The position numbers and the translations under genes are program-made. Shown one piece after another: positions 1-64,000 of a stretch of DNA of 64,000 bases. The DNA comes from an uncultured Pseudomonadota bacterium (GTDB lineage Bacteria > Myxococcota_A > Polyangia > Fen-1088). The DNA is taken from assembly GCA_963847705.1 (NCBI GenBank), contig CAWKBC010000010.1:133890-197889 (forward strand). The letters run 5' to 3'. The notes under the pieces were generated by a model. The model saw nothing but the letters and a program-made list of their open reading frames with translations, did not search any database and was not told the origin of the DNA. Position 1 is the stretch's first letter; each line of letters begins with the position of its first letter.

Positions 1-1
1 T

Positions 2-481
2 CGATCCTACGTCCCGAGCCAGCTCGAGCATTTCGTCTCCCCCGACCTGGAGCTCTCGCTCTATCCAAGCGGGTTGCTCCTGCGCGGCGCGGCCCACAGC
101 GTGACCTGGGCCCACGGCCTCATCGCCGAATCCGTCGTCCACACCGAAGGGCTGCAGACGGTCGACCCGAAGGCCCAGGACCTGGAGAAACGGATCCGGC
201 GCGTCTGGAAGACATACGATACGGCGCCGGCCCAGATCCTGGGCTCGGAGAATCTGGTCCAGGCCCTGGAGCAGCTCAGCGGTGATCTCGCCCGGCTGCA
301 GGTCGACTTCGACGACTGGCAGGTCCTCTACCGCCAGATCCTCCAGGTCGGCCGGGCCATCCACGGCCAGCGGCAGCTGATGGACCTGGAAGCCACAAAG
401 GTTCAAATGAAGGCTCAAGGCGGAGCTGGCCTCTCGACAGCCAGGCCGAAGGCATCCCTCTCCATCAGAGCCACTGGCTAG
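2..481 (+). CDS. hypothetical protein, 5'-truncated by the window edge
   Basis: The frame of ORF 74..481 stays open back to base 2 (RSYVPSQLEHFVSPDLEL...), with GC3-biased codons; no family recognised. Confidence 0.6.
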   Translation, partial: RSYVPSQLEHFVSPDLELSLYPSGLLLRGAAHSVTWAHGLIAESVVHTEGLQTVDPKAQDLEKRIRRVWKTYDTAPAQILGSENLVQALEQLSGDLARLQVDFDDWQVLYRQILQVGRAIHGQRQLMDLEATKVQMKAQGGAGLSTARPKASLSIRATG

Positions 482-497
482 TTGCCCTCTTCATAAG

Positions 498-2051
498 ATG
501 ATCGACGTAGGGCAGACCGTAGGCAATTACAACATCACCGCCAAGCTCGGCGAGGGTGGAATGGGCACGGTGTTTCTGGCCGAGCATCCGGTGATCGGCA
601 GCAGGGTCGCGCTCAAGGCCATCCACCCGGAATATGCGCGCAGCCCCGAGGTGGTCTCGCGATTCGTGAACGAAGCCCGCGCGGTCAATCAGATCGGGCA
701 CGACCACATCATCGACATCCACGACTTCGGAACCACGCCCGCGGGGGACTTCTACTTCATCATGGAGTACCTGAGCGGCGAGATGCTCTCCGACCAGAGA
801 GGTCGCCAGGTCGCGTTCTCGCCGACCCGGGCGTTGCACATCGTCGCCCAGATCGCCGACGCCCTGGCTGCCTCGCACGAGCGGGGCGTCATCCATCGCG
901 ATCTCAAGCCCGACAACATCTTTCTCATCACCCGCGACGGCAAGCCGGACTTCGTGAAGGTGCTCGACTTCGGGCTGGCCAAGCTGACCACCGTGAACGG
1001 GGCCGCCCCGGCGTACACCACCGACGCCGGAGTCATCATGGGAACGCCCTATTACATGTCGCCCGAACAGTGCGAGGGGCGGATGGAGCTCGACCACAGA
1101 ACCGACGTCTATTCGCTGGGCGTCATCCTGTTCGAGATGCTGACCGGCCAGGTCCCCTTCGCGGGCGAGGGATATGGCGAGGTGATGACCAAGCACATCT
1201 CGCTGCCGCCGCCCGCCGCCCGGAGCTTCGTTCCGGGTCTTCCCATCGCTCTCGAGGCGATCCTCAGCCGGGCGCTGGCCAAGGCTCCCGACGCGCGCTT
1301 TCAAACGATGGCGGAGTTTCGCGAGGTGCTGCTCAGCACCGAGAGCGCGCTCTCTCCGCCCCCGGCTGTCATCGAGCGCGAGGGAGAGCGCGATCTCGAG
1401 CGAGCTCCCTCCGGGCTTGCCTCGCTCGGCGTCGCGACCTCCAGACCGGCGCCGTCCGCAGTCAGCTTTCAACAACACGTGGGAGAGGTGGGCGAGGCCC
1501 TCGATGTTCGGCCCAGACGGGGTCGTGGGGGATTGTTCGTCCTCGGCGCCGCCGCGGCGCTCGTGGTCGTCGCCCTGGCGAACGGCGGCGTTCGCGGGCA
1601 GGCGACCCAACTGCTCGCGCGCAGCGCGGCGGCCAAGAGACCCGCCACGGTGCGGGTGAACTTCAGCTCCGATCCGGCCGGCGCCTCCGTCTCGAGGAGC
1701 GACGGCGCCGTGTTGGGGGTGACGCCGCTGTCGGTCGAGATCCCCTACAGCGACAGGCCGGTCGACTATCGCCTGGACAAAGAAGGCTATCAATCGAAGG
1801 TCACGTCGCTGGTGCCCAACCTCCCGTCGCCCGTGTTCGTCCTCTTGGAACGGCTTCCAGCACCCCCTGCACCTGCGGCCCCGGGCGCCGAGCAGAGTGT
1901 CGCCTCGGCCGCCACCACGCCGCCCCTGCCGGCCATCTCCTCACCTGCCCGCGCCAAAGCCGCGCGCGAGAGCCGTCACCGTGTCTCGGCCGAGCGGCTC
2001 CGCGACCTGGTCGATGACGGCGACGACGTCATGCCGCCGTCAACCCAGTAG
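498..2051 (+). CDS. Hanks-type Ser/Thr protein kinase with TM helix and C-terminal PEGA-like domain
   Basis: GEGGMGTV, VALK, HRDLKPDN, DFG, GTPYYMSPE; TM LFVLGAAAALVVVALA; PEGA-like FSSDPAGASV...LGVTPL. Confidence 0.92.
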   Translation: MIDVGQTVGNYNITAKLGEGGMGTVFLAEHPVIGSRVALKAIHPEYARSPEVVSRFVNEARAVNQIGHDHIIDIHDFGTTPAGDFYFIMEYLSGEMLSDQRGRQVAFSPTRALHIVAQIADALAASHERGVIHRDLKPDNIFLITRDGKPDFVKVLDFGLAKLTTVNGAAPAYTTDAGVIMGTPYYMSPEQCEGRMELDHRTDVYSLGVILFEMLTGQVPFAGEGYGEVMTKHISLPPPAARSFVPGLPIALEAILSRALAKAPDARFQTMAEFREVLLSTESALSPPPAVIEREGERDLERAPSGLASLGVATSRPAPSAVSFQQHVGEVGEALDVRPRRGRGGLFVLGAAAALVVVALANGGVRGQATQLLARSAAAKRPATVRVNFSSDPAGASVSRSDGAVLGVTPLSVEIPYSDRPVDYRLDKEGYQSKVTSLVPNLPSPVFVLLERLPAPPAPAAPGAEQSVASAATTPPLPAISSPARAKAARESRHRVSAERLRDLVDDGDDVMPPSTQ

Positions 2052-3417
2052 GCTCGTCCCCCTGATCGATGCCGTGGGTCCGCAGCTTCTCCCAGAGGTT
2101 CTTGCGAGAGATCCCCAGCGACTCGGCCATCTGAATTCTCTTCCCGCCGAACTGCGACACCGCCCGCACCAGGTAGTCCCGTTCGAACTCCTTGAGCGCC
2201 ACCCCCAGGGGTGCCATCTGCGTCCCGTGGGTCTCCATCTCGGGAAGCCGGGCGCCCCGAATCGAGACCGGGAGGTGCTCCACCTCGATGGTCCCACCCC
2301 GCGAAAGCAGCACCGCGTGCTCCATCGCGTGCATCAGCTCCCGCACGTTCCCTGGGAACCCATACGATGACAGGACGTTCCAGGCTTGCCAGCTCATCTC
2401 CGGCACCGACGGTCGCCCCGCCGAGAAGCGCTGGATGAACAGGCGCGCCAGGACGGCCAGATCGCCCGAGCGGGCGCGCAGCGGCGGGATCGACAGATCG
2501 ATCGTGTTGATCCGGTAGTAGAGATCCTCGCGGAACTGTCCGGTGACGACGCGCGACTTCAGATTCTGATGGGTCGCCGAGATGATCCGCACGTCGACCT
2601 GGATCGAGACGTTGCTCCCCAGCGGCTCGACGGTCCCTTCCTGCAGCACGCGCAGCAGCTTGGCCTGCGCGGCGGTCGACAGCTCCGCGACCTCGTCCAG
2701 GAACAGCGTTCCGCCGTGCGCGGCCTTGAAGCGCCCCTCCCTCCGCTGGGTGGCGCCGGTGAAGGCCCCGCGTTCATGTCCGAACAGCTCCGCCTCGATG
2801 AGGGTGTCGGGAAAGGCGGCGCAGTTGACGGCCACGAACGGTTTGCCCCGGCGCTCGCTCCCTTCGTGGAGGGCATGCGCCACCAGCTCCTTCCCCGTCC
2901 CGCTCTCCCCCAGGATGAGGACCGCCGCATCGCAGTGGGCCACGGTTTCGGCCCGTTTCACGACCGCCAGCATCTCCGGCGAGTGGCCGATCAGCTGTTC
3001 CAGAGCAGGCGCACGCTTCAGCTCGGCCCGCGCCTCCACGATTTCGCGGCGCAGGGCCCGGAAGGAGGCGATCCGCTTCAGCTGGATCACCAGCTCCTCC
3101 AGGTGGATCGGCTTGGTCAGATAGTCGAAGGCCCCTTCCTTCAGCACGGCCACCGCGTCCGCGACGGCGGCGTTCCCGGTGATGAGAATCATGTCGGTGG
3201 TCGGCGACTCTTCCCGCAGCCGTCGAAACAGCGCCAACCCGTCGAGCCCAGGGAGCCGCATGTCGGCCACCACCACGTCGAAGGTGCTGGCGCAGGCCAG
3301 CGACAGCGCCTGGGTGCCGTCGGCGGCGCAGGTGACCTCGTGCCCCTCATCGACGAGGGCGTCAGAGATCAGCGCGCAAATGTCCGGCTCGTCATCGACC
3401 ACCAGGATCTTCAGCAT
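2029..3417 (-). CDS. sigma-54-dependent response regulator (NtrC family: REC-AAA+-Fis HTH)
   Basis: MLKILVVDDE receiver; GESGTGKE Walker A; GAFTGA loop; FLDEV; FPGNVREL; C-terminal AESLGISRKNLWEKL HTH. Start placed at ATG 3417. Confidence 0.93.
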   Translation of the reverse strand: MLKILVVDDEPDICALISDALVDEGHEVTCAADGTQALSLACASTFDVVVADMRLPGLDGLALFRRLREESPTTDMILITGNAAVADAVAVLKEGAFDYLTKPIHLEELVIQLKRIASFRALRREIVEARAELKRAPALEQLIGHSPEMLAVVKRAETVAHCDAAVLILGESGTGKELVAHALHEGSERRGKPFVAVNCAAFPDTLIEAELFGHERGAFTGATQRREGRFKAAHGGTLFLDEVAELSTAAQAKLLRVLQEGTVEPLGSNVSIQVDVRIISATHQNLKSRVVTGQFREDLYYRINTIDLSIPPLRARSGDLAVLARLFIQRFSAGRPSVPEMSWQAWNVLSSYGFPGNVRELMHAMEHAVLLSRGGTIEVEHLPVSIRGARLPEMETHGTQMAPLGVALKEFERDYLVRAVSQFGGKRIQMAESLGISRKNLWEKLRTHGIDQGDEPTGLTAA

Positions 3418-3606
3418 TCGGCTAGCGCCGAAGGTAGGGTACGCATCGAGGATGTCTAGGCCCATCCTGAGGATTAGCCTGATTATTTTCGTCGTTGGCC
3501 GGACCTGCCGCCTGTTTCCGGCACGTCACGCCAGAGCCAAAAAGAACGGGCCCGGGCGATTTTTAAGACTTTTGTGTAGGTAGTTCTTAGTTTCTGCCGT
3601 CGTCTC

Positions 3607-6600
3607 ATGCCCCCCGCTCCAGGACCACCCAAGCCCCCTGACGCCCACACCCCGCGGGACGCCCTTCGCAGCGGCTTTCTGCGCTCCTCCTTGCCGCCGC
3701 GGACGCAGGCCGGATTCGTGGCGGCCACGCTCGCGGTTTTCTTGATCGCCTTTCTCTCGTATCGGTCCTTCACCCAGCGGGCGGAGGGGGCGCGGCTGGT
3801 CGCCCACACCCTGGAGGTCACCGCGCACCTGGAGGTGATCCTCTCGACCTTCCAGGACGCCGAGACGGGGCAGCGGGGCTTTCTGCTCACCGGGGACGGG
3901 CATTACCTCGAGCCGTACGACCAGGCGGTGGCGACGTTCGATGGGGAGCTGCTGCGGCTGCGCGCCGCCATCGCGGACAACCCTCAGCAGCTGGAGCGCT
4001 TCGACGCGCTCGACCGAAATGGCCGGAGCAAGATGGCCGAGCTGAAGCAGACCATCGATCTGCGCCGCGCCGGCCGCGCGGAGGCGGCGCTGGAGTTGGT
4101 CAAGACCGATCGCGGAAAACGTTACATGGACGAGATCCGCGCCGAGGTGGCGGCGATGAAGGAGGCCGAACGAAGGCTCCTCGATGCGCGCACGCAGGAT
4201 CTGGCCGCCGCCTCCTCGTTCGTCATCGAGGTCGTCTGGGGCGGCTCGGCGCTGCTGCTCTTTCTCATCGCCGCCGCGGCCGCGCTCTCCTCCAAGGATT
4301 TCTTCGAACAGCGCGTGCAGGGGTGGCTTCGCACGGGGCAGAGCGAGATGGCGGTCGCCATGCAGGGCGTCGAGCTGACCGCGGGCCTCGGCGAGCGGGT
4401 GGCGGCCTTCCTGGGCCGCTATCTCGACGCCCAGATCGGGGCGGTCTACTTCGCTCCCTCGGCAGGAGCGCTCGAACGGGTGGGGGCCTATGCCCTGCCG
4501 GAGGGGGCCGAGACCGGCGGGCCCGCGGGGCTCACCAAACAGGCCTACGCGGAGAACAGGACCATCAAGACCGAGGAGGTCCCCTCTGACTTCTTTCCCG
4601 TCAATTCGGGGCTGGGGAAGAGTCGCGCCCGTCACCTGGTCGTCACGCCGACCACCGCGGACGGCTTCCCGAACGGAGCGCTCGAGCTGGGCTTCTTTGG
4701 CTCCGTCCGCCCCCACGATCTCGAGCTGCTCGCGCGGCTGAGCGAGCCGATCGGCCTCGCCCTGCGTGCCACCAAGGATCGCAGCGAGCTCAAGAATCTG
4801 CTGGAAGAGACCCAACGCCAGGCCGAGGAGCTGCAAACACAACAGGAAGAGCTTCGGGTCCAGAACGAGGAGCTGGAGCAGCAGAGCAACACCCTGCAGT
4901 CGTCGCAGGCGCGGCTGGAGAACCAGCAGGTCGAGCTCGAGCAGATCAACTTCAACCTCGAAGAGCAGACGCAGGCGCTGGAGAGACAGCGCGACCATCT
5001 GGCGCGGGCCCAGGCCGACCTGCAGCGCGCCAGCGCCTACAAATCGGAGTTCCTGGCCAACATGTCGCACGAGCTGCGAACGCCGCTCAACAGCACGCTC
5101 ATCCTGGCCAAGCTGCTGGGGGAGAACCGCGACGGCAACCTGAACCCGGAGCAGATCAAGTTCGCCGACACGATCTATTCGGCGGGCAACGATCTGCTGA
5201 CGCTCATCAACGACATCCTCGACCTCTCCAAGATCGAGGCCGGCAAGCTGGATGTGCGGCCGGAGGAGATCGCCCTGCCCCGGCTCCGCGACGAGCTGGC
5301 CGACATCTTTCGCCCGGTGGCGCGCGACAAGGGGATCGAGCTGACCGCCACCATCGAGACCGACGTTCCGGCCACGATGGTGACCGACTCGACGCGCCTG
5401 CAGCAGGTGCTGAAGAACCTGCTGTCGAACGCCTTGAAGTTCACCGACCGGGGAGGTGTGGAGCTGCGGGTGCGGCGGGTGGCCGGCGCCCGGATCGCGT
5501 TCGACGTCAAGGACACCGGGATCGGCATTCCGCGGGAGCAGCACGAGGTCATCTTCGAGGCCTTCCGGCAGGCCGACGGCACGACCAACCGAAAGTACGG
5601 CGGCACCGGGCTCGGGCTCTCGATCTCGCGCGATCTGGCCCGCCTGCTGGGGGGCGAGCTGACGCTCGACAGCGCCCCCGGCCGCGGGAGCACCTTCACG
5701 CTGGTCCTGCCGGAGCGGCTCGCCTCCTCGGAGGTTCCGAACGCCACGCCCCCCGTTTCGCGTCCATCCCCGGGAGCGCTGCCGAACGACCGGGCCACCG
5801 CGAGCGCTCGACCGTCCGCTGCGCCGACGCAGGGGGAGGCGGACCCGATGTCCGGAGGCCGCATCATTCTCATTGTCGAGGACGACCCGAAGTTCGCCGG
5901 CGTGCTGCAGGCGCTGGCCCGCGAGCTGGACTTTCAGACCGTGGTGGCGACGACGGGCGAGCAAGGGCTGGCGATGGCCGAGCGCTACCGGCCGAGCGCG
6001 ATCGTCCTCGACGTCGGGCTGCCCGATCGCTCGGGTCTCTCCGTGCTCGATACGCTGAAGCATCGCTCGACCACCCGTCACATCCCGGTCCACGTCGTCT
6101 CCGCCACCGACCACACCCAGACGGCGCTGGAGATGGGCGCCCTCGGCTATGCGATCAAGCCGGTCGAACGCGAAGAGCTGGTCGGGGCGCTCAAGCGGCT
6201 GGAGACCAAGTTCACCCAGCGGTTGCGCCGGATCCTGATCGTCGAGGACGACGACGTGGCGCGCGAGAGCACCTGCCATCTGCTGGCCGGACCCGACGTG
6301 GAGACGGTGGCGGTCGGAGATGCGGCCGCGGCGCTGGCGGCGCTGGAGACCGCCACCTTCGACTGCATGGTGCTCGATCTTTCGCTGCCCGATCGCAGCG
6401 GCCTCGAGCTCCTGGACGAGATGTCGAAGACGGAGCGCTACGCGTTCCCGCCGGTGATCGTCTACACCGGCCGCTCGCTGTCACGCCCCGAGGAGCAGGA
6501 GCTTCGCAAGCTGTCGAACTCGATCATCATCAAGGGGGCGCGCTCTCCGGAGCGCCTCTTGGACGAGGTGACGCTCTTCCTGCACCAGGTGGAATCGGAG

Positions 6601-7029
6601 CTCCCTCCCGATCGACAGCGGATGCTCAAGGATGCTCGACATCGCGAGGCGGTCTTCGAGGGGAAGCGGGTGCTCGTCGTGGAGGACGACGTTCGCAACA
6701 TCTTCGCGCTGTCGAGCGTGCTCGAACCGCGTGGCGCCAAGGTCGAGATCGCGCGCAACGGCAAGGAGGCGGTCGCGCATCTCGAGAAGAGCCCGGGCGT
6801 CGATCTGATCTTGATGGACGTGATGATGCCCGAGATGGACGGATTGGAGGCCACCCGCCTCATCCGCCAGCGGCCGGACAGCGCCACGGTTCCCATCATC
6901 GCGCTGACGGCCAAGGCCATGCTCGACGACCGCGACCAGTGTCTGGCCGCCGGGGCCAACGACTACATCGCCAAGCCGCTCGACGTCGACAAGCTGCTCT
7001 CGCTGGCGCGGGTCTGGATGCCCAAGTGA
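3607..7029 (+). CDS. hybrid sensor histidine kinase (CHASE3-GAF-coiled coil-HisKA-HATPase-3xREC)
   Basis: CHASE3 DAETGQRGFLLTG; FLANMSHELRTPLN; NLLSNALKFT, DTGIGI, GGTGLGL; three receiver domains (IVEDD, IVEDD, VVEDD). Confidence 0.93.
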   Translation: MPPAPGPPKPPDAHTPRDALRSGFLRSSLPPRTQAGFVAATLAVFLIAFLSYRSFTQRAEGARLVAHTLEVTAHLEVILSTFQDAETGQRGFLLTGDGHYLEPYDQAVATFDGELLRLRAAIADNPQQLERFDALDRNGRSKMAELKQTIDLRRAGRAEAALELVKTDRGKRYMDEIRAEVAAMKEAERRLLDARTQDLAAASSFVIEVVWGGSALLLFLIAAAAALSSKDFFEQRVQGWLRTGQSEMAVAMQGVELTAGLGERVAAFLGRYLDAQIGAVYFAPSAGALERVGAYALPEGAETGGPAGLTKQAYAENRTIKTEEVPSDFFPVNSGLGKSRARHLVVTPTTADGFPNGALELGFFGSVRPHDLELLARLSEPIGLALRATKDRSELKNLLEETQRQAEELQTQQEELRVQNEELEQQSNTLQSSQARLENQQVELEQINFNLEEQTQALERQRDHLARAQADLQRASAYKSEFLANMSHELRTPLNSTLILAKLLGENRDGNLNPEQIKFADTIYSAGNDLLTLINDILDLSKIEAGKLDVRPEEIALPRLRDELADIFRPVARDKGIELTATIETDVPATMVTDSTRLQQVLKNLLSNALKFTDRGGVELRVRRVAGARIAFDVKDTGIGIPREQHEVIFEAFRQADGTTNRKYGGTGLGLSISRDLARLLGGELTLDSAPGRGSTFTLVLPERLASSEVPNATPPVSRPSPGALPNDRATASARPSAAPTQGEADPMSGGRIILIVEDDPKFAGVLQALARELDFQTVVATTGEQGLAMAERYRPSAIVLDVGLPDRSGLSVLDTLKHRSTTRHIPVHVVSATDHTQTALEMGALGYAIKPVEREELVGALKRLETKFTQRLRRILIVEDDDVARESTCHLLAGPDVETVAVGDAAAALAALETATFDCMVLDLSLPDRSGLELLDEMSKTERYAFPPVIVYTGRSLSRPEEQELRKLSNSIIIKGARSPERLLDEVTLFLHQVESELPPDRQRMLKDARHREAVFEGKRVLVVEDDVRNIFALSSVLEPRGAKVEIARNGKEAVAHLEKSPGVDLILMDVMMPEMDGLEATRLIRQRPDSATVPIIALTAKAMLDDRDQCLAAGANDYIAKPLDVDKLLSLARVWMPK

Positions 7030-7874
7030 TCGACAAGATCGCCACCGATTCCAGCGGCGACGACGGGCAGGAGGATCGTGAGCTGGTCCATCTGCTCGAC
7101 GCCGTGTTCCACAAGTACCACTACGACTTCCGCAGGTACGCGGCCGCCTCTTTGAAGCGCCGGGTGCGCGCCGCCCTGATCCAGTTTCGCTGCGAGAGCG
7201 TGACCGCCCTGGAAGAACGTATGCTGCAGGATCCCAAGACCTTCACCGGGCTCCTCCGCTACCTGACCGTACAGGTGAGCGATCTCTTCCGCGATCCCCA
7301 GTATTTCCGGGCCATCCGGGAGAGGATCGTCCCCTACCTCGAGACCTATCCTTCGCTGAAGGTCTGGGTGGCCGGGTGCGCGACCGGAGAGGAGGCCTAT
7401 TCGCTGGCCATTCTGTTGGCCGAGGAGGGGCTGCTCGAAAGGACGCTGATCTATGCCACCGACATCAACTCGGAATCGCTGCGGACCGCGGAGGCCGGAA
7501 TCTTCGATGTCGAGCGGTTCTCGCGCTTCAGCGAGAACTATCTGGCGGCCGGTGGGAAGGGCTCGCTCTCCGACTACTACACCGCGCGGTACTCCTCGGC
7601 GGTGCTCGACCGCCGACTCAAGAAGTCGATCCTCTTCTCCGACCACAGCCTGGCGACCGACAGCGCGTTCGCCGAGGTCCAGCTGGTCTCCTGCCGCAAC
7701 GTGCTGATTTACTTCAATCGCGAGCTGCAAGAGCGCGCGGTCGGGGTTCTTCGTGAATCGCTCTGCCGCCGTGGTTTCCTGGGGCTCGGCAGCAGGGAGT
7801 CCTTGAGATTTTCCCACCACGGGCCAGCCTTCCGTGAGCTGGTGGCGGAAGAGCGCCTCTACCAGCTGTTGTAA
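7026..7874 (+). CDS. cheR: CheR-type protein-glutamate O-methyltransferase
   Basis: YDFRRYAAASLKRR, LFRDP, VWVAGCATGEEAYSLA, IYATDIN, CRNVLIYF; GTG start overlaps the kinase stop (GTGA). Confidence 0.92.
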   Translation: MIDKIATDSSGDDGQEDRELVHLLDAVFHKYHYDFRRYAAASLKRRVRAALIQFRCESVTALEERMLQDPKTFTGLLRYLTVQVSDLFRDPQYFRAIRERIVPYLETYPSLKVWVAGCATGEEAYSLAILLAEEGLLERTLIYATDINSESLRTAEAGIFDVERFSRFSENYLAAGGKGSLSDYYTARYSSAVLDRRLKKSILFSDHSLATDSAFAEVQLVSCRNVLIYFNRELQERAVGVLRESLCRRGFLGLGSRESLRFSHHGPAFRELVAEERLYQLL

Positions 7875-7879
7875 AACCG

Positions 7880-8470
7880 ATGGGAGCGAACGAAATCGAA
7901 GCGATCGTGATGGGGGGTTCGAGCGGAGCGCTGGAGGCGCTGTCGACCCTTCTCCCGGCGTTGCCGGCTCACTGCCCGCTGCCGGTGGCGATCGTCGTTC
8001 ACCTGCCGCCGTCCCGGCCGAGTCACCTGGCCCAGGTCCTGGGCGCCCGGACGGTTCTCCCGGTGCGCGAGGTGGAGGACAAGGAGCCGATCGCCGCCGG
8101 CACCGTCTACGTGGCCCCTCCCAATTATCATCTGCTCATCGAACGAACCAGGACGTTTTCCCTCTCGGCGGACGAGCCGGTCCTTTTCTCGCGTCCGGCC
8201 ATCGACGTCCTGTTCGAGTCGGCGGCCGACGCCTACGGCAACCACCTGGCCGGGATCCTCCTCACCGGCGCCAGCGCAGACGGCGCGCGGGGGCTCTCGG
8301 CCGTCAAGCGGCGGGGCGGCATCGCCATCGTTCAATCACCGGACGGCGCGGTCGCCCCGGAGATGCCGCGGGCTGCGCTCGCGATGGTGGAGGCGGACCA
8401 CGTCCTGTCGGTCAAAGATCTCGCTTCGCTGCTGGGACGACTCGCCCGAGGAGAGAAGGAATCCAGATGA
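7880..8470 (+). CDS. cheB: stand-alone CheB methylesterase domain protein
   Basis: GGSSGA (catalytic Ser), IVVHL (His), RPAIDVLFESAA, LTGASADGA (Asp), PEMP; no receiver domain. Confidence 0.9.
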   Translation: MGANEIEAIVMGGSSGALEALSTLLPALPAHCPLPVAIVVHLPPSRPSHLAQVLGARTVLPVREVEDKEPIAAGTVYVAPPNYHLLIERTRTFSLSADEPVLFSRPAIDVLFESAADAYGNHLAGILLTGASADGARGLSAVKRRGGIAIVQSPDGAVAPEMPRAALAMVEADHVLSVKDLASLLGRLARGEKESR

Positions 8471-9924
8471 CTCGAGAGACGGTCAAATTTCTGCTGGTCG
8501 ACGACACCGAGGAGAACTTGGTGGCGCTGGAGGCGCTCTTGCGGCGCGAGGGGCTGGAGGTCCTCAAGGCGCGCTCGGGCGCCCAGGCCCTGGAGATGTT
8601 GCTGGTTCACGAGGTGGCGCTGGCCATCCTCGACGTCCAGATGCCCGACATGGATGGCTTCGAGCTGGCCGAGCTGATGCGGGGGATGGAACGCACCAAG
8701 CATGTGCCGATCATCTTCCTCACGGCCGGCACGCAGGATCCCCAGCGCGTCTTCAAAGGCTACGAGGCGGGGGCCGTCGACTTCCTCTTCAAGCCGGTCG
8801 ATCCGCGCGTGCTGAAGAGCAAGGCCGACGTCTTCTTTCAGCTCCACCAGCAGAAGATCGAGCTGGCCAGCAACCTGCGGATGAACGAGATGTTCGTGGG
8901 GATCCTGGGGCACGACCTGCGCAACCCGCTGAACGCCATCATGACCAGCGCCCAGCTGCTGGAGCGACGTCTGGCCGACGATGGTCAGCTGCGCCCGCTG
9001 CGGAGGATGGTCTCCTCGGCCGGGCGGATGAAGGACATGATCGAGCAGCTCCTCGATCTCACCCGCGCCCGCCTGGGGGGCGGTCTGGGATTCGTCCGCA
9101 GCCGCCGCCGCCTCGACGTCGCCGAGCTGGTCAACCGGGCCGCCGACGAGCTGCGCGCGACGGCGCCCGAGCGGCAGGTCTCCGTCTCGGGCGCGGGGGA
9201 CTGCCACACCGCCGGCGACTCCACCCGCCTCTTGCAACTGTTCTCCAACCTTCTCTCCAACGCGCTTCATCACGGGACGGCGGGTACGCCGGTCTCCGTG
9301 ACGATCGATGGCTCGGGCGAGGAGATCGTGGTCGTCGTCCAGAACGAAGGCGCCATTCCGCCCGACCTGCTGCCACAGATCTTCGATCCCTTCCGGGGCG
9401 CCCGGACGCTGTCCGGCTCGCAGGGCCTTGGCCTGGGACTCTTCATCTCGCAGCAGATCGTCGCGGCGCACGGGGGGACGATCAGCGTGGCGTCGACCGC
9501 GGAGGCCGGCACCGCGTTCCGGGTGCAGCTTCCCAAGCTGGCCGCCGTCACCCGGGCGCAGGGCGAAGTGGCCAGGCGGGTCCTGGTGGTCGAGGACGAC
9601 GACAACATTCGGGACTCGTTGCGAGAGGCGCTGGAGGACGCCGGCTACGAGGCCGAGACCGCGGCCGACGGCCAGCGGGCGCTCGACCGCCTGACCGACG
9701 GGTCTCCGCACCCGCATGTGGTGATCCTCGACCTGGTGATGCCGGTCCTGGACGGCCACCGCGTCTACCAGGCGATGCAATCGGACGAGGCGCTGGCGCG
9801 GATCCCCGTCATCGTTTCCACCTCCAACCCCTCCCGCGCCCCGCGAGGTGCCCTGATGGTGTCGAAGCCGATCCGGTTGGAGCGGCTGCTCGAAACCGTG
9901 GCCAGCTTGTCGAAGCCGCTCTGA
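8467..9924 (+). CDS. hybrid kinase REC-HisKA-HATPase-REC
   Basis: LLVDDTEEN, DVQMPDMDG; ILGHDLRNPLN; NLLSNALHHG; GLGLGL; C-terminal VVEDDD receiver; ATG overlaps the cheB stop. Confidence 0.9.
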   Translation: MTRETVKFLLVDDTEENLVALEALLRREGLEVLKARSGAQALEMLLVHEVALAILDVQMPDMDGFELAELMRGMERTKHVPIIFLTAGTQDPQRVFKGYEAGAVDFLFKPVDPRVLKSKADVFFQLHQQKIELASNLRMNEMFVGILGHDLRNPLNAIMTSAQLLERRLADDGQLRPLRRMVSSAGRMKDMIEQLLDLTRARLGGGLGFVRSRRRLDVAELVNRAADELRATAPERQVSVSGAGDCHTAGDSTRLLQLFSNLLSNALHHGTAGTPVSVTIDGSGEEIVVVVQNEGAIPPDLLPQIFDPFRGARTLSGSQGLGLGLFISQQIVAAHGGTISVASTAEAGTAFRVQLPKLAAVTRAQGEVARRVLVVEDDDNIRDSLREALEDAGYEAETAADGQRALDRLTDGSPHPHVVILDLVMPVLDGHRVYQAMQSDEALARIPVIVSTSNPSRAPRGALMVSKPIRLERLLETVASLSKPL

Positions 9925-9975
9925 GATCACGTCGATTGCCCGCCGCGCCCGCACCGGCGTGGCTAGTTTGAGACC

Positions 9976-11862
9976 ATGGTTGAGCAGGCCGAGCGACGAC
10001 GGTTTCCCATCGGAGCTGAGCTCCAGGCTGGTCAGGCCCATCTGCGCGTCTGGGCGCCGAAGTGTCGCCGCGTGGCGGTGGTGATCGACGGGTCGGCCCG
10101 CCCCGAGATCGCGCTTCCCGCCGAGGGGAACGGATACTTCTCCGGTTCGGCGGCCGGGTTGGGCGGCGGGGGACGGTATCGGTTTCGTCTGGACGACCAG
10201 GAGAAGCTCTATCCCGACCCCGCCTCGCGCTTTCAACCCGAGGGACCGGGCGGACCGTCGGAGGTGATCGAGCCGCGCGCGTTCGTCTGGCGGGACGACG
10301 ACTGGCGCGGCGTCTCGTCGCGCGGTCAGGTCATCTACGAGCTGCACGTGGGGACCTTCACCCCGGAGGGGACCTACGCGGCGGCGGCCGAACGGCTGCA
10401 GTCGCTGGGCGCGCTGGGCGTCACGCTCATCGAGCTGATGCCGCTGGCCGATGCCCCGGGGCGGTTCGGCTGGGGATACGACGGCGTCAATCTGTGGGCG
10501 CCGAACCGTCTCTACGGTCGGCCGGACGACCTCCGCCGCTTCGTGGCCGCCGCGCACGCCCTCGGCATCGGTGTGATTCTGGACGTGGTCTACAACCACA
10601 TCGGACCCAACGAGAACTACCTGGAGTGCTTCTCGTCGGGCTATTTCACCGATCGCTACCAGAACGAGTGGGGCGGCGCGATCAACTTCGACGGGAACAA
10701 CGCCACGCCGTCGCGCGAGTTCTTCATCGAGAACGCCGGCTACTGGATCGACGAGTTTCACCTCGATGGCCTCCGCCTCGACGCCACCCAGGCGATGTTC
10801 GACGCCTCCGATGACCACGTCCTGGCGGCGATCGGCCGCCGCGTGCGCGCGGCAGCCAGAGGACGGGGGACCTACATCGTGTCGGAGAATGAGCCCCAGG
10901 AGACTCGCCTGGTGCGGGCGCCGGAGGGGCCGCCGGATGAGCGCGGCTACGGGCTCGACGCGCTCTGGAACGACGACTTCCACCACACGGCGCTGGTCGC
11001 GCTCACCGGACACAACGAGGCCTACTACACCGACTACCGTGGGACCCCGCAGGAGCTGCTGTCGGCGATCCGGTGGGGGTTTCTCTATCAGGGCCAACAT
11101 TACAAATGGCAGAAGCGGCCACGGGGAACGCCGGCCCTCGATCTGGCCGCGGAGCGTTTCGTGCTCTATCTCGAGAACCACGACCAGGTCGCCAACTCCG
11201 GGCTCGGGGCGCGGCTCTCCATGCTCACCGCGCCGGACCAGCTTCGCGCGATGACGGCGCTCCTGCTGCTGGCGCCAGGGACGCCGATGCTGTTCCAGGG
11301 ACAGGAGTTCGGATCGACGCGTCCGTTCGTCTACTTCGCCGACCACGACGACGAGCTGGCGCGCGCCGTGGCCAAGGGGCGTCGGGAGTTCCTGGCCCAG
11401 TTCCCGTCGCTGGCCGACCCGGAGGTCCAGCGGCGCATCCCCGATCCCGCCGCGCCCGACACCTTCGCGTCGTGCAAGCTCGACTGGAGCGAACGCGAAA
11501 GGCACGCGCATCTCTGGGACCTTCATCGCGATCTTCTGCGCCTGCGGCGCGAGGACCCGGCCTTCGCGGCGCAGGACCTGACCCGTCTCTTGACGGCGGT
11601 GCTCGGCGCCGAGGCGATGCTGCTCCGCTACCGGTGCGCCTCGGGCGATCGGCTGCTGCTGGTCAACCTGGGGACCGACCTCCACCTCGACGTCGCGCCC
11701 GAGCCGCTGCTGGCGCCGCCGCTCGGCGCCCGCTGGCGGACGCTCTGGTCCAGCGAGGAGCCGCGCTACGGCGGTCGAGGGACGGCCCCTCTCGAGGCCG
11801 AGGACGGATTTCACCTCCCGGGGCACGCCGCGGTGGTTCTGACCGCGGAGGTGCGCGCGTGA
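9976..11862 (+). CDS. treZ: malto-oligosyltrehalose trehalohydrolase (GH13)
   Basis: RVWAP, YELHVGTFTPEGT, WGYDGV, DVVYNH, DGLRLDA, WNDDFHH, ENHDQVAN, PMLFQGQEF. Confidence 0.92.
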   Translation: MVEQAERRRFPIGAELQAGQAHLRVWAPKCRRVAVVIDGSARPEIALPAEGNGYFSGSAAGLGGGGRYRFRLDDQEKLYPDPASRFQPEGPGGPSEVIEPRAFVWRDDDWRGVSSRGQVIYELHVGTFTPEGTYAAAAERLQSLGALGVTLIELMPLADAPGRFGWGYDGVNLWAPNRLYGRPDDLRRFVAAAHALGIGVILDVVYNHIGPNENYLECFSSGYFTDRYQNEWGGAINFDGNNATPSREFFIENAGYWIDEFHLDGLRLDATQAMFDASDDHVLAAIGRRVRAAARGRGTYIVSENEPQETRLVRAPEGPPDERGYGLDALWNDDFHHTALVALTGHNEAYYTDYRGTPQELLSAIRWGFLYQGQHYKWQKRPRGTPALDLAAERFVLYLENHDQVANSGLGARLSMLTAPDQLRAMTALLLLAPGTPMLFQGQEFGSTRPFVYFADHDDELARAVAKGRREFLAQFPSLADPEVQRRIPDPAAPDTFASCKLDWSERERHAHLWDLHRDLLRLRREDPAFAAQDLTRLLTAVLGAEAMLLRYRCASGDRLLLVNLGTDLHLDVAPEPLLAPPLGARWRTLWSSEEPRYGGRGTAPLEAEDGFHLPGHAAVVLTAEVRA

Positions 11863-13985
11863 GCGCCGCTGGCGGCTCGGACCGGCAGGGCGTCGCAGCG
11901 CCGCCAATCACGCGGCCGGTGCGGATCGGCTGGCGGCGCGGCGACGCGGCCGAGGCGCTGGTCAGCCGCGAGTGGCTCCTCACCAACGGGCTGGGCGGCT
12001 ATGCCTGCGGCACCGTCGGCGGGGTGCTCACGCGGCGCTACCACAGCCTGCTGGTCGCCGCCCTCCCCGCGCCTGCCGGGCGCACCACCCTCCTCAACCA
12101 GCTGGGCGAGACGCTGCACCTCGCCGACGGCACGGTCATCGCGCTCGGCGGGTTCGAGCCGGGCAACGGACAGCTCTTGCTCCCCGAGGCGCTGGTCGAG
12201 TTCCGGCTCGACAACGGCCGCCCCGTCTGGAGGTTCGAGCAGGCCGGCGTGGCGCTGGAGAAGCGGATCGTGCTGACCCACCACCAGAACACCACCCGGA
12301 TCGTCTACCGGTTGCTCGAGGGGTCGGCACCCGCGAAGCTGGTGCTGGAACCGGCGGTCGATTTTCGCGGTCATGACGACCGCGTGGATCGGGGCGGCGC
12401 CGCCAGCGATTACACCATCGCCGCCGGCCGCAACGGCGTCCAGATCGCGCAGGCGAGCCGGTCCCTGCCCCCGCTGCATCTAACCACGCACACCGTGAAC
12501 GGCCACGTCCCCTTCGTGCCGCGGCCCCGCGACCTCGCCCTGCACTACCGGGTCGAGCAGGCGCGCGGCTACGAGAGCCGCGGCGAGCTGCACGCGCTGG
12601 GCATCTTCGAGCTGAAGCTCTCGCCCGGCCAGGAGGCGGTCTTGACCGCCTCGACCGAGAGCTGGGACGCCATCCATGCCCTCGACGCGACCGAGGCCAC
12701 GCGCCTCGACGACCAGCGCCGCCTGCGCCTGCTGGCCGAGGCCCATCCGCGCCTGCGACAGGGGCTGGGGGCCGAGCTGGTCCTGGCCGCCGACCAGTTC
12801 GTCATCAGCCCCCACGTCCGGCCGCGCGACGAGGCGCGCCTCCGCGCCGAAGGGGACGACGCCCGCACCGTCATCGCCGGATACCACTGGTTCACCGACT
12901 GGGGGCGCGACACCATGATCAGCCTCGAGGGGCTGACCTTGCTGACCGGCCGGGCCACCGAGGGGCGCGACGTGCTGCAGACCTTCGCCCACCACATCCG
13001 CGACGGGCTCATCCCCAACCTCTTTCCGGAGGCGAAGACCGAGGGGCTCTACCACACGGCCGACGCCACCCTCTGGTTCTTCCACGCCCTACACCGCTAC
13101 GAGGAGGCGGCCGGGGAGCGCGAAACCCGCTGGTCGCTCCTCCCTCAGCTGGTGGAGGTGGCCCAGAAGCACTTCGCCGGCACGCGGTTCGGGATCGGCG
13201 TCGACCACAGCGACGGCCTCTTGCGCCAGGGCGCCGAGGGCTACCAGCTCACCTGGATGGACGCCAAGGTGGGCGACTGGGTGGTGACCCCGCGGCGCGG
13301 CAAGGCGGTCGAGATCAACGCGCTCTTCTACAACGCGCTTCGCCTGCTCGCGCAGTGGTTGAAAGAGGAAGAGAGCGGCGCGCAGGGCCCCGCCCGCCAG
13401 CTCGGGTTGCACGCCGCCGACGTCGACGCGCGCGCCGATCGCTTGCAACAGACCTTCAACCGCCGGTTCTGGAACCCCGCCGCCAACTGTCTCTACGACG
13501 TGGTCGACGCACAGGACGGCCCCCACGCCGGCGGCGCCGATCCCAGCATTCGCCCCAATCAATTGCTGGCCATCTCCCTGCCCCACCCGATCCTCGAGCG
13601 CGCCCGCTGGGAGGCGGTGCTGACCGTGGTGCGCGAGCAGCTGGTGACGCCCTTCGGTCTCCGATCGCTGGCGCCCGGGCTCCCCGACTACAAGCCCCGG
13701 TACGACGGCGATCTGCGCGCGCGCGACGCCGCCTACCACCAGGGGACCGTCTGGGGCTGGCTGATCGGCCCGTTCGTCGACGCCTGGCTCAAGACGTTTC
13801 CCGACGATCGCGCCGGCGCCCGCCGCTTTCTGGTCGGCCTCGAGAAGGAGCTCTCGGAGGCCTGCCTGGGAACCATCAGCGAGATCTTCGACGCGGAGCC
13901 CCCCTTCAATCCACGCGGCTGTGTCGCGCAGGCCTGGAGCGTCGCCGAGGCGATGCGCGCCATCGTGGCCAGCGGCCAGGAGTGA
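11859..13985 (+). CDS. glycogen debranching enzyme / amylo-alpha-1,6-glucosidase (GDE_N + GDE_C)
   Basis: EWLLTNGLGGYA, RRYH, IAGYHWFTDWGRDTMI, QLTWMDAK, TPRRGKAVEINAL, RPNQ, YHQGTVWGW, ISEIFD, QAWSVAE; GTG start overlaps the treZ stop. Confidence 0.92.
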   Translation: MSAAGGSDRQGVAAPPITRPVRIGWRRGDAAEALVSREWLLTNGLGGYACGTVGGVLTRRYHSLLVAALPAPAGRTTLLNQLGETLHLADGTVIALGGFEPGNGQLLLPEALVEFRLDNGRPVWRFEQAGVALEKRIVLTHHQNTTRIVYRLLEGSAPAKLVLEPAVDFRGHDDRVDRGGAASDYTIAAGRNGVQIAQASRSLPPLHLTTHTVNGHVPFVPRPRDLALHYRVEQARGYESRGELHALGIFELKLSPGQEAVLTASTESWDAIHALDATEATRLDDQRRLRLLAEAHPRLRQGLGAELVLAADQFVISPHVRPRDEARLRAEGDDARTVIAGYHWFTDWGRDTMISLEGLTLLTGRATEGRDVLQTFAHHIRDGLIPNLFPEAKTEGLYHTADATLWFFHALHRYEEAAGERETRWSLLPQLVEVAQKHFAGTRFGIGVDHSDGLLRQGAEGYQLTWMDAKVGDWVVTPRRGKAVEINALFYNALRLLAQWLKEEESGAQGPARQLGLHAADVDARADRLQQTFNRRFWNPAANCLYDVVDAQDGPHAGGADPSIRPNQLLAISLPHPILERARWEAVLTVVREQLVTPFGLRSLAPGLPDYKPRYDGDLRARDAAYHQGTVWGWLIGPFVDAWLKTFPDDRAGARRFLVGLEKELSEACLGTISEIFDAEPPFNPRGCVAQAWSVAEAMRAIVASGQE

Positions 13986-14004
13986 CCCCAGGAGCCCTTA
14001 ACGA

Positions 14005-14032
14005 TTGACCCTCGTCCCGTCCGAGGTAGGTT
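14005..14032 (+). promoter_or_regulatory. putative sigma70-type promoter
   Basis: TTGACC-16 nt-TAGGTT just upstream of ATG 14049. Confidence 0.35.
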
Positions 14033-14048
14033 GGGGGCGGTTTTCTCA

Positions 14049-16796
14049 ATGGATCGCACGGTTGAGACGACTGCGACGAAGGGGACCCGCCGCTGGTGGT
14101 TCACCACCCTCCTGGTCCTTTCTCTGTTCACGTTCGGAGGGATCTACTCCCTCTTGGCGCTGGGACGCGCTCACGCCTGGGTCGCGCACACGGACGAGGT
14201 GCGCGTGGTCCTCGCGGATCTGCAGTCGACCCTGGTCGACGCCGAAAGCGGGATGGGCGGCTATGCCGTGGGGGGCGAGCCCACCTTCCTGGAGGCGTAC
14301 AATCGCGCGCGCGCGACCTGGGGGGCCCAGTTCGAGCGTCTGAGAGCCCTCACCCGAGACAACCCAGCCCAGCAGGAGCGGCTCGATCAGCTGGGCGCTC
14401 TCCTGGGCGAACGCTTCACCCTTCTGGAAGAGCTGCGCTCTGCGCGCCAAGCAGGGCACCAGGGTTCCGAGCTCACTCCGGCGATGAAAGAAGGCGGTCG
14501 TGCCACCGAGCGGGTCCGAACCCTCGTTCACGCGATGGATCAGGAGGAGAGCCGCCTCGAGGAGGCTCGCCAGCATGACGCTCTCAATCGATGGCGCTGG
14601 ACGATGGTCCTCTTCATCGGCGGCGCCTTCGCGTTCTCGCTCGTCGTTTTCACCATCTCCGGCCGCCGCCGGGAGGCTGAGGCGCGCCGGTTGCGCGCCG
14701 AAGAGCTCTCCCGAACCAGCGAGCTGTTTCGCATCGTCCTGCAGGGCACCGATCTCGGCGTCACCGTCCAGGATCCGAGCGGACGGCTGGTCTACGCCAA
14801 CGACGCGGCTGCGCGGCTGGTGGGATTCGCCGCGCCGAGCGAGCTCTTGGCCGCCCCGCCCGCGGAGCTCATCGCTCGCTTCAACCTCCTCACCTTCGAG
14901 GGCACGCCGGTTTTACCCGACCAGCTCCCGGGCAGAGCGGTGCTCCAGGGCGGCAGCCCCCCGGAGATGCGGCTTCGATTCAAGGTTCTGGGGACCACCG
15001 AGGAGCGCTGGGCGGTGGTGCGGGCCGTCCCCGCCCGCGACCTGACCGGCGAGGTCATCTACGCCATCAATTTTTTCCGTGACGTCAGCGAGGAGATCCG
15101 CGACGCGCACCAGCGCGCCTTCCTGCTCCGCGCCGTCGATGAAATGTCCTCCTCGCTCGACTACGAAAAGACGCTGGCCACGGTGGCGCGTCTGGCCGTC
15201 CCCGTGCTGGCGGACTGGTGCGCCATCGATCTCCTCGACGGTGGCGCGAGGAAGCGGCTCGCGGTGGCGCACGTCGACCCGGCAAAGCTGGACTTCGTGG
15301 CAGCCCTGGAGCAGCGCTATCCACCCGATCCCCATTCGCGGACCGGCGTTCCCCAGATCCTTCGCACCGGCAAAGCCGAGCTCATTCCCCACATTCCGCG
15401 GGAATTGCTCATCGCCGCGGCCGTCGACGAGGAGCACCTCCGGCTCATCGACGAGCTCCAGCTCGGCTCGTACATCGGCGTTCCCCTGAAGGTTCGCGGC
15501 CAGGTCATCGGCGCCCTCACCATGGTCATGGCCGAATCGAACCGGCGCTACTCCCGGAGAGATCTGGAGCTGGCGCAAGCCCTGGCCGACCGCTCCGCGC
15601 TGGCGATCGACAACGCCAGAATGTTTCGCGAGCTCGAGACGGCGCGCATGGTGGCCACGGTGCAGCGCGATCAGAGCGAGGAGCGTTTCAGCCTGATGGT
15701 GGGGAGCGTCAAGGACTACGCGATCTTCATGCTCGATCCCAAAGGCATCGTCACGACCTGGAACGCCGGCGCTCAGCTCATCAAGGGATATCGTCCCGAG
15801 GAGATCATCGGCCGTCACTTCTCCTGCTTCTACAGCAAGGAGGAGGTCCTGGCCGGGAAGTGCGAGCGGGAGCTGGCGATCGCCGACCGGGAAGGTCGCT
15901 TCGAGGAAGAGGGATGGCGGGTACGCAAGGACGGGTCACGCTTCTGGGCCAACGTGGTCCTCACCGCGGTCAGAGACGCCCGCGGCGAGCTGCGCGGGTT
16001 TGCCAAGGTCACCCGCGATCTCACGGAGCGCAGGCGCTCCGAGGGCGAGCTGGCCTTCGAGGCGCGGCGCCGGCTGGAAGCGGAGAATCAGACGCGCTTC
16101 GCCGAAATGTTCATCGGGATCTTGGGGCACGATCTGCGCAACCCCCTCAACGCCATCTCGATCGGCGCCGCGCTCATCAAGCGCAAGGGAATCGCCGATG
16201 CTCGCGTCCTGGAGCGAATTCTGCAAAGCAGCGAGCGTATGTCCAACATGGTCGGCCAGCTCCTCGACTTGACGCGCACCCGGCTGGCCGGGGGGATCCC
16301 CATCGAGAGGAGATCGGCCGGCTTCCGGGCGATCGTGGCGGGCGCCATCGAAGAGCTCCAGCTGGTCTACCGCGATCGAGACATCCAGCTGGAGACCGGC
16401 GAGGAGATCGAGGGCCTGTGGGATACCGATCGTCTGACCCAGGTCGTCTCGAACCTGGTCGGAAACGCGCTGGAGCACGGCGCGCCGGACCGGCCCGTCA
16501 CGGTTCGCCTGTCAACCGACGACGACCTGGTCCGGTTCTCGGTGCACAGCTTCGGCCCGCCGATCCCGCCGGAGGTCCTTCCCCTGATCTTCGACCCCTA
16601 TCGCCGGACCAGCGCGCGCAGCGGCCGGTCGAAGGGGCTCGGCCTCGGCCTCTTCATCACCCAGCAGATCGTCCTGGCCCATGGGGGTCGACTCGATTGC
16701 CGGTCGACGGGCGAGGACGGGACGACCCTGACGGTGGTGTTGCCGCGCGGCGCCGACGGAGAAATTTCGCCAGCGCCGGAGGCCCTGGTATCGTGA
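14049..16796 (+). CDS. membrane sensor histidine kinase (CHASE3-PAS-GAF-PAS-HisKA-HATPase)
   Basis: Two TMs flank CHASE3 (LVDAESGMGGY); GAF LADWCAIDL; PAS DYAIFMLDPKG...WNAGA...EGWRVRKDGSRFWANV; GHDLRNPLN; GLGLGL. Confidence 0.92.
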   Translation: MDRTVETTATKGTRRWWFTTLLVLSLFTFGGIYSLLALGRAHAWVAHTDEVRVVLADLQSTLVDAESGMGGYAVGGEPTFLEAYNRARATWGAQFERLRALTRDNPAQQERLDQLGALLGERFTLLEELRSARQAGHQGSELTPAMKEGGRATERVRTLVHAMDQEESRLEEARQHDALNRWRWTMVLFIGGAFAFSLVVFTISGRRREAEARRLRAEELSRTSELFRIVLQGTDLGVTVQDPSGRLVYANDAAARLVGFAAPSELLAAPPAELIARFNLLTFEGTPVLPDQLPGRAVLQGGSPPEMRLRFKVLGTTEERWAVVRAVPARDLTGEVIYAINFFRDVSEEIRDAHQRAFLLRAVDEMSSSLDYEKTLATVARLAVPVLADWCAIDLLDGGARKRLAVAHVDPAKLDFVAALEQRYPPDPHSRTGVPQILRTGKAELIPHIPRELLIAAAVDEEHLRLIDELQLGSYIGVPLKVRGQVIGALTMVMAESNRRYSRRDLELAQALADRSALAIDNARMFRELETARMVATVQRDQSEERFSLMVGSVKDYAIFMLDPKGIVTTWNAGAQLIKGYRPEEIIGRHFSCFYSKEEVLAGKCERELAIADREGRFEEEGWRVRKDGSRFWANVVLTAVRDARGELRGFAKVTRDLTERRRSEGELAFEARRRLEAENQTRFAEMFIGILGHDLRNPLNAISIGAALIKRKGIADARVLERILQSSERMSNMVGQLLDLTRTRLAGGIPIERRSAGFRAIVAGAIEELQLVYRDRDIQLETGEEIEGLWDTDRLTQVVSNLVGNALEHGAPDRPVTVRLSTDDDLVRFSVHSFGPPIPPEVLPLIFDPYRRTSARSGRSKGLGLGLFITQQIVLAHGGRLDCRSTGEDGTTLTVVLPRGADGEISPAPEALVS

Positions 16797-17155
16797 GGGC
16801 GGTGGCCGCCAAGCCCGAATCCGTGGTGCTCGTCGTCGAGGATGAAGCAGAGTCGCGCGAAACGCTGAGAGAGCTCCTGGAGCTCGAGGGTTACAAGGTT
16901 GAGACGGCGTCCGACGGAAGAGCGGCGCTCGAGCTCCTGGAGACCATCGACCCCTGCATCGTTCTGCTGGATCTGTTCATGCCCGTCATGGACGGCTGGC
17001 AGCTGATCGATCGGCTCCGAACCGACGGGCGCCTGGGAAGGATGAACGTCCTGATCATCACCTCCGCGGGACATCGGGCGCCCTCCGGCCTCCCCGTGCT
17101 GCAGAAGCCCCTCAACATCGACAAGCTGATCAGCACCATCGAAGCCGTCTGCTGA
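16793..17155 (+). CDS. single-domain response regulator
   Basis: VLVVEDE, LLDLFMPVMDG, IITS, QKP; GTG overlaps the kinase stop. Confidence 0.88.
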   Translation: MRAVAAKPESVVLVVEDEAESRETLRELLELEGYKVETASDGRAALELLETIDPCIVLLDLFMPVMDGWQLIDRLRTDGRLGRMNVLIITSAGHRAPSGLPVLQKPLNIDKLISTIEAVC

Positions 17156-17166
17156 GATACGGACGA

Positions 17167-17197
17167 CGAACGCGAGCGCCTGCGGCCCCCGCGTTCG
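17167..17197. terminator. hairpin between convergent genes
   Basis: CGAACGCG...CGCGTTCG inverted repeat; no U-tract. Confidence 0.3.
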
Positions 17198-17209
17198 CCT
17201 CCGCCCCGA

Positions 17210-17410
17210 CTACTTGTCGGTCTCGGTCTTGGTCTCGGTCTTGGTGTCGGTCGAACCGGTACCGTCAGCCTTCTTCTTCGACTTCTTCGTCTTCTTGGTG
17301 GTCTTGGTCGTCGTCGTATCGCCAGCCGGCGCGTCCTCGGCCTTGGCGACGGTCCAGGTGGCGGGAAGGAGAACGGCGAGTCCGAGGAAAACGAGACGTA
17401 CGAGGTTCAT
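17210..17410 (-). CDS. small secreted Lys/Thr-rich protein
   Basis: Signal peptide MNLVRLVFLGLAVLLPATWTVAKA; mature part TTTTKTTKKTKKSKKK...TETK; AAGGAG RBS upstream. Confidence 0.75.
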   Translation of the reverse strand: MNLVRLVFLGLAVLLPATWTVAKAEDAPAGDTTTTKTTKKTKKSKKKADGTGSTDTKTETKTETDK

Positions 17411-17549
17411 GGGCTTTGCTCCTTGATGTTGGATGGTGGTACTGCCCGAAGACCATAGTGTCGATCCTGTAGATGTGAACCCCGGCCAAGGTCGAAAACG
17501 GTCCGCAAAAGGCGGGGAGAAATGATCATCTTCCGATCCGGGGTTTGAA

Positions 17550-17975
17550 ATGGCCAAGCTCACGCACACCAAGATCGTCGCGCTCGACCACATCAGCTGT
17601 GCCGTTCGCGACCTCAAGGCCGCCCGGAAGTTCTACGGCACGGCGCTGGGCGCGATCGGCATGAGGATCAACCTGGACGTCTCCTCGGCGTTCGGCATGG
17701 GCTCGCGCAACGAGAAGGTGTTCTGGTTGACCCGCGATCGGCGCGCTGCCGGCGACGGACACTACGCCTTTCGGGTCGATCACCGCGAAGAGGTCGACGC
17801 CTTCTACGCCGCGGCGATGGGAGCCGGGGGCAAGGACAACGGCAAGCCCGGTCTGCGCCCCGACTACGGGCCCAGCTATTACGCGGCCTTCGTCAAGGAC
17901 AGCGAGGGGAACAACATCGAGGTGGTTTGCTATGCGCGGCCCCGGCGCCGCGCTTCCGCCCGCAAGCGCCGGTGA
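17550..17975 (+). CDS. VOC/glyoxalase family protein
   Basis: LDHISCAVRDL, HYAF, GGKDNGKPGLRPDY, YYAAFVKDSEGNNIEVV. Confidence 0.9.
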   Translation: MAKLTHTKIVALDHISCAVRDLKAARKFYGTALGAIGMRINLDVSSAFGMGSRNEKVFWLTRDRRAAGDGHYAFRVDHREEVDAFYAAAMGAGGKDNGKPGLRPDYGPSYYAAFVKDSEGNNIEVVCYARPRRRASARKRR

Positions 17976-18002
17976 GCAGCGCCGTCCTGGCCTGAACGAG
18001 CG

Positions 18003-18446
<444 letters not shown>

Positions 18447-18500
18447 GGCCGCTAAGGTAAGCACTGATTCCCGGACCGGGCGCCGCACCGAGGCCGAGGC

Positions 18501-20288
18501 TCAAGGGGAGGTCGTCGCGGCCGGAGCCACCAGGTACTTGGCGACGTACTGCGCACGCCCGGTCATGAAGTAGCCGACCTGTTGCTGGTACATCGCCACG
18601 TCGTCGTTGCTGTAGGGCTTCTTGCTGTCCATCGCCACATAGGAAGCGATCTGCGCCGCCACCCGCTGCATCTCGCCTGACCAGTTGAGCTGCGTGGCCG
18701 TCCCCACGATCTCGTTCAGCTGGGCCGAGAAGTCCTGGAAGCACGACGAGGATGAGGCGCAGGCCTGGGCCAGCACCGATTTGACCTGGTTGATGAAATC
18801 GAAGTCGGCCGTCGAGAACGCGTCGTTGATCCCTTCGGGAATGAAGTAGAGCTGATGGGTGGTGGGATCGGCGTAGGTGCCGGCGTTGGCGCCCACCGGC
18901 TCGGGATCGGGCGCGTAAGGCCAGCCGCCCCAGTGGCCGGTCAGCACCATCAGCGCCCAGTAGCGATCGAATTCGTGCAGGTTGACGAACTGGCCGGCCG
19001 CCGCGATCGCCGTGTCCGCGGGCGTCATCTGCAGCGCCGCCGTGGCGCCGTTGATCAGGGTCAGGTCGTTGGTGCCGTCCTGCAGCTCGAAGTCCGAGAT
19101 GTACGCGGGCTGAAAGTCGGCGTAGTTGATGGTGTAGACCGGGCCGCTCGCATCGGGGAAGTAGTAGGCCATCAGCTGCTCCTTGGGCTCCTCGACGGTG
19201 GCGTAGAGGCCGAGCGGCGCGCCGTTCATCGTCACCCACGCGTGATTGCAGCGCGAGGTGGGGACGCTGCCGATCTGCCGCCCGATCCAGTAGGCCAACC
19301 GCTCGTGCAACATCGAGGGGTCGGTCGTCATGTTGTTGAGCAGGAACTCCTTCAGCCCGAAGAACTTGGCGCCCGAGACGAACTTGTTGACGTTCACCCG
19401 AAAGCCCGGCTTGCCGTCGATCGGCTGGAACGAAGAGGTCCCCTTGAGGTTGACGCCCACCGGACCGTAGGAGCGCCCCTCGTAGACCAGCGAAGCCTGG
19501 ACCCAGGTGTCGGGCGCCGCGCGCAGTGACGCAATGTTGTCGTCGGAAATCTCCAGATCGAACTGCGGGATGAGGTCATAGCCGAGCACGCGATCGCTCA
19601 TGTCGCCGGCCGCCGGGACCGCCTCGGGGGGAGCGGCGGCGGCTTGCGGTGGGAACGGTTGCCCGCTGCCGGTGGGGTTGGCCGCTCCGGGTGAGACGTT
19701 CCATTCGCTGATCCAGCTCCCCGAACCATCTGGCTCGCGCGCGGCGGAGATATCGGTCGCCTGGGCCCCGTAGGTCAGACGATCGATGAACGACCCATCG
19801 GGGCGCGCCAACGCCAGGCTCCCACCCATCTGCGACAGGAGCACCCCGAGATGGGTCGGCCCAGCCGAGGCATCTCCGTCGGCCCAGAGGATGAGGTGCC
19901 CGCCCGCCGGCGCCACGACGCCCGCTGGCAGCGTCGCTTTCCCGGGCGCGGTGAAATCGTCGGTGATCCCGTAACCGGCGAGCGCGATGTCTTGCCCGGT
20001 CGGATTGTAGATCTCGATCCAGGGCGAGGCAGCGCCGCGGTCATCCCTCACGGTCAGCACGTTGTCGGGCATGAGCTCGTTGAGGGTCAGCTGCCCGTCG
20101 ATGCTGGGGTCGACGGGCGGTCCGGCGTCGGGAGCCGCGCCAGCCGCGCCCGAATCGACCGCGCCCGTCGCGCCGCCAGGCCCCACCTGCCCGGGAGTCG
20201 CGGCGCCACCGCCACCGCACCCTCCGGCGACGAGCGCCGCCGCAAGCCCAACCATTCCCGCCACCCGGACCAGCTTCCGAGACCCCAT
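18501..20288 (-). CDS. CotH kinase family lipoprotein with lamin-tail domain
   Basis: Lipobox-like VAGGC; LTD LNELMPDN...WIEIYNP; CotH GVNLKGTSS, FFGLKEFLLNN, ERLAY, GLYATVEE. Confidence 0.8.
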   Translation of the reverse strand: MGSRKLVRVAGMVGLAAALVAGGCGGGGAATPGQVGPGGATGAVDSGAAGAAPDAGPPVDPSIDGQLTLNELMPDNVLTVRDDRGAASPWIEIYNPTGQDIALAGYGITDDFTAPGKATLPAGVVAPAGGHLILWADGDASAGPTHLGVLLSQMGGSLALARPDGSFIDRLTYGAQATDISAAREPDGSGSWISEWNVSPGAANPTGSGQPFPPQAAAAPPEAVPAAGDMSDRVLGYDLIPQFDLEISDDNIASLRAAPDTWVQASLVYEGRSYGPVGVNLKGTSSFQPIDGKPGFRVNVNKFVSGAKFFGLKEFLLNNMTTDPSMLHERLAYWIGRQIGSVPTSRCNHAWVTMNGAPLGLYATVEEPKEQLMAYYFPDASGPVYTINYADFQPAYISDFELQDGTNDLTLINGATAALQMTPADTAIAAAGQFVNLHEFDRYWALMVLTGHWGGWPYAPDPEPVGANAGTYADPTTHQLYFIPEGINDAFSTADFDFINQVKSVLAQACASSSSCFQDFSAQLNEIVGTATQLNWSGEMQRVAAQIASYVAMDSKKPYSNDDVAMYQQQVGYFMTGRAQYVAKYLVAPAATTSP

Positions 20289-20479
20289 GCGTTTCACCCC
20301 AAAGCAACTCCGCTGCCAGCGATCGGTGCGGGAAGACCGCAAAAAATTCCGGTTCGGTGCCCGCCGGCCCAGCGCCCGTTACGGCGCCGGAACATTCGGG
20401 CATCGCCCCAGCGTCGCGGTCCGCAAGACGTACGACTTCTCACCTAGGCATCCGCTTTGCTCAGGTCTCACGAAGCGCA

Positions 20480-21982
20480 ATGCGGAACCTGTCTTTGCTG
20501 GTCGTCACGGCGCTGATTGCCGGTTGCGGCGGAGGGGCCGCGCCGCCCGGCGGAGGCGGCGCCGGCGGAGCGACCGACGCAGGCGCGGCCTCCCAGACCG
20601 GAGGCGCGGGGGTGGGCGGCACCGCTGACGGGGGCGGTGGGCTCGCCTGCGCCGACCTCTTCGACGAGGGGACGCTGCAGACCTATTCGGTCGACATCAG
20701 CGCCGACGAATGGTCGGCCCTCGAGGCCGAGTTCAACAACCTGAGCGCGCTGGAGAGCGGCGCGGACTTCGCGGTCTACCACCCGGTGACGTTTCACCTC
20801 GGAAGCGAGACCGTGACCGACGCGGCGATCAAGCTGCACGGTCAGTCTTCCTGGGCGCAGACCGTCATGTTCGACGGCGAGCGCGCCAAGATGCAGTTCT
20901 CGGTGTCGTTCGATCAGACCGACCCGAACGGCAAGTTCCACGGTGTCAGCAAGCTGGTGTTCGACATGCCGCGCTCGGACTGGACCTTCTTGCACGACCG
21001 GGTCTCCGAGCACTGGCTGCGGCAGGCTGGCCTCCTCGCCCCCTGCTCGACCAGCGCGCGGCTGGAGATCAACGGCGCCTACTACGGCCTCTATTCTCTG
21101 GAGGAGAACGTGGGCAACCACGTGGTCGCCGAGTTCTTCCCCCAAAACCCGTCCGGCGATCTCTGGAAGGGGGCGGCCGAGATCGAGACCAACAAGGCGG
21201 CCCCCAACTACGCCCGCCTGCTGCAATTCGACGGCGCCCAGGATCTGACCTCTCTCGCGGCGATCGTCGACATCCAGGATTCGATCACCTCCTGGGGCGC
21301 GGAGGCGCTGCTCAACGACTCGGACGGCTATTACGGCGGCTCACACAACTTCTATCTCTACGATCAGGGCGCGGCCGGCTATGTCTTTCTCTCGACCGAT
21401 CTCGACGCGACGCTCGACTGGCTGGTGACGTTCGATACCGCCGGCGTCACCGACCACCCGGTCTACTGGTGGTTCACCCGCGCCATGCCGGCCCCGATCC
21501 CCGGCGACAAATGGATGATCGTCTTCGCCGACCCCGGCTGGCGCGCCAGGTACGCCGAGGCGATCGCCGGCCTGCTGGCGAAGTGGGATGTGGCTGAGAT
21601 TCAGGGGTGGATCGACAGCTGGTCGCAGCAGATCTCCGACGCGGCGGCGACCGATCCGCACACCTGGGCCACCCCCGCCGAAATTCAAGAGGCCACGCAA
21701 ACAGCCCGGGACGTGATCGCCAGCCGCGCCGCCTACCTGCAGACCTTCGTCGATTGTGAGCGGGGCGTGGCCAGCGCGGCGACCGATGCCGATGGCGACG
21801 GCTACCGCTGGTGTGACGAGTGCGACGACCAGAGCGCCGCCGTGCATCCGGGGGCGCCGGAGATCTGCGGCAACGGAATCGACGACAACTGCAATGGCCT
21901 GATCGACGAGGGGTGCGGCGCGGATGGCGGCGCCGACGGCGGCCTGGGTGGCGGCCTGGATGCGGGCGGGGACGCCCGATGA
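20480..21982 (+). CDS. CotH kinase family lipoprotein with C-terminal putative metal-binding (Cys/Asp) motif
   Basis: Lipobox LIAGC; IKLHGQSS, KFHGVSKL, YGLYSLEE, DGYYGGSHNFYLY; DADGDGY...CDD...VHPGAPEICGNGIDDNCNGLIDE. Confidence 0.82.
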   Translation: MRNLSLLVVTALIAGCGGGAAPPGGGGAGGATDAGAASQTGGAGVGGTADGGGGLACADLFDEGTLQTYSVDISADEWSALEAEFNNLSALESGADFAVYHPVTFHLGSETVTDAAIKLHGQSSWAQTVMFDGERAKMQFSVSFDQTDPNGKFHGVSKLVFDMPRSDWTFLHDRVSEHWLRQAGLLAPCSTSARLEINGAYYGLYSLEENVGNHVVAEFFPQNPSGDLWKGAAEIETNKAAPNYARLLQFDGAQDLTSLAAIVDIQDSITSWGAEALLNDSDGYYGGSHNFYLYDQGAAGYVFLSTDLDATLDWLVTFDTAGVTDHPVYWWFTRAMPAPIPGDKWMIVFADPGWRARYAEAIAGLLAKWDVAEIQGWIDSWSQQISDAAATDPHTWATPAEIQEATQTARDVIASRAAYLQTFVDCERGVASAATDADGDGYRWCDECDDQSAAVHPGAPEICGNGIDDNCNGLIDEGCGADGGADGGLGGGLDAGGDAR

Positions 21983-22000
21983 GAAACGAAAAGGGGTCGG

Positions 22001-24259
22001 ATGAGACTGACTTGGCTTGAGACGGGGATGGGGAACGGCGGCGGCGTGGCGCGGCGTCTCCTGGCGGTGGTTGGTGCGCTCGCGATCGCGGGCCTCGCCT
22101 GCGGCGGCGGCTCGACCCAGCCCGCGGGAGAGACCACCGGCGGTTCTGCGGGCAGCAGAAGCGACGCGAGTGCCGATTCAATCTTGGGCAGCGGGGGTGC
22201 CTCCGACGGTGGCGGGACAGGATCCGCCGCCGTCGGAGGCGGCGGGATCGGCAGCTTCGGCGGCGCGAATGGTCTCGGCGGCGCGAGCGGCCCCGGCGGC
22301 GCGAGCGGCTCGGGCGGCGCAAGCGGCCCCGGCGGCGCGAATGGTCTCGGCGGCGCGAACGGCTCCGGCGGCGCGAGCGGCCCCGGCGGCGCGAGTGGCT
22401 CCGGCGGGGCTGCCGGAGCTGTGGGCACGCCGGGCGATCCGTGGGTCGAGCTGGCGCAGCCCACGCTCAGCGTGCAGGGGGGAACGGCGCTCTCTTCCGG
22501 TGGTCAGGGCCAGCCGGGCGGCGTCGTCCACCTGGTCTCTTCAGGCGACACCGATTTCGACCCGGCGCAGCCCGCGGTGGCGGCGCCCTCGGTCCCCGCC
22601 CCACCGGCCGGCGCGACGGCGATCGGTTCGACCGCGCTGGCGGCCGACGCGACGATCGCCGGCGACGCGGTGATCGACGGCAGCGTGACGACCAGCGGAA
22701 CCGACGCGGTCCGCAAGCTCACCGTGGGCGGCAATGTCTACCTGACCGGCACGTTGCGAACGGCCGATCTCGGCGCCGGGCGCCAGGGGATCGACCTCGA
22801 AGTGAGCGGGACGCTCTTCCTGAGCGGAACGCTCGATGCGAGCGGCGCCGCGGGCGCCGGTCAGGCAGGCGGTTCGATTCGACTGGTGGCGGACCAGATC
22901 GTCCTCACCGGCCGGCTCTCCAGCGCCGGCGGCGACGGCCCGAGCCCCGGTGGCGCGGCCGGGGCGGTCGCGATGCAGGCGACGCAGGGGATCGTCGTGA
23001 CCGGCACCGTCGACACCTCGGGCGGCAACGCCGGCGGCGCCGGGACGGTCACGGGCGGCGCTGCGGCAGCCCTCACGTTGCAGGCGGGCGGAACCATCGG
23101 CGTCGCCGGCACGGTGCATCTGCGCGGCGGCGCGGCCACCGCTTCCGGCGCCGGCCCGGCGCAAGGCGGCGCGGCGGCCCCGCTGACGATCAACGCCGAC
23201 AGCGCGGTGACCTTGAGCGGGATCGTCGACGGGCGCGGCGGCCCCGCCAGCGCAGGCGCGGCGGGCGGAACCGTCATCGGCGGAGCGGCCGGGAGCATCC
23301 ACGTCGGTGAGACGGCGCCGCCCCCCACGATCTCCGTCCTCGTTCCGCTGGTCGCCAGCGGCGGCGAGGGGATCGCCTCGGCCGGCGCCGGCGGGACCGT
23401 CACGCCGGCGCCGGGCACCGGCAACGTCAACATCGCCGGCCCGCTGGCGATCGATCTGCGCGGCGGCAACTCGATGTCGGTTCCCGGAGCGGGCGGCCTG
23501 CTCGAGGGCGGCCCGCGCACCGATCCGGGCAGCGGAAGCGTCCACGTCACGGGCGAGATCGACGCCAGCGGCGGCTCGATCCTGATGGGCGGCAGCGGCA
23601 ACGGCGCCGACGGCGGGCGGGTCGACATGGAGCTCACCCCGACGGACGGCGCGGTCACGATCGACATGGCCGCCAAGATCACCGTCGAAGGAGGCGCCTC
23701 CGGCGGCACCGGGACGGCGGGCGGCGGCGGCCACGTCTGGTTCTTCACCAAGGACGGTGACGCGACGATCGCCGGAACGATCTCGGTCCGTGGCGGCGAC
23801 GCGCCCGATCCAGGCGGCGTCGGCGGTGAAGGCGGGATGATCTACTTCTTCACCGACAACAACAACAACGCCACCGTGGTCTGCAAAGGCAACCTCGAGG
23901 TCACCTCCACCGGGATGATGGACGCTTCGGGCGGCGACGGCACGATGGGTGGCAGCGGCCGCAACGACGGCATCCAGGGGCTGGTTGCCTCTTTCCCCGA
24001 CCACCAGGAGGAGATCTCCATCTTCCTCAACTGCGACGGCGCCCACGGCAACACCTGCAACTGGATGGAGAACGACGGTCTTCTGGTCGCGCGCGGCGGC
24101 GTCCACAACGGTGCCGGCGGCGACATCGTCTATCACGGCATCCCGCCGGGAGTGCTCGGCACGCCCAGCCCGGACAGCGGCGACTATCCAGTCCCCTCGG
24201 GAAACATCTCGAACCAGGGCGACGGGACCGGCCTGCCCGGCGACTTCGACGGCGAGTGA
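22001..24259 (+). CDS. large Gly-rich secreted lipoprotein (predicted beta-solenoid/adhesin-like)
   Basis: Signal plus lipobox AGLAC; repeated GGxGGxI/V and I.G.IDASGG units. Confidence 0.7.
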   Translation: MRLTWLETGMGNGGGVARRLLAVVGALAIAGLACGGGSTQPAGETTGGSAGSRSDASADSILGSGGASDGGGTGSAAVGGGGIGSFGGANGLGGASGPGGASGSGGASGPGGANGLGGANGSGGASGPGGASGSGGAAGAVGTPGDPWVELAQPTLSVQGGTALSSGGQGQPGGVVHLVSSGDTDFDPAQPAVAAPSVPAPPAGATAIGSTALAADATIAGDAVIDGSVTTSGTDAVRKLTVGGNVYLTGTLRTADLGAGRQGIDLEVSGTLFLSGTLDASGAAGAGQAGGSIRLVADQIVLTGRLSSAGGDGPSPGGAAGAVAMQATQGIVVTGTVDTSGGNAGGAGTVTGGAAAALTLQAGGTIGVAGTVHLRGGAATASGAGPAQGGAAAPLTINADSAVTLSGIVDGRGGPASAGAAGGTVIGGAAGSIHVGETAPPPTISVLVPLVASGGEGIASAGAGGTVTPAPGTGNVNIAGPLAIDLRGGNSMSVPGAGGLLEGGPRTDPGSGSVHVTGEIDASGGSILMGGSGNGADGGRVDMELTPTDGAVTIDMAAKITVEGGASGGTGTAGGGGHVWFFTKDGDATIAGTISVRGGDAPDPGGVGGEGGMIYFFTDNNNNATVVCKGNLEVTSTGMMDASGGDGTMGGSGRNDGIQGLVASFPDHQEEISIFLNCDGAHGNTCNWMENDGLLVARGGVHNGAGGDIVYHGIPPGVLGTPSPDSGDYPVPSGNISNQGDGTGLPGDFDGE
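22259..22408 (+). repeat. intragenic 18-bp tandem repeats encoding GGA(N/S)G(L/P/S)
   Basis: About 8 units such as GGCGGCGCGAGCGGCCCC and GGCGGCGCGAATGGTCTC. Confidence 0.8.
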
Positions 24260-24268
24260 CAGGCCGCG

Positions 24269-25327
24269 CTAGGCGCGGGGGACCGTGAAGAAGAACAGAG
24301 CGCCGCGTCCGGGCTCACTCTTGACGCCGATGTCGCCGCCGTGGGCCCGCACGATGCTCTGGGCGATGTAGAGCCCCAGCCCGGTTCCTTTCGAGTCCCC
24401 TTTCCAGTACTGCTCGAAGACGTGCGGGAGATGCTCGGGCTTGATGCCGGCGCCGGTGTCCTCTACGACGAACCGGACCACCCGGTCTCTGTCCGGAGCA
24501 TCGACCTCGATCCGCACGGCGATGCGCCCCCCCTCCGGGGTGAATTTGAGCGCGTTTCCGATCAGGTTCCCCAGCACCTGAAGGAGCCGGTGCCGGTCAC
24601 CATTGATGAAGATCGTCCCCTCCGGTCCGCTCGATTCCAGGATCACGCCGCGCTCCCGCGCCAGCGGCGTCTGAAGCTCGACCGCTTCGTCCACGATCGA
24701 GAGAGCCCCCTCCTTTTCGATCATCATGTGGAGGGTGCCGTGCTCGGCCTGGCCGGCGTCGACCAGATCGCGGATCAGGCTCTCCATCCGGGAGACCGAC
24801 CGGTCGATGATCTTCAGGCGGTGACGCGAATGCGCCTCCATGGCGGGGCTGTTCTGCAGGGCCTCCGAGGTCGCCTTGATCGCCGTCAGCGGATTTCGGA
24901 GATCGTGAACGACCACCTCCATGACCCGCTCGTGGGCGCGCCTGGCCTCGTCGGCGTGGGCACGGGCCAGGTGCAGCGACTCGACCAGCTCGCAGACCGC
25001 CACGCTCACGAAGAAGAACAGGACCAGATCCGAGTTGATGTGGAACCCGAACGCCGGCTCTGTCCAGAAGTGACCCAGCGCCAGCGTGCTGAGCGCCACC
25101 GCGAGCAAGCCGGGACCGAAGCCGCCGAACCAGGCGGCGAGCATCACCGTGGGAAGGAAGACCAGGTGGCGGTTGTGCTGTCGTCCCCAGATGGGATCGA
25201 GGGCCAGGCGCCCCACCACCACCAGCATGGTCACCACGACGGCACCACCGTAGCGTTTCCAGGCGCGGCGCTGCGGTACGGAAGGCCGGCGTTTATGCGC
25301 GGGAAGCCGGCGTTGAGGCACCCCCAA
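24269..25327 (-). CDS. membrane sensor histidine kinase (DUF4118-like TM region, HisKA, HATPase)
   Basis: LAAWFGGFGPGL; VVHDLRNPL; NLIGNALKFT; DTGAGI; GTGLGL; exact start uncertain. Confidence 0.88.
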   Translation of the reverse strand: MGVPQRRLPAHKRRPSVPQRRAWKRYGGAVVVTMLVVVGRLALDPIWGRQHNRHLVFLPTVMLAAWFGGFGPGLLAVALSTLALGHFWTEPAFGFHINSDLVLFFFVSVAVCELVESLHLARAHADEARRAHERVMEVVVHDLRNPLTAIKATSEALQNSPAMEAHSRHRLKIIDRSVSRMESLIRDLVDAGQAEHGTLHMMIEKEGALSIVDEAVELQTPLARERGVILESSGPEGTIFINGDRHRLLQVLGNLIGNALKFTPEGGRIAVRIEVDAPDRDRVVRFVVEDTGAGIKPEHLPHVFEQYWKGDSKGTGLGLYIAQSIVRAHGGDIGVKSEPGRGALFFFTVPRA

Positions 25328-25372
25328 GACTACGGTTGAGGTTTCTCCACCGCAACCCGACGCTCGACGGAG

Positions 25373-25966
25373 CTACGACGGCGGGCGGTACTTGATGCTG
25401 CAGCCGAGGCTCTTGGTTTCGGTCAGGGCGGGCGGCTTGCCCGCGACGACGGCGTCGAGCGCGTCTTTCAGATAGCGGTTCTGCACCTTGTCGGGTTCCT
25501 TCCGGTTGTCGTCGACGGCGCCGTGATAGGCCAGCTTGCCGTGACGATCGAACAGGAACACCTCCGGCGTCACGGTGGCACCGAAGGCGCGCGCCACGTT
25601 GGAGGTCTCGTCGACCACGTAGGGGATCTGCATGTTGGCGCTCTTCGCGCGCGCCTGCATTCCGGCGAACCCGTCCTCCTCGTGCTCGCTGGGATCGTTG
25701 GCGTTGATCAGGATGACGCCGACGCCCTTCTTCAGGTAGGCGTTGCCGAGCTCGACGATGCGCCCCTCCCAACCGCGGGCGAACGGGCAGTGATCGCAGG
25801 TGAAGATCACCAGCGTGCCGGCCTTTCCGGTCACGTCGGCGATCGAGACGGCTTTGCCGTCGACGGCGTTCTTCATCTTGATGTTGCTCTGCGGCGCGGG
25901 CTGGCCGATGGGCAGCACGCCTGCCATCGAGAGCGCGGTTGCCAGCACAAACGGTGCGAACGTCAT
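25373..25966 (-). CDS. secreted thioredoxin/AhpC-TSA family redoxin
   Basis: Signal peptide; FTCDHCPF; INAND; FGATVTPEVF; YHGAVDD; GCSIK. Confidence 0.9.
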   Translation of the reverse strand: MTFAPFVLATALSMAGVLPIGQPAPQSNIKMKNAVDGKAVSIADVTGKAGTLVIFTCDHCPFARGWEGRIVELGNAYLKKGVGVILINANDPSEHEEDGFAGMQARAKSANMQIPYVVDETSNVARAFGATVTPEVFLFDRHGKLAYHGAVDDNRKEPDKVQNRYLKDALDAVVAGKPPALTETKSLGCSIKYRPPS

Positions 25967-26523
25967 GGCCTTCTCCTTCCAGACTTGGTGGGTCGTTCGG
26001 TGGGTCCTCTGTCGAGCAGACCGGCGGTGCCGAGCTCGAGCGTGTGATAGGTGACAGGCCCACGCCAGGTGTGGCGCTTGTGGCCACGACCGTCGAACAG
26101 GAACGACGCCGGCAGCGCGCCGCTCCAGCGGCGGTCGAGGCCGTTGATGAACTTCATGTCGTCCCCGCGCTTCACGAAAGAGAGGGCCTCGGCTGGCAGC
26201 CCGGCCGCGGCGAGCACCCGGGCGACCTCGCCGCCATTCTCCTCGTCGTCCGCCGACACCAGGACCAGCCGGAGGCCGTCTTCGCGGTGGTCACGATAGA
26301 AGCGAATCAGCTCCGGCATCTCCTGGCGGCAGGGATCGCACCAGGTCGCCCACACGTTGACCAGCACCGCCCGAGCGCCCGGCGCGCGGACCGCGCTCAA
26401 GATCTGGGGAAGCTCGGCCGGCGTCGGCGTCGGCGTCGGCGCCGAGAGCGAGGTCTGCGGCGAGACGGTCCCGAGCGCCATCGTGGCGAGTACCAGCCAG
26501 CCGTTGATCATCGCGCCGAGCAT
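25963..26523 (-). CDS. TlpA-family disulfide reductase
   Basis: LVNVWATWCDPCRQEMP; WSGALPAS; stop overlaps the start of the next redoxin gene. Confidence 0.9.
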   Translation of the reverse strand: MLGAMINGWLVLATMALGTVSPQTSLSAPTPTPTPAELPQILSAVRAPGARAVLVNVWATWCDPCRQEMPELIRFYRDHREDGLRLVLVSADDEENGGEVARVLAAAGLPAEALSFVKRGDDMKFINGLDRRWSGALPASFLFDGRGHKRHTWRGPVTYHTLELGTAGLLDRGPTERPTKSGRRRP

Positions 26524-26547
26524 AGCGCCCGAGGAGAGCGACGCCGC

Positions 26548-27120
26548 TCAGAGCTTCTTCGCAGTCTCGGCGCCGCCCGTAAAGAAGTAGTAATCCGCAC
26601 TGTAGCTGGCGCGGACCTCGGTGCCGACATGCGTCGCGTCGCAACCAGTCGCAGGGGCGATCCCTCCCTTGGTGGCGACCCGCTGGATGAACGTCACGCC
26701 CGTGAACTGCCCCGCTCCGGTCGTCGAGGCTGCGCCCAGCAAGAGCCAGGGAACCGCGCCGGCCTCGGGCGCGGCAGCCTGCGCCAGCTTTTTGCCGACC
26801 ACGGAGCTGCCATCCTTCGACTTCCAGCTCGGGCCAGCGCCGTGGGTCCCGGCCACCGCGCCGGAGGCATCGGCGAGCGTGGCGTCCGGTCGCGCCAGCA
26901 GCCAGCTGTAGAGGCCCGCCGCGCTCGTACAGGAGTACACCTGGGCGCCGGTCGCATGAAAACGGGCGACCACTTTGGCGCCTGCCGGAACGGCCAAGGC
27001 CGCGGGCACCCTGGGGGGACTCAGCGGACCGGCGGCCGCGGCCGGGCCCCCGGCGGCAGCGAGGACCGCGCTGGCCAGCAACACGAATCCAACCGTCGTC
27101 ATCGTCTTCGAGGAGGTCAT
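26548..27120 (-). CDS. DUF3455 domain secreted protein
   Basis: ATGAQVYSC, GTHGAGPSW...DGSSVVG, VPWLLL, FIQRVATKGG.AP...C, YSADYYF. Confidence 0.85.
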   Translation of the reverse strand: MTSSKTMTTVGFVLLASAVLAAAGGPAAAAGPLSPPRVPAALAVPAGAKVVARFHATGAQVYSCTSAAGLYSWLLARPDATLADASGAVAGTHGAGPSWKSKDGSSVVGKKLAQAAAPEAGAVPWLLLGAASTTGAGQFTGVTFIQRVATKGGIAPATGCDATHVGTEVRASYSADYYFFTGGAETAKKL

Positions 27121-27294
27121 TTGGCGGCGAGCATGCCCGGGTCATCGGGGTTTGTCAGCACAGGTGCGCGGAATGCTCCCGTGCACACCCCAGGACAGCT
27201 CGCGTCAACAGCCTTCACGGAACTTTTGCCCTCCCATCCGTGGATCCAAAACCCGGGCCCCGCCCTATCTCCCCTCAGTGGAAAGGCTCGACCA

Positions 27295-28662
27295 GTGAAG
27301 ACCAATCCTGTGGGACTGACCGTCATCCTGACGGCGCTCGGATGCGCGGCGACGCCGGCGCGGCCTCCTTCGACGGCGGCTGCGTCCGCGGCCTCGGCGC
27401 CGTCTCTCTACGATCGTCTGGGTGGCAAGGGGGCCATCACCGCCGTGGTGGACGACTTCCTCTCGCGGGTCGCGCACGACGGCCGCATCAACGCGCGCTT
27501 CGCCAACACCGACATGCCGCACCTGCGCACGATGCTGATCGAGCAGATCTGTCAGGCGACCGGCGGCCCCTGCGCGTACGCGGGCAAGGACATGCGGACG
27601 ACCCACGCCGGCATGAAGATCACCGCCGGCGACTTCGACGCCCTGGTGGGCGACCTGAAAGACGCCCTCGACAAGTTCCACGTCCCCGGGGCGGAGGAGC
27701 ACGATCTCCTGAGTGCGCTCGGCGGAATGAAGCCCGACATCGTGCAGGTCCCGGCGACGGCGGTCGCCGGTGGAGGTGGCAGAGGCGCCGATCCGGTGCT
27801 CGGCCGCGCGCATGCCTTTCGCGACGCAGCCGGTCTGCTGGAGCAGGCGGACAGCGCCCGGCTGCAGGCCAACCAATCGTTGGCCGACGAGCTCTTCACC
27901 TCGGCGGAGCTCTTGACCGGGCCAGGGCCGGTGGCCGACCTCTCGCCCCTCTTCCGGGAGGGCGCGCCACCGCGGGTGACCGCGCCGCTCACGATGACGC
28001 CGCTCGACACGCCCCCCCAGCCGGCGACGGTGGGGAGCTCCGAGCAGGACGAGCCCGACCCCAAACCGAAGCGGGGCTCATTGAGCGGCGTGGTGCTGAC
28101 CTCCGGCGGTGGAACGGCGGCCAGCCTGGCGGTCGTGACGCTCGAACCGGTGGCGGGAAAGTTTCGCCACCGCACACCGAAGGAGCGGGTGATCGAGCAG
28201 CGCGATCGTCAGTTCGCGCCGCGCATCCTGACCGTCCCGGTCGGCTCGACGGTCAGCTTCCCCAACTTCGACGGCATCTTTCACAACGTCTTTTCCCGCT
28301 CGGAGACCAAGCCGTTCGATCTCGGCATCTACAAGAACGGTCAGACGCGCGCGCTGGTGTTCGAGAAGGAAGGGATCGTCCGGATCGGCTGCAACCTCCA
28401 CGCGAACATGTCCGCGGTGGTGGTGGTCGTCTCGGCGCCCCATTACGTCATCACCGACGCGCAGGGGCGGTTCGCCTTCCGCAGCCTCGATCCCGGTCGT
28501 TACGTGATGCGGGTCTGGAGCGAGGCCAGCGAGGCGCCGCACAGCGAGGAGATCGAGATCAAGCCCGCGCAAAACAGCGCCACGATCTCCATGGCGGCCA
28601 ATCGTCCGGTCGGGCCGCTGGCCGACAAGTTCGGAGCACCCCGTGGGACGGCGCACCGGTAA
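27295..28662 (+). CDS. lipoprotein fusion: group I truncated haemoglobin + helical linker + cupredoxin/carboxypeptidase-regulatory-like domain
   Basis: GTG start, lipobox ALGC; trHb SLYDRLGG...ICQATGGPCAYAGKDMRTTHAGM; cupredoxin QFAPRIL.VPVGSTVSFPN.D...HNVFS...GCNLHANM. Confidence 0.82.
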   Translation: MKTNPVGLTVILTALGCAATPARPPSTAAASAASAPSLYDRLGGKGAITAVVDDFLSRVAHDGRINARFANTDMPHLRTMLIEQICQATGGPCAYAGKDMRTTHAGMKITAGDFDALVGDLKDALDKFHVPGAEEHDLLSALGGMKPDIVQVPATAVAGGGGRGADPVLGRAHAFRDAAGLLEQADSARLQANQSLADELFTSAELLTGPGPVADLSPLFREGAPPRVTAPLTMTPLDTPPQPATVGSSEQDEPDPKPKRGSLSGVVLTSGGGTAASLAVVTLEPVAGKFRHRTPKERVIEQRDRQFAPRILTVPVGSTVSFPNFDGIFHNVFSRSETKPFDLGIYKNGQTRALVFEKEGIVRIGCNLHANMSAVVVVVSAPHYVITDAQGRFAFRSLDPGRYVMRVWSEASEAPHSEEIEIKPAQNSATISMAANRPVGPLADKFGAPRGTAHR

Positions 28663-30499
28663 GCGGCTCGGCTGGCTGACCTTGGTCGCTGCCGCCCTGG
28701 TGGCGGCGCTCGGACAGCGCGGGCGAGCACCCACGTTCGATGCGGCGTCGTTCGGTCGGGCGCTCGACGCGCGCATCGCCGAGACGAAGACCGCGCTTCA
28801 TCGCCGGGTGGAGGAGCTGGCGAAGCTGCCGCAACTGGCCGCGGCGGTCTCGACGGACAGCCGGACGGTGCGGGATCTGACCCAGGACGAGCTGGCCTTC
28901 CGGCCGCAGCCCGAGGAGGCCATCGCGATCGGCCAGCTCCCAAAGACCGGCGGCTCGGCCACCGCCCCGCGCTCTCCCGTCATGCTGCTGGTCGCGCCAG
29001 AAGGAGCGGCGGCGCCCCCGCTCGACGTCGGGCCCTCTCACCTGGCCGTTTCGGGCGCGCGGCTGCTTCTCTCCCAGGCCGTTCGGGTGATTCCGCGGGA
29101 ACGCGCCGACGAGCTCGACGGCGTGATCGCCGTCAGCCGACCCGTCGATCTCGCTGGCCCGGAGGCGGCGCTGCTCGCCGTGGGCGCGCGCGCCGAGCTC
29201 TCCGCGGAAGGCGGAACGCTGTCGTTGGGCGCTCCGCCGGCGGAGGGCGCGCCGCGGAGAGCGGTGCCGCTGGCCGATTCATCGCTCGGCCTTCGGGCGA
29301 TGGTGCTCCCCCCGACCGCGCCTCGGGCGATCACCTCCTGGATCGTGGCGCTGGCGCTGGCCGGCCTGGCGCTCCTGCTCCTCCTCGGAGGCGGGCGGTC
29401 CGCTGCCAGACGCGCTCCAGCAGAAGCGCCTCGGTTCGCCACACCGGCCATCTGGTCGCCAGGATCGGGCTCGGGACCGATCCGGCTACCCGTCGCCGCC
29501 GCCGTCAAGTCGACGCCCACCGGGCTGCCCGCGGCGCCGATCGGCCGCATCGGCCGCTACGATCTGCTGCGCACGATCGGCTGGGGCGGAATGGCGCAGG
29601 TCTATCTCGGGCGCGCCACCGGCGAGGCGGGGTTCACCAAGCTGGTCGCGCTCAAGGTCTTGCAGCCCGAGCTCGCCTCGCAGCCGCAGGTCGTTCAGCA
29701 CTTTCTCGACGAGGCGCGCCTGGCCGCCCAGATCGATCACCCCAACGTCGTGCAGACCGTCGATCTGGGCCGCTCGGACGAGCACTATTTCATCGCCATG
29801 GAGTACGTCGACGGCGCCGACCTGTCGCGCCTCATCGAGATGAGCCGCCTGCGTGGGCTCGACGTCCCCATCATCGTGGCCTTGAGAATCCTCCGCCGGA
29901 TCTGCGACGGCCTGCACGCGGCCCACAGCGCCCACGACGCCGACGGGCTGGCGCTCGGGTTGGTCCACCGCGACGTCAAGAGCGCCAACGTCTTCGTCGC
30001 GCGCAACGGCGCGGTCAAGGTCGGCGACTTCGGGATCGCCAAGGCCTCCCAGGCCAGCCGGCTCTCCCGCACGGAGATCGGCCTGGTCAAAGGGACGCCG
30101 GGCTACATGGCCCCCGAGCAGCGGCTGGCCCAGACGGTGGACGGACGCGCGGATCTCTACGGCGTCGGCGCCATCGCCTACGAGCTTCTCTCCGGCACAC
30201 CGGTGAACCTCGACCTGGCGATCCTCGCTCAGAAGGGTCGCGACGGATGGCCCCACCTGGCGCCGCTCTCGTCGGTGCGCGCCGACGTCCCCCTAGCGCT
30301 GGAGGCGATCGTGATGAAGGCGCTCTCCTACGACCCGCAAGATCGCTTCGCCGACTGCGCGGCGCTGGAGTCGGCGCTGGAGGGCATGGCCGCGCTCTGC
30401 CCGCCACGCGCCGGCAGCAGGACCATCGCCGAGTGGGTCGGCGCGCTCCTCGCCCTGGAGGCCGCCACCCCCAAGCAGACCGCGGCCAACGACGCTTGA
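28643..30499 (+). CDS. membrane Ser/Thr kinase with extracytoplasmic N-terminal domain
   Basis: Two hydrophobic segments, then GWGGMAQVY, VALK, HRDVKSAN, DFG, GTPGYMAPE; start overlaps the globin gene stop by 20 nt. Confidence 0.88.
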   Translation: MGRRTGKRLGWLTLVAAALVAALGQRGRAPTFDAASFGRALDARIAETKTALHRRVEELAKLPQLAAAVSTDSRTVRDLTQDELAFRPQPEEAIAIGQLPKTGGSATAPRSPVMLLVAPEGAAAPPLDVGPSHLAVSGARLLLSQAVRVIPRERADELDGVIAVSRPVDLAGPEAALLAVGARAELSAEGGTLSLGAPPAEGAPRRAVPLADSSLGLRAMVLPPTAPRAITSWIVALALAGLALLLLLGGGRSAARRAPAEAPRFATPAIWSPGSGSGPIRLPVAAAVKSTPTGLPAAPIGRIGRYDLLRTIGWGGMAQVYLGRATGEAGFTKLVALKVLQPELASQPQVVQHFLDEARLAAQIDHPNVVQTVDLGRSDEHYFIAMEYVDGADLSRLIEMSRLRGLDVPIIVALRILRRICDGLHAAHSAHDADGLALGLVHRDVKSANVFVARNGAVKVGDFGIAKASQASRLSRTEIGLVKGTPGYMAPEQRLAQTVDGRADLYGVGAIAYELLSGTPVNLDLAILAQKGRDGWPHLAPLSSVRADVPLALEAIVMKALSYDPQDRFADCAALESALEGMAALCPPRAGSRTIAEWVGALLALEAATPKQTAANDA

Positions 30500-30596
30500 G
30501 ATCGAAGCGATGGCGCGGCGGCACGGGGGTCGTCGTTCGGGCGCGCGACGCCGTCGACGACCGGCGTTCTTTCCGTCCCGCGGTTAGAGTGCAGCG

Positions 30597-31604
30597 ATGA
30601 AAGCGATCGCCTACACGACCAGCGGCTTGCCGATCGAGGATCCCGCTTCCCTGATCGACATCGACCTTCCGACACCGAGCCCGGGGCCCCGCGATCTTCT
30701 GGTGGCGGTGAAGGCCGTCTCCGTCAATCCGGTCGACACCAAGGTCCGCCGCGGCACCGCGGTGACCGCGCCGCGCGTCCTCGGCTGGGACGCCGCCGGC
30801 GTGGTGAACGCCGTCGGTCCCGAGGTGACGCTGTTCAAGGTCGGCGATCCGGTCTTCTACGCCGGCTCGATCGCTCGCCCGGGCAGCAACAGCGAGCTCC
30901 ACCTGGTGGATGAACGAATCGTCGGCCACAAGCCCGCCTCACTCGGATTCGGCGAGGCCGCCGCGCTTCCGTTGACGTCGATCACCGCCTGGGAGCTGCT
31001 CTTCGATCGGCTCGGCGTCGCCGAGAACGGCGGCGCCGGCGCGAGCCTCCTGATCGTCGGCGCCGGCGGAGGCGTCGGTTCGATGCTGACCCAGCTCGCG
31101 CGCAGGCTGACGCGGCTCACGGTGATAGGCACTGCCTCGCGCCCGGAGACGCGCCAATGGGTCACCGACCTCGGCGCCCATCAGGTCGTCGACCACACGC
31201 GGCCTCTCGCCGCCGAGCTGGCGCGCATCGGCCTCGGCGCCGTCGCGTACGTCGCCAGCCTCACCCACACCGAGAAGCACTACGATCAGCTGATCGAGGC
31301 GCTGGCCCCGCAGGGGAGCCTGGGCCTGATCGACGATCCCAGGCAGCTGGATGCGGTCCCCCTGAAGCGCAAGTCTCTGTCGCTGCACTGGGAGCTGATG
31401 TTCACCCGCTCACTGTTCCAGACCCCCGACATGCTCCGCCAACACGAGATTCTGGATCGCCTCTCCGCGCTCATCGACGAGGGCGTCCTCAAGACGACGC
31501 TCGGCGAGCATTTCGGTCAGATCAACGCCGGCAACCTGTGCCGCGCCCACGCCCTGGTCGAAAGCGGCAAGGCGCGGGGGAAGATCGTGCTCGAGGGTTT
31601 TTGA
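30597..31604 (+). CDS. zinc-binding alcohol dehydrogenase family / NADPH:quinone oxidoreductase
   Basis: AVSVNPVDTK, LGWDAAG, ALPLTSITAWELLFDRL, GAGGGVGS, HWELMFTRS. Confidence 0.92.
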   Translation: MKAIAYTTSGLPIEDPASLIDIDLPTPSPGPRDLLVAVKAVSVNPVDTKVRRGTAVTAPRVLGWDAAGVVNAVGPEVTLFKVGDPVFYAGSIARPGSNSELHLVDERIVGHKPASLGFGEAAALPLTSITAWELLFDRLGVAENGGAGASLLIVGAGGGVGSMLTQLARRLTRLTVIGTASRPETRQWVTDLGAHQVVDHTRPLAAELARIGLGAVAYVASLTHTEKHYDQLIEALAPQGSLGLIDDPRQLDAVPLKRKSLSLHWELMFTRSLFQTPDMLRQHEILDRLSALIDEGVLKTTLGEHFGQINAGNLCRAHALVESGKARGKIVLEGF

Positions 31605-31647
31605 CCGCGACGTCCGGGGAACGATCGAACGGGCGGAGGCGCCGCCC

Positions 31648-32016
31648 TCAGCTCGCGCAGGGGCAGCAATAAAAGAGCACGTCGCTCGGCGTGGGGACTG
31701 GAATGACCGTGCACCCGAGCGTGGCGTCGGGCGCGGGGATCGCGCCAACGGCGCTGGAGCCGGTGCAGGTCATCGAGTAGTCCGACGCCGCGCAAGCGGG
31801 CTTGCAGCTCGTGCTGGTGGTGCAGATCTGAAACGACGAGCGGAAGCAACCCGCGACCGCGGCATCCGGGGCCTCCGAAACGCCCGCCGGAGACTGACAG
31901 GAGAGACTGCCGACCTGCGAGCCGGTGCCCAGCCGATCGCCATCACAGCCCAACGAGAGCCCGAGCGCGGACGAGAGTGCGAGAAGGATGACGGCACCGA
32001 TCGAAGCAGAGCGCAT
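31648..32016 (-). CDS. small Cys-rich secreted/lipoprotein
   Basis: Signal MRSASIGAVILLALSSALGLSLGC; many Cys, ends YCCPCAS. Confidence 0.65.
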   Translation of the reverse strand: MRSASIGAVILLALSSALGLSLGCDGDRLGTGSQVGSLSCQSPAGVSEAPDAAVAGCFRSSFQICTTSTSCKPACAASDYSMTCTGSSAVGAIPAPDATLGCTVIPVPTPSDVLFYCCPCAS

Positions 32017-32212
32017 TGCCCCAAACCTTACACATTCCGGGCCAACCCGTTGAGACGCTTCGGCCGCGGCCGAGGCGGTGCCCTCGGCGCCCCTCACCCT
32101 TCGAATGAGCGTCGCCAGTCCGCCGTCGCCTCTCAGGATTTTGAGGGTTGGCCGATCGAGGCGTCACGGATTTCCATCCGCTTCTACGCCATGGGCCCCT
32201 CGACTCCCGCCG

Positions 32213-32241
32213 TTGACACCCAGGATGGCGGCCCGTATTGT
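32213..32241 (+). promoter_or_regulatory. near-consensus sigma70 promoter for the MotA/MotB-like operon
   Basis: TTGACA-17 nt-TATTGT; implies the first gene starts downstream (GTG 32305), not at 32050. Confidence 0.6.
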
Positions 32242-32304
32242 CGCCGGCCCATTCGACGGCACGCGCTACGAAATCTGCTGGAGGCCGCGCGGGACCTGCC
32301 GCTC

Positions 32305-32862
32305 GTGACGGCGACCGAGCCGCTTCCCCCCAAAGGCGCTGACGAGCCCGGCGGGGTCACCGGCGGCGTGGCCTCGTTCGCTGCAGAGAGGGCGCGCGCC
32401 CTGGTCGCCGAGCCGGCGTCGGCCACAGAACCGGCGTCGCCCGGGGAGCCAACACGCGTGGAGCGGGACGATCTGCGCCCGGCGATCGCGGCGCTGCTCG
32501 AGCGGCTCGCGGCCCGGACCGAGCCGGCGCTGATCGCCTGCCTGCGGCGATCGCGCGAGGAGTGGGACCAGGCGGACTCTCTCACCGTCATCGACGCCGA
32601 CCTGGCGGACGAGATCGCGGCGCTGCGGCGGCGCCTCGCGGGGGGCGGCGAGCGCCTGGCCTCCAGGGCGCGGCGGGCGATCGCGCTCGAGGGCCTCCTC
32701 GCCGTCGACGCTTCGGTCGCGCTGGTGCGGCTGTTCGAGCGGCGCCTCGCCTCGTTGCTGCGTTTGCGGCTGCGCTCGGCCACCCCCGACCTTCTCCCCG
32801 AGGGGCGCCCCTTCCTGGATCTCGGGCGCGCCTTGCACGAGGTCGCGGGGGCGTGGCGATGA
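32305..32862 (+). CDS. hypothetical helical protein, first gene of Zorya-like operon
   Basis: In frame with ORF 32050..32862; stop overlaps the next start (ATGA); no motif firmly recognised. Confidence 0.6.
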   Translation: MTATEPLPPKGADEPGGVTGGVASFAAERARALVAEPASATEPASPGEPTRVERDDLRPAIAALLERLAARTEPALIACLRRSREEWDQADSLTVIDADLADEIAALRRRLAGGGERLASRARRAIALEGLLAVDASVALVRLFERRLASLLRLRLRSATPDLLPEGRPFLDLGRALHEVAGAWR

Positions 32863-34328
32863 CCCGCGCGCGCTGGTTCACCGGCGCGCTCATCGGCGCG
32901 GCCGCGATGATCGTCGCCAGCGAAGCCCTCGCGACCTACGTCGCGGAGCGGCTGGTCGTGGGGATCGTCGCGGTGGTCGTTCTCATGGGCGTGCTGGCGA
33001 TCGGCCTCGCCAGCCTGGCGCGCGCGCGGCGATACATCGCGCGCGAGCTCTCGGCGCTCCGCGCGGAGACGCCCTCGGGTGCCCTCTACGGGGCGCGCCG
33101 CGCGCATCTGGTGGCGCTGCGCCGCCGTGGAGTCGAACCCGATCTGGATGTCCTCGCCGACGCGACGGCCGCCGACGAGGCGGAGCGCGGGTACACCGGG
33201 CGATACCTGGTGGCGACGACCGTGCTCATCGGGCTGGTCGGCACCTTCGGCGGGCTGATGGAGACGCTCGGGCGCCTGGCGCCCTTGCTCAAGGGCGACC
33301 TGCCGTCGAGCTCCGACGGGCCGGCAGGCGCGTTCGCGCTCATCGCTGGGCCGCTCGCCGGGCTGCACGTCACGTTCGGGACCAGCGTCGTCGCCATCCT
33401 GGTGACGCTGGCGCTGGCGTTGATCCAGGGCGACGTCACCCTGCACCATGAGCGGCTGCTCGCGCTCTTGCACGAACGAACGCGCCACGTGCTCGTCCCC
33501 GAGCTGTGGCCGGCCGACGCCAGCGCGGCGGAGCGCACGGTGCGCGCGCTGCGCGAGCTTCAGGCCTTCGTCGCAGAGTCCTTGACCGCGAGCTCATCGG
33601 CGAGCGCCGAGAGGATCGCCGGCGTCGTGCGCCTGGAGGTGCAGCGACTCGTCGCGCAGATCGGGAGCGAGATGAAGGCGGCGGCCGCCGACCAGACGGC
33701 GGCACTGGAACGCACGGGCACCAACCTGACGGACGAGCTCCGGCGGACGACGGAGGCGGCGGGGCAGTCGCTCCGCGACGCCGCGACCACCTCGCGCGAC
33801 ACGATGACGGCGGCGGCCACGGTCGCAGGCGAGGCGATCGGGGCGGCGGCGAAGGCCTCTCGCGAATCGGTCGACCTGGCCGCGACGGCCTCCCGCCAGG
33901 CCTTCGAATCGGCAGCCGCGGCGACGCGCCAGGAGATGGCGGCGGCCATCGCGGCGCTCGCCTCCACGACGGCGCGGACCTCGGAGTCCATCGCGACCTC
34001 GACGGGGGCGGCGGTCGCGTCGCTCGGCGAGCTGCGTGGCAGCCTGAGCACGCAGCTCGAGGGCTCATCGCGGGCGCTCGCCACCGCCGCCGCCGACCTT
34101 CGGGGCACGGCCGGCGTTCTGTCGACCACGCTCGCAGATCTCGCGCCGCAGCTGGGCGCGCTGGGCGCCGAGATCGCGCTCTTGGCGGCGCGCGCTGACA
34201 GCCCCGAGCCGTCGAACGCCGTGCTCGACGAGCTCGTCCACCTCGGCGAGGATGTCGAGCGCCTCCTGGCGTCGAGCCAGCGGGCCGCCGCCGCGACCGA
34301 GGTCGCGACGCACGAGGCCGAGTCGTGA
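32859..34328 (+). CDS. MotA/TolQ/ExbB-family proton-channel protein with long Ala-rich helical tail (ZorA-like)
   Basis: TM motifs LIGLVGTFGGL and TFGTSVVA; ~280-aa amphipathic helical C-terminal tail. Confidence 0.78.
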   Translation: MTRARWFTGALIGAAAMIVASEALATYVAERLVVGIVAVVVLMGVLAIGLASLARARRYIARELSALRAETPSGALYGARRAHLVALRRRGVEPDLDVLADATAADEAERGYTGRYLVATTVLIGLVGTFGGLMETLGRLAPLLKGDLPSSSDGPAGAFALIAGPLAGLHVTFGTSVVAILVTLALALIQGDVTLHHERLLALLHERTRHVLVPELWPADASAAERTVRALRELQAFVAESLTASSSASAERIAGVVRLEVQRLVAQIGSEMKAAAADQTAALERTGTNLTDELRRTTEAAGQSLRDAATTSRDTMTAAATVAGEAIGAAAKASRESVDLAATASRQAFESAAAATRQEMAAAIAALASTTARTSESIATSTGAAVASLGELRGSLSTQLEGSSRALATAAADLRGTAGVLSTTLADLAPQLGALGAEIALLAARADSPEPSNAVLDELVHLGEDVERLLASSQRAAAATEVATHEAES

Positions 34329-34960
34329 GACGCCGCCGCGCGCCCGTCGAGCTCTTTCCCGTCAACGTGTGGCCACCGTTCATCGACGCGGTGGTGTTGA
34401 CGCTGGCGGCATTCGTGCTGCTGACGATCGTGGCCCTGGCGGCCCAGCGGACGTTGCAAAAGCGCGTTCGCGAAGGCGATCGCGCGCTGCAGTCGTTGCG
34501 CGCCGACAAGGAGCGGATCGAGCGCCGCCTGCGCGCGCTCGCCCCCAGCGGCACCATCGAGATCGAAGAGGGCAAGGTCATCCTGCAGGGCGAGGTCCTG
34601 TTCGACTCGGGCTCGGACGCCCTGCGCCCGGAGGGGCGCCTCTTCCTCGAGCGCATGGGGCCGAAGCTCGAGACGCTGCTGGAAGCGGAGCCTGGGCAGA
34701 TGGTGTTCGTGGGGGGCCACACCGACGACCGCGTCCTGCGCGGCAACGCGCCCTTCGCGTCGAACTGGGCTCTGTCTGCGGCGCGCGCCCTGGCGGTGAC
34801 GCGGGTCCTGATCGGGGCCGGCCTCGACGGCCACCGCATCGTGGCGGCCGGCTTCGGCGCCGAGCACCCCCGCGTCGCCAACACCGACGAGGCCGCGCGG
34901 CGCAAGAACCGCCGCATCGAGGTCCTCCTCGTCCCCATGGGCTCGGTGGCGTCGCGGTGA
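34325..34960 (+). CDS. MotB/OmpA-family protein (ZorB-like)
   Basis: WPPFIDAV TM with the conserved Asp; VLFDSGS, GHTD, NWALSAARA, AGFG, NRRIE. Confidence 0.88.
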   Translation: MRRRRAPVELFPVNVWPPFIDAVVLTLAAFVLLTIVALAAQRTLQKRVREGDRALQSLRADKERIERRLRALAPSGTIEIEEGKVILQGEVLFDSGSDALRPEGRLFLERMGPKLETLLEAEPGQMVFVGGHTDDRVLRGNAPFASNWALSAARALAVTRVLIGAGLDGHRIVAAGFGAEHPRVANTDEAARRKNRRIEVLLVPMGSVASR

Positions 34961-35418
34961 CGGCCGACCGCCTCTCGGCGCCGCTGTTGCGATTGGCGTC
35001 GCGCGTGCTCGGCGCGGTGCCGCCGCTCGAGGCGCTCGAGGCGGTGGGCGCGGTGCGGGCGTTCACCGACGGTCCGTCGCCCGCCCGCTACCTGGCGGCG
35101 ACGCGCCTCTTGCGTCACGCCGAGCGGCGCCACAAGCTGGGCGCGCTCGGTCGTCTGGTGGGTCACCGCCGAACGGAGCAGAGCCTCGATCTGCTCGCGC
35201 GCGGCACGGCGCTGGCGCCCGAGCTCCTGCACGCCTTACATGGGTTGCCGCCCGACGCGCGCAACGGCCGCCGTCTCACGTTGATCTCCGAGCTGTTGGC
35301 CGCGCATCGCTTGATCGACGCGCGCACCTCGGGCGCCCTGCTCGAGCTGCGACGGTCCCTCGGTCCCGTGCCGGCTCCGACGGCCGCCGAGCGCCGCCGC
35401 AAGCAACGCGGACGCTGA
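34957..35418 (+). CDS. hypothetical basic helical protein, fourth gene of Zorya-like operon
   Basis: GTG start overlaps the MotB-like stop (GTGA); 153 aa; no family firmly recognised. Confidence 0.6.
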   Translation: MTADRLSAPLLRLASRVLGAVPPLEALEAVGAVRAFTDGPSPARYLAATRLLRHAERRHKLGALGRLVGHRRTEQSLDLLARGTALAPELLHALHGLPPDARNGRRLTLISELLAAHRLIDARTSGALLELRRSLGPVPAPTAAERRRKQRGR

Positions 35419-35426
35419 ACAGCCCA

Positions 35427-36029
35427 ATGGCCGACATGCTCCCCCGCGCAATCACGAAAGAAGCGCTCGCCGCGCTGCCGATCCGGCGCTACGACGGCGA
35501 GGTGAGCCTGGCGGCCACGCCCGAGGAGCTCGAACGGGCAATGGAGGAGATCCGCGCCGAAGGCGTCGCCGGCTTCGACACCGAGACGCGGCCCGCCTTC
35601 AGAAAGGGCGAGAGTTACCTTCCGTCCCTGATCCAGGTGGCCACCGCGCGCAGGGTGCACCTGTTCCCGCTGTCCCGACTCGATTGCTCAGCGGCCGCCG
35701 CCGAGCTGCTGGGCAGCCCGGCCACCGTCAAGGCGGGCATCGGCCTCCAGTACGACCTCGGCCAGTTGAAGCGCCTGTTCCCGTTCGACGCCGCCGCGGT
35801 GGTCGACCTGGGCGAGGTCGCGAAGCGCCACGGCCTCCAGCAGTCGGGCGTGCGCAACCTGGCCGGACTCTTTCTCGGCTTCAGGATTCCCAAGGGCGCC
35901 CAGACATCGAACTGGGCCGCGCCCCGCCTCTCGGAGCAGCAGCTCCGTTACGCCGCCACCGATGCCTGGGCTTGCCGCGAGCTGTACCTGCGCTTCGAAC
36001 AGCTCGGAATGCTGACGGCCAGTCGATAG
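35427..36029 (+). CDS. DEDDy 3'-5' exonuclease (WRN/RNase D-like)
   Basis: ExoI GFDTETRP, ExoII QYDL, ExoIII YAATDA; SNW motif. Confidence 0.9.
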   Translation: MADMLPRAITKEALAALPIRRYDGEVSLAATPEELERAMEEIRAEGVAGFDTETRPAFRKGESYLPSLIQVATARRVHLFPLSRLDCSAAAAELLGSPATVKAGIGLQYDLGQLKRLFPFDAAAVVDLGEVAKRHGLQQSGVRNLAGLFLGFRIPKGAQTSNWAAPRLSEQQLRYAATDAWACRELYLRFEQLGMLTASR

Positions 36030-36062
36030 GTCGCCTGGTCGGCGCGGGCGCTCTCACGCACG

Positions 36063-36626
36063 TCAGCGCCTCGTGTCGTACCTGGTCAGGACCACGCCCC
36101 CGGAAAACGTCCGCGTCTCCACCAGGTTCAGGTTCACCCAGCTGTCCAGCGCGGTGAAGAACGGTGTGCCGCCACCCACCAGGATCGGATGGGTGACGAT
36201 TGCGTACTCGTCGACCAGCCCGGCCCGCATGGCCGCCCCAGCGAGCGTCGCGCCACCGACCCGCATCGGCCCACCGTCCTCGGCTTTGAGCCGGGTGATC
36301 TCGGCGACCGCGTCACCGGCGACCAGGCGGGCGTTCCAGTCAACCTTGTCGATCGTCGAGGAGAACACCACCTTCGGCGTGTCCCGCCAGTTCCGCGCGA
36401 ACGCGATCTGCGCCGGCGTGGCGCCCGGCTGCTGGTCGCCGGTCGGCCAGTAGGAGCTCATGGTCTCCCACAGCTTGCGCCCGTACAGGAGCAGGTCGAT
36501 CGCCAGCTCCTGGTCGAGCCACCACTGGAACAGCTCGTCGCTCGGCCCGCTCCAGCCGAGATCGTCACCGGGCGCGGCGATATAGCCGTCCAGGGTCAGG
36601 TTCATCCCGTAGGTCAGTTTCCGCAT
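36063..36626 (-). CDS. dihydrofolate reductase / RibD C-terminal family protein
   Basis: NLTLDGYIA, LLYGRK, PKVVFSST, VGGATLA, GLVDEY, PILVGGG. Confidence 0.9.
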   Translation of the reverse strand: MRKLTYGMNLTLDGYIAAPGDDLGWSGPSDELFQWWLDQELAIDLLLYGRKLWETMSSYWPTGDQQPGATPAQIAFARNWRDTPKVVFSSTIDKVDWNARLVAGDAVAEITRLKAEDGGPMRVGGATLAGAAMRAGLVDEYAIVTHPILVGGGTPFFTALDSWVNLNLVETRTFSGGVVLTRYDTRR

Positions 36627-36798
36627 GGCGCCATGCCCTTCTGTCGATCGGTCTCGGGAGTCTAGACCCGGCTCAGCGCAGGAGACCGATCAACGCGCGA
36701 TCTGAGTTCGCCGGGTAGTCTTTCGCACTCGGGGCGCAGCGTCGCCTACTCGGCCGACCAGACGCCGACACACGCGGAATTCTCGAATGATTTAGGAG

Positions 36799-36851
36799 TG
36801 CCGGAGACGAGACTTGAACTCGTAAGCCCTTGCGAGCGGCGGATTTTGAGT
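36799..36851 (-). repeat. displaced 3' half of tRNA-Leu(CAA) (att-site direct repeat)
   Basis: Matches 38329..38381 (anticodon loop to discriminator) except in the variable-arm loop (TTGCGA vs GTGAAG on + strand); no CCA. Confidence 0.88.
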
Positions 36852-36916
36852 GCGTTGACGAAATAACGCGTGGGCTCACTTCATAGCTAACCTTCTTTCG
36901 CGCACTGTGCACTGTC

Positions 36917-38035
36917 GTGCATGTGCCCGGGCGTAAGAACAGCTCATCCTCGGCGACGAGCAGGGCGGGCAGGGTCGCACCTCGGCCGGAGACACCGCTG
37001 ATCGACGCGCGTCTCGGCGCGATCCTCCAGGGGCGGTACTCGATCCGAGCTCAGCTCGCGACGGGCGCGATGGGCACGGTGTATCGCGGCGAGCGCCTCG
37101 GCGTCGGGCGGCCGGTCGCGATCAAGTTTCTGAGCCCCGCAGTCGCCGAGCAGTCGGCGTTCTACGATCAGTTCCGCAACGAGCTGCGCGCGCTCAGTCG
37201 CGTCTGCCACCCCAACTGCGTCTCGATAATCGACTTCGGTGTCGAGGGAACTCCGTACGTCGTCATGGAGCTGCTCGGCGGCGTCTCGCTCCGCCAGTTG
37301 CTGAACGGCAAGGTCGGTCGGATCCAACCGCCGCGCGTGCTTCACCTGGCGCGCCAGTTGCTCGCGGGGCTCGCGCACGTTCACATGCAGGGGATCGTCC
37401 ACTGCGACGTCAAACCGGAGAACCTGCTGGTGAGCAATGAGCCCGGCTTCGACGATCACCTGCGCATCGTCGACTTCGGCCTGGCCCGGCTGCACGACGA
37501 CCCGACCGGGTCGGCGGGATTTGCAATCGGCACCCCCAGCTACATGGCGCCCGAGCAGTGCAGCCGCGAGCAGATCACCGATGAACGCACGGACCTCTAT
37601 GCGGTCGGGGTGCTGCTCTTCGAGATGCTCACGGGCTCAAAGCCGTTCACGTCGTCGGAGATTGGCGACATCATCCGCATGCACATCGAAGGCCCGATCC
37701 CGCGTATCCGCGAGCTGGCACCAAGGGCGGGGCTCTCCGAGTCGCTGGAGGCCGTGGTCGCACGAGCGATGGCCAAGGCCCCCGGTGATCGCCATCCCAC
37801 GGCGGCAGCATTCGCCGCGGCGCTCGACGCGACGCCGGAGGGATCGGCGCGCCGCGAGCGCCCGCCCGTCGTCGAGCACCGCGCGCCACCCCCCCGCGCG
37901 CGCTCCGCCGTCCAGCAACGGCGGGCGGGGCCGCTGCCGCTTTGGGCGACGCCGCCGCCGCTGCCCGTCGACGTCACCCGTGCCCGCGCCTTCCTGGGTG
38001 AGTCCGGGGCACCCAAGCGTCATCGACCGATCTGA
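36917..38035 (+). CDS. cytoplasmic Ser/Thr kinase (non-RD)
   Basis: ATGAMGTVY, VAIK, HCDVKPEN, DFG, GTPSYMAPE; no TM seen. Confidence 0.88.
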   Translation: MHVPGRKNSSSSATSRAGRVAPRPETPLIDARLGAILQGRYSIRAQLATGAMGTVYRGERLGVGRPVAIKFLSPAVAEQSAFYDQFRNELRALSRVCHPNCVSIIDFGVEGTPYVVMELLGGVSLRQLLNGKVGRIQPPRVLHLARQLLAGLAHVHMQGIVHCDVKPENLLVSNEPGFDDHLRIVDFGLARLHDDPTGSAGFAIGTPSYMAPEQCSREQITDERTDLYAVGVLLFEMLTGSKPFTSSEIGDIIRMHIEGPIPRIRELAPRAGLSESLEAVVARAMAKAPGDRHPTAAAFAAALDATPEGSARRERPPVVEHRAPPPRARSAVQQRRAGPLPLWATPPPLPVDVTRARAFLGESGAPKRHRPI

Positions 38036-38325
38036 CGGTCAACTTCGCGCCCGCATCCCCTCCGGGCCTCGCGCCCCTCGGCAACCTGCGCCACCACATT
38101 TCGATCGTTGCTCGCCATGCTGCCCGGCGGCGGCTACTCGCGATCGCTGCGGCCGGAGAAGGAATCGCGGTCCACTGCGCTCAGGATCTCGATCTCAAGG
38201 AGCCGGGGATCGAGCAGCGCCATGCACACGCGAGGATACCGAAAAGCGCGCGGATGGCGCGGGCCGCCTTCCTACCGACATCGCTGCGCGCCCTCCCCCA
38301 CCGCGAGATTCCCGAATGATTCTGC

Positions 38326-38411
38326 TGGTGCCGGAGACGAGACTTGAACTCGTAAGCCCGTGAAGGCGGCGGATTTTGAGTCCGCTGCGTATACCATTTC
38401 GCCACTCCGGC
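38326..38411 (-). tRNA. tRNA-Leu(CAA)
   Basis: 86 nt: acceptor GCCGGAG/CTCCGGC, anticodon arm GCGGA-CTCAAAA-TCCGC, long variable arm, T-loop TTCAAGT, encoded ACCA. Confidence 0.97.
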
Positions 38412-38470
38412 GGCGTTCGCGGAAGATACCAGATCGAGCCCAGATCGACATCAGATCAGCGGTCACAGCA

Positions 38471-39160
38471 TCACGGGCCGAGATCGCCGCGCTGGTAACG
38501 GGCCAGAGCATCGATGCTTCCGGTGGGCTGGGTGAAGATGACGGCCTCGCCGATGACGGCGCCCGAGGCGCCGGTGATCGTCGCCGACAGCCAGTGGTGA
38601 TAGCCGAGGCCCAGGAAGAGAAAGGCGCCGCCGTTGATGGCCAGGTTCGCGGCGTGGGCCCACCAGCCGGAGAGCAGGTGCTCATTGTGCGCGTCGTTCA
38701 GCAGGCGCCGCTCGGCGTCGCCGAGCATCTCGCAGACCTGGGCGTCGGTGCTGGGTGGAGCGTCGCGCAGCCTGGCGTGCAGCTCGCGGCCGTCGTGGAT
38801 CACGTCGGGTGGCGCCAGCAAGAACGGGAGCACACCGAGGCCCGCGAGCACGGCGCCCGTGTAGTAGTCGACGCGATCCTCGGGCTCCACGAACGGCACC
38901 GGGATCAAGCTGCCGACACCGCTGGCGCCGATCCCGATCGCCCAGCCGTAGTTCCAGTAGCTCATGCGGTGGGCTTCGTGCGACAGCCGCTCGTCGATCC
39001 ATTCGAGGCGCGCGCGCCCGTCGGTCGCGGCCAGCGCCGGCGCTGCGCCCTCCGGCGCTCGACAATGGATCTGAGCGCGTGCCACCGACGGGGCCAGCAG
39101 CGAAAACGACACCAGAGCGAGGCCAAATCTCAGGAATCGACCTCTTGTGCACGCGCGCAT
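38471..39160 (-). CDS. hypothetical membrane protein with signal peptide
   Basis: Signal-like LALVSFSLLAPSVARA, about four hydrophobic segments; start uncertain. Confidence 0.65.
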   Translation of the reverse strand: MRACTRGRFLRFGLALVSFSLLAPSVARAQIHCRAPEGAAPALAATDGRARLEWIDERLSHEAHRMSYWNYGWAIGIGASGVGSLIPVPFVEPEDRVDYYTGAVLAGLGVLPFLLAPPDVIHDGRELHARLRDAPPSTDAQVCEMLGDAERRLLNDAHNEHLLSGWWAHAANLAINGGAFLFLGLGYHHWLSATITGASGAVIGEAVIFTQPTGSIDALARYQRGDLGP

Positions 39161-39178
39161 GCGATTCACGTTTCCACT

Positions 39179-39688
39179 ATGCCAACCAAGAGCACAGTTA
39201 AGAAGGCGAAGCGCGACCTCGCTGCGGGAAAACGCCCCTCGACGGCAGCGGGCGAGTTCGTGCGCGAGGAGATCGACCACGTCCGCAAGGGTAAGCACGG
39301 CGCGCGCTCGCCGAAGCAGGCGATCGCGATCGGGCTCTCCGAGGCGCGGCGCGCGGGGGTGCCGCTCAAGCCGCCGGCGCGGGGACGTGCTTCGGCGCGC
39401 ACGCGGCGCGAGGCGACGCTCGCCTACGAGACCGGACAGGGGCGCCGGAAACCGCGCGCACCCTCGGCCAAACGGAAACGCTCGAGCACCCGGGCGCTCG
39501 AGCGCGAAAGAACGACGACCGTGTCACGCCGCGCGCTGGCCGCCCAGAACCGCAGCGCCAAGGCACGCCGGAATCGCGCCTCCCGCGCCAGCGCCAGGAA
39601 GCGCGCGGCAGGGATGAAGGGGATGCATCGGCGTTCGGCCTCCTCCAAGCGCAGGTCGTCGACCCCGCGCAAGGGCAGCCGCCGCTAG
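39179..39688 (+). CDS. basic putative DNA-binding protein (DUF6496-like) with Arg/Lys-rich tail
   Basis: STAAGEFVREEIDHVRKGKHGARSPKQAIAIGLSEARRAGV. Confidence 0.8.
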   Translation: MPTKSTVKKAKRDLAAGKRPSTAAGEFVREEIDHVRKGKHGARSPKQAIAIGLSEARRAGVPLKPPARGRASARTRREATLAYETGQGRRKPRAPSAKRKRSSTRALERERTTTVSRRALAAQNRSAKARRNRASRASARKRAAGMKGMHRRSASSKRRSSTPRKGSRR

Positions 39689-39723
39689 ACAGCGCCGCCG
39701 CGACGCGAGCGACTCGCCGCGTG

Positions 39724-39963
39724 GGCGGAGCCGGACTCCGTCCGGCGGAGCCCGTCGCGGGAGGGGGCGGGAACCCTCTCAGGGTTCCCGCGGTTGAACG
39801 ATGGCGCAGCCGGACTCTGTCCGGCGGAGCCCGTCGCGGGAGGGGGCGGGAACCCTCTCAGGGTTCCTGCGGTTGAACGATGGCGCAGCCGGACTCCGTC
39901 CGGCGGAGCCCGTCGCGGGAGGGGGCGGGAACCCTCTCAGGGTTCCCGCGGTTGAACGATGGC
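39724..39963. repeat. three tandem 79-bp double-hairpin (REP-like) units
   Basis: GCCGGACTC recurs at 39730, 39809 and 39888; each unit has GCCGGAC-tcc-GTCCGGC and GCGGGAACCCT-ctc-AGGGTTCCCGC. Confidence 0.95.
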
Positions 39964-40257
39964 CAGGGCCGACTCGAGCTCGCCGCGCGCGTGGGCGTCG
40001 CCCTTGCGGACGCTGGCTTCGATGCCGCGCGTGAAGGTCTCGCGCGCGGCCGCCCGATCGCCGAGCGCGAGGTGCGTGTTGCCTGCGTGCAGGTAGGCGG
40101 CGACGTAGTCGGCGTGCTCGCGCATGAGCACCGCGAACTCTTGGCGCGCCTCCTCGAACCGATTGCCGTTCTTGTACTCCAGCGCCAGCGCGTAGCGCGG
40201 GAACGGATCGTTCGGGTGGGTGGCGATGAACGCCCGCAAGGCCTCCGCGCGCGACAA
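39937..40257 (-). CDS. small tetratricopeptide-repeat protein
   Basis: PNDPFPRYALALEY...DYVAAYLHAG...GDAHARGEL; TTG start just downstream of panD. Confidence 0.82.
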   Translation of the reverse strand: MSRAEALRAFIATHPNDPFPRYALALEYKNGNRFEEARQEFAVLMREHADYVAAYLHAGNTHLALGDRAAARETFTRGIEASVRKGDAHARGELESALAIVQPREP

Positions 40258-40264
40258 GGTTGGC

Positions 40265-40663
40265 CTAGACCGGCCGCAACCGCCGCTGCGGCCCCGGAAT
40301 CTCGCCGGCGATCGGCACGATGCGGTTCTGCGCGTCGACGTGGACGACGGTTGGTGTCCAGGCGCGCGCCTCGTCCTCGCTCTGCACCTCGGCGAAGGTG
40401 GCGATGATGACGACGTCACCCGGGTGGGCCAGGTGGGCGGCCGCGCCATTGACGCAGATCGTGCCCGAGCCTTCCGGCCCCTCGAGCGCGTAGGTCTCCA
40501 GCCGGGCGCCGTTGGTGCGGTTCCAGATGTGGACCTTCTCATAGGGGAGAATGTCCGCCGCACGCATCAGCGTGGCGTCAATCGTCACCGAGCCCTCGTA
40601 GTCGAGGTCCGCCTGGGTGACGGTCGCGCGATGAATCTTCGATTTGAAGAGGGTCCTACGCAT
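40265..40663 (-). CDS. panD: aspartate 1-decarboxylase
   Basis: [18 protein letters not shown]|SVTID self-cleavage site, [15 protein letters not shown]. Confidence 0.96.
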
Positions 40664-40839
40664 TTGCAACCTCCGTCCAGGCCACATCGGGTCCCGGCGT
40701 CGATTCACAGCAAGAATACGAAGCGCCGGTAGACAAGTCAAAGCGGCAACCCAGTCCGGGCCCAAGTCGACCAGAGGTCCTGTCGAACGGCAAGTCGGAG
40801 GTTGACGGTCGAGACCGGATCCCGCACGCTGACCGAAGC

Positions 40840-41691
40840 GTGAAACCGCGCAGCTTCGTCCACGTGCTCGGGATTGACCTCGGCGGCGGCAAGGGGAAGA
40901 AGACAGCTCTCGCCACCTTGCGGGTCGACGGCGAGGCCGCGACCGTGGTCGACATCGCCCCGCGCAACGGTGCGTTGCCGTTCTACGACACCGCGCTCAT
41001 CGACACGATCCGCCAGTACGGGGACGAGACCCTGCTCTGCGTCGACGCGCCGCTGACCTTGCCCCCCTGCTTGCGCTGCACGGTCTCGCTCTGCCCCGGG
41101 CAGAACGCCTGCGTCGACCCGTCGGTGCTCGAGATGCGCGCGCTGGCCGACGAGGGGGCCGGGGAGAGCGATCGCGACGCCCGCCGCGGCAAGCCGCCCA
41201 TCACGCCTTACACCCAGCGCGCGACGGAGGTGCATCTCACGGGTCGCCTGGGGATCGTGGCGCGGGAAGGGCTCGGCCAGGGGACTGGACCGCTCGCGGC
41301 TCGCGCCGCACACCTCTCGCGTGCGCTCGCCGATCGCTTTCGGCTCAACGAGAACCTCATCGAGGCCTATCCCAAGGCGACGCTGGCCGTGCTCGGGCTC
41401 GGGACGCGGTTCAAGAAGACGCTGCGCGAGCGTGAAACCCGCGCGCGCATCCTGGAGGCGCTGGCCGGGGAGCTGCGCTTCGGCCCTGGCGTCTGGCGGG
41501 AGCTCTGCATCCAGAGCGACCACCTGTTCGAGGCCGTGATCTGCGCCTACACCGGATTTCTCTGGGCGCGCGACAGCTGGGCACTCCCGCCGTCCGCCCA
41601 GCCGCGCCCGGACGACGCCCGCCTGCGCGACGGCTGGATCTGGACCCCGCCCCCGCGCGCAAACGAAAAAAAATCAGCCGCCGAAGGCTGA
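40840..41691 (+). CDS. DUF429-like RNase H-fold predicted nuclease
   Basis: [37 protein letters not shown]. Confidence 0.8.
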
Positions 41692-41692
41692 G

Positions 41693-42406
41693 CTACCTGG
41701 CGCCGACCGCCGGACCGACGTCGTCGTCATCGTCGAAGGCGGAGGAGGATGCGTCGTCGTCGAGGCTGGGCCGGCGGCGCGCCAGCGAGGAGCCGAGCAG
41801 GGAGCTCGGTCCGCGATCGCGCAGGAACTCGAGGAAGGCCAGCGCCGGCGGCAGCTCGGCGGCCGGAATCTCGTCGAGCAGCTCACGCGCCTGGCGCCGC
41901 AGGATCTCCCCCGGCGCCTCGCTGGTGGTGGCGGTGCGCGGCAGCTCCGCCGGCTCCTCCGGCTGGGCCACGTGGCCCCACGGCGGGACGTTGGCGACGT
42001 CGATCTTCATGTGATCGAGCCAGGTCTGGATGTGGAAGTGCAGCAGCTCGGACCGGTAGGCGAACCAGCGCTCGCGCTCCGCGGGGAACGCCAGCAGCAC
42101 GTCCTTGAACCGCCGGAAGGCCCCCTTGCCGTCGATCGAGATGAGCAGCCGCTCGTGCAGGGCCGGGTCGGAGACCGACGTCACGAACCGCTCCATCCAG
42201 CGGTACTGCTCGCGCGATGAGGCAGGATCGACCCTCAGGTAGCGCTCGGGGTTCCCGGAGACCCGGGCCCGGCGGGCGGCCGCGTCGGGCTCACCCTCGA
42301 CGATCGAGAGAAGGTCGCCATTCTCCAGATCGAGGAAGCTCTCCTGATCCGGAGAATTTCGCTCGAAAGCGATCTCCAGATCACTCCAATTCACAGTAAT
42401 CGGCAT
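41693..42406 (-). CDS. UPF0158 family protein
   Basis: [32 protein letters not shown]...ERWFAY. Confidence 0.85.
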
Positions 42407-42591
42407 CGGTCGGCACTTTCTCCGCACCCCTCCTCCCCAGAAGGAAGCACGGCATAAATATGGGGAAAGTCTACGAGTCTGCTCCGAGCCTTGCAACCCA
42501 GCCGTACGTTCTCATCGACGAAAATGACCCCGTCCGGACACGCGCGGCGGGTACCCACCGGGCACCCACCACGTCCGGAAACGAGCGCGCT

Positions 42592-42621
42592 TTGACTTCC
42601 GGCGGGGTCGCAGACTAGACT
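42592..42621 (+). promoter_or_regulatory. putative sigma70 promoter of rpoZ
   Basis: TTGACT-18 nt-TAGACT; GGAGG RBS before TTG 42658. Confidence 0.55.
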
Positions 42622-42657
42622 GCCCGCCGTCAAAAAATCTCAGTTCTGGAGGTCGTC

Positions 42658-42921
42658 TTGGCTCGCGTCACCGTCGAAGATTGTCTGGAGAGGGTCAACA
42701 ACCGTTTCGCCCTGGTCGTGCTCGCGGCCGAGCGCGCGCGTCAGCTCGCCAACGGGGGGCGGCCGCTGGTCGCCTGCCACAACAAGCCAGCCGTCACCGC
42801 GCTGCGTGAGATCGCGGACTCCCGCGTCCGCTTCAACGAGTCGGTCGAGGGGACCGTCCGTCACTTCATCGACGAAGTGAAGGCCCGCGGCCTCCGCAAC
42901 GAGCGCGTCCGCGGCGGCTAG
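42658..42921 (+). CDS. rpoZ: RNA polymerase omega subunit
   Basis: [28 protein letters not shown]...[11 protein letters not shown]. Confidence 0.96.
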
Positions 42922-42971
42922 GAGCGGCTACGAGGGCGTTTCCGCCCGAAGGCCAGACGCCCGAAGGGGCG

Positions 42972-44228
42972 CTAGGTCCGCGCGGCGATCGCGACTTTGA
43001 GGTAGTTGCCCTCGGGAAAACCGGGGGCGACCGGGAAATCGGGCGGCAGCCCCACGCGCTCGATGATGCGCAGCTCCGCGCCCGCCGCGGCGCCCCCTTC
43101 GGCGAGCGCCCGATCGACCTCGGCCGAGGAGACCTTGGTCGAGTTGGTGGCGAACACCAGCAGGCCGCCGGGTGCCAGCACCAGGGCACACCCCGCGGCG
43201 AGGCGCGCCAGATCGCGCGAGACCTGGAACTGCCCCGCCGGCCCCTGCGAGAAGGTGGGCGGGTCGCAGACGACGACGTCGAACAGGCGCTTGCGGTCGG
43301 CGAACCTGTCCAGCGTCTTCACCACGTCGTTGGCGATCGCCTCGAGCTTGGCCGGATCCAGCCCCGACAGCTCGTAGTTGCGGCGGGCGCGCGCATGCGC
43401 CTTGGCGGCCAGATCGACGGCCACCACCTCGGAGGCGCCCGCCTTGGCGGCATGGACGGAGAAGGCGCCCGTGTACGAGAACAGATTCAGGAGGCGCCGC
43501 CCGGCCGCGCGCGCGGCGACCGCCGCCCAGCCGAGCCGCATGTCGAGGAACAGCCCGACGCCAAGAGGCGCGGTGACGTCGACGCCGAACCGGCAAGCGC
43601 CGTCGCCGACGACCAGCTCGACCGGCGCCTCCTCGCCGCGCACCCGGGTCGCCGGCTCGGGGGGCGCCGAGCCGCCCAGCGGACGCAGCCGGCGCTGTTC
43701 ATAGATTCCCCGCGGCGCCAGCGCCGATTCGATCGCGCCGTAGAGCTCGTCGCGCCACCCGAGCGCGCCCGACGACAGCCACTGGACGACCACGAAGTCG
43801 CCGTAACGATCGACCGCCACCCCGGGCAGCCCTTCGTTCTCTCCCGAGAAGACGCGCAGCGCCTCGGGGAGCGTGCCGGCGTTGAGCTGCCGCCGCAGCT
43901 CGACCGCACGGGCGAACCGGGCGGCGATCGCCCCCTTGCCCGGGGCGACCTTTTCGTCCTGATCGCGGCTCAGCACCCGCACGGCGATGGCGTGGTCGCG
44001 GTCGACGTAGCCGCGCCCGACGAACTCCCGGTTTCCGGCGATGAGGTCGACGACCGCCCCGGTCTCCTCGGCGATGCCGCGGGGCCCCAAAGCCTCACGG
44101 TAGACCCAGGGATGACCTGTGTGCACCCGCGTCGCGACGTCGGCCGGGACCCGATATTGCCCCACACGCATCCGCACGCCTGGGCTGACCTGAGGCGGGC
44201 GCTGCGGCGGGCGGTTCGTCTTCCTCAC
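42972..44228 (-). CDS. RlmI/RlmK-family SAM-dependent rRNA methyltransferase
   Basis: PUA GHPWVY, GLPGVAVDRYG, GLFLDMR, LNLFSYTGAFS, DPPTFS, PEGNYLK. Confidence 0.9.
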   Translation of the reverse strand: MRKTNRPPQRPPQVSPGVRMRVGQYRVPADVATRVHTGHPWVYREALGPRGIAEETGAVVDLIAGNREFVGRGYVDRDHAIAVRVLSRDQDEKVAPGKGAIAARFARAVELRRQLNAGTLPEALRVFSGENEGLPGVAVDRYGDFVVVQWLSSGALGWRDELYGAIESALAPRGIYEQRRLRPLGGSAPPEPATRVRGEEAPVELVVGDGACRFGVDVTAPLGVGLFLDMRLGWAAVAARAAGRRLLNLFSYTGAFSVHAAKAGASEVVAVDLAAKAHARARRNYELSGLDPAKLEAIANDVVKTLDRFADRKRLFDVVVCDPPTFSQGPAGQFQVSRDLARLAAGCALVLAPGGLLVFATNSTKVSSAEVDRALAEGGAAAGAELRIIERVGLPPDFPVAPGFPEGNYLKVAIAART

Positions 44229-44339
44229 GGCGCGGCACTTATAGAGACCACGGCTTCCCCTGTCAAAGGCTTCAGTGTAGGCTTGACCGCTGATTTCCGG
44301 AGCAAACCCGGGAACGCTGCTGGAAAGGATTCATTCGGC

Positions 44340-45815
44340 ATGACCTCGAAGCCCCCCTACGAAATGGCGGCCAGCGGACAGTCTGACAGTGCAGACACCG
44401 ATCTGGAGGACCTGTCTGACCAGATCACGGTCGATCCTTCCCACGACGTCACGGTGGAGGCTTCCGAGGAGGCGACCCTGGAGATCGCCGAAGAGGAGAG
44501 TGACGAGAGCGCCTATCCTCTCACACCACCGCCGATGTCGTCGGCGACGCCCCCACCTTCGCGGCGGGCGCCGACCCTCATGGGGCTGCCGCTTCCGTCG
44601 CTCCCGCTGCCGGGCGTGACCGCCGCGGCGACGACGAGCACGGACGACGACATCACCGTCCTGGCGCGGCCGTCGGTCACCGACGACGAAGAAGAGGCCA
44701 CCAAGGTCGAGCCGGCCGAGACCGCGTTGCACGCGAAGGCGAGCAAGGACGACGACGAGGTCACCACCGCCCTGTCGGCCCAGGCCAGCGTCGAGCGGGA
44801 GCGCGCGCTGCGCAAGTCGCTGCCGCCGTCGCTCGATCTGCCGCTGCCGCATGCGTACGGCGGCGACTCCGAGTTCGAGGACCCCGAGGACTCCGACGGG
44901 ATCGGCCTGGCCCATGACACGCCGGGGATCTCCGTCGACGACGACGTGATCTCCACCGGCGGCTTCTCCGCGAGCGAGGACGAGCCGTCGTCCGAGCTCG
45001 AGGCCGTTCTGGCGCCGCGCCGTCCGACCGCCCCGCTGAGCTCGCTGGGCGGCTCGCTCGGCTCGCTCGGCTCACCGTTCGGTGGCTCGCCGGCGCTGGC
45101 ACGCTCCGACGGCTTTGGCGCCGTGCGGCTCCCGACGCCGAGCCCCGGCTTCGGCGGCCTCTCGCTGCCGAGCCCCGGACAGGCCCCTGCCCCGTCGAGC
45201 TCCCCGTTCTCGGCGCGCCTCGCGCCGGTGGGCTCGCCCTACGGCGCGCGCGCGACCACCACGGGACCGATACCGGCGCTGCAGATCCCGGCCCCCTCCG
45301 GCGTCGCTGCGACCACCGCCGGCACCAGCTCCGGCTTCTTCCGGAGCGCGCCGATGCCGGTCGCGGCGGTGGGTGCTTTCGTGGTCGCCGCTTTCATCTT
45401 CGGAATGGTGTTCGGCGCGAAGGTCTTCGGAGGCCGCGTGGCGGCCACCGTGGCAGCGACGCAGCCGGCGCCGGCAGCCGCACCGGTCGTCGTTCAGCCG
45501 GTCGCGCAGCCAGCCGCGCCCACGCCCGCCGCCCCCTCTCCCGCCACGGCCGCGGCGACGCCGCCGCCCACGCCCGTCGCTGCCGCGCCGACGCCGCCGC
45601 CCGCAGCTGCCGCGCCGATCGCCGAAGAGGCGGCGCCCGTCGCCGCCAAGCCCGCGCCGAAGCCGGTGGTCAAGCGCGCCGCCCGGCCTGCGGCGGCGGG
45701 GCACAAGACGACGACCGCGTCGCTCGACGCCCTGCCCGCGCCGAAACCGGCGGCGCCGAAGGCGAAGCCTGCCAAGGGCAAGGCCAAGGCCTGGGTCGAT
45801 CCGTTCGCCGAGTAG
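44340..45815 (+). CDS. hypothetical bitopic membrane protein: acidic disordered N-terminus, Pro/Ala-rich C-terminus
   Basis: Single TM VAAVGAFVVAAFIFGMVFG; ends WVDPFAE. Confidence 0.7.
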   Translation: MTSKPPYEMAASGQSDSADTDLEDLSDQITVDPSHDVTVEASEEATLEIAEEESDESAYPLTPPPMSSATPPPSRRAPTLMGLPLPSLPLPGVTAAATTSTDDDITVLARPSVTDDEEEATKVEPAETALHAKASKDDDEVTTALSAQASVERERALRKSLPPSLDLPLPHAYGGDSEFEDPEDSDGIGLAHDTPGISVDDDVISTGGFSASEDEPSSELEAVLAPRRPTAPLSSLGGSLGSLGSPFGGSPALARSDGFGAVRLPTPSPGFGGLSLPSPGQAPAPSSSPFSARLAPVGSPYGARATTTGPIPALQIPAPSGVAATTAGTSSGFFRSAPMPVAAVGAFVVAAFIFGMVFGAKVFGGRVAATVAATQPAPAAAPVVVQPVAQPAAPTPAAPSPATAAATPPPTPVAAAPTPPPAAAAPIAEEAAPVAAKPAPKPVVKRAARPAAAGHKTTTASLDALPAPKPAAPKAKPAKGKAKAWVDPFAE

Positions 45816-45943
45816 CTCGCTCGCCTCGCTGCCCAACGCGAGGCCGGCACGCTAATCCCGACGTCGTCGCTGGACGATGACCAGCTTCGCCTCGGGCTCG
45901 TCACCGCGGCGGTCGCCCACCTCTGGGCGATCGGCCTAACCTG

Positions 45944-45972
45944 TTGACCTGGAAGGAAAATAAAGACATAAA
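45944..45972 (+). promoter_or_regulatory. putative promoter of the tRNA-Gly locus
   Basis: TTGACC-17 nt A-rich spacer-CATAAA, ending 12 nt before the tRNA 5' end. Confidence 0.45.
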
Positions 45973-45984
45973 GCAGTCACACGC

Positions 45985-46022
45985 GCGGGATTAACTCAGT
46001 TGGTAGAGTGTCAGCTTCCCAA
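45985..46022 (+). pseudogene. 5' half of tRNA-Gly(CCC), truncated at the anticodon loop (attL of island)
   Basis: GCGGGAT-TA-ACTC-AGTTGGTA-GAGT-G-TCAGC-TTCCCAA; the expected GCTGA, T-arm and 3' acceptor strand do not follow. Confidence 0.88.
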
Positions 46023-46049
46023 AGCGAGGAAGCGCCGTCACTGAGCGCT

Positions 46050-46142
46050 ACGGCCCGTTACGAATCAGGCACTTAGACAATCCGAGGCGTGCCTGGACGT
46101 CCTCCTCGTAACGGGCCGTGGGTATGCATTGGGGTATGCATT
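46050..46142. repeat. 14-bp inverted repeat plus tandem 12-bp direct repeat (candidate integrase arm sites)
   Basis: ACGGCCCGTTACGA (46050-46063) / TCGTAACGGGCCGT (46106-46119); TGGGTATGCATT GGGGTATGCATT (46119-46142). Confidence 0.7.
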
Positions 46143-46180
46143 TGCCGCCCGCAAGCTGCCCGATGCAGTCGAGGGTTCTG

Positions 46181-47284
46181 TCAGCCCGCCAGCCGGCGCT
46201 TCACCTCGTCGAGATAGCCGCGACGGCGAGGATGTCGTTTCCGCAGCTCGTCCAGGCGCGCTTCGAATTTTGCCGAGCGCCTGGCCCGCTGGGCCAGGTC
46301 TCGGAGATCGATGGTGAGGCGAACTGCCTCGACGTACTCCTTGAGATCGACGAGCCTGTCGAGGCGGCTCCATGCCTTGTCGCCTTGCCGATCGAGCGCA
46401 TCGAGACGTTTACGGCGGGCTGCTTCGGCTCGCGCCCGCGCTTGCGCGGCGTGACGAGCTTCTTCTTGTTTCTTGGTCTTGCGAAGTTCTGCCGCACGAT
46501 AGAGGAGCTCGGCGACGGTTCGGCCTTTGCTCGGCGTTGCGCCACTCTGGCGCTGAAAGGCGGCGAGGATCTCCGCGTTCGGCGATTCCTGAGGATGGCG
46601 GACGGCTCGAAGTAGCCATCGATCCTTGTCCGGCGTCGGCACGGTCTTCAGCCAGCGGCGCAGCGAAGCCACATCGATGTCGTCCGCGCGCGAGCCTTCA
46701 CCCGCTGCCCGGAGGAGGTCAGGGTCGATGCGCAGGAACTCGACGAAGGCCGAGAGCGGAGCCGATGGCGTCGAGAGGCCGGCCGGCACTGGAGGCTCGC
46801 GAGCCCCGGCGGGTACTTCGCCTGATTGCACCGCCAACAGCCAAGCGAGGTATGCGACGGAAAGGTCGCCTTGGAGCAGAGCCGCGCGCAGCGGCGCGAG
46901 CGCGCCGAGGCGACCGCCCTCGGAGAGGTCGTCCTCTGGTTCTTCGGAGTCGCTGTGTAGATCGAGCACGACGTAGCGGCCGGTCTTCGTGAGCGCGGCT
47001 GCTCCGCCGGGAAAATAGGGACGTAGGGCACCGTAATCCACCTTGGTGGCCGGAAGGCGAAGCATGAAACGGTGCGTACCCCAGTTGGCGAAGTAGAGGT
47101 GGAGGTCGAAGTAGCGGGCGAGGAGCTTGCCGGGATCGGCCTTCAGATCGCCCCAGTCGTATTCGTTCCAGAAGCGCGTCGGCGTGATCTCCGCACGCGT
47201 TGAGATCGACCGGAGCTCGGCCATCGCCTTGCGCGTGAGCGGCTGATCAAGGGCGACGAACTCGTAGCACTGGTACTCGCTCAT
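46181..47284 (-). CDS. conserved hypothetical protein (MSEYQxYEF... family)
   Basis: MSEYQCYEFVALDQPLT...ISTRAEITPTRFWNEYDWGDLK...YFDLHLYFANWGT; GGAG RBS; coiled C-terminus. Confidence 0.8.
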   Translation of the reverse strand: MSEYQCYEFVALDQPLTRKAMAELRSISTRAEITPTRFWNEYDWGDLKADPGKLLARYFDLHLYFANWGTHRFMLRLPATKVDYGALRPYFPGGAAALTKTGRYVVLDLHSDSEEPEDDLSEGGRLGALAPLRAALLQGDLSVAYLAWLLAVQSGEVPAGAREPPVPAGLSTPSAPLSAFVEFLRIDPDLLRAAGEGSRADDIDVASLRRWLKTVPTPDKDRWLLRAVRHPQESPNAEILAAFQRQSGATPSKGRTVAELLYRAAELRKTKKQEEARHAAQARARAEAARRKRLDALDRQGDKAWSRLDRLVDLKEYVEAVRLTIDLRDLAQRARRSAKFEARLDELRKRHPRRRGYLDEVKRRLAG

Positions 47285-47615
47285 CTGGTCTCCGGCCCGA
47301 GCGGCGCGCGTGCCCTGGAGACCAGGACAGACGGAAACGCTCGGCAACGGCATCGTTGTCGATCTCCGAGACGCTGTCTCGGAAATCTCGCGCGGCCGAC
47401 AGCTGAGATAAAAGCGCCGACCGGTCCGGAGCCTGTCCACCGAAACTCAGCGTGCGGAGCGCCATTTTTGGAGTGTACCGCGGGCTCCCGCGCGAGGTCC
47501 CGAGACAGTTGACCGCAATTCCCCGCGGTGCGCCCGCGACCCGACCACAGTCGCGACGGCGCACGACCGTGGTCCCCTTCCCGCAGGCCCCGGCTGATGC
47601 GACGATGCGCTCGCT

Positions 47616-50130
47616 GTGTCCCGCGAGGATGAGCTTGCCGCCCAGATAGAAGAGACGGAGGCCGAGTTGGCCGCTCTTGGCTATGCACGAGAGCAGACCC
47701 TGGCTCGATTGGCGGCGCTTCGGGCCTCCAGCTCTACATCTGGTGGCGCACCACCGCAGCTCCGGCTCCCGATCGTAAACAGTACTCGCGCTCCACGAAC
47801 CGGGGCCGAGAAGATCCGCCTGTTCCGAACATTGTTCCGCGGTCGTACCGACGTGTTCCCAAAACGGTGGGAGAACGCAAAGAAGGGACGGAGTGGCTAC
47901 GCGCCGGCTTGCGCCAACGAATGGGTGCGGGGCGTCTGTGAGAAACCCAAGGTCAAGTGCGGCGAGTGCCCGCACCAGGCGTTCATCACGGTCGACGACC
48001 GAGTCATCGCCGACCACCTGGGCGGCAAGTACACCGCTGGCGTCTATCCTCTCTTGTCCGACGACACGTGTTGGTTCGTCGCCGTGGACTTCGACAAAGC
48101 GTCCTGGAAGGACGACGTCGGCGCATTCGCGGAGACGTGTCGGGGGCACGCGCTGTCTCCCGCCATCGAGCGGTCGCGATCGGGCAACGGAGCGCACGGC
48201 TGGTTCTTCTTCACGGCACCCGTTCCTGCGCGTGACGCCAGGGACATGGCGTCATTCTTGCTCACCGAGACGATGCGGCTGCGACGAGAGCTGAATCTCG
48301 AATCGTACGATCGTCTCTTCCCCTCGCAGGACACGCTCCCCCAGGGTGGATTCGGGAATCTCATCGCACTGCCGTTCCAGTTTCACCCTCGGAAGGTCGG
48401 GCACAGCCTGTTCGTCGATGACCGGTTCGAGGCGCTTCCATGGGAACAGCAGTGGCAATTCCTCGCTGACATCGAACGAGTCGGGGAGGATCGCGTTCGT
48501 ACCCTTGCGAGAGAGGCGGTGCGCACGGCGCGCGTGCTCGCAGTTCCGGCGATCCCCGACGCGGAGGACGAAGACGACGAGCCCTGGAAGCCGGCGAAAT
48601 CCTCAAGCGGCGACGACGAAGCTCCCATTCCTGGTGCCGCCGGAGGTCAAGGCGGTTCTCGCCCAACGACTCTTCATAGACAAACAAGAGCTACCGTCCC
48701 CGCTGGTGTCGCGCCTCCGACGGCTTGCGGCGTTCCAGAATCCCGAGTTCTACAAGCGTCAGAAGCTCCGACTTTCGACGGCGCGAACTCCCCGCATCGT
48801 CGTCTGCGCCGAGGATCTGCCCAAACACCTCGCACTCCCGCGCGCCTGCACTGGCGACGTTCGGAGGCTTCTCGAAGACAACGGCTCGCGTCTCACGTGC
48901 GACGACCAGCGCAATCGCGGACGGCATGTCGCTCTGTCATTCCAGGGCACCCTAACGCCCGAGCAGCAGGACGCGGTTCAGGGGATGCTGCCGCACGACC
49001 TGGGCGTGCTCGTGGCGCCGCCGGGTGCAGGAAAGACGGTGATGGGCGCCTACTTGGTCGCGGCGCGCGGGGTCAATACTCTCGTCCTGGTTCACCGTCG
49101 TCCGCTGCTCGAGCAGTGGGTCAACCAGCTCGCCCTCTTTCTGGGCGTCGATCCTGCCGAGGTCGGGCGGATCGGCGGTGGCAAATCGCGACCGACCGGG
49201 ATGCTGGACGTCGCGATGATTCAGAGCCTCGTCCGCGACGGGCAGGTGAGCGAAGCCGTCGGCGACTACGGCCAGGTCATCGTCGACGAATGCCATCACG
49301 TGCCCGCCGTGTCGTTCGAGCGTGTCCTGGCGTCCGCCCGAGCGCAATACATCGTCGGGTTGACCGCCACGCCCCGACGGCGAGACGGGCACCATCCCAT
49401 CGGCGCGATGCAGCTCGGGCCGGTGCGGCACGTCATCAGCGGCAAAGCGCAGGCGGCGGCGCGCCCCTTCGAGCACAAGTTGATCGTCCGGGAGACGGAG
49501 CTGGCCGTCGCTGAGGAGAATCCGGCGATCCACACGATCTATCGGACCGTCGCCGGGGACCGCGCGCGTGGAGAGCTCATCGCCCGCGACGTGGGGCTGG
49601 CACTCGACGAGGGCCGATGCCCGATCGTGTTGACCGAACGAAAGGACCATCTGGAGCTTCTCGCTGACTTGATCGGAGGCGTCTGTCCAAGAGTCGCGGT
49701 CTTGCGTGGCGGGGCGGGATCGGTACGACGTGCGCGATCGGCGACGCAGTCCCTATCTGGCGCTGGCCCTCGCGTCATCGTCGCGACGGGTCGCTACGTG
49801 GGGGAGGGGTTCGACGATCCCGCGCTCGACACGCTGTTCCTGGCGATGCCGATCTCGTGGAAGGGGACCGTGATCCAGTACGCGGGGCGAATCCAGCGCC
49901 TCCACGCAGGGAAGCGTGAAGTCCGAATCTACGATTACGTCGACCGCAACATCCCAATGCTCGATCGCATGTTCCGGCGCCGCCTCGCCGGCTACCGGTC
50001 GATCGGATACGTGGAGGCAGATCTGCCTCCGGGCTACGGAGAGGCGGACGACGACTGGACCCTTGGACGCGGTTGGGCGGACGACCTGGACGAGGATGAC
50101 GCAGGCGAGATGAAGGCCCCGGAGGAGTAA
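47616..50130 (+). pseudogene. TOTE-type archaeo-eukaryotic primase domain + DEAD/DEAH (ResIII-like) helicase, split by a +1 frameshift near 48630
   Basis: Frame 1: FRGRTDVF, YAPACANEW, AVDFD, ERSRSGNGAHGW, GGFGNLIALP. Frame 2: AFQNPEFY, APPGAGKT, DECHH, GLTATP, EGFD, QYAGRIQR. Confidence 0.8.
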
Positions 50131-50134
50131 CCGC

Positions 50135-52069
50135 ATGGAGAACCAACCGGGCCCTGCCCTGATCCGCGTCCTGCGTCCCGAGCTCGCCGACCTCATAGCG
50201 GCTGGAGAGGTCGTCGAGCGGCCTGCTTCTGTGGTCAAGGAGCTCTGCGAGAACGCCATCGACGCCGGCGCCACCAAGATCGAAGTGACCGTCAAAGAGG
50301 GGGGGCGCAGGCTGATCCAGGTGGTGGACAACGGGTCCGGCATGACCGCCGAGGACGCCAGGCTGGCGCTTCGGCGGCATGCCACGTCCAAGCTCACGTC
50401 GGCAGAGCAGCTGTGGGGCATAGCGACGTTGGGGTTCCGTGGCGAGGCGCTCCCCTCCATCGCGGCAGTCTCGAGGCTGTCGCTCACTACCAAGCCCGCC
50501 TCAGCGGCGGCCGGGGTGCAGCTGGATGTAGTCGGCGGTCATGAGAAGGGATTCCAACAGGTAGGCGTGCCGCAAGGGACACGAGTCGAGATCGGCGACC
50601 TCTTCTTCAATACGCCCGCCCGACTGAAGTTCCTGAAGAGCGACATCACGGAGACGGCGAGTGCGACCGAAACCGTGTTGCGCCTGGCCATTGGTCACCC
50701 AGACGTCCACTTTCGATTGATGGTCGACGGTCGACAGGCGTTCGATTTGCCGGTTCACCGGTCACGGGGGGAGCGCGTGCGTGCGGCCCTGGCCCGCCGC
50801 GGTGCTTCGGCGCTGCACGAGGTGCTCGTAGGAGATGGCCCCTACAGGTTCAACCTGTTTCTGGCTCCGCCCGAGGAATCAACCACCTCATCAGGATCCA
50901 CGTTTCTTTTCGTCGGACGCCGCTATGTTCGGGACCGATTCCTGCTTCGGGCAGTGGTCGAAGGCTGCGGAACGGCGCTCGAGAAGGGGCGCTATCCGCT
51001 CGCCGTTCTCTTCCTCGAAGCTCCGCCTGATGAAGTCGACGTCAACGCCCACCCTCAGAAGACGGAGGTGCGGTTCCTAAAGGCGGAGATGGTCGCGGCG
51101 GCCGTGAAGCGAATTGTGGCCGATGCGCTAACAAAGGCGCCTTGGGCTGCGCGGGCGTCACGGTCTCACAGCTCCGTGGGAGCTCTGGTGGGCGAAGGCA
51201 AGGTGAAGCCCACTGCTTTCGGCTCTTCGCGGGCGGCATTGCGCGCCCAAGTCGAAGCCAATCTTTCGCCGCCCAAAACGGGTCCCTCGTATGGGTCAGC
51301 ATCGACGCCAACTGTGGGCGCCGCACCATCCGGCGCGCTCGCCGCTTCTCCCCGACCTCAAGCCGAGCAACGGGCCCTCCCCTTACAAGCCGGCGAAGAG
51401 CCCGCCCGCCCGAGGCCACCCTCGCCTCAGACTGTTCAAATACCGGCTCCCATCCAGCCACCGGCGGTACCGCCTCAGGGTGAGCGAAAGACGCCCTTAC
51501 TAAAGCCAGCTGGGCCGGTTCGCTTGCTCCAATCCTGGGGCGCCTATCTCCTGTGCGTTCTGGACCAAGATCTCTACATCGTGGACCCGCACGCCGCCGC
51601 CGAGGTGGTGACTCGGCGCACCCTACACGCGGAACTCGCGGCAAACGAAGTGGCGACGGTTCCGCTTTTGAACCGGGCTCCTCTCCGATTGGATCCTCAA
51701 CTGAAACTCGTGTTTCGGCACAAGCAGCCCCTCTTGAACATACTGGGCTTCGAATTCGCCGAGACTTCCGGGAAGGTCGTTCTGACTGCTGTCCCGCGTT
51801 GCCTGCAGTTCGTACCGCCGGGGTCACTGGTGGCGGCCGTCCTGCGGGAGGTACTGGCGGCTGCGACCGTTTCCCCGGAGCGTCGGATCAACCTCCTGGT
51901 CGATGTGATGGCGGCGCAACGCCGCGAATATGGCAGCGAGGAGCCTGCTCGCCTCGCTTCCACCCTTACAAAAGAGGATCTGACTGCCACGTGCCGTGGG
52001 GGAACCCGGGTGGCCATGAAGGTGACCCCCGAGGATGTCGCCGCCTCCTTGGCCGCGATCAGTCGATGA
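50135..52069 (+). CDS. mutL: MutL paralogue (intact GHKL ATPase + transducer; divergent C-terminus with degenerate endonuclease motif)
   Basis: IAAGEVVERPASVVKELCENAIDAGA, DNGSGM, RHATSK, LGFRGEALPSIA, VDVNAHPQKTEVRF; DPHAAAEVVTRR replaces DQHAxxExxxxE. Confidence 0.88.
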   Translation: MENQPGPALIRVLRPELADLIAAGEVVERPASVVKELCENAIDAGATKIEVTVKEGGRRLIQVVDNGSGMTAEDARLALRRHATSKLTSAEQLWGIATLGFRGEALPSIAAVSRLSLTTKPASAAAGVQLDVVGGHEKGFQQVGVPQGTRVEIGDLFFNTPARLKFLKSDITETASATETVLRLAIGHPDVHFRLMVDGRQAFDLPVHRSRGERVRAALARRGASALHEVLVGDGPYRFNLFLAPPEESTTSSGSTFLFVGRRYVRDRFLLRAVVEGCGTALEKGRYPLAVLFLEAPPDEVDVNAHPQKTEVRFLKAEMVAAAVKRIVADALTKAPWAARASRSHSSVGALVGEGKVKPTAFGSSRAALRAQVEANLSPPKTGPSYGSASTPTVGAAPSGALAASPRPQAEQRALPLQAGEEPARPRPPSPQTVQIPAPIQPPAVPPQGERKTPLLKPAGPVRLLQSWGAYLLCVLDQDLYIVDPHAAAEVVTRRTLHAELAANEVATVPLLNRAPLRLDPQLKLVFRHKQPLLNILGFEFAETSGKVVLTAVPRCLQFVPPGSLVAAVLREVLAAATVSPERRINLLVDVMAAQRREYGSEEPARLASTLTKEDLTATCRGGTRVAMKVTPEDVAASLAAISR

Positions 52070-52145
52070 CCGTCGATATCTGCGCCGAGGGTGGGACGAG
52101 TAGGTGGAAGACAAAGCGTCGACCAACCGAATCTGGTCTAACCAC

Positions 52146-52245
52146 GCCACATTCAGGTGGCTCACAGGCCGCTCGTGAGCGGCCCCCAATCCCGGCCGCT
52201 TTGAGCGGCCCACACAGCGCCTCCCCCCGGGCTCTACCGGGGGAT
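52146..52245. other. cluster of four hairpins between convergent mutL and res
   Basis: GCCAC-attcag-GTGGC; GGCCGCTC-gt-GAGCGGCC; GGCCGCT-ttg-AGCGGCC; CCCCCGG-gctcta-CCGGGGG. Confidence 0.6.
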
Positions 52246-52315
52246 GCGTTAGACATCTGAAATGTTGGGTGGGCTTGAAATGATCGCCATTCGATTCGAG
52301 TCAGGCGGAGCGCCG

Positions 52316-55300
52316 TCAACCCACGACTTCGAGAAACTCCGCGATCACGCGGATCTCACCGTCCTCCCGGCGCATCCGGATCGGGTTGAACCCAGGGTTG
52401 TCGGGGCGGAGCTCGATATCGGCGGCGCCTCCGTCGGGGCTCGTCGCCGTTACGCGCCAGCGCTTCAGGGTGTAGCTGCCGCCGGTCTCTGGGTCGGTGG
52501 CGTCTCGGAGCTGGACGACGACGCGGCGGCCGTCGAGGGCGGTGGCGGCGGGGGGGACCCCTTCGGGGAAGAGGCGGAAAAGGGCCCAGCTTCCGTCGGG
52601 GATAGCGGTTTCCATCGAACGGCCGACGACCTTGGCCACGAACATTCGCCGGTCGAGGATGCGCTGGGCGTGGACCTTGGCCCAGCCGATGATCTCCGGG
52701 GCCTGGGAAGGGCTGAACGCGCCGGCGGCGGCGGCAAGGTCGTGGACCGGGACGGCCTCGCGGAACTGCTGGTCGGGCGGCACGCTTTTCACGATGTCCA
52801 GCTTTGACCGATCGCGCTTGAGCGAATCCATCTCGGGGAGCAGCGGCAGCGTTTCAAGGTGTCGCAGCAGGTCGCCGATCTCCTTGCGCGACTGCCGGCC
52901 CCACCACTTGATGTCCTCGCGGCCGATCGGCTCGTTCTCCAGCAGGAGGAGGTAGTGCCACGGCTCGCGGTCGTGTTCGGTCAGCAACTCGCAGTAGCGC
53001 TGGCCCCGGGCGGCCTTTGTGCGGTCGCGGTCGTCGAATCGCCCCTTCACCTCGATGATGAAGTTGTGGAATACCTCGCCAATGCGCGCCCGCGCGATGA
53101 AGTCGGGGTAATAATGCGAAACCAGGCCCTGCCAGTCGTACTCGATGAAGTAGCCGACACCGCTACGGTGGTTGTAGACCCAGCCGGTGACGTCCTTGGC
53201 GGCGTCCAGCAACCGCGCCACGGCCTCCTCGTCGGCGTTCTCCAGCGCGGCGCGCTCGAAGCAGCTCTTTGTGGGTGCGTCGAAGACGTGTTTCTTCAGG
53301 GCCTGGTACCCCTCCAACTCTTCGGCGTGGCGCTCTGACATCTGCGCCTCGGACGCCCGCCGCTCGGCGATGATCGCCTCCTGCAGCGGCTGGAGCAGGG
53401 CTTTCTTGACCGCGCCAACGACGTCGGCGCGCGCCAGGTTGCCCAGGGCGATCCGCGCGTAGGCGCCCTCTGGGATCCGGTCGAAGTACAGCGGCAAGCC
53501 CTTCGGCACGGAGAACGTCTTCCGCTCCAGGAACTCCCGGACGATGCCCTTGACCGCGGTCTTGTGGTGAAAGCTGGCCCGCATCTCCCGCAGAATCGGG
53601 ACCGCGATCGCCACCTCGATCACGTGGTCGAAGTCCCGGTACGACGGCATCTCGGGGACCACGAACGACTGGCCTTCGGTCTCTGCCAACGCGAGCGCTT
53701 CTTTCAGGTACGTCTTGATCTCGGTATCGGCGATCTCCTCCATCCATGCCAAACGGGGCATCAACGCCGGGATGCTGGCGGTGTCGAACGACTTTCGCCA
53801 GTCCGGCACGACTTCGCGCAGTCCCTCGAAACGCACCAACCGCACGCCATGCGCCTGACGTTCCCTCAGGTCGGCCTTCTGCAGAATCGGTACGTACTCG
53901 CGCGCGTGCTCGATCTCGTCGGAAGAGCGTTCCTCGATGATGTCCTGGATCTGATCGAGGATCGCCTTGAACGAAGGATGCTCGATGACGTACAGCTCCT
54001 CCGTCTTCATGAAGGCAGCGCCTTCCTCGTCGAGGATCGGCGGGTGCATCTTGCGCAGACCGCGGCCGAGGGTCTGTTCCGTCAGGGTGCGTGAATCGCA
54101 CGGGCGCAACGGGACGATGACCTTGACGTTGCGGACGTCCCAGCCCTCTTTCAGCATCATGACGCTGACGACGACGTTGTAGGGGTTGGGCTCCATGACC
54201 GGGCGCCCATCGGCGTCGAGCATGGGCCTGCCGTCCTCGTCCACCTTCGGGATCTCATCGTGGTCCACGGCGTTCACCGCCCGCCGGACGCCCTCCCACG
54301 CCTCATCGTTGCGTTGCTCCTTCTCGCCGATGTGAATCTCGACGATGGTGGATCGGGGGACGCCGCCCTCACGATCGACGAATAGAGGCGCATCCTCTAC
54401 CTTTCCGCGATAGCCGGTGACGGCACGCCCGTCGAGTTCGTCGCGTGTGGCCTCGCCATAGCGCAAGAAGTTGGCGACCTCGCGCGCCTCATTCCGGTCG
54501 TTGGCCAAGATGAAGAGGATTGGCTTCCGCTTGTCGCCCTCGTCGGCGAGCTGCTCCTTCACTTTCTTCCAGCGCTCGATGCCGGTGACCAGCAGGTTGC
54601 GATACTTCTCCCAGGCGTTGGGTTGCCCCTCGCGGACCGGCGCCTCGATGTCCCCGGTCTTCTGGTTCCTCACCTCCACCCTCTCCAGCACCGGTCGCTT
54701 GACGATGCCGTCGCGGATGGCGTCCGCCAGCGGGTAATAGACCGTCGTGTGCCTGAAGAGATCCGCCGGCCGAAACTGCTTGTCCGCCTTGGCGCCGCCC
54801 TTGGACGACTTCGAAGCCTTTGCAGTCGAGCCGGTCTCCTCGAACAGGGTGGCCGATAGATCGACCTGCAACGCCACGCGCCCCGTCGCTTCGCCGTCAC
54901 CGTTCAGGCGCCGGATCGATCGGATCCAGGCCATGGCCGTGGCCTCGTCGTCGGTCTGGCTGACGCGCGCCTTGTCGCGGGCCTTCTGCTCGAACTGCGC
55001 GTGCCGGGTCTCGTCCCACACGTGGTGGGCCTCGTCGTTCAGGACCAACAGCCCACGCGATTGAGCGAATCGGTCCAGCAGCGGTGTCGATACGGCCTCC
55101 AGACGGTCGGGCTCGCCCACATGGAACAGGAGATCGATCTGCTGCTGCTCCCACTGCCCCAGCGTCGGTGCGTCCTCGCTCTCGCGCAGAAGCTGGTGAT
55201 AGTTCGTGACCACCAGCGCACCCTGGGAGGGATCCAGCACGCGCGGGCAAGTGGTGGGGTCGTAGACCTTGAGGTTCCACATCTGGTCGAACGCGGGGGG

Positions 55301-55924
55301 CACCACGGGATCGCCCAGGAACACCGAGGTCCCGCCATAAGGCGGGCAGAAATCCTGAAGCAACCGATCCTTCACGAACAGGTTCGGCGCGATCAGGATC
55401 GCGTGCGGACCGAAACCGAGCGGACTCTCCGCTTCGTTGATCGCGTTCAGGTAAGACCACGCGATGAGCAGGCTCATCATCTTGGTCTTGCCCGAGCCCG
55501 TCGCCAGTTGGCCGCCCAGCTTCGCCCACGGATCGCGCTGGGGACCCAGCGGATCCACGCCGGCCAGCTGGTAGAGATCCTCCGTGCGCCGCAGGCCGCG
55601 AACCTCGTAGAGGTAGATGAACGTCTCGACCAGCCTGCGCTGGTGCGGCCAGTACTTGAAGGTCAGCGTTCCACGCGGTCCTCCCAGCAAGTGCGGCTCA
55701 TGCCTGAACCAGTGCTGGAGGAGGTGCATTGTCGTATCGCTGACGGGGCGATCGCCCTCGGCGCCCGGCTGGTAGCGCGGCGCCTGTTGCGGGTATGCCT
55801 CGGCCGCCCGGCCCAACGTGAAGCCGCGCCAGGCGTCAACGCGACGCTGGATCTCGCCGATGACACGTGCCTGGCCCCGCAGATCGCCGAGGTCGGGTGA
55901 TCGATCGAAGGGGCCGGCCATCAC
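52316..55924 (-). CDS. res: type III restriction Res subunit (SF2 helicase + PD-(D/E)xK nuclease) with C-terminal S24/LexA-like peptidase domain
   Basis: LATGSGKT, NDEAHH, LSAT, MLKEGWDVRNV, QTLGRGLR; YPDF...IIEVKG; S24: LAAAAG, GRSME, YTLKR, LRPDNP. Confidence 0.88.
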   Translation of the reverse strand: MMAGPFDRSPDLGDLRGQARVIGEIQRRVDAWRGFTLGRAAEAYPQQAPRYQPGAEGDRPVSDTTMHLLQHWFRHEPHLLGGPRGTLTFKYWPHQRRLVETFIYLYEVRGLRRTEDLYQLAGVDPLGPQRDPWAKLGGQLATGSGKTKMMSLLIAWSYLNAINEAESPLGFGPHAILIAPNLFVKDRLLQDFCPPYGGTSVFLGDPVVPPAFDQMWNLKVYDPTTCPRVLDPSQGALVVTNYHQLLRESEDAPTLGQWEQQQIDLLFHVGEPDRLEAVSTPLLDRFAQSRGLLVLNDEAHHVWDETRHAQFEQKARDKARVSQTDDEATAMAWIRSIRRLNGDGEATGRVALQVDLSATLFEETGSTAKASKSSKGGAKADKQFRPADLFRHTTVYYPLADAIRDGIVKRPVLERVEVRNQKTGDIEAPVREGQPNAWEKYRNLLVTGIERWKKVKEQLADEGDKRKPILFILANDRNEAREVANFLRYGEATRDELDGRAVTGYRGKVEDAPLFVDREGGVPRSTIVEIHIGEKEQRNDEAWEGVRRAVNAVDHDEIPKVDEDGRPMLDADGRPVMEPNPYNVVVSVMMLKEGWDVRNVKVIVPLRPCDSRTLTEQTLGRGLRKMHPPILDEEGAAFMKTEELYVIEHPSFKAILDQIQDIIEERSSDEIEHAREYVPILQKADLRERQAHGVRLVRFEGLREVVPDWRKSFDTASIPALMPRLAWMEEIADTEIKTYLKEALALAETEGQSFVVPEMPSYRDFDHVIEVAIAVPILREMRASFHHKTAVKGIVREFLERKTFSVPKGLPLYFDRIPEGAYARIALGNLARADVVGAVKKALLQPLQEAIIAERRASEAQMSERHAEELEGYQALKKHVFDAPTKSCFERAALENADEEAVARLLDAAKDVTGWVYNHRSGVGYFIEYDWQGLVSHYYPDFIARARIGEVFHNFIIEVKGRFDDRDRTKAARGQRYCELLTEHDREPWHYLLLLENEPIGREDIKWWGRQSRKEIGDLLRHLETLPLLPEMDSLKRDRSKLDIVKSVPPDQQFREAVPVHDLAAAAGAFSPSQAPEIIGWAKVHAQRILDRRMFVAKVVGRSMETAIPDGSWALFRLFPEGVPPAATALDGRRVVVQLRDATDPETGGSYTLKRWRVTATSPDGGAADIELRPDNPGFNPIRMRREDGEIRVIAEFLEVVG

Positions 55925-57045
55925 TTGTCGTCCGGAGCGCGTGCCGCTAGCTGTTCCTCGATGAAGCGCTGCATCTCCTCTTTCTTCGGCAGCTCCAGCA
56001 GGTACTTGGACACGAACAGGCCGTTATCGATGCCAGCCAGGGCGTATTCCACGAGGGCGTGATCCTTCTGCGTGCAGAGGAGGATGCCCACCGGCGGGTT
56101 GTCGCCCTCGGTCATCATGTTCTTTCGGTACCAGCTCACGTAGGTGTTCAGCTGGCCGATGTTCTCGTGATTGAACGCGGCGGCCTTCAGCTCGACCAGG
56201 ACGTGGCACTTGAGGACTCGATGGTAGAAGACCAGGTCCACGAAGTTGTGGATGTCACCGATCAGGATGCGCTTCTGACGGGCCTCGAAGCAGAAGCCGT
56301 GGCCCAGCTCGATGAGAAATTCTTGCAGCTTGTCGAGGAGCTGATCTTCGAGGTGGGATTCGCTCATGACCTCCTGGGGCTTCAACCCCAGGAACTCGAA
56401 GACGTAGGGGTCGCGAATATTCAGTGCCGTCTGTGCACGCTCGGCGCCCTGCTGAGTCAGGGCCGCCAACTTCCCCTTGTCCTTCGAGAGCCCGGAGCGC
56501 TCGTAGTAGAGGCTGGCGATCTGCCGCTTCAGCTCGCGGACGGACCAATTTCCCCGAATGCACTCCAGCTCATAGAAGGCGCGCTTGGTCTCGTCGTCGC
56601 ATTGCAGCAGCTCGGCGATGTGGGTGAATGAGAGCTTGGTCAAGATTTCGGCAGCGCCGACGCCCAATTGTGGAGTCGGTGACTCCCGAATGTTGGCGTC
56701 GGTTCCTGGGAGGAGCGTCTTCGCCAATTGTGGAGTCAGCGACTCCACGATCTGGGGGTAGGTCAGATAGAACTGCCGGTAGCGGTACAGCTCGCGCCGG
56801 TCGCACCGCGACACTCCCATCCGGGTCAGCGACTCGGAGAGCCGGTCCAGGAGCTTCTCTCCGTACCGCTGGCGGTCGACGCCGCGACGCTCGTACTCTT
56901 CGATGTGCAGGCCGATCAGCCAGTTGCGCAGGGTAAGGCTCGAATTGACCGCTCGGGAAGCCTGCGCCGATAGCTCGGCGTGCGCCTCCCCTATCGCCGT
57001 GACCAGGCGATCAAAAGATAGAGGGGATTTCGCCGGTGTCGTCAT
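55921..57045 (-). CDS. yhcG: YhcG/DUF1016 PD-(D/E)xK nuclease family protein
   Basis: RNWLIG, LSFTH, NWSVRELKRQI, RDPYVFEFL, ELGHGFCFEARQKR, VDLVFYHRVLKCHVLVELK, GQLNTY. Confidence 0.93.
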   Translation of the reverse strand: MTTPAKSPLSFDRLVTAIGEAHAELSAQASRAVNSSLTLRNWLIGLHIEEYERRGVDRQRYGEKLLDRLSESLTRMGVSRCDRRELYRYRQFYLTYPQIVESLTPQLAKTLLPGTDANIRESPTPQLGVGAAEILTKLSFTHIAELLQCDDETKRAFYELECIRGNWSVRELKRQIASLYYERSGLSKDKGKLAALTQQGAERAQTALNIRDPYVFEFLGLKPQEVMSESHLEDQLLDKLQEFLIELGHGFCFEARQKRILIGDIHNFVDLVFYHRVLKCHVLVELKAAAFNHENIGQLNTYVSWYRKNMMTEGDNPPVGILLCTQKDHALVEYALAGIDNGLFVSKYLLELPKKEEMQRFIEEQLAARAPDDK

Positions 57046-59822
57046 TTCACCTCGACGTTCACGGTGGCGATGCCGTCGTTCCCGAAGACGTCCGTGACGC
57101 GCGCGGCGATGCGGTACTGGCCGGGGTCGGTGTATTTGAGCTCGGCCACGAAGACCAGGGGCTCGGTCTCGCCCTTCGACTTGCGCAGGCGGAAGCTCTG
57201 CCAGTCGGTCTCGAAGATGGGCTTGTCGTCCTGGCCGACGCGGGTCCCGTAGTTCCAATCGACGGCCCAGAAGTCCACGAACTTCTGCCAACTGTCAGCC
57301 TTCTGCAGCCACTTCTGCAGCTCGACTTCGCGCGCGCTCCACTTTTCGGCCTCGGCCTCGAGCTTCCGGCGCGCGGTGGGAGTCGTGGCATCGGTGACGG
57401 GCTTCAGGACTGGGCGCTGGCTGGCCAGGAACGACTCGATGTCCACCTCGCAGCGTTCGAGGTGCAGCTTGACGATGCGGCCGGAGAGCTGGGGCGACAG
57501 CACGATCGACAGCGGCGCGTAGAAGGCTGGAATCGCCATCGACTCGATCGGTGCGTCGGGTGGACGGTTGAGAAGCTGCATCCGGCGCCGGACCTCGTCG
57601 ATGGCCTGGGCGGGAATCACGCGGATGGTGACCGTCACGCCGGTCTTGGCCTGAACGTCCTCCTTCTCGCTGCCCGACAACGTGTCGAAGTCGGCGGACA
57701 GAATTGTCACGGCGTGGGTGTTGGTGTGCTGGGCCTCGCGCGCGATGTTCCAGACCTGGCCTGAAGAGATCGGACCGTCCAGCGGGCCGACGTGGATCCA
57801 CGTGTTGCCCTTGCGGCCGTGGAGGAGCGCGGACTGCGCGACCGGCTCACCACCGAAGACGCGGATCATTTCGTCGCGGTAGACAGAGCGACGTGTTTGG
57901 AAGTCTTGCCAGGCCTCGGCGCGCTGGTAGACGCCCATATTCTCGACGGTGAAGGGGCGAACGTTGAAGGTGCCGGGACTGCGCTGCGCCTTCTCCTTGC
58001 GCTCGATGTTCTTGCACTTGTCGCACTCGACGTAGTCGTGCTGCGCCTTCTCGGGTGGACGGGGCTGACCGTGCAGTTGGATCAGGCGCTTGCGGGCGAG
58101 GTGGATGGCGTATTTCCCGTTGTCGATTCCGATCCAGCGACGACCGAGGCGTTCTGCGGCCTCGGCGGTGGTGCCGGAGCCAAGGAAACAGTCGAGGACC
58201 AGGCCGTTGGCTGGAGACGAAATCGCAACGATACGTTCCAGCAGAGAGAGAGGCTTCTGAGTCGGATATCCGAGCCCCTCAATTGCCATTGGATTTACCG
58301 GCGGAACGTCATCCCAGAGGTTCTGAATAGGCGTTCCGTCCTTTTCCTCAAGAAAGCTGCGACGCTGCAGCCTCTTCGTCTTGTCGACGGGGAAATCTAT
58401 ACGGCCCTCCGCGTCCATCTGCTGCATCGTCTCCGGTGAAACCGCCCATCCATTGGCCGGGGGCGGGTAACCCTTGTAGACGTAACGGAGGTTAGGCCGA
58501 GGATTCGGACTTGTCAGATTGTCCAACCTATAGAAACGGCCCCTGTCGTCTTTGAATTTGAACCGCCCCACGTACTCCGGATCGTGGGCCGTTGTTTGCC
58601 CTTTGAAAAAGGGAGTCTCACCGCAGGAATAGGCCAGAAGGCTATCGGTGACTGAACCTAGCTTATTGAACGTACCCATGTACCCGGTGCGTCGTTTCCA
58701 CGTAATCTCATTTTGGAAATGCTCATACCCAAATACTTCATCCATCAGCACCTTGACGTAGTGGACCGCGTGCCAATCTAGGTGCACGTAGATGCTGCCC
58801 GTCGGCCCCAGCAGTTCCTTCAGTAGCTCCAGCCGCCGTCGCAGCATCGTCAGGAAGCTATCCAGCCCCTGCCGCCACGTGTCTTTGTAGGCGAGAATCT
58901 CGACCAGTGACGGCTCCTTCTTCACCTGGACGTGCGCCTCGTCGTCGAGGTCGATGTCCACGGTGTTGTCGGCCCGGAAATCGTTGTTCACCATGAACGG
59001 CGGGTCGATGTAGACGAGGTCGACCTTGCCGCGGTAGCGCCAGTCACGCGTGACGGGATCTTTCTCGTCCAGTAACGTTTGCAGCGCCACCAGGTTGTCG
59101 TTCGTCCAAATGAGCCGGTTCGCCGGCAGCCCTCCGCCCTCTCGCGCCTCAACGGTCCGCGTATCGATACCGCTCAGCACAGCGCCGCGATCCACCGCGC
59201 GCCCGGGCCGCACGATCTCCACCACCTGAGAGGGGACCGACAGCGCCGCCTCCTTGCGCCACATCCCCTGCCACGCCAGCCGCGGCTTGCGCGCGGTAAC
59301 CTCCAACGTGATTTCGCGGCTGGATGGCGCGCGGGCCGTTGGCCCTGTCGAGAACGAAGGTACCGGCGCTGGAGCTGGCTGATCGCCGGCCGTTTCCGAT
59401 TGGACTGGCGGTGTGGGCGTGGGATTGGGCACGGCGCGCGCGACCGGCGCGACCCAGGGAAGCGACGGCTGGGCCGGCGACGGCGGGGTGAGCGCGAACG
59501 GGACGTCAACGCCCGCCTGGCTGCCCTTCTTGCCCTTCGGCGCGGGGCGTTCGTCGGCGCCCGACGCAGCCAGTATCCGATCGATGATGATCTGCTTCTC
59601 CCGTCCTTCGGCAGGCTCGCCGACAGCGAAGCAGATCGACTTCAGCGTGTCGCGCGACAGCGAAGGCAAAATGCGCTCCAGGGTGGCCCGCTTACTACCC
59701 GCGACCGTATCGATTAGCTCGTCCAGGCGCATCCCGGTGCTGACGTCCAGCTCCAGCCCGCGCCCGATCTCCAACAATTCGGCCCTGGTCAGGGCGCCCA
59801 GCGCGCGTCGCTTGAACGTCAT
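57042..59822 (-). CDS. mod: type III Mod subunit, beta-class N6/N4 DNA methyltransferase with N- and C-terminal extensions
   Basis: Motif IV YIDPPF precedes motif I DCFLGSGTT; SIYVHLDWH, YPTQKP; C-terminal WAVDW...VTDVFGND; ATGA overlap with yhcG. Confidence 0.9.
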   Translation of the reverse strand: MTFKRRALGALTRAELLEIGRGLELDVSTGMRLDELIDTVAGSKRATLERILPSLSRDTLKSICFAVGEPAEGREKQIIIDRILAASGADERPAPKGKKGSQAGVDVPFALTPPSPAQPSLPWVAPVARAVPNPTPTPPVQSETAGDQPAPAPVPSFSTGPTARAPSSREITLEVTARKPRLAWQGMWRKEAALSVPSQVVEIVRPGRAVDRGAVLSGIDTRTVEAREGGGLPANRLIWTNDNLVALQTLLDEKDPVTRDWRYRGKVDLVYIDPPFMVNNDFRADNTVDIDLDDEAHVQVKKEPSLVEILAYKDTWRQGLDSFLTMLRRRLELLKELLGPTGSIYVHLDWHAVHYVKVLMDEVFGYEHFQNEITWKRRTGYMGTFNKLGSVTDSLLAYSCGETPFFKGQTTAHDPEYVGRFKFKDDRGRFYRLDNLTSPNPRPNLRYVYKGYPPPANGWAVSPETMQQMDAEGRIDFPVDKTKRLQRRSFLEEKDGTPIQNLWDDVPPVNPMAIEGLGYPTQKPLSLLERIVAISSPANGLVLDCFLGSGTTAEAAERLGRRWIGIDNGKYAIHLARKRLIQLHGQPRPPEKAQHDYVECDKCKNIERKEKAQRSPGTFNVRPFTVENMGVYQRAEAWQDFQTRRSVYRDEMIRVFGGEPVAQSALLHGRKGNTWIHVGPLDGPISSGQVWNIAREAQHTNTHAVTILSADFDTLSGSEKEDVQAKTGVTVTIRVIPAQAIDEVRRRMQLLNRPPDAPIESMAIPAFYAPLSIVLSPQLSGRIVKLHLERCEVDIESFLASQRPVLKPVTDATTPTARRKLEAEAEKWSAREVELQKWLQKADSWQKFVDFWAVDWNYGTRVGQDDKPIFETDWQSFRLRKSKGETEPLVFVAELKYTDPGQYRIAARVTDVFGNDGIATVNVEVK

Positions 59823-59941
59823 CTTCGGCGCGGGATGATACACCGCCGGGGCCAGGCCCCCCGAACTCCCCGAGCGGGGGTCGCGGGTTGCTGACCGGGC
59901 ATTTGGCGATACCATGGCGCCGGCGACGGAGGCCGGCCCCT

Positions 59942-60886
59942 GTGAACATCCCCGACTACCAGTCCCTCATGCTGCCCCTCCTAGAGGCGCTTGCCGATGG
60001 CCGGGAACGCCTCGTCAGGGACGTGCGCGAGGACATAGCCGCCAAGTTTGGTCTGGGAGCGGCAGAGAGGGAGGCGCTGTTGCCCAGCGGCAAGCAGCCC
60101 ATCTTCGACAACCGCATCGGCTGGGCCAAGACCTACCTGGCCAAAGCCGGGCTGGTCTCGTCGGTCAGGAGGGGCGTCTATCAGCTTACCGATCGCGGTC
60201 GCTCCGTCGTCGCGTCGAAGCCGCCGCGGGTCGATGTGGCCTACCTGGCACGGTTCCCCGAGTTCGAAGAGTTCCGCCGGAAGGCTGAGAACGAGACCGA
60301 GGGCGTCGATAACCTGCCGAAGAGCGATGCCGGCCCCGACACTATCGCTGTGGGGGCTCCCGCGTCGACGCCCCAGGAATCTCTGGACGCCGCCTATCAT
60401 CAACTCAGGCGCGCAGTCGAGACCGAGCTGTTGGCGGCCGTCAGGGGTGCTTCGTTCCGCTTCTTCGAGCGTTTGGTGGTCGAGCTGCTGGTGAAGATGG
60501 GGTACGGCGGGTCCCTCAAGGATGCCGGCAAGGCCATCGGTCGCAGCGGAGACGACGGTCTGGACGGCATCATCAAGGAGGACCACCTTGGCCTGGACGC
60601 GATCTACGTCCAGGCGAAGCGATGGGAACGAACCGTCGGCCGCCCCGAGGTCCAGGCGTTCGCCGGCAGTCTCGAAGGCGTGCGCGGGCGCAAGGGCGTG
60701 TTCATCACGACGTCCACCTTCTCGAGCGACGCCCGCGAATACGTCTCGCGGATCGAAAAGAAGATCGTCCTGGTCGACGGCCAACAGCTCGCATCGCTGA
60801 TGACCGACTTCGGAATCGGCGTCACACCGGTGAGCACCTACGAGGTCAAGCGTGTGGATGGTGACTATTTCTCGGAGGAGGGTTGA
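59942..60886 (+). CDS. mrr: Mrr type IV restriction endonuclease (Mrr_N + Mrr_cat)
   Basis: IPDYQSLMLPLL, LPSGKQPIFDNRIGWAKTYL, FFERLVVELL..MGYGG, DDGLDGII, YVQAKRW, KGVFITTS. Confidence 0.95.
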   Translation: MNIPDYQSLMLPLLEALADGRERLVRDVREDIAAKFGLGAAEREALLPSGKQPIFDNRIGWAKTYLAKAGLVSSVRRGVYQLTDRGRSVVASKPPRVDVAYLARFPEFEEFRRKAENETEGVDNLPKSDAGPDTIAVGAPASTPQESLDAAYHQLRRAVETELLAAVRGASFRFFERLVVELLVKMGYGGSLKDAGKAIGRSGDDGLDGIIKEDHLGLDAIYVQAKRWERTVGRPEVQAFAGSLEGVRGRKGVFITTSTFSSDAREYVSRIEKKIVLVDGQQLASLMTDFGIGVTPVSTYEVKRVDGDYFSEEG

Positions 60887-60923
60887 TCGGTGGGCAGACA
60901 TACCTTTCACCGAGCGCCGCCCC

Positions 60924-62096
60924 GTGGCTGACCACCCTGATCTATTTCCGTACGCCGTCTACACCACGCTGGCGGGGACGGTCTTCACCCAGGCGCTTGC
61001 CGCCGGAGGTCTGACGTTCAAGGAGGGAAAGCGATGGACCGGCGCAACGCACCTGCTCGATGAGGCGCGCGCACAAGGCCAGCGGGTTGCGTTGCTGGTC
61101 TCGGACGGGGCGTACGACTGCTCGACGCTGATCGGCTGGGCCGTGCTGGATCGGGTTGAGCTAGCGGACGACGGAACGCGGGTCTGGGCGAGCGAGCTGC
61201 GACCCCTAAAACGACACCGAACGCAGGAGCTGCTTCTACGCAAGAGTGGTCAGCCAATCGCCGAAGGTTTCATCCGCCCGTACGCACTCGTCCACACGCC
61301 TAGGTTCCTACCGGCCGGGTCTCCACGGCCGCTCGGACGCGCGGATGCTGGCGATCCCCCGACTGTCTTCAGCTTCGGGTACGAGGGCTGCGGCTCGGGC
61401 ACCGCGCGTCTCGTGGCCGCGGTCGACAAGGTCGAACGGGAGCGTGGATTCGAGCCGCCGCTGTGGGTCGACGCACGCGTCTCGCGCAGCGTCCGGGCGA
61501 TCGGGTTTCGCGAGAAGGCGTTCGAGCAGCTGCTCGGCTCAGCCCGCTACCTCTGGATGCGCGACCTCGGCAACGAGCGCGTCCAGCAGGGCAGAGGGGG
61601 GATCCAGATCCGTCGTCCCGAGGCCGTGGCCGATCTCCTGCGGCTCGCTCTCGATACACCGCGCCGACGGGTCATCTATTTCTGCTCGTGTGCGGGAAGC
61701 TCTGGCGAATGTCACCGCCACGAAGTGGGGCGCCTGCTCCTTCGCCATGCAAGAGCGGTTGGTGCCCGAATAGCGCGGGTCGAATGGCCCGGTGGCCAGC
61801 CTGCCACGCTGGCGCTCGATATTGCCTCCACCGCCGCGCTCAAACGAAAGACCATCGACACGCGCGGCTTCCTCGGAGAGGCAGAAGCGGCCGCAGTGCC
61901 GTGGGGATCGCACGGCATCCTGAGCGTGGCGAAGCAGGAGGCCGAGCACGTCCTGCTGGGCCCAGCCCTCTTCGGCGAAAAGCAGACGGTCCTGCGCGTC
62001 GTTGAGCACCTCGGTCCCGAGTCGCCCGGGGACCCGCTGTCCATCGCGCGCCGCTGGCGGAAGGCGCACGGGACTGACGTGCAGGCAGTCGGATGA
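60924..62096 (+). CDS. multi-domain protein: unknown N-terminal domain + DUF488-like domain + short C-terminal domain
   Basis: VFSFGYEG, VDAR..RS....GF, YLWMRDLGN, FCSC.....CHR match the DUF488 pattern; start uncertain. Confidence 0.65.
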   Translation: MADHPDLFPYAVYTTLAGTVFTQALAAGGLTFKEGKRWTGATHLLDEARAQGQRVALLVSDGAYDCSTLIGWAVLDRVELADDGTRVWASELRPLKRHRTQELLLRKSGQPIAEGFIRPYALVHTPRFLPAGSPRPLGRADAGDPPTVFSFGYEGCGSGTARLVAAVDKVERERGFEPPLWVDARVSRSVRAIGFREKAFEQLLGSARYLWMRDLGNERVQQGRGGIQIRRPEAVADLLRLALDTPRRRVIYFCSCAGSSGECHRHEVGRLLLRHARAVGARIARVEWPGGQPATLALDIASTAALKRKTIDTRGFLGEAEAAAVPWGSHGILSVAKQEAEHVLLGPALFGEKQTVLRVVEHLGPESPGDPLSIARRWRKAHGTDVQAVG

Positions 62097-62132
62097 ATCG
62101 CACCGTGTCGCCACCGCGATCGGCGCAAGGGT

Positions 62133-64000
62133 CTAAAGATACTTCAACGGGCCACCGAGCCGACGCAGGAGCTCGATCTCGCCGTCCCGACCTTCGAGCC
62201 GGATCAATTTCTGTTCCTGGCCTTTGAGCCGGCCCTGCATCTCCTTACCCGGCGAGCTGAACGCGTAGCTGGCCGCTCGCTTTGCATAGGCGTCCCAGTC
62301 TCGTTTCTCCTTTGGTCGATCGGCTCGGGCGGCCTCCTTGATGGCGACGGCGATCGCGCCGCGGGAATGGCCGGTGACCGCCATTCGAACGGCGACCTCG
62401 GCGTCGAGCCGCGAAGGATCTGCGCGCCGCTGCGGCTGCTCTCGCATGATCTCGGCCAGATGGCGGCGATAGATCGCGGCCGGCGTCATGGACGTCGGTT
62501 GCGCCCGTGCCTGACGGTCCGGAGGGTCCGGTCTTCTCGTGGGCCGGAGGCGTTCGCGTTCTGCGGCGATCGCCTGCTGAAGGTTCGGGTTCGTGATCTT
62601 GAAGCCATGCTCGGCGGCCAGCTCGACGCAGGTCCGCTTGAATTGTTCGCTGCCGCGAACTGTGATGGCACCCCACTTCTGGGCGCTCAGCTGCAGGGCG
62701 GCCAGGACGCTTTCGCGTCGACCGCTGTCGTGGATGTCGATCGTTTTGCCGCGGTCGGTGAAGGCGGGTCCGCCTCGCGAGCCGCTCAAGTGATAGTGGA
62801 CCCTGCCGCCATCGACCACGGCGCTGAACGCCCGGATGTCCCGCGGCGCGGGTGGGTCGAATGTCGGTCCCTCGATGGTCGCCGGACGCCTCTCTCGGTG
62901 CCGCCACTTCTGGGCGTAGTCGCCCTTGAACCGGGACAGCCACTCCTCGCAGGAGGGAAAGCGACCCTTATTCCTTCGAAGGGCAGCCCGCTCCAGCTTA
63001 TGCCGGTCCCGCAGCTGGGCCTTTTCGCCCGCTTGGCGCGCCGCGAGCGTGCTCCGGAGGGCGTTGAGAAGCTCGCCCTTGCCCTTCCATGACCCGCCGA
63101 GGATGTCGGCTCGTTCCTGCCGATGCCGCTCGGCCGCGCGGCGCAGCTCCTTGCGCTGTTTGTCGATATTCAGCGCCCGGGCGGTGGCGCGCTCCTGGTA
63201 GTGCTTTCGCCGCTCCTCGGTGTACATCTGCAGCAGCGGCGATTTGGGCTCGAGGGAACGCGGAACGGACTGCGGCGTCGTGACCGTCGAGCCGGGCATG
63301 TACTCCCCGAGCCTCTTCTGAAGCGCCGACATGGAGCAGTCACGGCCGGCGGCGCTCGCTTTCACGGCCTGGTCGCCGACCCACAACACGGCGCCCGAGC
63401 CCTTCTTCTCGAACCGTATCCCCATGGGCGCGAGGGCTGCGTGCAGCTCTCGCCAGTTATGGACCCGCCTGATAAGCGGCGCGGCGTCTTCGATCGCGAC
63501 CCGCTCGGCGCTGCGCTCGCCGGCACGCTCCTCGAAGTCTCGCGCCCGAGCCGATGGCTGGCGCTCACCGTCCCCGCGGGGTCGCGCGCGCTCGGGCTCG
63601 CCATCCGGGCGAACGTCGTACAGAGGATGCGGCGCGGGCTCCCACCGCTGCCACAGCTCAATGCGAGCGATCGCCCGGTGCGCGATCTCATGGTCAAAGC
63701 CCTTGTTGACGGTGACGAGCCTTTCCGTCTCGGGGTTGACACGGTTCACGGCGACATGGACGTGCCAGATGTTCGTGTTGCGGTGGAGCGCATAGATCGC
63801 TTGATGCTCGGCGAGCCCCATCTCACCGAGGAACATCCTGACCGCTTCGTCGGCCTGTGCGGTGGTCGGCTGCTCGTTTTCCCGCCAGCTCAAGATCCAG
63901 TGCTGGACGGGCTGCGGGCTGCGCTTGGCGATCTCCGCGAGATCGATCATCTCCTGGACCTGGCTGTCGTGATCGATGTTTAAGAGGTTGAGCGCCCCCC
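62133..64000 (-). CDS. MOBP (TraI/MobA-type) relaxase with LPD7-like domain, 5' end beyond the window
   Basis: HWILSW..NEQP, ALHRNTNIWHVHVAVNRVNP (HUH); AFTDRG...AALQLSAQKWGAITVRGSEQFK; frame open to base 64000. Confidence 0.9.
   Translation of the reverse strand, partial: GALNLLNIDHDSQVQEMIDLAEIAKRSPQPVQHWILSWRENEQPTTAQADEAVRMFLGEMGLAEHQAIYALHRNTNIWHVHVAVNRVNPETERLVTVNKGFDHEIAHRAIARIELWQRWEPAPHPLYDVRPDGEPERARPRGDGERQPSARARDFEERAGERSAERVAIEDAAPLIRRVHNWRELHAALAPMGIRFEKKGSGAVLWVGDQAVKASAAGRDCSMSALQKRLGEYMPGSTVTTPQSVPRSLEPKSPLLQMYTEERRKHYQERATARALNIDKQRKELRRAAERHRQERADILGGSWKGKGELLNALRSTLAARQAGEKAQLRDRHKLERAALRRNKGRFPSCEEWLSRFKGDYAQKWRHRERRPATIEGPTFDPPAPRDIRAFSAVVDGGRVHYHLSGSRGGPAFTDRGKTIDIHDSGRRESVLAALQLSAQKWGAITVRGSEQFKRTCVELAAEHGFKITNPNLQQAIAAERERLRPTRRPDPPDRQARAQPTSMTPAAIYRRHLAEIMREQPQRRADPSRLDAEVAVRMAVTGHSRGAIAVAIKEAARADRPKEKRDWDAYAKRAASYAFSSPGKEMQGRLKGQEQKLIRLEGRDGEIELLRRLGGPLKYL

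Follow-up and report, generated by a model that had tools for sequence, protein, structure and literature searches.

A locus in the window, the 64,000-nucleotide stretch of DNA analyzed here, raises the question of whether a MotA/MotB-like gene pair and its neighbors constitute an anti-phage Zorya system and, if so, of which type. A sequence-only reading had proposed a five-gene operon, either a divergent type III or a new Zorya subtype, with an exonuclease as its possible effector. Four of these genes, orf1, the ZorA-like subunit (A), the ZorB-like subunit (B) and orf4, form a real operon that has one conserved promoter and is coupled by 4-nt overlaps, and the fifth, the exonuclease, lies outside it (Table 1). 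The promoter matches 10 of the 12 consensus positions and is the sole promoter-like site between 31000 and 37500 (one found versus a shuffle mean of 0.2); TTGACA and a spacer of 17-18 nt are conserved at all 14 loci of host family f1. All three consecutive start/stop overlaps read at the gene junctions were found, namely ATGA at 32859-32862 (orf1/A), GTGA at 34325-34328 (A/B) and GTGA at 34957-34960 (B/orf4).

Table 1. Features of the cassette and of the adjoining exonuclease gene, in window coordinates.
Feature	Position	Strand	Description
sigma70-type promoter	32213..32241	+	TTGACA (32213-32218), 17 nt, TATTGT (32236-32241)
orf1 (helper 1)	32251..32862	+	203 aa from likely ATT start
ZorA-like subunit (A)	32859..34328	+	489 aa
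ZorB-like subunit (B)	34325..34960	+	211 aa
orf4 (helper 2)	34957..35418	+	153 aa
DEDDy 3'-5' exonuclease	35427..36029	+	PF01612; common start in relatives ATG 35436

The adjacent A and B subunits share with Zorya motors a transmembrane Asp, a Thr/Ser pair, a long predicted helical tail and an OmpA domain. The MotA-like motifs first recognized in A are present as G128-T129-F-G-G-L and F173-G-T-S176, and its predicted helical tail of about 270 aa begins after W217-P218. T129 is invariant and S176 at least 90% conserved across the family, the FxTS motif being FGAS in most A relatives; this predicted ion-filter pair aligns with Thr/Ser columns of canonical ZorA3, in an alignment against ZorA3 and not directly against EcZorA. 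T147/S184 of EcZorA and D26 of ZorB are required for defence. In B, the expected transmembrane Asp (Asp21) and OmpA-like domain (PF00691, E 5.8e-15) are both in place, the full layout being a basic N-terminus, one transmembrane helix with Asp21, a short coiled linker and the OmpA-type peptidoglycan-binding domain; a W..D motif is kept in 31/31 family rows.

Comparison with known ion-driven motors narrowed the assignment. B has PDB matches to the periplasmic domains of MotB/PomB (best E 1e-15), a likeness to the flagellar MotAB/PomAB and the TolQR/ExbBD/AglRQS motors, from which A differs in its long tail and in being unmatched by PF01618. Genome G000 holds 12 other MotA/ExbB/TolQ-family genes, and the cassette is thus not the sole such motor there. 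With Zorya types I and II, which combine ZorAB with ZorC/ZorD or ZorE (PMC11946911, PMC11890865), the cassette shares the transmembrane Asp of B, the Thr/Ser pair of A, the OmpA-type peptidoglycan-binding domain and the long A tail, but it has no helicase, nuclease or HNH partner, and B scores far lower on ZorB1/ZorB2 (63 bits or less) than on the PADLOC ZorB3 model (E 1.1e-43, 147 bits). No PADLOC match to ZorC, ZorD or ZorE was obtained for orf1, orf4 or the 116 flanking proteins.

Type III consists of DUF3348, ZorA3/DUF802, ZorB3 and DUF2894 (Payne et al. 2021, PMC8565338; PADLOC PDLC00647-658); it protects E. coli and has no known enzyme (PMC8565338). PADLOC-DB equates DUF3348 with ZorG and DUF2894 with ZorF, and the text of the paper has them reversed (PMC8565338). 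The proposed match to the type III layout was borne out, as the overlapping genes follow the helper-A-B-helper order of zorGABF, B scores best on ZorB3, and the A membrane domain scores best on ZorA3, whose models are matched by 14/22 membrane domains of the A family (best E 5e-11). The A of the window matches ZorA3 weakly, in the tail only (E 3e-6), and a profile of A recovered no solved ZorA. The long predicted helical tail, the basic C-terminal tail of the downstream helper and the lack of a recognisable enzyme in the operon are further likenesses.

The differences from type III lie in the parts around the motor core. The helpers are shorter and lack homology above controls, A and B form clades of their own, and the tip of the A tail carries another motif. 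Tail length varies threefold among relatives (238-750 aa, with 0.6-3.2% Pro, over the 21 full-length A proteins parsed) and the tip (A residues about 420-475) is conserved; its motif occurs in 22/22 family members and was not significantly matched by any of 20 canonical ZorA3 proteins (best 4.1 bits). The N-terminus of B is basic (+1 to +4 in 31/31) and not acidic as in canonical type III (-2 to -6 in 20/23). An ATT start of orf1, confined to one family, is a further difference.

Phylogenetic trees supported the separate standing of both subunits. The new family is one clade in the A tree (99 SH-aLRT), from which 4 new-family rows and one canonical near-duplicate were left out. Of two B trees, one omitted 13/65 B rows (near-duplicates, one fragment and two unrelated OmpA proteins) and the other kept 32; in the latter the new family forms its own clade (98/99) outside the canonical ZorB3 clade. 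Support is lacking there for a joint group of the new family and type III B (78/49); a non-Zorya OmpA/MotB protein from the same genome is equally close to the new B family, and type I B rows fall outside.

Neither a DUF3348 gene upstream nor a DUF2894 gene downstream was found by Pfam, PADLOC or profile comparison; clear matches would have made the locus an ordinary type III, and orf1 and orf4 were, as first suspected, short and not recognisable as these families. Neither protein had a significant match in Pfam, NCBIfam or PADLOC, and neither model had a PDB match at E 0.001 or better by Foldseek. In the ESM Atlas, orf1 had only leads under 0.8 and orf4 no usable match. The AF2 model of orf1 is all-helical (pLDDT 78.8), with a short conserved N-terminal helix, a variable linker, three long helices and a C-terminal helix, in a protein predicted to be soluble; its best VIA-align Z of 8.9, to spectrin repeats and designed bundles, is the generic level for helical bundles. 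The predicted all-helical orf4 (pLDDT 90) is basic and ends in a tail rich in Arg/Lys. No catalytic motif could be recognised in either protein.

Ordinary type III helpers that have diverged and shrunk past profile detection, with orf1 as DUF3348 and orf4 as DUF2894, would nonetheless share this gene order, and both helper pairs are predicted to be or appear helical. A basic C-terminal tail (net charge of at least +4 over the final 20 aa) is found in orf4 (25/30) and DUF2894 (14/19) and in neither orf1 (0/27) nor DUF3348 (0/12), and canonical and new-family ZorB3 matches never occur together (0/301 genomes, one match each). Additionally, three runs aligned orf1 weakly to a DUF3348 profile across some 106 columns (E 0.014-0.1), with a score of 20.4 that only 1/25 block shuffles reached. 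However, a reversed unrelated profile scores 20.9, and the orf4-DUF2894 score of 14.6 was reached by 6/25 shuffles, with the GPxN motif of DUF2894 missing from the orf4 alignment. The DUF3348 profile held only 12-16 rows (the homologue search gave 4 near-copies), so the negative orf1 result is a limited one.

The PADLOC DUF3348/DUF2894 models do detect canonical myxobacterial helpers of the same class, whereas at E up to 1 they matched 0/27 orf1 and 0/30 orf4 members, and a PF11828 search of G000 found nothing. The orf1 profile search stayed within a closed family of 126 clusters (114 with an E of 1e-10 or lower), and median helper lengths are 184/164 aa for orf1/orf4 versus 258/235 aa in type III. 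The different tail tip and B N-terminal charge likewise argue against ordinary type III, which we consider doubtful. The orf1 alignment could still be a real trace of homology, and orf1 and DUF3348, compared here by sequence profile, may have a very remote common origin. Altogether, helpers unmatched by DUF3348/DUF2894 and a distinct tail tip suggest a Zorya variant that resembles type III but has different helpers.

The start of orf1 is most likely ATT 32251, judging by its position and conservation. It lies 9 nt past the -10 box, so that the mRNA would have almost no leader, and it is ATT at 14/14 f1 loci, compared with an ATT share of 6.3% among Ile codons in the genome; other families have ATG or GTG. 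An upstream ATG at 32191 was rejected because it precedes the promoter and because an in-frame stop stands one codon before the ATT in two relatives. The GTG at codon 19 is disfavoured since codons 2-17 show a coding-type substitution pattern. In E. coli, initiation at non-AUG starts of leaderless mRNA is weak (PMC9031893), so the ATT of orf1 may determine how strongly the operon as a whole is expressed. Such a start would be an unusual natural instance of AUU initiation without a leader.

The exonuclease needs to be considered apart from the cassette. Its identification held, with PF01612 at E 2e-19 and D51/E53/D110/Y175/D179 intact; the best PDB match is the WRN exonuclease (E 4e-12), with NrnC and EXD2 weaker. 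The start read 8 nt past orf4 did not hold, as ATG 35427 is not common to the 5 relatives aligned, which share the next ATG, 17 nt after the orf4 stop. Like WRN-type and NrnC-type DEDDy exonucleases (PF01612), it is a stand-alone 200-aa DEDDy domain, differing from them in being cassette-linked in part of one genus only.

A five-gene system in which the A tail recruits this exonuclease as effector would accord with its intact residues, with its location on the same strand 8-17 nt past orf4, and with its adjoining the cassette in three genomes of one genus (G000, G297 and G644). No + strand terminator was found between orf4 and the exonuclease, which in the window is likely on the same transcript as the cassette. 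Against this, the exonuclease follows orf4 in just 1/29 related loci holding orf4, and with this query it was not found in three genomes of that genus that carry the cassette (G137, G178 and G245). Three others (G123, G643 and G086) keep it without cassette B, and in G086 a scar marks where the cassette was deleted, leaving promoter and exonuclease joined. The exonuclease is thus a local neighbor or passenger that does not belong to the conserved system, and its role as effector is very improbable. Of the original proposal, a motor closest to type III, the gene order and the unrecognised helpers were supported.

The cassette would then comprise a predicted ZorA5B2-type motor and two helpers of undescribed families, and by analogy with known Zorya we give about even odds that it is a type III-like anti-phage system. 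No description of the cassette family was found in the literature searched. By inference from type I Zorya (Hu et al., PMC11946911), envelope damage by phage would lead B to grip peptidoglycan, proton flow would turn the A pentamer, and the tip of the A tail would recruit or activate soluble partners. The soluble partners in this case would be orf1, acting as a helical adaptor whose ATT start may keep its amount low, and orf4, which is basic and would bind nucleic acid. As neither has a recognisable catalytic motif, the last step would be binding and blocking, or recruitment of a host enzyme, and the cassette itself would not cut.

More tentatively, the cassette is possibly a fourth Zorya type that kept the motor and tail while both soluble modules and the docking tip were replaced by unrelated families. 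This would have given an enzyme-free effector pair in a system that is old and vertical in five Polyangia families; in one of them, AUU initiation on an almost leaderless transcript would hold back orf1 at the head of the four coupled genes. The literature searched gave no answer as to how type III Zorya, lacking a recognisable enzyme, stops phage, and the same motor with other helpers and another tail tip offers a natural swap experiment on whether the tip selects the effector. Since both helpers escape them, PADLOC-type models would probably rate these loci as incomplete.

Amongst the 301 sampled genomes of the class, orf1 was found in 34 and orf4 in 30, always in single copy and adjoining A or B where the contig allows, and the cassette was limited to 5/32 families. 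Its genes are under purifying selection (dN/dS 0.28-0.42 for orf1, 0.14-0.21 for B and 0.24-0.36 for orf4) and the flanks change between loci. Patchy presence, changing flanks, the G086 scar and, in G159, a remnant lacking the helpers are consistent with a dispensable gene set. The B tree tracks host family, needing for 5 families no more than the minimum of 4 changes, a pattern that points to ancient vertical descent and not to exchange of islands.

Single-copy occurrence in few families and a tree that follows the host would also suit a non-defence envelope motor, an old and vertical ion-driven sensor of cell-wall stress or contact with shared Zorya ancestry. Flanks are non-defence in 39/40 loci, clear defence genes being found by raw count at one (L003, a type IV restriction enzyme and a Fic protein), and all four genes persist in G010 despite a split of the operon that leaves orf1-A and B-orf4 on separate contigs. 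Largely vertical inheritance and non-defence flanks weaken the anti-phage reading somewhat. An envelope motor is still unlikely, as most genomes of the families that carry the cassette yielded none (in f1, orf1 in 11/46 other genomes and not in 35/46) and it was deleted in a close relative, and it is therefore dispensable; moreover, tested type III, which has the same layout, defends, and three annotated canonical type III loci also lie amongst ordinary genes.

The flank scan covered 116/122 called neighbors, omitting 4 that were cassette genes and 2 short doubtful calls overlapping orf4, and contained no flagellar, Ton or Tol genes. A tRNA-Leu at 38326-38411 with a partial duplicate led us to consider a tRNA-anchored island, which was rejected, a tRNA being present in only 3/47 related loci. 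The window's own defence island is located 16 kb from the cassette. On plasmids, matches of B (165 records) come from the same mix of genera as matches of a canonical ZorB3 (166 records), and the three annotated matches fetched were DUF3348-DUF802-OmpA-DUF2894 operons.

The window belongs to contig C10 of its genome (G000), whose closest named relatives are Polyangia/Myxococcales metagenome assemblies. As the sequence-only reading had it, orf1, A (ZorA-like), B (ZorB-like) and orf4 are joined by three 4-nt overlaps in the window sequence. B is an OmpA-family protein that scored 147 bits against the PADLOC type III ZorB model and at most 63 bits against the type I and II models. The window's A matched ZorA3 weakly (E 3e-6), and 14 of 22 membrane domains of the A family matched ZorA3 models (best E 5e-11). 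For the two helpers, orf1 and orf4, no significant match was found in Pfam, NCBIfam or PADLOC, and the Zorya helper models were matched by 0/27 orf1 and 0/30 orf4 alignment members. Structure models predicted both helpers to be all-helical, with no specific fold match found in structure searches.

Features of the window discussed in the text (window positions)
Feature	Position	Strand	Remark
Promoter, sigma70-type	from 32213	+	ahead of orf1
orf1	ends 32862	+	helper 1
A	32859-34328	+	489 aa
B	34325-34960	+	211 aa
orf4	34957-35418	+	helper 2; 153 aa
3'-5' exonuclease	35427-36029	+	DEDDy
tRNA-Leu(CAA) and copy of its 3' half	36798-36851 and 38326-38411 (-)		copy 54 nt, 93% identical; 1.5 kb apart
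Ser/Thr kinase gene	36917-38035
Tandem repeat	39724-39963		79-nt unit repeated about three times at 97-99% identity
Lower-GC defence/mobile region	48418-63950		helicase fragment, mutL, type III restriction-like subunit, YhcG/PDC-S02 nuclease, DNA methyltransferase, Mrr; relaxase with LPD7 domain at contig end

Canonical type III operons (DUF3348-ZorA3-ZorB3-DUF2894) occur in the same class and phylum, where one locus (L080) was confirmed by all four PADLOC models, and in Betaproteobacteria. In B trees, the window's cassette and its relatives (the new family) formed one clade (support 98 in one tree, 98/99 in another) outside the canonical clade (92/84), and a tree of A membrane domains gave the same split (99). 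The grouping of new-family with canonical type III B was unsupported (78/49), with outgroups subject to long branches. At E 1e-30, ZorB3 never matched more than once per genome among 301 genomes, the matches comprising 31 of the new family, 4 scoring canonical and 3 partial.

A very remote common origin of orf1 with DUF3348, and of orf4 with DUF2894, is conceivable. A weak orf1-DUF3348 alignment recurred in profile comparisons (E 0.1 and 0.014 in two runs), but its score of 20.4, obtained with a shallow DUF3348 profile, was equalled by 1 of 25 shuffles and an unrelated reversed control reached 20.9. The orf4-DUF2894 profile comparison was no better than shuffles, and a basic C-terminal tail, consistent with possible nucleic-acid binding, is the sole feature that the two share. 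An orf1 profile searched against 1.84 billion representatives returned 126 clusters, and E was <=1e-10 for 114. The faintness of the resemblance noted earlier was borne out: with no model matches and profile comparisons not above controls, the helpers are not recognisable as DUF3348 or DUF2894. As judged from sequence profiles, that of DUF3348 being shallow, the cassette falls outside type III on both defining helpers. Of the earlier proposal of a divergent type III or new Zorya subtype, the type III-like motor and the unrecognised helpers are supported. By sequence, the cassette is real and conserved, a type III-like variant of Zorya whose helpers belong to no described family and whose function is a prediction. 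In the literature searched, with most subscription papers outside its range, neither a variant of this sort nor the mechanism of type III was found described; supplementary system lists of Zorya papers may include these loci.

PADLOC names DUF3348 ZorG and DUF2894 ZorF, names that are reversed in the text of PMC8565338 and PMC11890865. Among canonical type III loci of another myxobacterial family (L088, L091, L092, L093, L095, L096, L099; L082, L083, L078), several have no DUF3348 gene beside A, three of these genomes (G351, G359, G363) carry a stand-alone DUF3348 gene elsewhere, and one conserved gene of ~290 aa, the same each time, comes after many of the loci. L097, L098 and L100 are further diverged type III-like cassettes with a basic B N-terminus and an altered or shortened DUF2894-like gene; A of L100 has 1189 aa and a His/Pro-rich repeat in its tail.

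The conserved unit is the four genes. In the class-wide sample of 301 genomes, A was matched in at least 44 at E <=0.001 (34 new family, 10 weak), a floor because the first search was stricter. Orf1 was found in 34 and orf4 in 30 genomes, in one copy each and limited to five families. Wherever the contig permits, orf1 adjoins A and orf4 comes after B, with the 4-nt overlaps mostly kept, and flanks vary between loci except in close kin. Purifying selection acts on all four genes: simple pairwise counts with three relatives give dN/dS values of 0.14-0.42. Genome G010 keeps all four despite a split operon, orf1-A and B-orf4 sitting mid-contig on two contigs (L048, G010:C122; L114, G010:C69). In G159 (80% complete), locus L044 (G159:C162, ~6990-9560) consists of a promoter, a 21-codon orf1 stub that overlaps A and corresponds to the conserved first helix, then A and B; no orf4 match was found in this incomplete genome. 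This A-B pair may be a remnant that has lost its helpers, or else a minimal version of the cassette.

The A tail is 238-750 aa long (21 parsed of 23), and its final 60 residues are conserved in 22/22 new-family members (P.L..L..EVALLA.R, then a loop, then LDEL.RLGE..ERL). Canonical ZorA3 tails end in a different motif, and the tip profile had no significant match in 20 of them. The B N-terminus is basic in 31/31 new-family rows, whereas it is acidic in 20/23 type III rows. In type I Zorya, effector recruitment is reported to depend on the motor Asp and on the tip of the tail (PMC11946911); we infer that the tip of A may serve as the docking site and may have changed together with the helpers.

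Clear defence genes were found at a single locus (L003) among 116 flanking proteins from 40 loci, the remaining PADLOC matches being generic kinases, ATPases and regulators. The window's restriction island starts 16 kb from the cassette, and the B tree tracks host family, all of which would fit a role other than defence. However, annotated canonical type III loci likewise lie amid ordinary genes, type III defence has been demonstrated experimentally, as reported in PMC8565338, and close relatives often lack the cassette or carry a deletion of it. For these reasons anti-phage defence is kept as the likeliest function, with a probability of about three in four summed over the Zorya readings.

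The exonuclease, earlier suggested as a possible effector, is a local neighbour incidental to the cassette. Of the 29 related loci that hold orf4, one has it behind that gene, and it was found in 6/19 genomes of the genus. With the window's exonuclease as query, it was found in 0/12 other class genomes and not in cassette-bearing G137, G178 and G245. It adjoins the cassette in G000, G297 and G644, and is present without B in G123 (91% complete), G643 (74%) and G086 (89%). Its best solved relative is WRN exonuclease. In G086 (L125, G086:C130, ~7874-8214), the same promoter and ATT as in the window precede ~50 orf1 codons fused in frame to the last orf4 codons, and the exonuclease is kept in one unit with them. 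This scar is a ~3 kb deletion between roughly 32415 and 35384 in window numbering that takes out the whole motor cassette, misassembly being possible. Immediately upstream of the scar there is a 16-nt tRNA-Leu-like match.

In all 14 loci of the window's host family (12 assigned by family code, 2 by identity and tree position), which share kinship and so are not independent events, the first in-frame codon that could serve as a start, 8-10 nt past the -10 box, is ATT. Across G000, 6.3% of Ile codons are ATT, and in the other cassette genes 10/193 are. In 13/20 loci of other families this position is taken by GTG (8) or ATG (5); the remaining 7 lack a clear promoter or have a longer gap. In two loci a stop codon lies in frame one codon ahead of ATT, and variation in orf1 codons 2-17 is mainly at the third position (270 vs 187 and 107). 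The simplest reading is that orf1 would start at an AUU a few bases from the mRNA 5' end, as placed by the predicted transcription start.

Downstream of the exonuclease, the tRNA-Leu gene and its partial copy enclose the kinase gene, and the duplication looks like an old integration scar. A gene for a 106-aa TPR protein and panD lie downstream of the tandem repeat.

Follow-up and report, generated by a model that had tools for sequence, protein, structure and literature searches.

Why should a mobile DNA element carry a second copy of mutL into a bacterium that already has one, and what does that copy do? The question is raised by a 64,000-nt window (the whole stretch of DNA analysed) from a soil myxobacterial relative, in which a mutL gene borne by mobile DNA, hereafter mutL2, follows an AEP-TOTE primase-helicase gene (Table 1). 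As the original prediction had it, mutL2 starts 4 nt past the helicase stop codon (TAA at 50128-50130, spacer CCGC, ATG at 50135), the window contains no mutS, the GHKL ATPase motifs of the product are intact, with the equivalents of the catalytic residues aligned and kept, and its CPHGRP zinc motif is replaced. In this genome mutS is on a different contig, C27, and a separate canonical mutL was found on contig C29, so that MutL2 is not the only MutL of its host.

Table 1. Features of the element and of mutL2 (positions in the window; aa, MutL2 residues)
Feature	Position	Strand	Remarks
Left att site	45931..46022	+	92-bp copy of tRNA-Gly(CCC) upstream region and 5' half (45985-46022)
GGGTATGCAT, two copies	46120..46141	+	also just inside the other element end
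Gene without known family	46181..47284	-	divergent from helicase
AEP-TOTE primase and superfamily-2 (ResIII/XPB-like) helicase fusion	47616..50130	+	PF22548, PF04851, PF00270
Junction	50121..50134	+	GGAGGAG in helicase tail, stop, 4-nt spacer
mutL2	50135-52069	+	second mutL, 4 nt past the frameshifted primase-helicase
ATPase and transducer domains, aa 1-345	50135..51169	+	catalytic and DNA-binding residues retained
Helix aa 314-328	51074..51118	+	spans equivalents of E. coli Q314-L327
C-terminal domain, aa 459-644	51509..52069	+	PF08676, E 1e-15
DPHAAAEVVTRR in place of DQHA(X)2E(X)4E, aa 484-495	51584-51619	+	C-terminal domain
VPLLNR for QRLLFP	51659-51676	+	C-terminal domain
AAQ for ACH	51911-51919	+	C-terminal domain
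CRGGTR for CPHGRP, aa 620-625	51992-52009	+	C-terminal domain
Separate restriction module	52316..62096	.	type III-like Res, YhcG/DUF1016, N6 methylase, Mrr, unknown gene
TraI/MobA(P) relaxase	62133..63950	-	NF041893 above cut-off; contig ends at 64000

MutL2 is a member of the MutL family, both on its domains (446 bits against TIGR00585, cut-off 180; PF13589, PF01119 and PF08676 above cut-off; GHKL ATPase, transducer, linker and MutL_C in order) and on its catalytic and DNA-binding residues. With E. coli residue numbers counted by hand along the alignment, the ATPase set E29, N33, D58, R95 and K307 is kept as E36, N40, D65, R102 and K309, the DNA-binding residues K159, R177 and R266 as K165, R183 and R268, and the equivalents of E32 and N302 are likewise present. 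MutL2 does not belong with the endonuclease MutLs: the DQHA(X)2E(X)4E, ACH/ACR, C(P/N)HGRP and FXR motifs are gone in all six full-length copies, and H486 is additionally lost in copy P0146. The predicted alteration of the first of these motifs stands, except that its final E is not diagnostic in the host's family, being present in only 10 of the 40 family MutLs in which the motif can be read and replaced by G in the host copy. The original prediction did not mention AAQ for ACH, VPLLNR for QRLLFP or the missing terminal FGR. Across the MutL2 copies the QxLLxP position reads VPLLNR, VPLLNQ or VSLLNP. Family-invariant sites are retained at 103 of 122 positions in the ATPase domain, 56 of 77 in the transducer and 31 of 70 in the C-terminal domain. 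In the helix spanning residues 314-328, 7 of 13 such sites are replaced; this cluster was noticed before the contact map of PMC1483222 was consulted, several of the replacements are conservative, and its permutation p is 0.096 for the best 15-residue segment anywhere, segment 227-241 being equally changed. An AlphaFold2 model of the C-terminal domain from a three-sequence input reached a pLDDT of 38 and was discarded.

The carrier is likely an integrative mobilizable element inserted at tRNA-Gly, with mutL2 as its cargo. The left att site is 89% identical over its 92 bp to contig C44 of the same genome, where the intact tRNA-Gly(ccc) (C44:4345-4420) is the element's likely other end, and the congener G016 has the identical integration site. 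C44:127-4306, with a NikA/MobC-like gene and a tyrosine integrase, is likely the element's continuation, and the GGGTATGCAT repeats are likely integrase arm sites. The parts of a mobilizable element (tRNA att sites, tyrosine integrase, relaxase, MobC) are thus all present, on two contigs presumed to join. The gene divergent from the helicase gave no match in Pfam, NCBIfam or PADLOC; it has a 38% identical relative (L050) near another AEP-TOTE helicase, and G016 has a GNAT gene in its place. Similarity to G016 and to a contig of soil run X2 stops at 52099 in both, short of the restriction module, which indicates that helicase and mutL2 travel as one unit.

The primase-helicase gene encodes DFD, SRSGNGAH, four-Cys, Walker A, DECH, TAT and QYAGR motifs. 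PF22548 is matched in one frame (E 5e-93, 311 bits) and ResIII/DEAD in the next, one extra base near 48607-48617 shifting the frame in the window assembly. Since this base is absent from two of four sequencing runs (X2 and X4; X3 has no coverage there, and X1 has one gap somewhere in the stretch), the frameshift either arose recently or reflects an error of assembly; in G016 the primase-helicase is a single intact 842-codon frame (dN/dS 0.21 and 0.10). The protein is not a CAPP (97.6 bits against NF040561, cut-off 200), and no core cas model was matched among the island ORFs. Of a TOTE conflict system only the AEP-TOTE domain was found, the ten island ORFs scanned with Pfam (two of them without any family) containing no TPR, OB or TBP domain. 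The GGAGGAG at 50121-50127 could be used as ribosome-binding site by mutL2, and the junction is kept in G016 and spanned by contigs of soil runs X2 and X3.

Such an arrangement is what would be expected if MutL2 loaded or activated the primase-helicase, by analogy with E. coli MutL and UvrD, as the original prediction proposed. The 4-nt coupling with its ribosome-binding site, the purifying selection on both genes within this element lineage and the common boundary at 52099 are consistent with this idea. However, the helicase lies upstream of mutL2 in only two of the four copies with readable upstream DNA; the other two, L031 and P0004, have a different upstream region, common to both, and are placed by the tree on either side of the window copy. 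The pair does recur, in G016 and in the soil runs, but the junction is restricted to one element lineage (92-97% DNA identity) and mutL is found in none of the 12 other AEP-TOTE regions of the family. Helicases that are 82% identical are followed by other cargo, a phosphoesterase and a reverse transcriptase in G049, two small genes resembling a toxin-antitoxin pair in G073. Because the helicase is absent from half of these mutL2 copies and mutL from the 12 regions, the data do not support an obligate two-gene system, nor is the pair a conserved one. A helicase-loading role for MutL2 is quite unlikely, and MutL2 is likely not the partner of the adjoining helicase.

The MutL2 clade comprises six intact full-length copies, 77-95% identical, with the same motif losses in all six. 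Between mutL2 and L031 (84% identical, dS 0.42-0.45), dN/dS is 0.15 for the N-terminal part (95% interval 0.10-0.21) and 0.28 for the C-terminal part (0.18-0.42), none of 1000 bootstraps reaching 1; the corresponding host mutL to host mutL values are 0.15 and 0.20. The gene is therefore under purifying selection and not simply decaying, as against the neutral decay that, together with a unique pairing, the original prediction had named as fatal to its reading. One could still imagine a captured passenger in slow decay, without a present job, its low dN/dS reflecting past selection and short branches. Its GC3 of 0.72 (host gene 0.90, four island neighbours 0.81-0.87), the rarity of the clade (2 of 89 family genomes), the existence of broken copies (P0007/P0141, P0129, and a 710-base deletion in one X4 contig) and a C-terminal dN/dS of 0.56 between the window copy and G016 (interval 0.21-1.05) fit such a history. 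Yet both domains are far under 1 at appreciable dS, the full open frame persists in six copies down to 77% identity and the indels in their linker are all in frame, which makes a mere passenger unlikely.

Judged from its sequence, MutL2 is derived from the host's own family: it groups with the family MutLs (support 92/89; stem length 0.6 changes per site), keeps 18 of 25 family-diagnostic sites (10 for the best outgroup) and is 64% identical to the host's MutL in the N-terminal domain. A GTDB scan returned only G016 and one weak 40-residue Anaerolineae match, and none of 99 pattern matches in viral contigs was a relative. A profile-free search of 1.84 billion representatives gave 58 matches, one of them close (the remnant P0129) and the others 24-40% identical; the 55 and 20 records from plasmid and phage collections were all below 60% identity to MutL2, plasmid matches H4 and H19 lying in chromosome-like mutL-miaA contexts. 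A second mutL match in G054 was rejected as a relative, for in the tree it sits among ordinary genus copies. That mobile elements can carry an extra mutL is already known (phage WO, SXT); the literature searched holds no description of the mobile MutL2 clade or of an AEP-helicase-MutL pair, although supplementary TOTE neighbourhood tables could list the pair.

The host's own repair genes bear on what MutL2 may do. MutH is found in 83 of 89 family genomes and Dam-family genes in 81. The MutH of the host, with an E of 8e-41 to PDB 2azo, is a genuine orthologue, its K37, E45, D59, E66, K68 and Y203 being invariant in 22 of 22 aligned sequences. Two genes of the Dam family pass TIGR00571, and the literature searched has no description of MutH with Dam in myxobacteria. 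The predicted likeness to the nuclease-less MutL of E. coli is therefore more apt than could be known from the window: the genome encodes MutS, intact MutH and a methylase of the Dam family. QxLLxP, which the E. coli type keeps, is lost in MutL2. Vsr was found in neither of two genomes (G000 and G016; 85% and 95% complete), so that a very-short-patch role is unsupported, and NucS in none of the five genomes examined. Nuclease loss is recurrent among chromosomal MutLs of the family. G044 (94% complete) has a sole mutL without nuclease motifs, whose neighbouring genes match those of the host copy. The nuclease-eroded family MutLs outside the MutL2 clade retain a QxLLF-type patch and FARAxEVYAAVR(H/Q); both are lost only in MutL2.

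The best explanation, held tentatively, is that MutL2 would be a dead-end clamp, loaded by host MutS and dampening MutS-MutH-Dam methyl-directed repair. MutL2 would be translated from the helicase message, loaded onto DNA by host MutS through its largely retained N-terminal surface, and would bind ATP and close round DNA without handover to MutH or the sliding clamp, since its own cutting site and the QxLLxP patch are absent and the MutH-facing helix is altered. Unable to hand on, it would compete with host MutL. The element might profit in two ways: recombination between diverged elements would be less tightly controlled, and unmethylated DNA that has newly arrived would be cut less by MutH. 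The decoy of the original prediction thus survives as the best guess, on different grounds: in a host with MutH, nuclease loss alone makes no decoy, and the argument comes from the further loss of patches whose E. coli counterparts touch MutH. On E. coli MutL, the MutH site includes N169, A251, Q314, L327 and C-terminal residues 482-488 and 530-536 (PMC1483222), and QxLLxP is the one motif that E. coli MutL retains (PMC2965676). Of the MutS contacts K52, A138 and R55 (PMC4521584), the equivalents of the first two are R59 and G144, as in the host; the third is K in P0002, R in P0146 and Q in the window copy, which could weaken MutS loading there. Yeast Pms1 metal-site mutants are weakly dominant (PMC3814310), in a system without MutH. 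Selection on mutL2 matches that on the host gene in strength, which a fully functional MutL would explain just as well. The well-known dominant-negative alleles of E. coli mutL are ATPase-defective; the ATPase of MutL2 looks intact, unlike theirs, and this counts against dampening.

A close rival, possible though rather doubtful, is that MutL2 may be a working spare of E. coli type, from a family lineage in which nicking had already passed to MutH; it would still activate MutH and the repair helicase, and the extra MutL capacity would help the host and hence the element. The prevalence of MutH and Dam, the G044 mutL in its host-like context and the host-like dN/dS all speak for it, as does a two-domain tree that joins MutL2 to the nuclease-less G044 lineage (support 100/99), with which it has 7-12 rare states outside the motifs in common (0-5 for other family members). 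That grouping is lost, however, once the motif columns are removed; one outgroup row has 9 such states, AU tests on the N-terminal domain leave all three placements standing, the QxLLxP loss and the remodelling of helix 314-328 are unique to MutL2 and its stem, and the full gene set is already in the host. Clamp-untethered, MutL2 might instead fire host MutH without a mismatch, so that unmethylated GATC in incoming phage DNA is cut. In favour are the defence-like cargo that relatives have behind the helicase, the restriction module downstream of mutL2, the MutH and Dam of the host, and the stimulation of MutH that the N-terminal domain of E. coli MutL can bring about in vitro in the presence of ATP (PMC1483222). 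Such a defence factor is nevertheless very unlikely: the changed patches are the MutH-facing ones, PADLOC gives only a weak GHKL match (MzaB, E 7e-4), and GATC frequency in island and genome (0.97 and 1.01) is neither depleted nor enriched. Co-folding of two MutL2 N-terminal domains, ATP and Mg with host MutH scored 0.00 in both runs (mark 0.32, without folded controls).

MutL2 likely acts on the repair pathway of its host, most plausibly by dampening it. Mismatch repair restricts recombination between diverged DNA, so that an element-borne tuner would alter both the shuffling of island cargo and the speed of host mutation. That elements of soil Polyangia use MutL as a control knob on MutH-Dam, in its boldest form repair turned into anti-phage restriction, is a long shot; a mismatch-repair inhibitor encoded by the element and built from MutL is the milder form, and a tentative one. 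If MutL2 is a spare or a passenger, it is an ordinary captured gene occupying a cargo slot. The extra mutL genes of WO and SXT have been listed for years, and the accessible parts of the literature searched give no tested function; here host mutL, extra copy, natural intermediates with nuclease loss only, MutH and Dam are available together.

TOTE conflict systems, named for TPR, OB, TBP and effector (bioRxiv 10.1101/2025.09.15.676423), have in common with the locus the primase domain PF22548, without the other three components among the ten ORFs. Prokaryotic MORC/paraMORC proteins (PMC2292703) also set a GHKL+S5 ATPase beside a superfamily-2 helicase and nucleases; MutL2 was rejected as one of them because it groups with the family MutLs and has MutL_C; it is a true MutL of recent origin, and its link to such neighbours is not conserved. 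In SXT/R391 elements, variable region II carries a mutL-labelled gene as lone cargo of an integrative element (PMC6743048, PMC5958206), compared here by label only. The mutL of Wolbachia phage WO (WD0509; gwv_1098, KX522565) is, like mutL2, an extra full-length mobile copy besides the chromosomal one (PMC368164, PMC9203015), for which the available portions of these sources report no tested function. Its product is also eroded (DQHAAYER; PYSGHERP at the CPHGRP position) but of independent origin (about 40% identity to MutL2), with ACH and a QKLLP patch retained. The endonuclease MutLs of B. subtilis and N. gonorrhoeae (motifs I-VI; PMC2965676) have the same domain order, and MutL2 keeps residual D484, E490 and C620 and, by alignment, the hydrophobic strands of the dimer subdomain, whereas motifs II-VI are all altered. 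E. coli MutL (PDB 1b63, 5akb, 2azo) likewise combines an intact GHKL ATPase and transducer with absent nuclease motifs, in a MutS-MutL-MutH-Dam system whose MutS, MutH and Dam the MutL2 host also encodes; by contrast, MutL2 is a second, element-borne copy next to a canonical host MutL, and has lost the QxLLxP that E. coli keeps.

The window forms the end of contig C10 of the host genome (6.1 Mb, 85% complete), and its GC content is ~70% before about 46 kb and 62–67% after. The window carries a partial copy of tRNA-Gly(CCC) and, at the contig end, a TraI relaxase gene, and the intact tRNA gene is found on contig C44, preceded by genes for a NikA-like protein and a tyrosine integrase. Together these parts look like a single integrative mobilizable element, at least 22 kb long, in which C10 and C44 would be joined. 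Entry seems to have occurred at the anticodon loop of the tRNA gene, whose upstream region and 5' half, not the usual 3' half, the element would supply anew.

Features of the element and of the loci compared with it (window coordinates unless a locus is named)
Feature	Position	Remark
tRNA-Gly(CCC) copy	45931-46022	92 bp; upstream region and 5' half
Gene of no family, 367 aa	46181-47284	no Pfam, NCBIfam or PADLOC match; in L050 a 38%-identical relative sits ~1 kb away from a different AEP-TOTE helicase
AEP-TOTE primase-helicase	47616-50130	element gene
mutL2	50135-52069	element gene
Gap between mutL2 and restriction module	52116-52230	matches a high-depth (94) contig of soil run X2; no second copy in host genome
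Restriction module	downstream of mutL2	includes type III-like Res, YhcG/DUF1016, methylase, Mrr
Res and YhcG/DUF1016 genes	52316-59915	Res C-terminal end is a peptidase S24-like domain; YhcG/DUF1016 gene overlaps Res and methylase genes
ORF, 414 aa	60852-62096	between Mrr and relaxase; no family match in three libraries
Intact tRNA-Gly(CCC) site	G000:C44:4293-4420	
Host MutH gene	L109:1291-2067, minus	contig C30
Phosphoesterase and reverse transcriptase genes	L052:7014-9930	genome G049
Phage WO MutL	L100:4995-6791	translated here

The helicase–mutL spacing and the MutL motif changes described in the original prediction both proved correct (motif definitions from the excerpted text of PMC2965676, TOTE definition from that of bioRxiv 2025.09.15.676423). 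The pair recurs in G016, a congener MAG labelled Polyangia. There the attachment site is the one used in the window, the helicase is unbroken and the TAA-CCGC-ATG junction is found again, at 92% identity; on the upstream side lies a GNAT gene, and downstream a remnant of tRNA-Gly takes the place of the restriction module. Among four soil runs examined of 21 listed, one X2 contig covers 45993-52099 at ~97%, and a contig of X3 runs across the junction. The window's helicase gene has one extra base near 48607-48617, absent in G016 and runs X2 and X4. The match stops at 52099 in G016 as well as in X2, so the restriction module forms a unit of its own.

Other loci speak against an obligate pair. 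L031, a mutL2 copy of 84% DNA identity, shares sequence with the window from the start codon onward but not before it; visual reading of the opposite strand of its 300 upstream bases suggests a Doc/Fic-like fragment, and a Pfam scan of 50 codons of this DNA in a putative frame gave no match. The in-frame leader of another copy, P0004, matches the L031 upstream DNA (local E 3e-5) and not the helicase tail. In the tree the window's copy falls between these two helicase-free ones, so linkage to the helicase is likely a derived state. AEP-TOTE matches occur in 13 of the 89 family genomes, and none of the 12 regions compared (5–14 kb, from 10 other genomes, some reaching contig ends, one sub-cut-off match omitted) contains a mutL. 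Several adjoin tRNA genes. Of the two closest helicases, one has a phosphoesterase gene and a reverse transcriptase gene on its 3' side, the other two small toxin-antitoxin-like genes; the position after the helicase is a variable cargo slot. In G049, with the closest helicase, the metallophosphoesterase and convergent reverse transcriptase genes possibly form a defence pair, of retron-like or some other type. With the helicase upstream in two of four mutL2 copies with readable upstream DNA, the proposed new two-gene system is not supported on present evidence.

MutL2 forms a clade of its own. Identities in homologue searches run from 85 to 93% and then drop sharply to 62% and below. Six intact full-length members (P0001, P0144, P0148, P0004, P0146, P0002) are 77–95% identical; further copies are that of G016 (split across two contigs), three C-terminal fragments, and broken P0007/P0141 and P0129. 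The clade, found in 2/89 family genomes, is fully supported in the tree; its stem measures 0.6 changes per site and its tips are short. ACH, CPHGRP, QxLLxP and FGR are missing from every complete C-terminal domain. MutL2 joins the family's MutLs at support 92/89 and carries 18 of 25 family-diagnostic sites (at most 10 in other families). A both-domain tree unites it with the G044 lineage (100/99), a join that collapses without the motif columns, and N-terminal AU tests leave G044-lineage, host-genus and outside-family placements all unrejected. Family-invariant sites are kept at 103/122 in the ATPase, 56/77 in the transducer and 31/70 in the C-terminal domain; GC3 is low (0.72).

Between mutL2 and L031, pairwise NG86 estimates of dN/dS, made on GC-rich genes, are 0.15 (0.10–0.21) in the N-terminal domain, 0.28 (0.18–0.42) in the C-terminal domain and 0.51 in the linker; the N- and C-terminal domains of a host mutL pair give 0.15 and 0.20. 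Against the closer G016 copy the mutL2 values are 0.11 (ATPase), 0.37 (transducer) and 0.56 (C-terminal); since the last two intervals reach 0.93 and 1.05, selection may have relaxed recently.

The host has mismatch-repair genes of its own: a separate canonical mutL on contig C29 (DQHAAHER, ACH, QRLLFP, CPHGRP), as the original prediction had proposed to confirm, whose product is 64% identical to MutL2 across the N-terminal 330 residues; mutS on contig C27; two Dam-family methylase genes (C39, C21); and a MutH gene (E 8e-41 against E. coli MutH) whose top NCBIfam matches are MutH models, though below their cut-offs. MutH catalytic residues are invariant in 22/22 aligned copies. MutH matches occur in 83/89 family genomes and, patchily by family, in 95 of 251 sampled class genomes, Dam-family matches in 81/89; NucS was found in none of five genomes searched. 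The chromosomal MutL keeps its nuclease motifs despite intact MutH and two Dam-family genes.

Among 101 near-full-length ordinary matches to MutL2, each C-terminal motif is present in 91–95 and erosion is clear in eight. Eroded family MutLs (L105 of G044, P0008, P0011, P0028, P0075, P0039, P0083, P0113, P0027 and P0021, where the Cys of CPHGRP is the sole loss) belong to several separate lineages. The single mutL of G044 (94% complete) has the host copy's neighbours and has lost the nuclease motifs while keeping QKLLFP; in another family, G034 (L094; 95% complete) also has a MutL without them, and a search of that genome found neither MutH nor NucS. Nuclease loss has thus happened repeatedly in this family, which carries MutH, and alone is no sign of the decoy suggested originally.

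Unlike the nuclease-free MutLs on chromosomes of the family, MutL2 has also lost QxLLxP and has an altered helix 314-328, where 7 of 13 invariant sites are changed (41/228 in the background), a weak cluster (best-window p = 0.096). The MutH site mapped in E. coli includes the equivalents of both regions (excerpts of PMC1483222). Because MutL2 keeps its ATPase, DNA-binding and most MutS-facing residues (R59 and G144 in the host state, R62 changed to Q in the window copy), host MutS would still load it on DNA. Since two regions of the MutH site are lost or changed, the favoured, though tentative, reading is that the loaded clamp would be unable to hand on and would compete with host MutL. The selection on mutL2 is fitted equally well by a working spare MutL, which ranks next as a somewhat doubtful possibility. 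Slow decay is unlikely; slightly less likely is a partner of the helicase, conserved at the G016 junction and missing upstream of L031 and P0004. A MutH-based defence factor, in a host with MutH but with part of the MutH site altered in MutL2, is improbable.

MutL2 is a real, selected MutL variant, carried by a mobile element whose host has MutH, and undescribed: the literature searched gave no account of the clade or of an AEP-helicase–MutL pair. Dominant metal-site alleles (PMC3814310) and paraMORCs (PMC2292703) are on record. Mobile elements with an additional mutL gene are described, in the excerpted texts, for Wolbachia phage WO (PMC368164, PMC9203015, bioRxiv 2024.08.15.608088) and SXT/R391 elements (PMC6743048, PMC5958206). 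Phage WO MutL has DQHAAYER and has lost CPHGRP; like MutL2 it is a mobile MutL without this motif, apparently eroded independently, and these two cases hint at convergence.

Follow-up and report, generated by a model that had tools for sequence, protein, structure and literature searches.

A restriction-modification locus in the stretch of DNA analysed here (64,000 nucleotides, hereafter the window) encodes a type III Res subunit that carries, behind its nuclease, a domain of the type with which LexA, UmuD and phage CI repressors cleave themselves. Can DNA damage switch such an enzyme directly? The original prediction, made from the sequence of the window, was that restriction is gated by DNA damage. 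This interpretation is partly supported, and the observation behind it, a type III Res with an intact S24 tail, is confirmed. The res gene (52316..55921, minus strand) encodes 1201 aa from an ATG at 55921, which overlaps the stop codon of the preceding yhcG gene and is a likelier start than the GTG at 55924; the latter would give 1202 aa, and all residue numbers used here count from it. From 55924 to the stop at 52316 the frame is a single ORF with zero internal stops. The product contains, in this order, an SF2 helicase, a PD-(D/E)xK nuclease, a linker and the S24 domain, and both helicase and nuclease are intact. Pfam located ResIII (PF04851, above cut-off) at aa 139-313; its Peptidase_S24 match spans aa 1090-1195 and scores 24.1 bits against a cut-off of 23.3. 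The helicase/ATPase core (~aa 135-650; 53975..55522, minus strand) shows the motifs ATGSGKT, DEAHH, SAT, KEGWD and QTLGRGLR, and A141-T147, D297-H300, SAT and GRGLR are invariant in 120/120 alignment rows, as are the catalytic residues D941, E958 and K960 of the nuclease (~aa 880-1015; 52880..53287, minus strand). The core of the linker between nuclease and tail (aa 1034-1038; 52811..52825, minus strand) is of low confidence in the full-length model (pLDDT <50).

The mod-res gene order and the combination of an SF2 ATPase with a C-terminal PD-(D/E)xK nuclease are shared with known type III systems such as EcoP15I (PDB 4zcf) and family NF046055 (BPTD_3080). EcoP15I Res (4zcf_C) was the best sequence-profile match in the PDB, a weak homology with an E-value of 1.9e-6, and ranked third in Foldseek, after RadD, while PADLOC recognized REase_III (E 3.7e-13). 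Res remained below the NCBIfam cut-offs of both NF046055 (246.9 versus 800) and NF012027 (PRK15483; 17.6 versus 564), and judged from these comparisons we regard it as a separate, related type III Res subfamily. The mod gene (57042..59915, minus strand) codes for an N6/N4 methyltransferase with DPPF located before FLGSGT (PF01555, E 3.5e-38; in PADLOC MTase_III at E 1e-66 and MTase_II at E 3.6e-68). A Mod homolog lies upstream of res in 65 of 79 related loci, and 12 of the 14 loci lacking a match have 2.1 kb or less of upstream sequence. Between mod and res, overlapping both, sits a yhcG/DUF1016 PD-(D/E)xK gene (55921..57045, minus strand), an optional insertion found in 2/79 related loci. The divergent neighbour on the other side of mod is an Mrr type IV restriction gene (59888..60886, plus strand), whose position does not imply membership of the system. 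No promoter or terminator consensus was found in the region 52000-52400.

The tail itself (aa 1048-1202; 52319..52783, minus strand) was assigned to the S24 (LexA/UmuD/CI-type) autopeptidases by PF00717, by its AlphaFold2 model (pLDDT 86), by Foldseek and by VIA. Among the matches listed at E<=0.001, Foldseek returned S24 autopeptidases only (LexA, lambda CI and UmuD), the best two VIA Z-scores, 13.8 and 13.6, were both to LexA, and an atlas search with the tail gave S24 clusters only. The resemblance is no accident of sequence. The closest known relatives are the C-terminal domains of LexA, UmuD and lambda CI (PDB 3k2z, 1jhc, 8gms, 8gmt and 8gmu), with which the tail shares the fold, the Ser-Lys dyad and an Ala-Gly site at LexA spacing. 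Sequence identity is ~20%, and phmmer against PDB sequences yielded only weak LexA matches (E 0.03-0.11). The original prediction had placed a scissile Ala-Gly, a catalytic Ser and a catalytic Lys in this order, and all three were recovered at the positions read, as A1067-G1068 (52721..52726, minus strand), S1103 (codon 52618-52616) and general base K1154 (codon 52465-52463). Its domain boundary at LRPDNP proved to be too early, since this motif corresponds to aa 1172-1177 and the domain continues for another 25 residues up to the stop codon. In the alignment, the dyad is present in 119/120 (S1103) and 118/120 (K1154) rows. The Ala-to-Ser spacing of 36 equals that of the host LexA, whereas the Ser-to-Lys spacing is 51 compared to 37, owing to two loop insertions in the tail. 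Cleavage at the predicted bond would leave Res with the C-terminus LAAAA and release a product of 135 aa (14.8 kDa). Unlike the LexA and CI repressors, Res has no DNA-binding repressor domain (no HTH family was detected by Pfam on the Res protein), and its S24 domain is fused behind a nuclease-helicase of 121 kDa.

The LexA positions that contact RecA have been described (PMC9926225). We placed these positions on the Res tails by their offset from Ser and Lys rather than by structure superposition, and with this mapping the F111 position is Phe in 138/138 and the V153 position Tyr or Phe in 137/138 Res tails. In our protein these are F1095 in the RecA L2 pocket (52616..52642, minus strand, a segment that also includes S1103) and Y1151 (52463..52495, minus strand, with K1154), while the L113 position is taken by Ala (A1097), so that by offset mapping two of the three LexA pocket residues are kept. 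The loop ahead of the lysine strand contains 2-5 acidic residues in 138/138 Res tails; here it is a DPE loop (D1144, E1146), although this acidic patch lies further from the lysine than D150-E152 in LexA. A complex prediction of the tail with two copies of host RecA scored 0.00 and counts neither for nor against binding. With fold, dyad, scissile site and part of the RecA pocket conserved, RecA*-stimulated self-cleavage of the Res tail is a well-grounded prediction.

The tail was found in 119/119 of the closest full-length Res homologs and is retained across 58-96% identity. Myxococcus faecalis is an example of a cultured carrier. Its dN/dS, calculated against the two closest loci, is 0.09-0.10, compared to 0.07-0.08 for the helicase, and the tail is under purifying selection resembling that on the Res core. 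Res relatives at 42 of the 79 related loci do without it: those with 50-53% identity to Res have retained Mod and end just past the nuclease, at about the linker core. The existence of such close tail-less relatives suggests that the tail is an add-on regulator. It also implies that removal of the tail alone would leave a whole enzyme, so that switching restriction off would require either a degron or the disruption of a contact between dimer partners. Decayed or frameshifted tails are few (loci L022, L043 and L047), and in our count of tail gains and losses on the tree the frameshifted L022 is mislabelled as tail-less.

S24 tails are not confined to Res. They were also found at the C-terminus of type I HsdR and HsdS, IIG, ISP, OLD, Schlafen-like and YprA enzymes, so that a dozen classes of enzyme are represented in all. 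Within the phylum, an S24-tailed enzyme occurs in 45 of 301 genomes. Since the 140 tails initially listed as non-Res include short fragments that may belong to the same Res family, the clean count is the 50 tails with an identified partner domain; these have the dyad in 50/50, an Ala or Cys before the Gly (A/C-G) in 47/50, and AA|G in 46/50 cases. The tail is a portable module shared by defence enzymes of many classes, and the original prediction has to be broadened to this extent. Even type III Res may have acquired it more than once, as the tail tree hints at two separate fusions, in our family and in locus L093 (cores ~24% identical), although a single clade was not rejected by an AU test (p 0.097). 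The tail was absent from the phage collection searched and was present in 1 of 72,556 plasmid records. In the open-access literature we found no paper describing an S24-tailed restriction enzyme, and S24, LexA and peptidase are absent from the main text of the ARMADA preprint (PMC12458937).

An intact LexA-like domain, together with the same tail on many unrelated defence nucleases, makes it likely that the tail lets DNA damage switch restriction at the protein level, and the direction is probably off. The Res tail would meet a RecA-ssDNA filament and cut itself at Ala1067-Gly1068, and the exposed ssrA-like Ala-Ala end would deliver Res to ClpXP; alternatively, cleavage may abolish tail-mediated Res-Res dimerisation. 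Methylation by type III enzymes is confined to one strand, and their self-protection hinges on site orientation. The purpose of the switch might be to protect the host's own DNA whenever sites unmethylated in both orientations arise through repair, through recombination or on arrival in a new host; the tail would then be the type III equivalent, built into the enzyme, of the restriction alleviation known from type I. We infer this whole chain, from RecA* binding and the cut, through degradation or lost dimerisation, to the purpose. LexA cleavage is reported to expose ClpXP and Lon signals (PMC6590174), and LAAAA fits three of five positions and, in addition, the first one of the reported E. 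coli ClpXP consensus [L/F/Y/W]-[L/A/R]-L-A-A; in the same screen 39% of Ala-Ala-ending tags were weak (PMC10862746). As Ala-Ala precedes the Gly in 11 of 14 LexA-like controls from the phylum (a set of 20 stretches, of which four have no usable site and two are atypical), it is the default of the family and no independent evidence for a degron, and we rejected it as proof. A degron would act on whatever protein carries it, as would suit a tail attached to structurally unrelated enzymes. On the other hand, the serine is gone in 4 of the 29 GTDB tails, and phages that induce RecA* could exploit such an off-switch. Weighing this, we give the specific scheme, RecA* cleavage exposing an Ala-Ala ClpXP tag that turns restriction off during DNA damage, a little under an even chance. 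We lean slightly further towards the broader view that a distinct S24 clade serves as a portable RecA* sensor on defence nucleases of every major class, bypassing LexA and transcription, and on type III Res acts as a self-destruct tag that provides autonomous restriction alleviation.

The tail could also function uncut, as a domain for dimerisation or for docking to RecA filaments that would join two Res subunits or guide Res to intermediates rich in ssDNA, with catalytic residues that are structural or secondary in role. S24 domains dimerise, type III cleavage requires two complexes to meet, and two otherwise tail-less relatives (L040 and L049) bear a different tail of ~110 aa at the same place. 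In one subclade of 28 Res tails, A/C-G is gone in 12 through repeated, independent losses on the tree; the dyad persists in 27, and F1095, Y1151 and the rest of the domain are conserved, which speaks against cleavage as a universal role. The P2 residue in this subclade is always K, H or R. Outside this drifting subclade, however, A/C-G is kept in 104/110 Res tails (120/138 overall), with AA|G in 71 of the 110, and the site is likewise kept in the large majority of tails on other enzymes and in 28/29 tails from the phylum sample. Moreover, G1068 is conserved (0.97) on par with the structural core. We regard an uncut tail as rather improbable, though a serious contender.

Cleavage might also work in the opposite direction, with the tail keeping Res inactive until a RecA*-triggered cut, upon phage replication, prophage induction or the arrival of conjugative ssDNA, frees the active enzyme. 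The cut product would resemble the natural tail-less Res, and the same chemistry activates UmuD. Activation of defence nucleases by proteolysis has been described for Hachiman/AVAST nuclease-protease pairs (bioRxiv 10.1101/2025.07.28.667249), where a proteolytic switch is likewise reused over unrelated defence systems, but there a trypsin-like protease acts in trans to activate an MBL nuclease, and the text of the preprint mentions neither S24 nor LexA. The occurrence of the tail on OLD, Schlafen-like and YprA enzymes would fit this direction, and several tail carriers are similar to abortive-infection nucleases, where "on" is as plausible as "off". For Res, we consider it unlikely: methylation-guided restriction would have to act at DNA entry, ahead of RecA*, steric inhibition would need to be re-invented on every unrelated carrier, the tail is attached through a low-confidence linker, and the end released is ssrA-like.

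Much less probable is that the Ser-Lys dyad has a target in trans, be it a partner, host or phage protein, or that the domain is a decoy for phage anti-SOS factors. UmuD can cleave intermolecularly, and 16 of 139 unique Res tails have kept the dyad after losing the scissile site, yet most tails retain their own site at LexA spacing, and Mod was the only conserved partner among the nine window proteins queried over the 79 related loci. The common tail-less relatives and the few decayed tails might suggest that a repressor gene was once captured and that the tail is what neutrally remains of it. This is largely refuted by the selection data (dN/dS near 0.1); the retention of the tail over a wide identity range and its recurrence on many enzyme classes also speak against it, and we give it hardly any credence.

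How would an off-switch compare to known control of restriction? For EcoP1 and EcoP15, the reported control of Res consists of delayed translation and stabilisation by Mod, not autoproteolysis, and the S24 tail is an extra here. Type I enzymes are damped by ClpXP after DNA damage and on transfer (PMC3874165, PMC12707154 and PMC11109961), and this alleviation, in types IA and IB with EcoKI HsdR as substrate, has the same proposed purpose and protease. EcoKI alleviation, in contrast, is triggered by the translocating state of the enzyme at unmodified sites, independently of LexA cleavage, whereas here a RecA* sensor within the enzyme is proposed. S24 self-cleavage has so far been known as a switch of repressors and UmuD. 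If our reading is correct, it would connect the DNA-damage signal directly to bacterial immunity at the post-translational level, and would bear on whether and how systems other than those of the EcoKI type are damped by proteolysis, a question in the restriction-alleviation literature. Genotoxic stress or antibiotics would then open windows of weak restriction with more gene transfer, and the tail would amount to a small transferable degradation tag triggered by damage.

The host genome encodes two recA, one lexA and two clpX genes. The restriction-modification system sits on a mobilisable element integrated at a tRNA-Gly gene. This element encodes an integrase, a NikA-like protein and a TraI/MobA(P) relaxase (62133..64000, minus strand), whose gene is truncated by the contig end, in line with the conjugative context of the original prediction. 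A general link between tail and relaxase was rejected, as this relaxase was found near none (0/79) of the related loci. The left attachment site, adjoining the integrase, is a 39-bp 5' half of tRNA-Gly(CCC) (45984..46022, plus strand), identical to the corresponding part of an intact tRNA on contig C44 (4344-4382).

The res gene occupies a single uninterrupted open frame at 55924-52316 on the minus strand, encoding 1202 aa when counted from a GTG start at 55924, which is the residue numbering used here. The likelier start is the ATG at 55921, since it overlaps the stop of the preceding gene and the database copy of the protein has 1201 aa. Pfam matches above cut-off were obtained for ResIII (aa 139-313) and Peptidase_S24 (aa 1090-1195). 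The top PADLOC family was REase_III, and the top NCBIfam family, BPTD_3080 restriction endonuclease, covered most of the length, but scored 247 against a cut-off of 800. Upstream of res, on the same strand, lie a yhcG/DUF1016 gene (55921-57045) and the gene for the N6/N4 methyltransferase partner, Mod (57042-59915), each overlapping the next gene, and an Mrr gene is oriented divergently relative to mod-yhcG-res. Mod carries a long N-terminal extension, consisting of a helical piece of ~105 aa without Pfam match followed by a proline-rich linker, which is common to about half of the tailed relatives, while the remaining ones begin ~180 aa later.

The three hallmarks that the original prediction had recognised in the C-terminal S24 domain of Res are located at A1067-G1068 (scissile site), S1103 and K1154 (catalytic dyad). 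The domain does not end at LRPDNP, as had been claimed, and goes on for another 25 residues up to the stop. Its S24 identity was borne out by an AlphaFold2 model of this tail (aa 1048-1202, pLDDT 86), for which all Foldseek matches listed at E ≤ 0.001 were LexA, lambda CI or UmuD, and a Foldseek-free structure search also gave LexA on top (Z 13.8, rmsd 3.0, 129 aligned; Z 13.6, rmsd 2.5, 119 aligned). In a full-length Res model (pLDDT 83), a short low-confidence linker (aa 1034-1038) precedes the tail. The Ala-to-Ser spacing of 36 equals that of the host LexA, whereas the Ser-to-Lys spacing is 51 compared to 37. The C-terminal product of self-cleavage would have a mass of 14.8 kDa. LexA residues contacting the RecA filament are given in the relevant part of Gao et al. 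(PMC9926225) as F111, L113, V153 and D150-E152. When mapped onto the tail by offset from the catalytic residues, the first three correspond to F1095 (Phe in 138/138 Res tails), A1097 (Ala in 134/138) and Y1151 (Tyr or Phe in 137/138), and the acidic DPE loop is conserved, lying 8-10 residues ahead of the lysine compared to 4-6 in LexA.

The search for Res homologs yielded 784 proteins among 7995 candidates, and the best 120 of these (119 plus the protein itself) were aligned. Within the best 120 of 784, the tail was present in all 119 non-self homologs (58-96% identity), the helicase and nuclease residues were invariant, and S1103 was kept in 119/120, K1154 in 118/120, A1067 in 112/120 and G1068 in 107/120. 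The protein belongs to an uncharacterised subfamily of type III Res, and its intact LexA-type autopeptidase tail is real and conserved. Of 79 GTDB Res loci, 37 are tailed, mostly from Myxococcota with some from Planctomycetota and Acidobacteriota, and 42 are tail-less; a Mod homolog lies upstream of Res in 65 of the 79. None of the 42 tail-less loci had a tail encoded as its own gene within the flanks fetched. The nearest tail-less Res (Chromatiaceae and another Pseudomonadota bin, 50-53% identity) stop 10-22 residues past the nuclease or bear an unrelated extension of ~110 aa, and the S24 tail is therefore, judging from these relatives, an add-on to an enzyme that is complete without it. In two tail-less loci (L040:10980-11348 and L049:10990-11351), the ~110-aa C-terminal extensions replacing the S24 tail are mutually similar and have no Pfam match.

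Searches with the tail alone returned 352 longer proteins and, separately, 522 cluster representatives at E ≤ 1e-10. A domain scan of 10 of the 352 proteins and of the 53 non-Res representatives in which the tail was preceded by more than 130 residues showed that S24 tails occur on other helicases, as had been noted from annotations, and on further enzyme classes. The partners included type ISP enzymes, type I HsdR and HsdS, IIG enzymes, YprA/MZB, Schlafen-group-3 and other SF2 helicases, OLD nucleases, PLD, HNH and UvrD; 15 of the 53 representatives showed no Pfam domain other than the tail. In the 50 carriers with an identified partner, the dyad was intact in 50, A/C-G in 47 and AA|G in 46. 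One HTH repressor was among the carriers scanned and is a possible source of the module. Among 301 genomes drawn from the phylum, 45 contained the tail, mostly ending frames of >800 aa, and the 29 loci fetched from this draw kept the dyad in 29/29 and A/C-G in 28/29. A second tailed type III Res lineage was found at locus L093, with a core ~24% identical to the window family; separate origin of the two fusions was not established, as a single clade was not rejected (p-AU 0.097). In the tail tree, carrier classes were interleaved (28 label changes versus a minimum of 16), which fits repeated transfer of a tail module. One genome of the same class (G035, loci L090-L095) has three S24-tailed enzymes, two HsdR-like and one type III Res of the other lineage, the latter in a UvrD-nuclease / Mod / Res-S24 / sacsin-like block whose UvrD and sacsin labels were read from translation. 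Between them, proteins P0240, P0253, P0306, P0261 and P0090 carry the tail on HsdS, on the one HTH repressor, as a tandem pair, and before a subtilase on one Res.

By analogy with the S24 family, the tail would bind RecA-ssDNA filaments and self-cleave, and we consider it probable that such cleavage takes place and has some functional effect. That it turns restriction off is our tentative preference, held at a little under even confidence. The cut would leave Res with the new C-terminus LAAAA, which may act as a degron like the end of the LexA cleavage product (passages of PMC6590174; ClpXP consensus for C-terminal degrons from PMC10862746). LAAAA does not prove a degron, because Ala-Ala precedes the cut in 11 of 14 LexA-like proteins and is the family default. 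Alternatively, the tail could hold two Res subunits together, with this contact lost on cleavage. Since tail-less Res exist, tail loss alone should not kill the enzyme, so switching off requires either the degron or such a Res-Res contact. Switching off is favoured because the one-strand methylation and site orientation on which type III self-protection depends (passages of PMC12707154) would, we infer, fail during repair synthesis or when the system enters a new host, because ClpXP is already known to degrade type I enzymes in such situations (passages of PMC3874165, PMC11109961 and PMC12707154), and because a degron functions on any carrier. The host genome contains two recA genes, lexA and two clpX genes. 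Judged by the closest homologs that carry a name, the host is probably a member of Myxococcota.

A role of the tail without cleavage is unlikely overall, and is the rival to which we give most weight. Among 139 unique Res tails, 118 have site and dyad, 16 the dyad only, 3 the site only and 2 neither. Site losses are clustered in a 28-member subclade, in which the second residue before the cut is K, H or R without exception and A/C-G is kept in 16/28 compared to 104/110 elsewhere (Fisher p 4e-6, overstated since kin are non-independent and the clade was chosen after viewing the tree). This subclade keeps the dyad in 27/28, and the RecA-pocket residues are also kept. Such clustered losses with the dyad retained weaken a simple cleavage story; in these tails, either cleavage may be dispensable and a second role (dimerisation, docking) maintained, or some altered sites may still be cut. 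The clade of the window protein keeps the site in 15/16, and the catalytic serine is lost in 4 of 29 GTDB tails, among them that of Sorangium sp. So ce1335. The opposite outcome of cleavage, restriction turned on, is rather doubtful, since a methylation-guided enzyme must be active when DNA enters, which favours switching off. Action in trans or as a decoy is improbable. That the tail is a remnant is very improbable, with a dN/dS of 0.09-0.10 against the two closest GTDB loci (helicase 0.07-0.08) and of 0.09-0.46 across 12 loci, like the core, with dS near saturation for distant ones.

The tail belongs to a widespread module on defence nucleases that is apparently undescribed. In the open-access literature, as covered by listings and abstract openings, no account of a restriction enzyme bearing an S24 domain was found. 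The main texts of a 2025 R-M review (PMC12707154; neither LexA nor S24) and of a type III review (PMC3874151; LexA) contain no mention, that of a type I review (PMC3874165) has LexA once, in a reference title, and no fusion to LexA or an S24 peptidase appears in those of a YprA preprint (PMC12458937) and a nuclease-protease preprint. In the main text of Millman et al., S24 was found only as a table number, and the passages of PMC8565304 that state the S24 hallmarks discuss repressors and UmuD only. The fusion could be in supplementary domain-architecture tables or REBASE, and some homologs already carry the automatic name 'S24 family peptidase'. A LexA-type autopeptidase tail on defence nucleases is possibly a new regulatory principle.

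The GC content drops from ~0.70 to 0.65 at 46 kb, where 39 bp (45984-46022) making up the 5' half of tRNA-Gly(CCC) are identical to the corresponding stretch of an intact copy on contig C44. Genes for an integrase, an HTH_17 protein and a NikA-like mobilisation protein lie ahead of that copy, and a MobP relaxase lies at the window end. Because of these features, mod-yhcG-res is, from its gene context, carried as cargo on an integrated mobilisable element that spans at least 22 kb and is divided between two contigs, whose join we infer. The arrangement suggests that the end of contig C10 joins the start of C44 and that integration duplicated the tRNA 5' half. The Res was found in 0 of 24 same-genus genomes (completeness 68-95%). 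The element's other end is G000:C44:1-4420 (L096), with the intact tRNA beside the integrase, HTH_17 and NikA-like genes. A MutL-like gene (50135-52069, plus strand; TIGR00585, 446 bits, above cut-off) lies within the element and converges on res; in its product, a long middle region rich in proline is followed by a short C-terminal domain, and MutL is unusual as island cargo. Two frames that overlap each other within 47616-50130 (plus strand), apparently a single gene broken by a frameshift near 48400-48500, encode a TOTE-type AEP primase domain (PF22548) together with an SF2 helicase. Two island ORFs, 46181-47440 (minus strand, 419 aa) and 60852-62096 (plus strand, 414 aa), matched nothing in Pfam, PADLOC or NCBIfam at the thresholds applied. 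A tRNA-Leu(CAA) (38326-38411, minus strand) lies outside the element.
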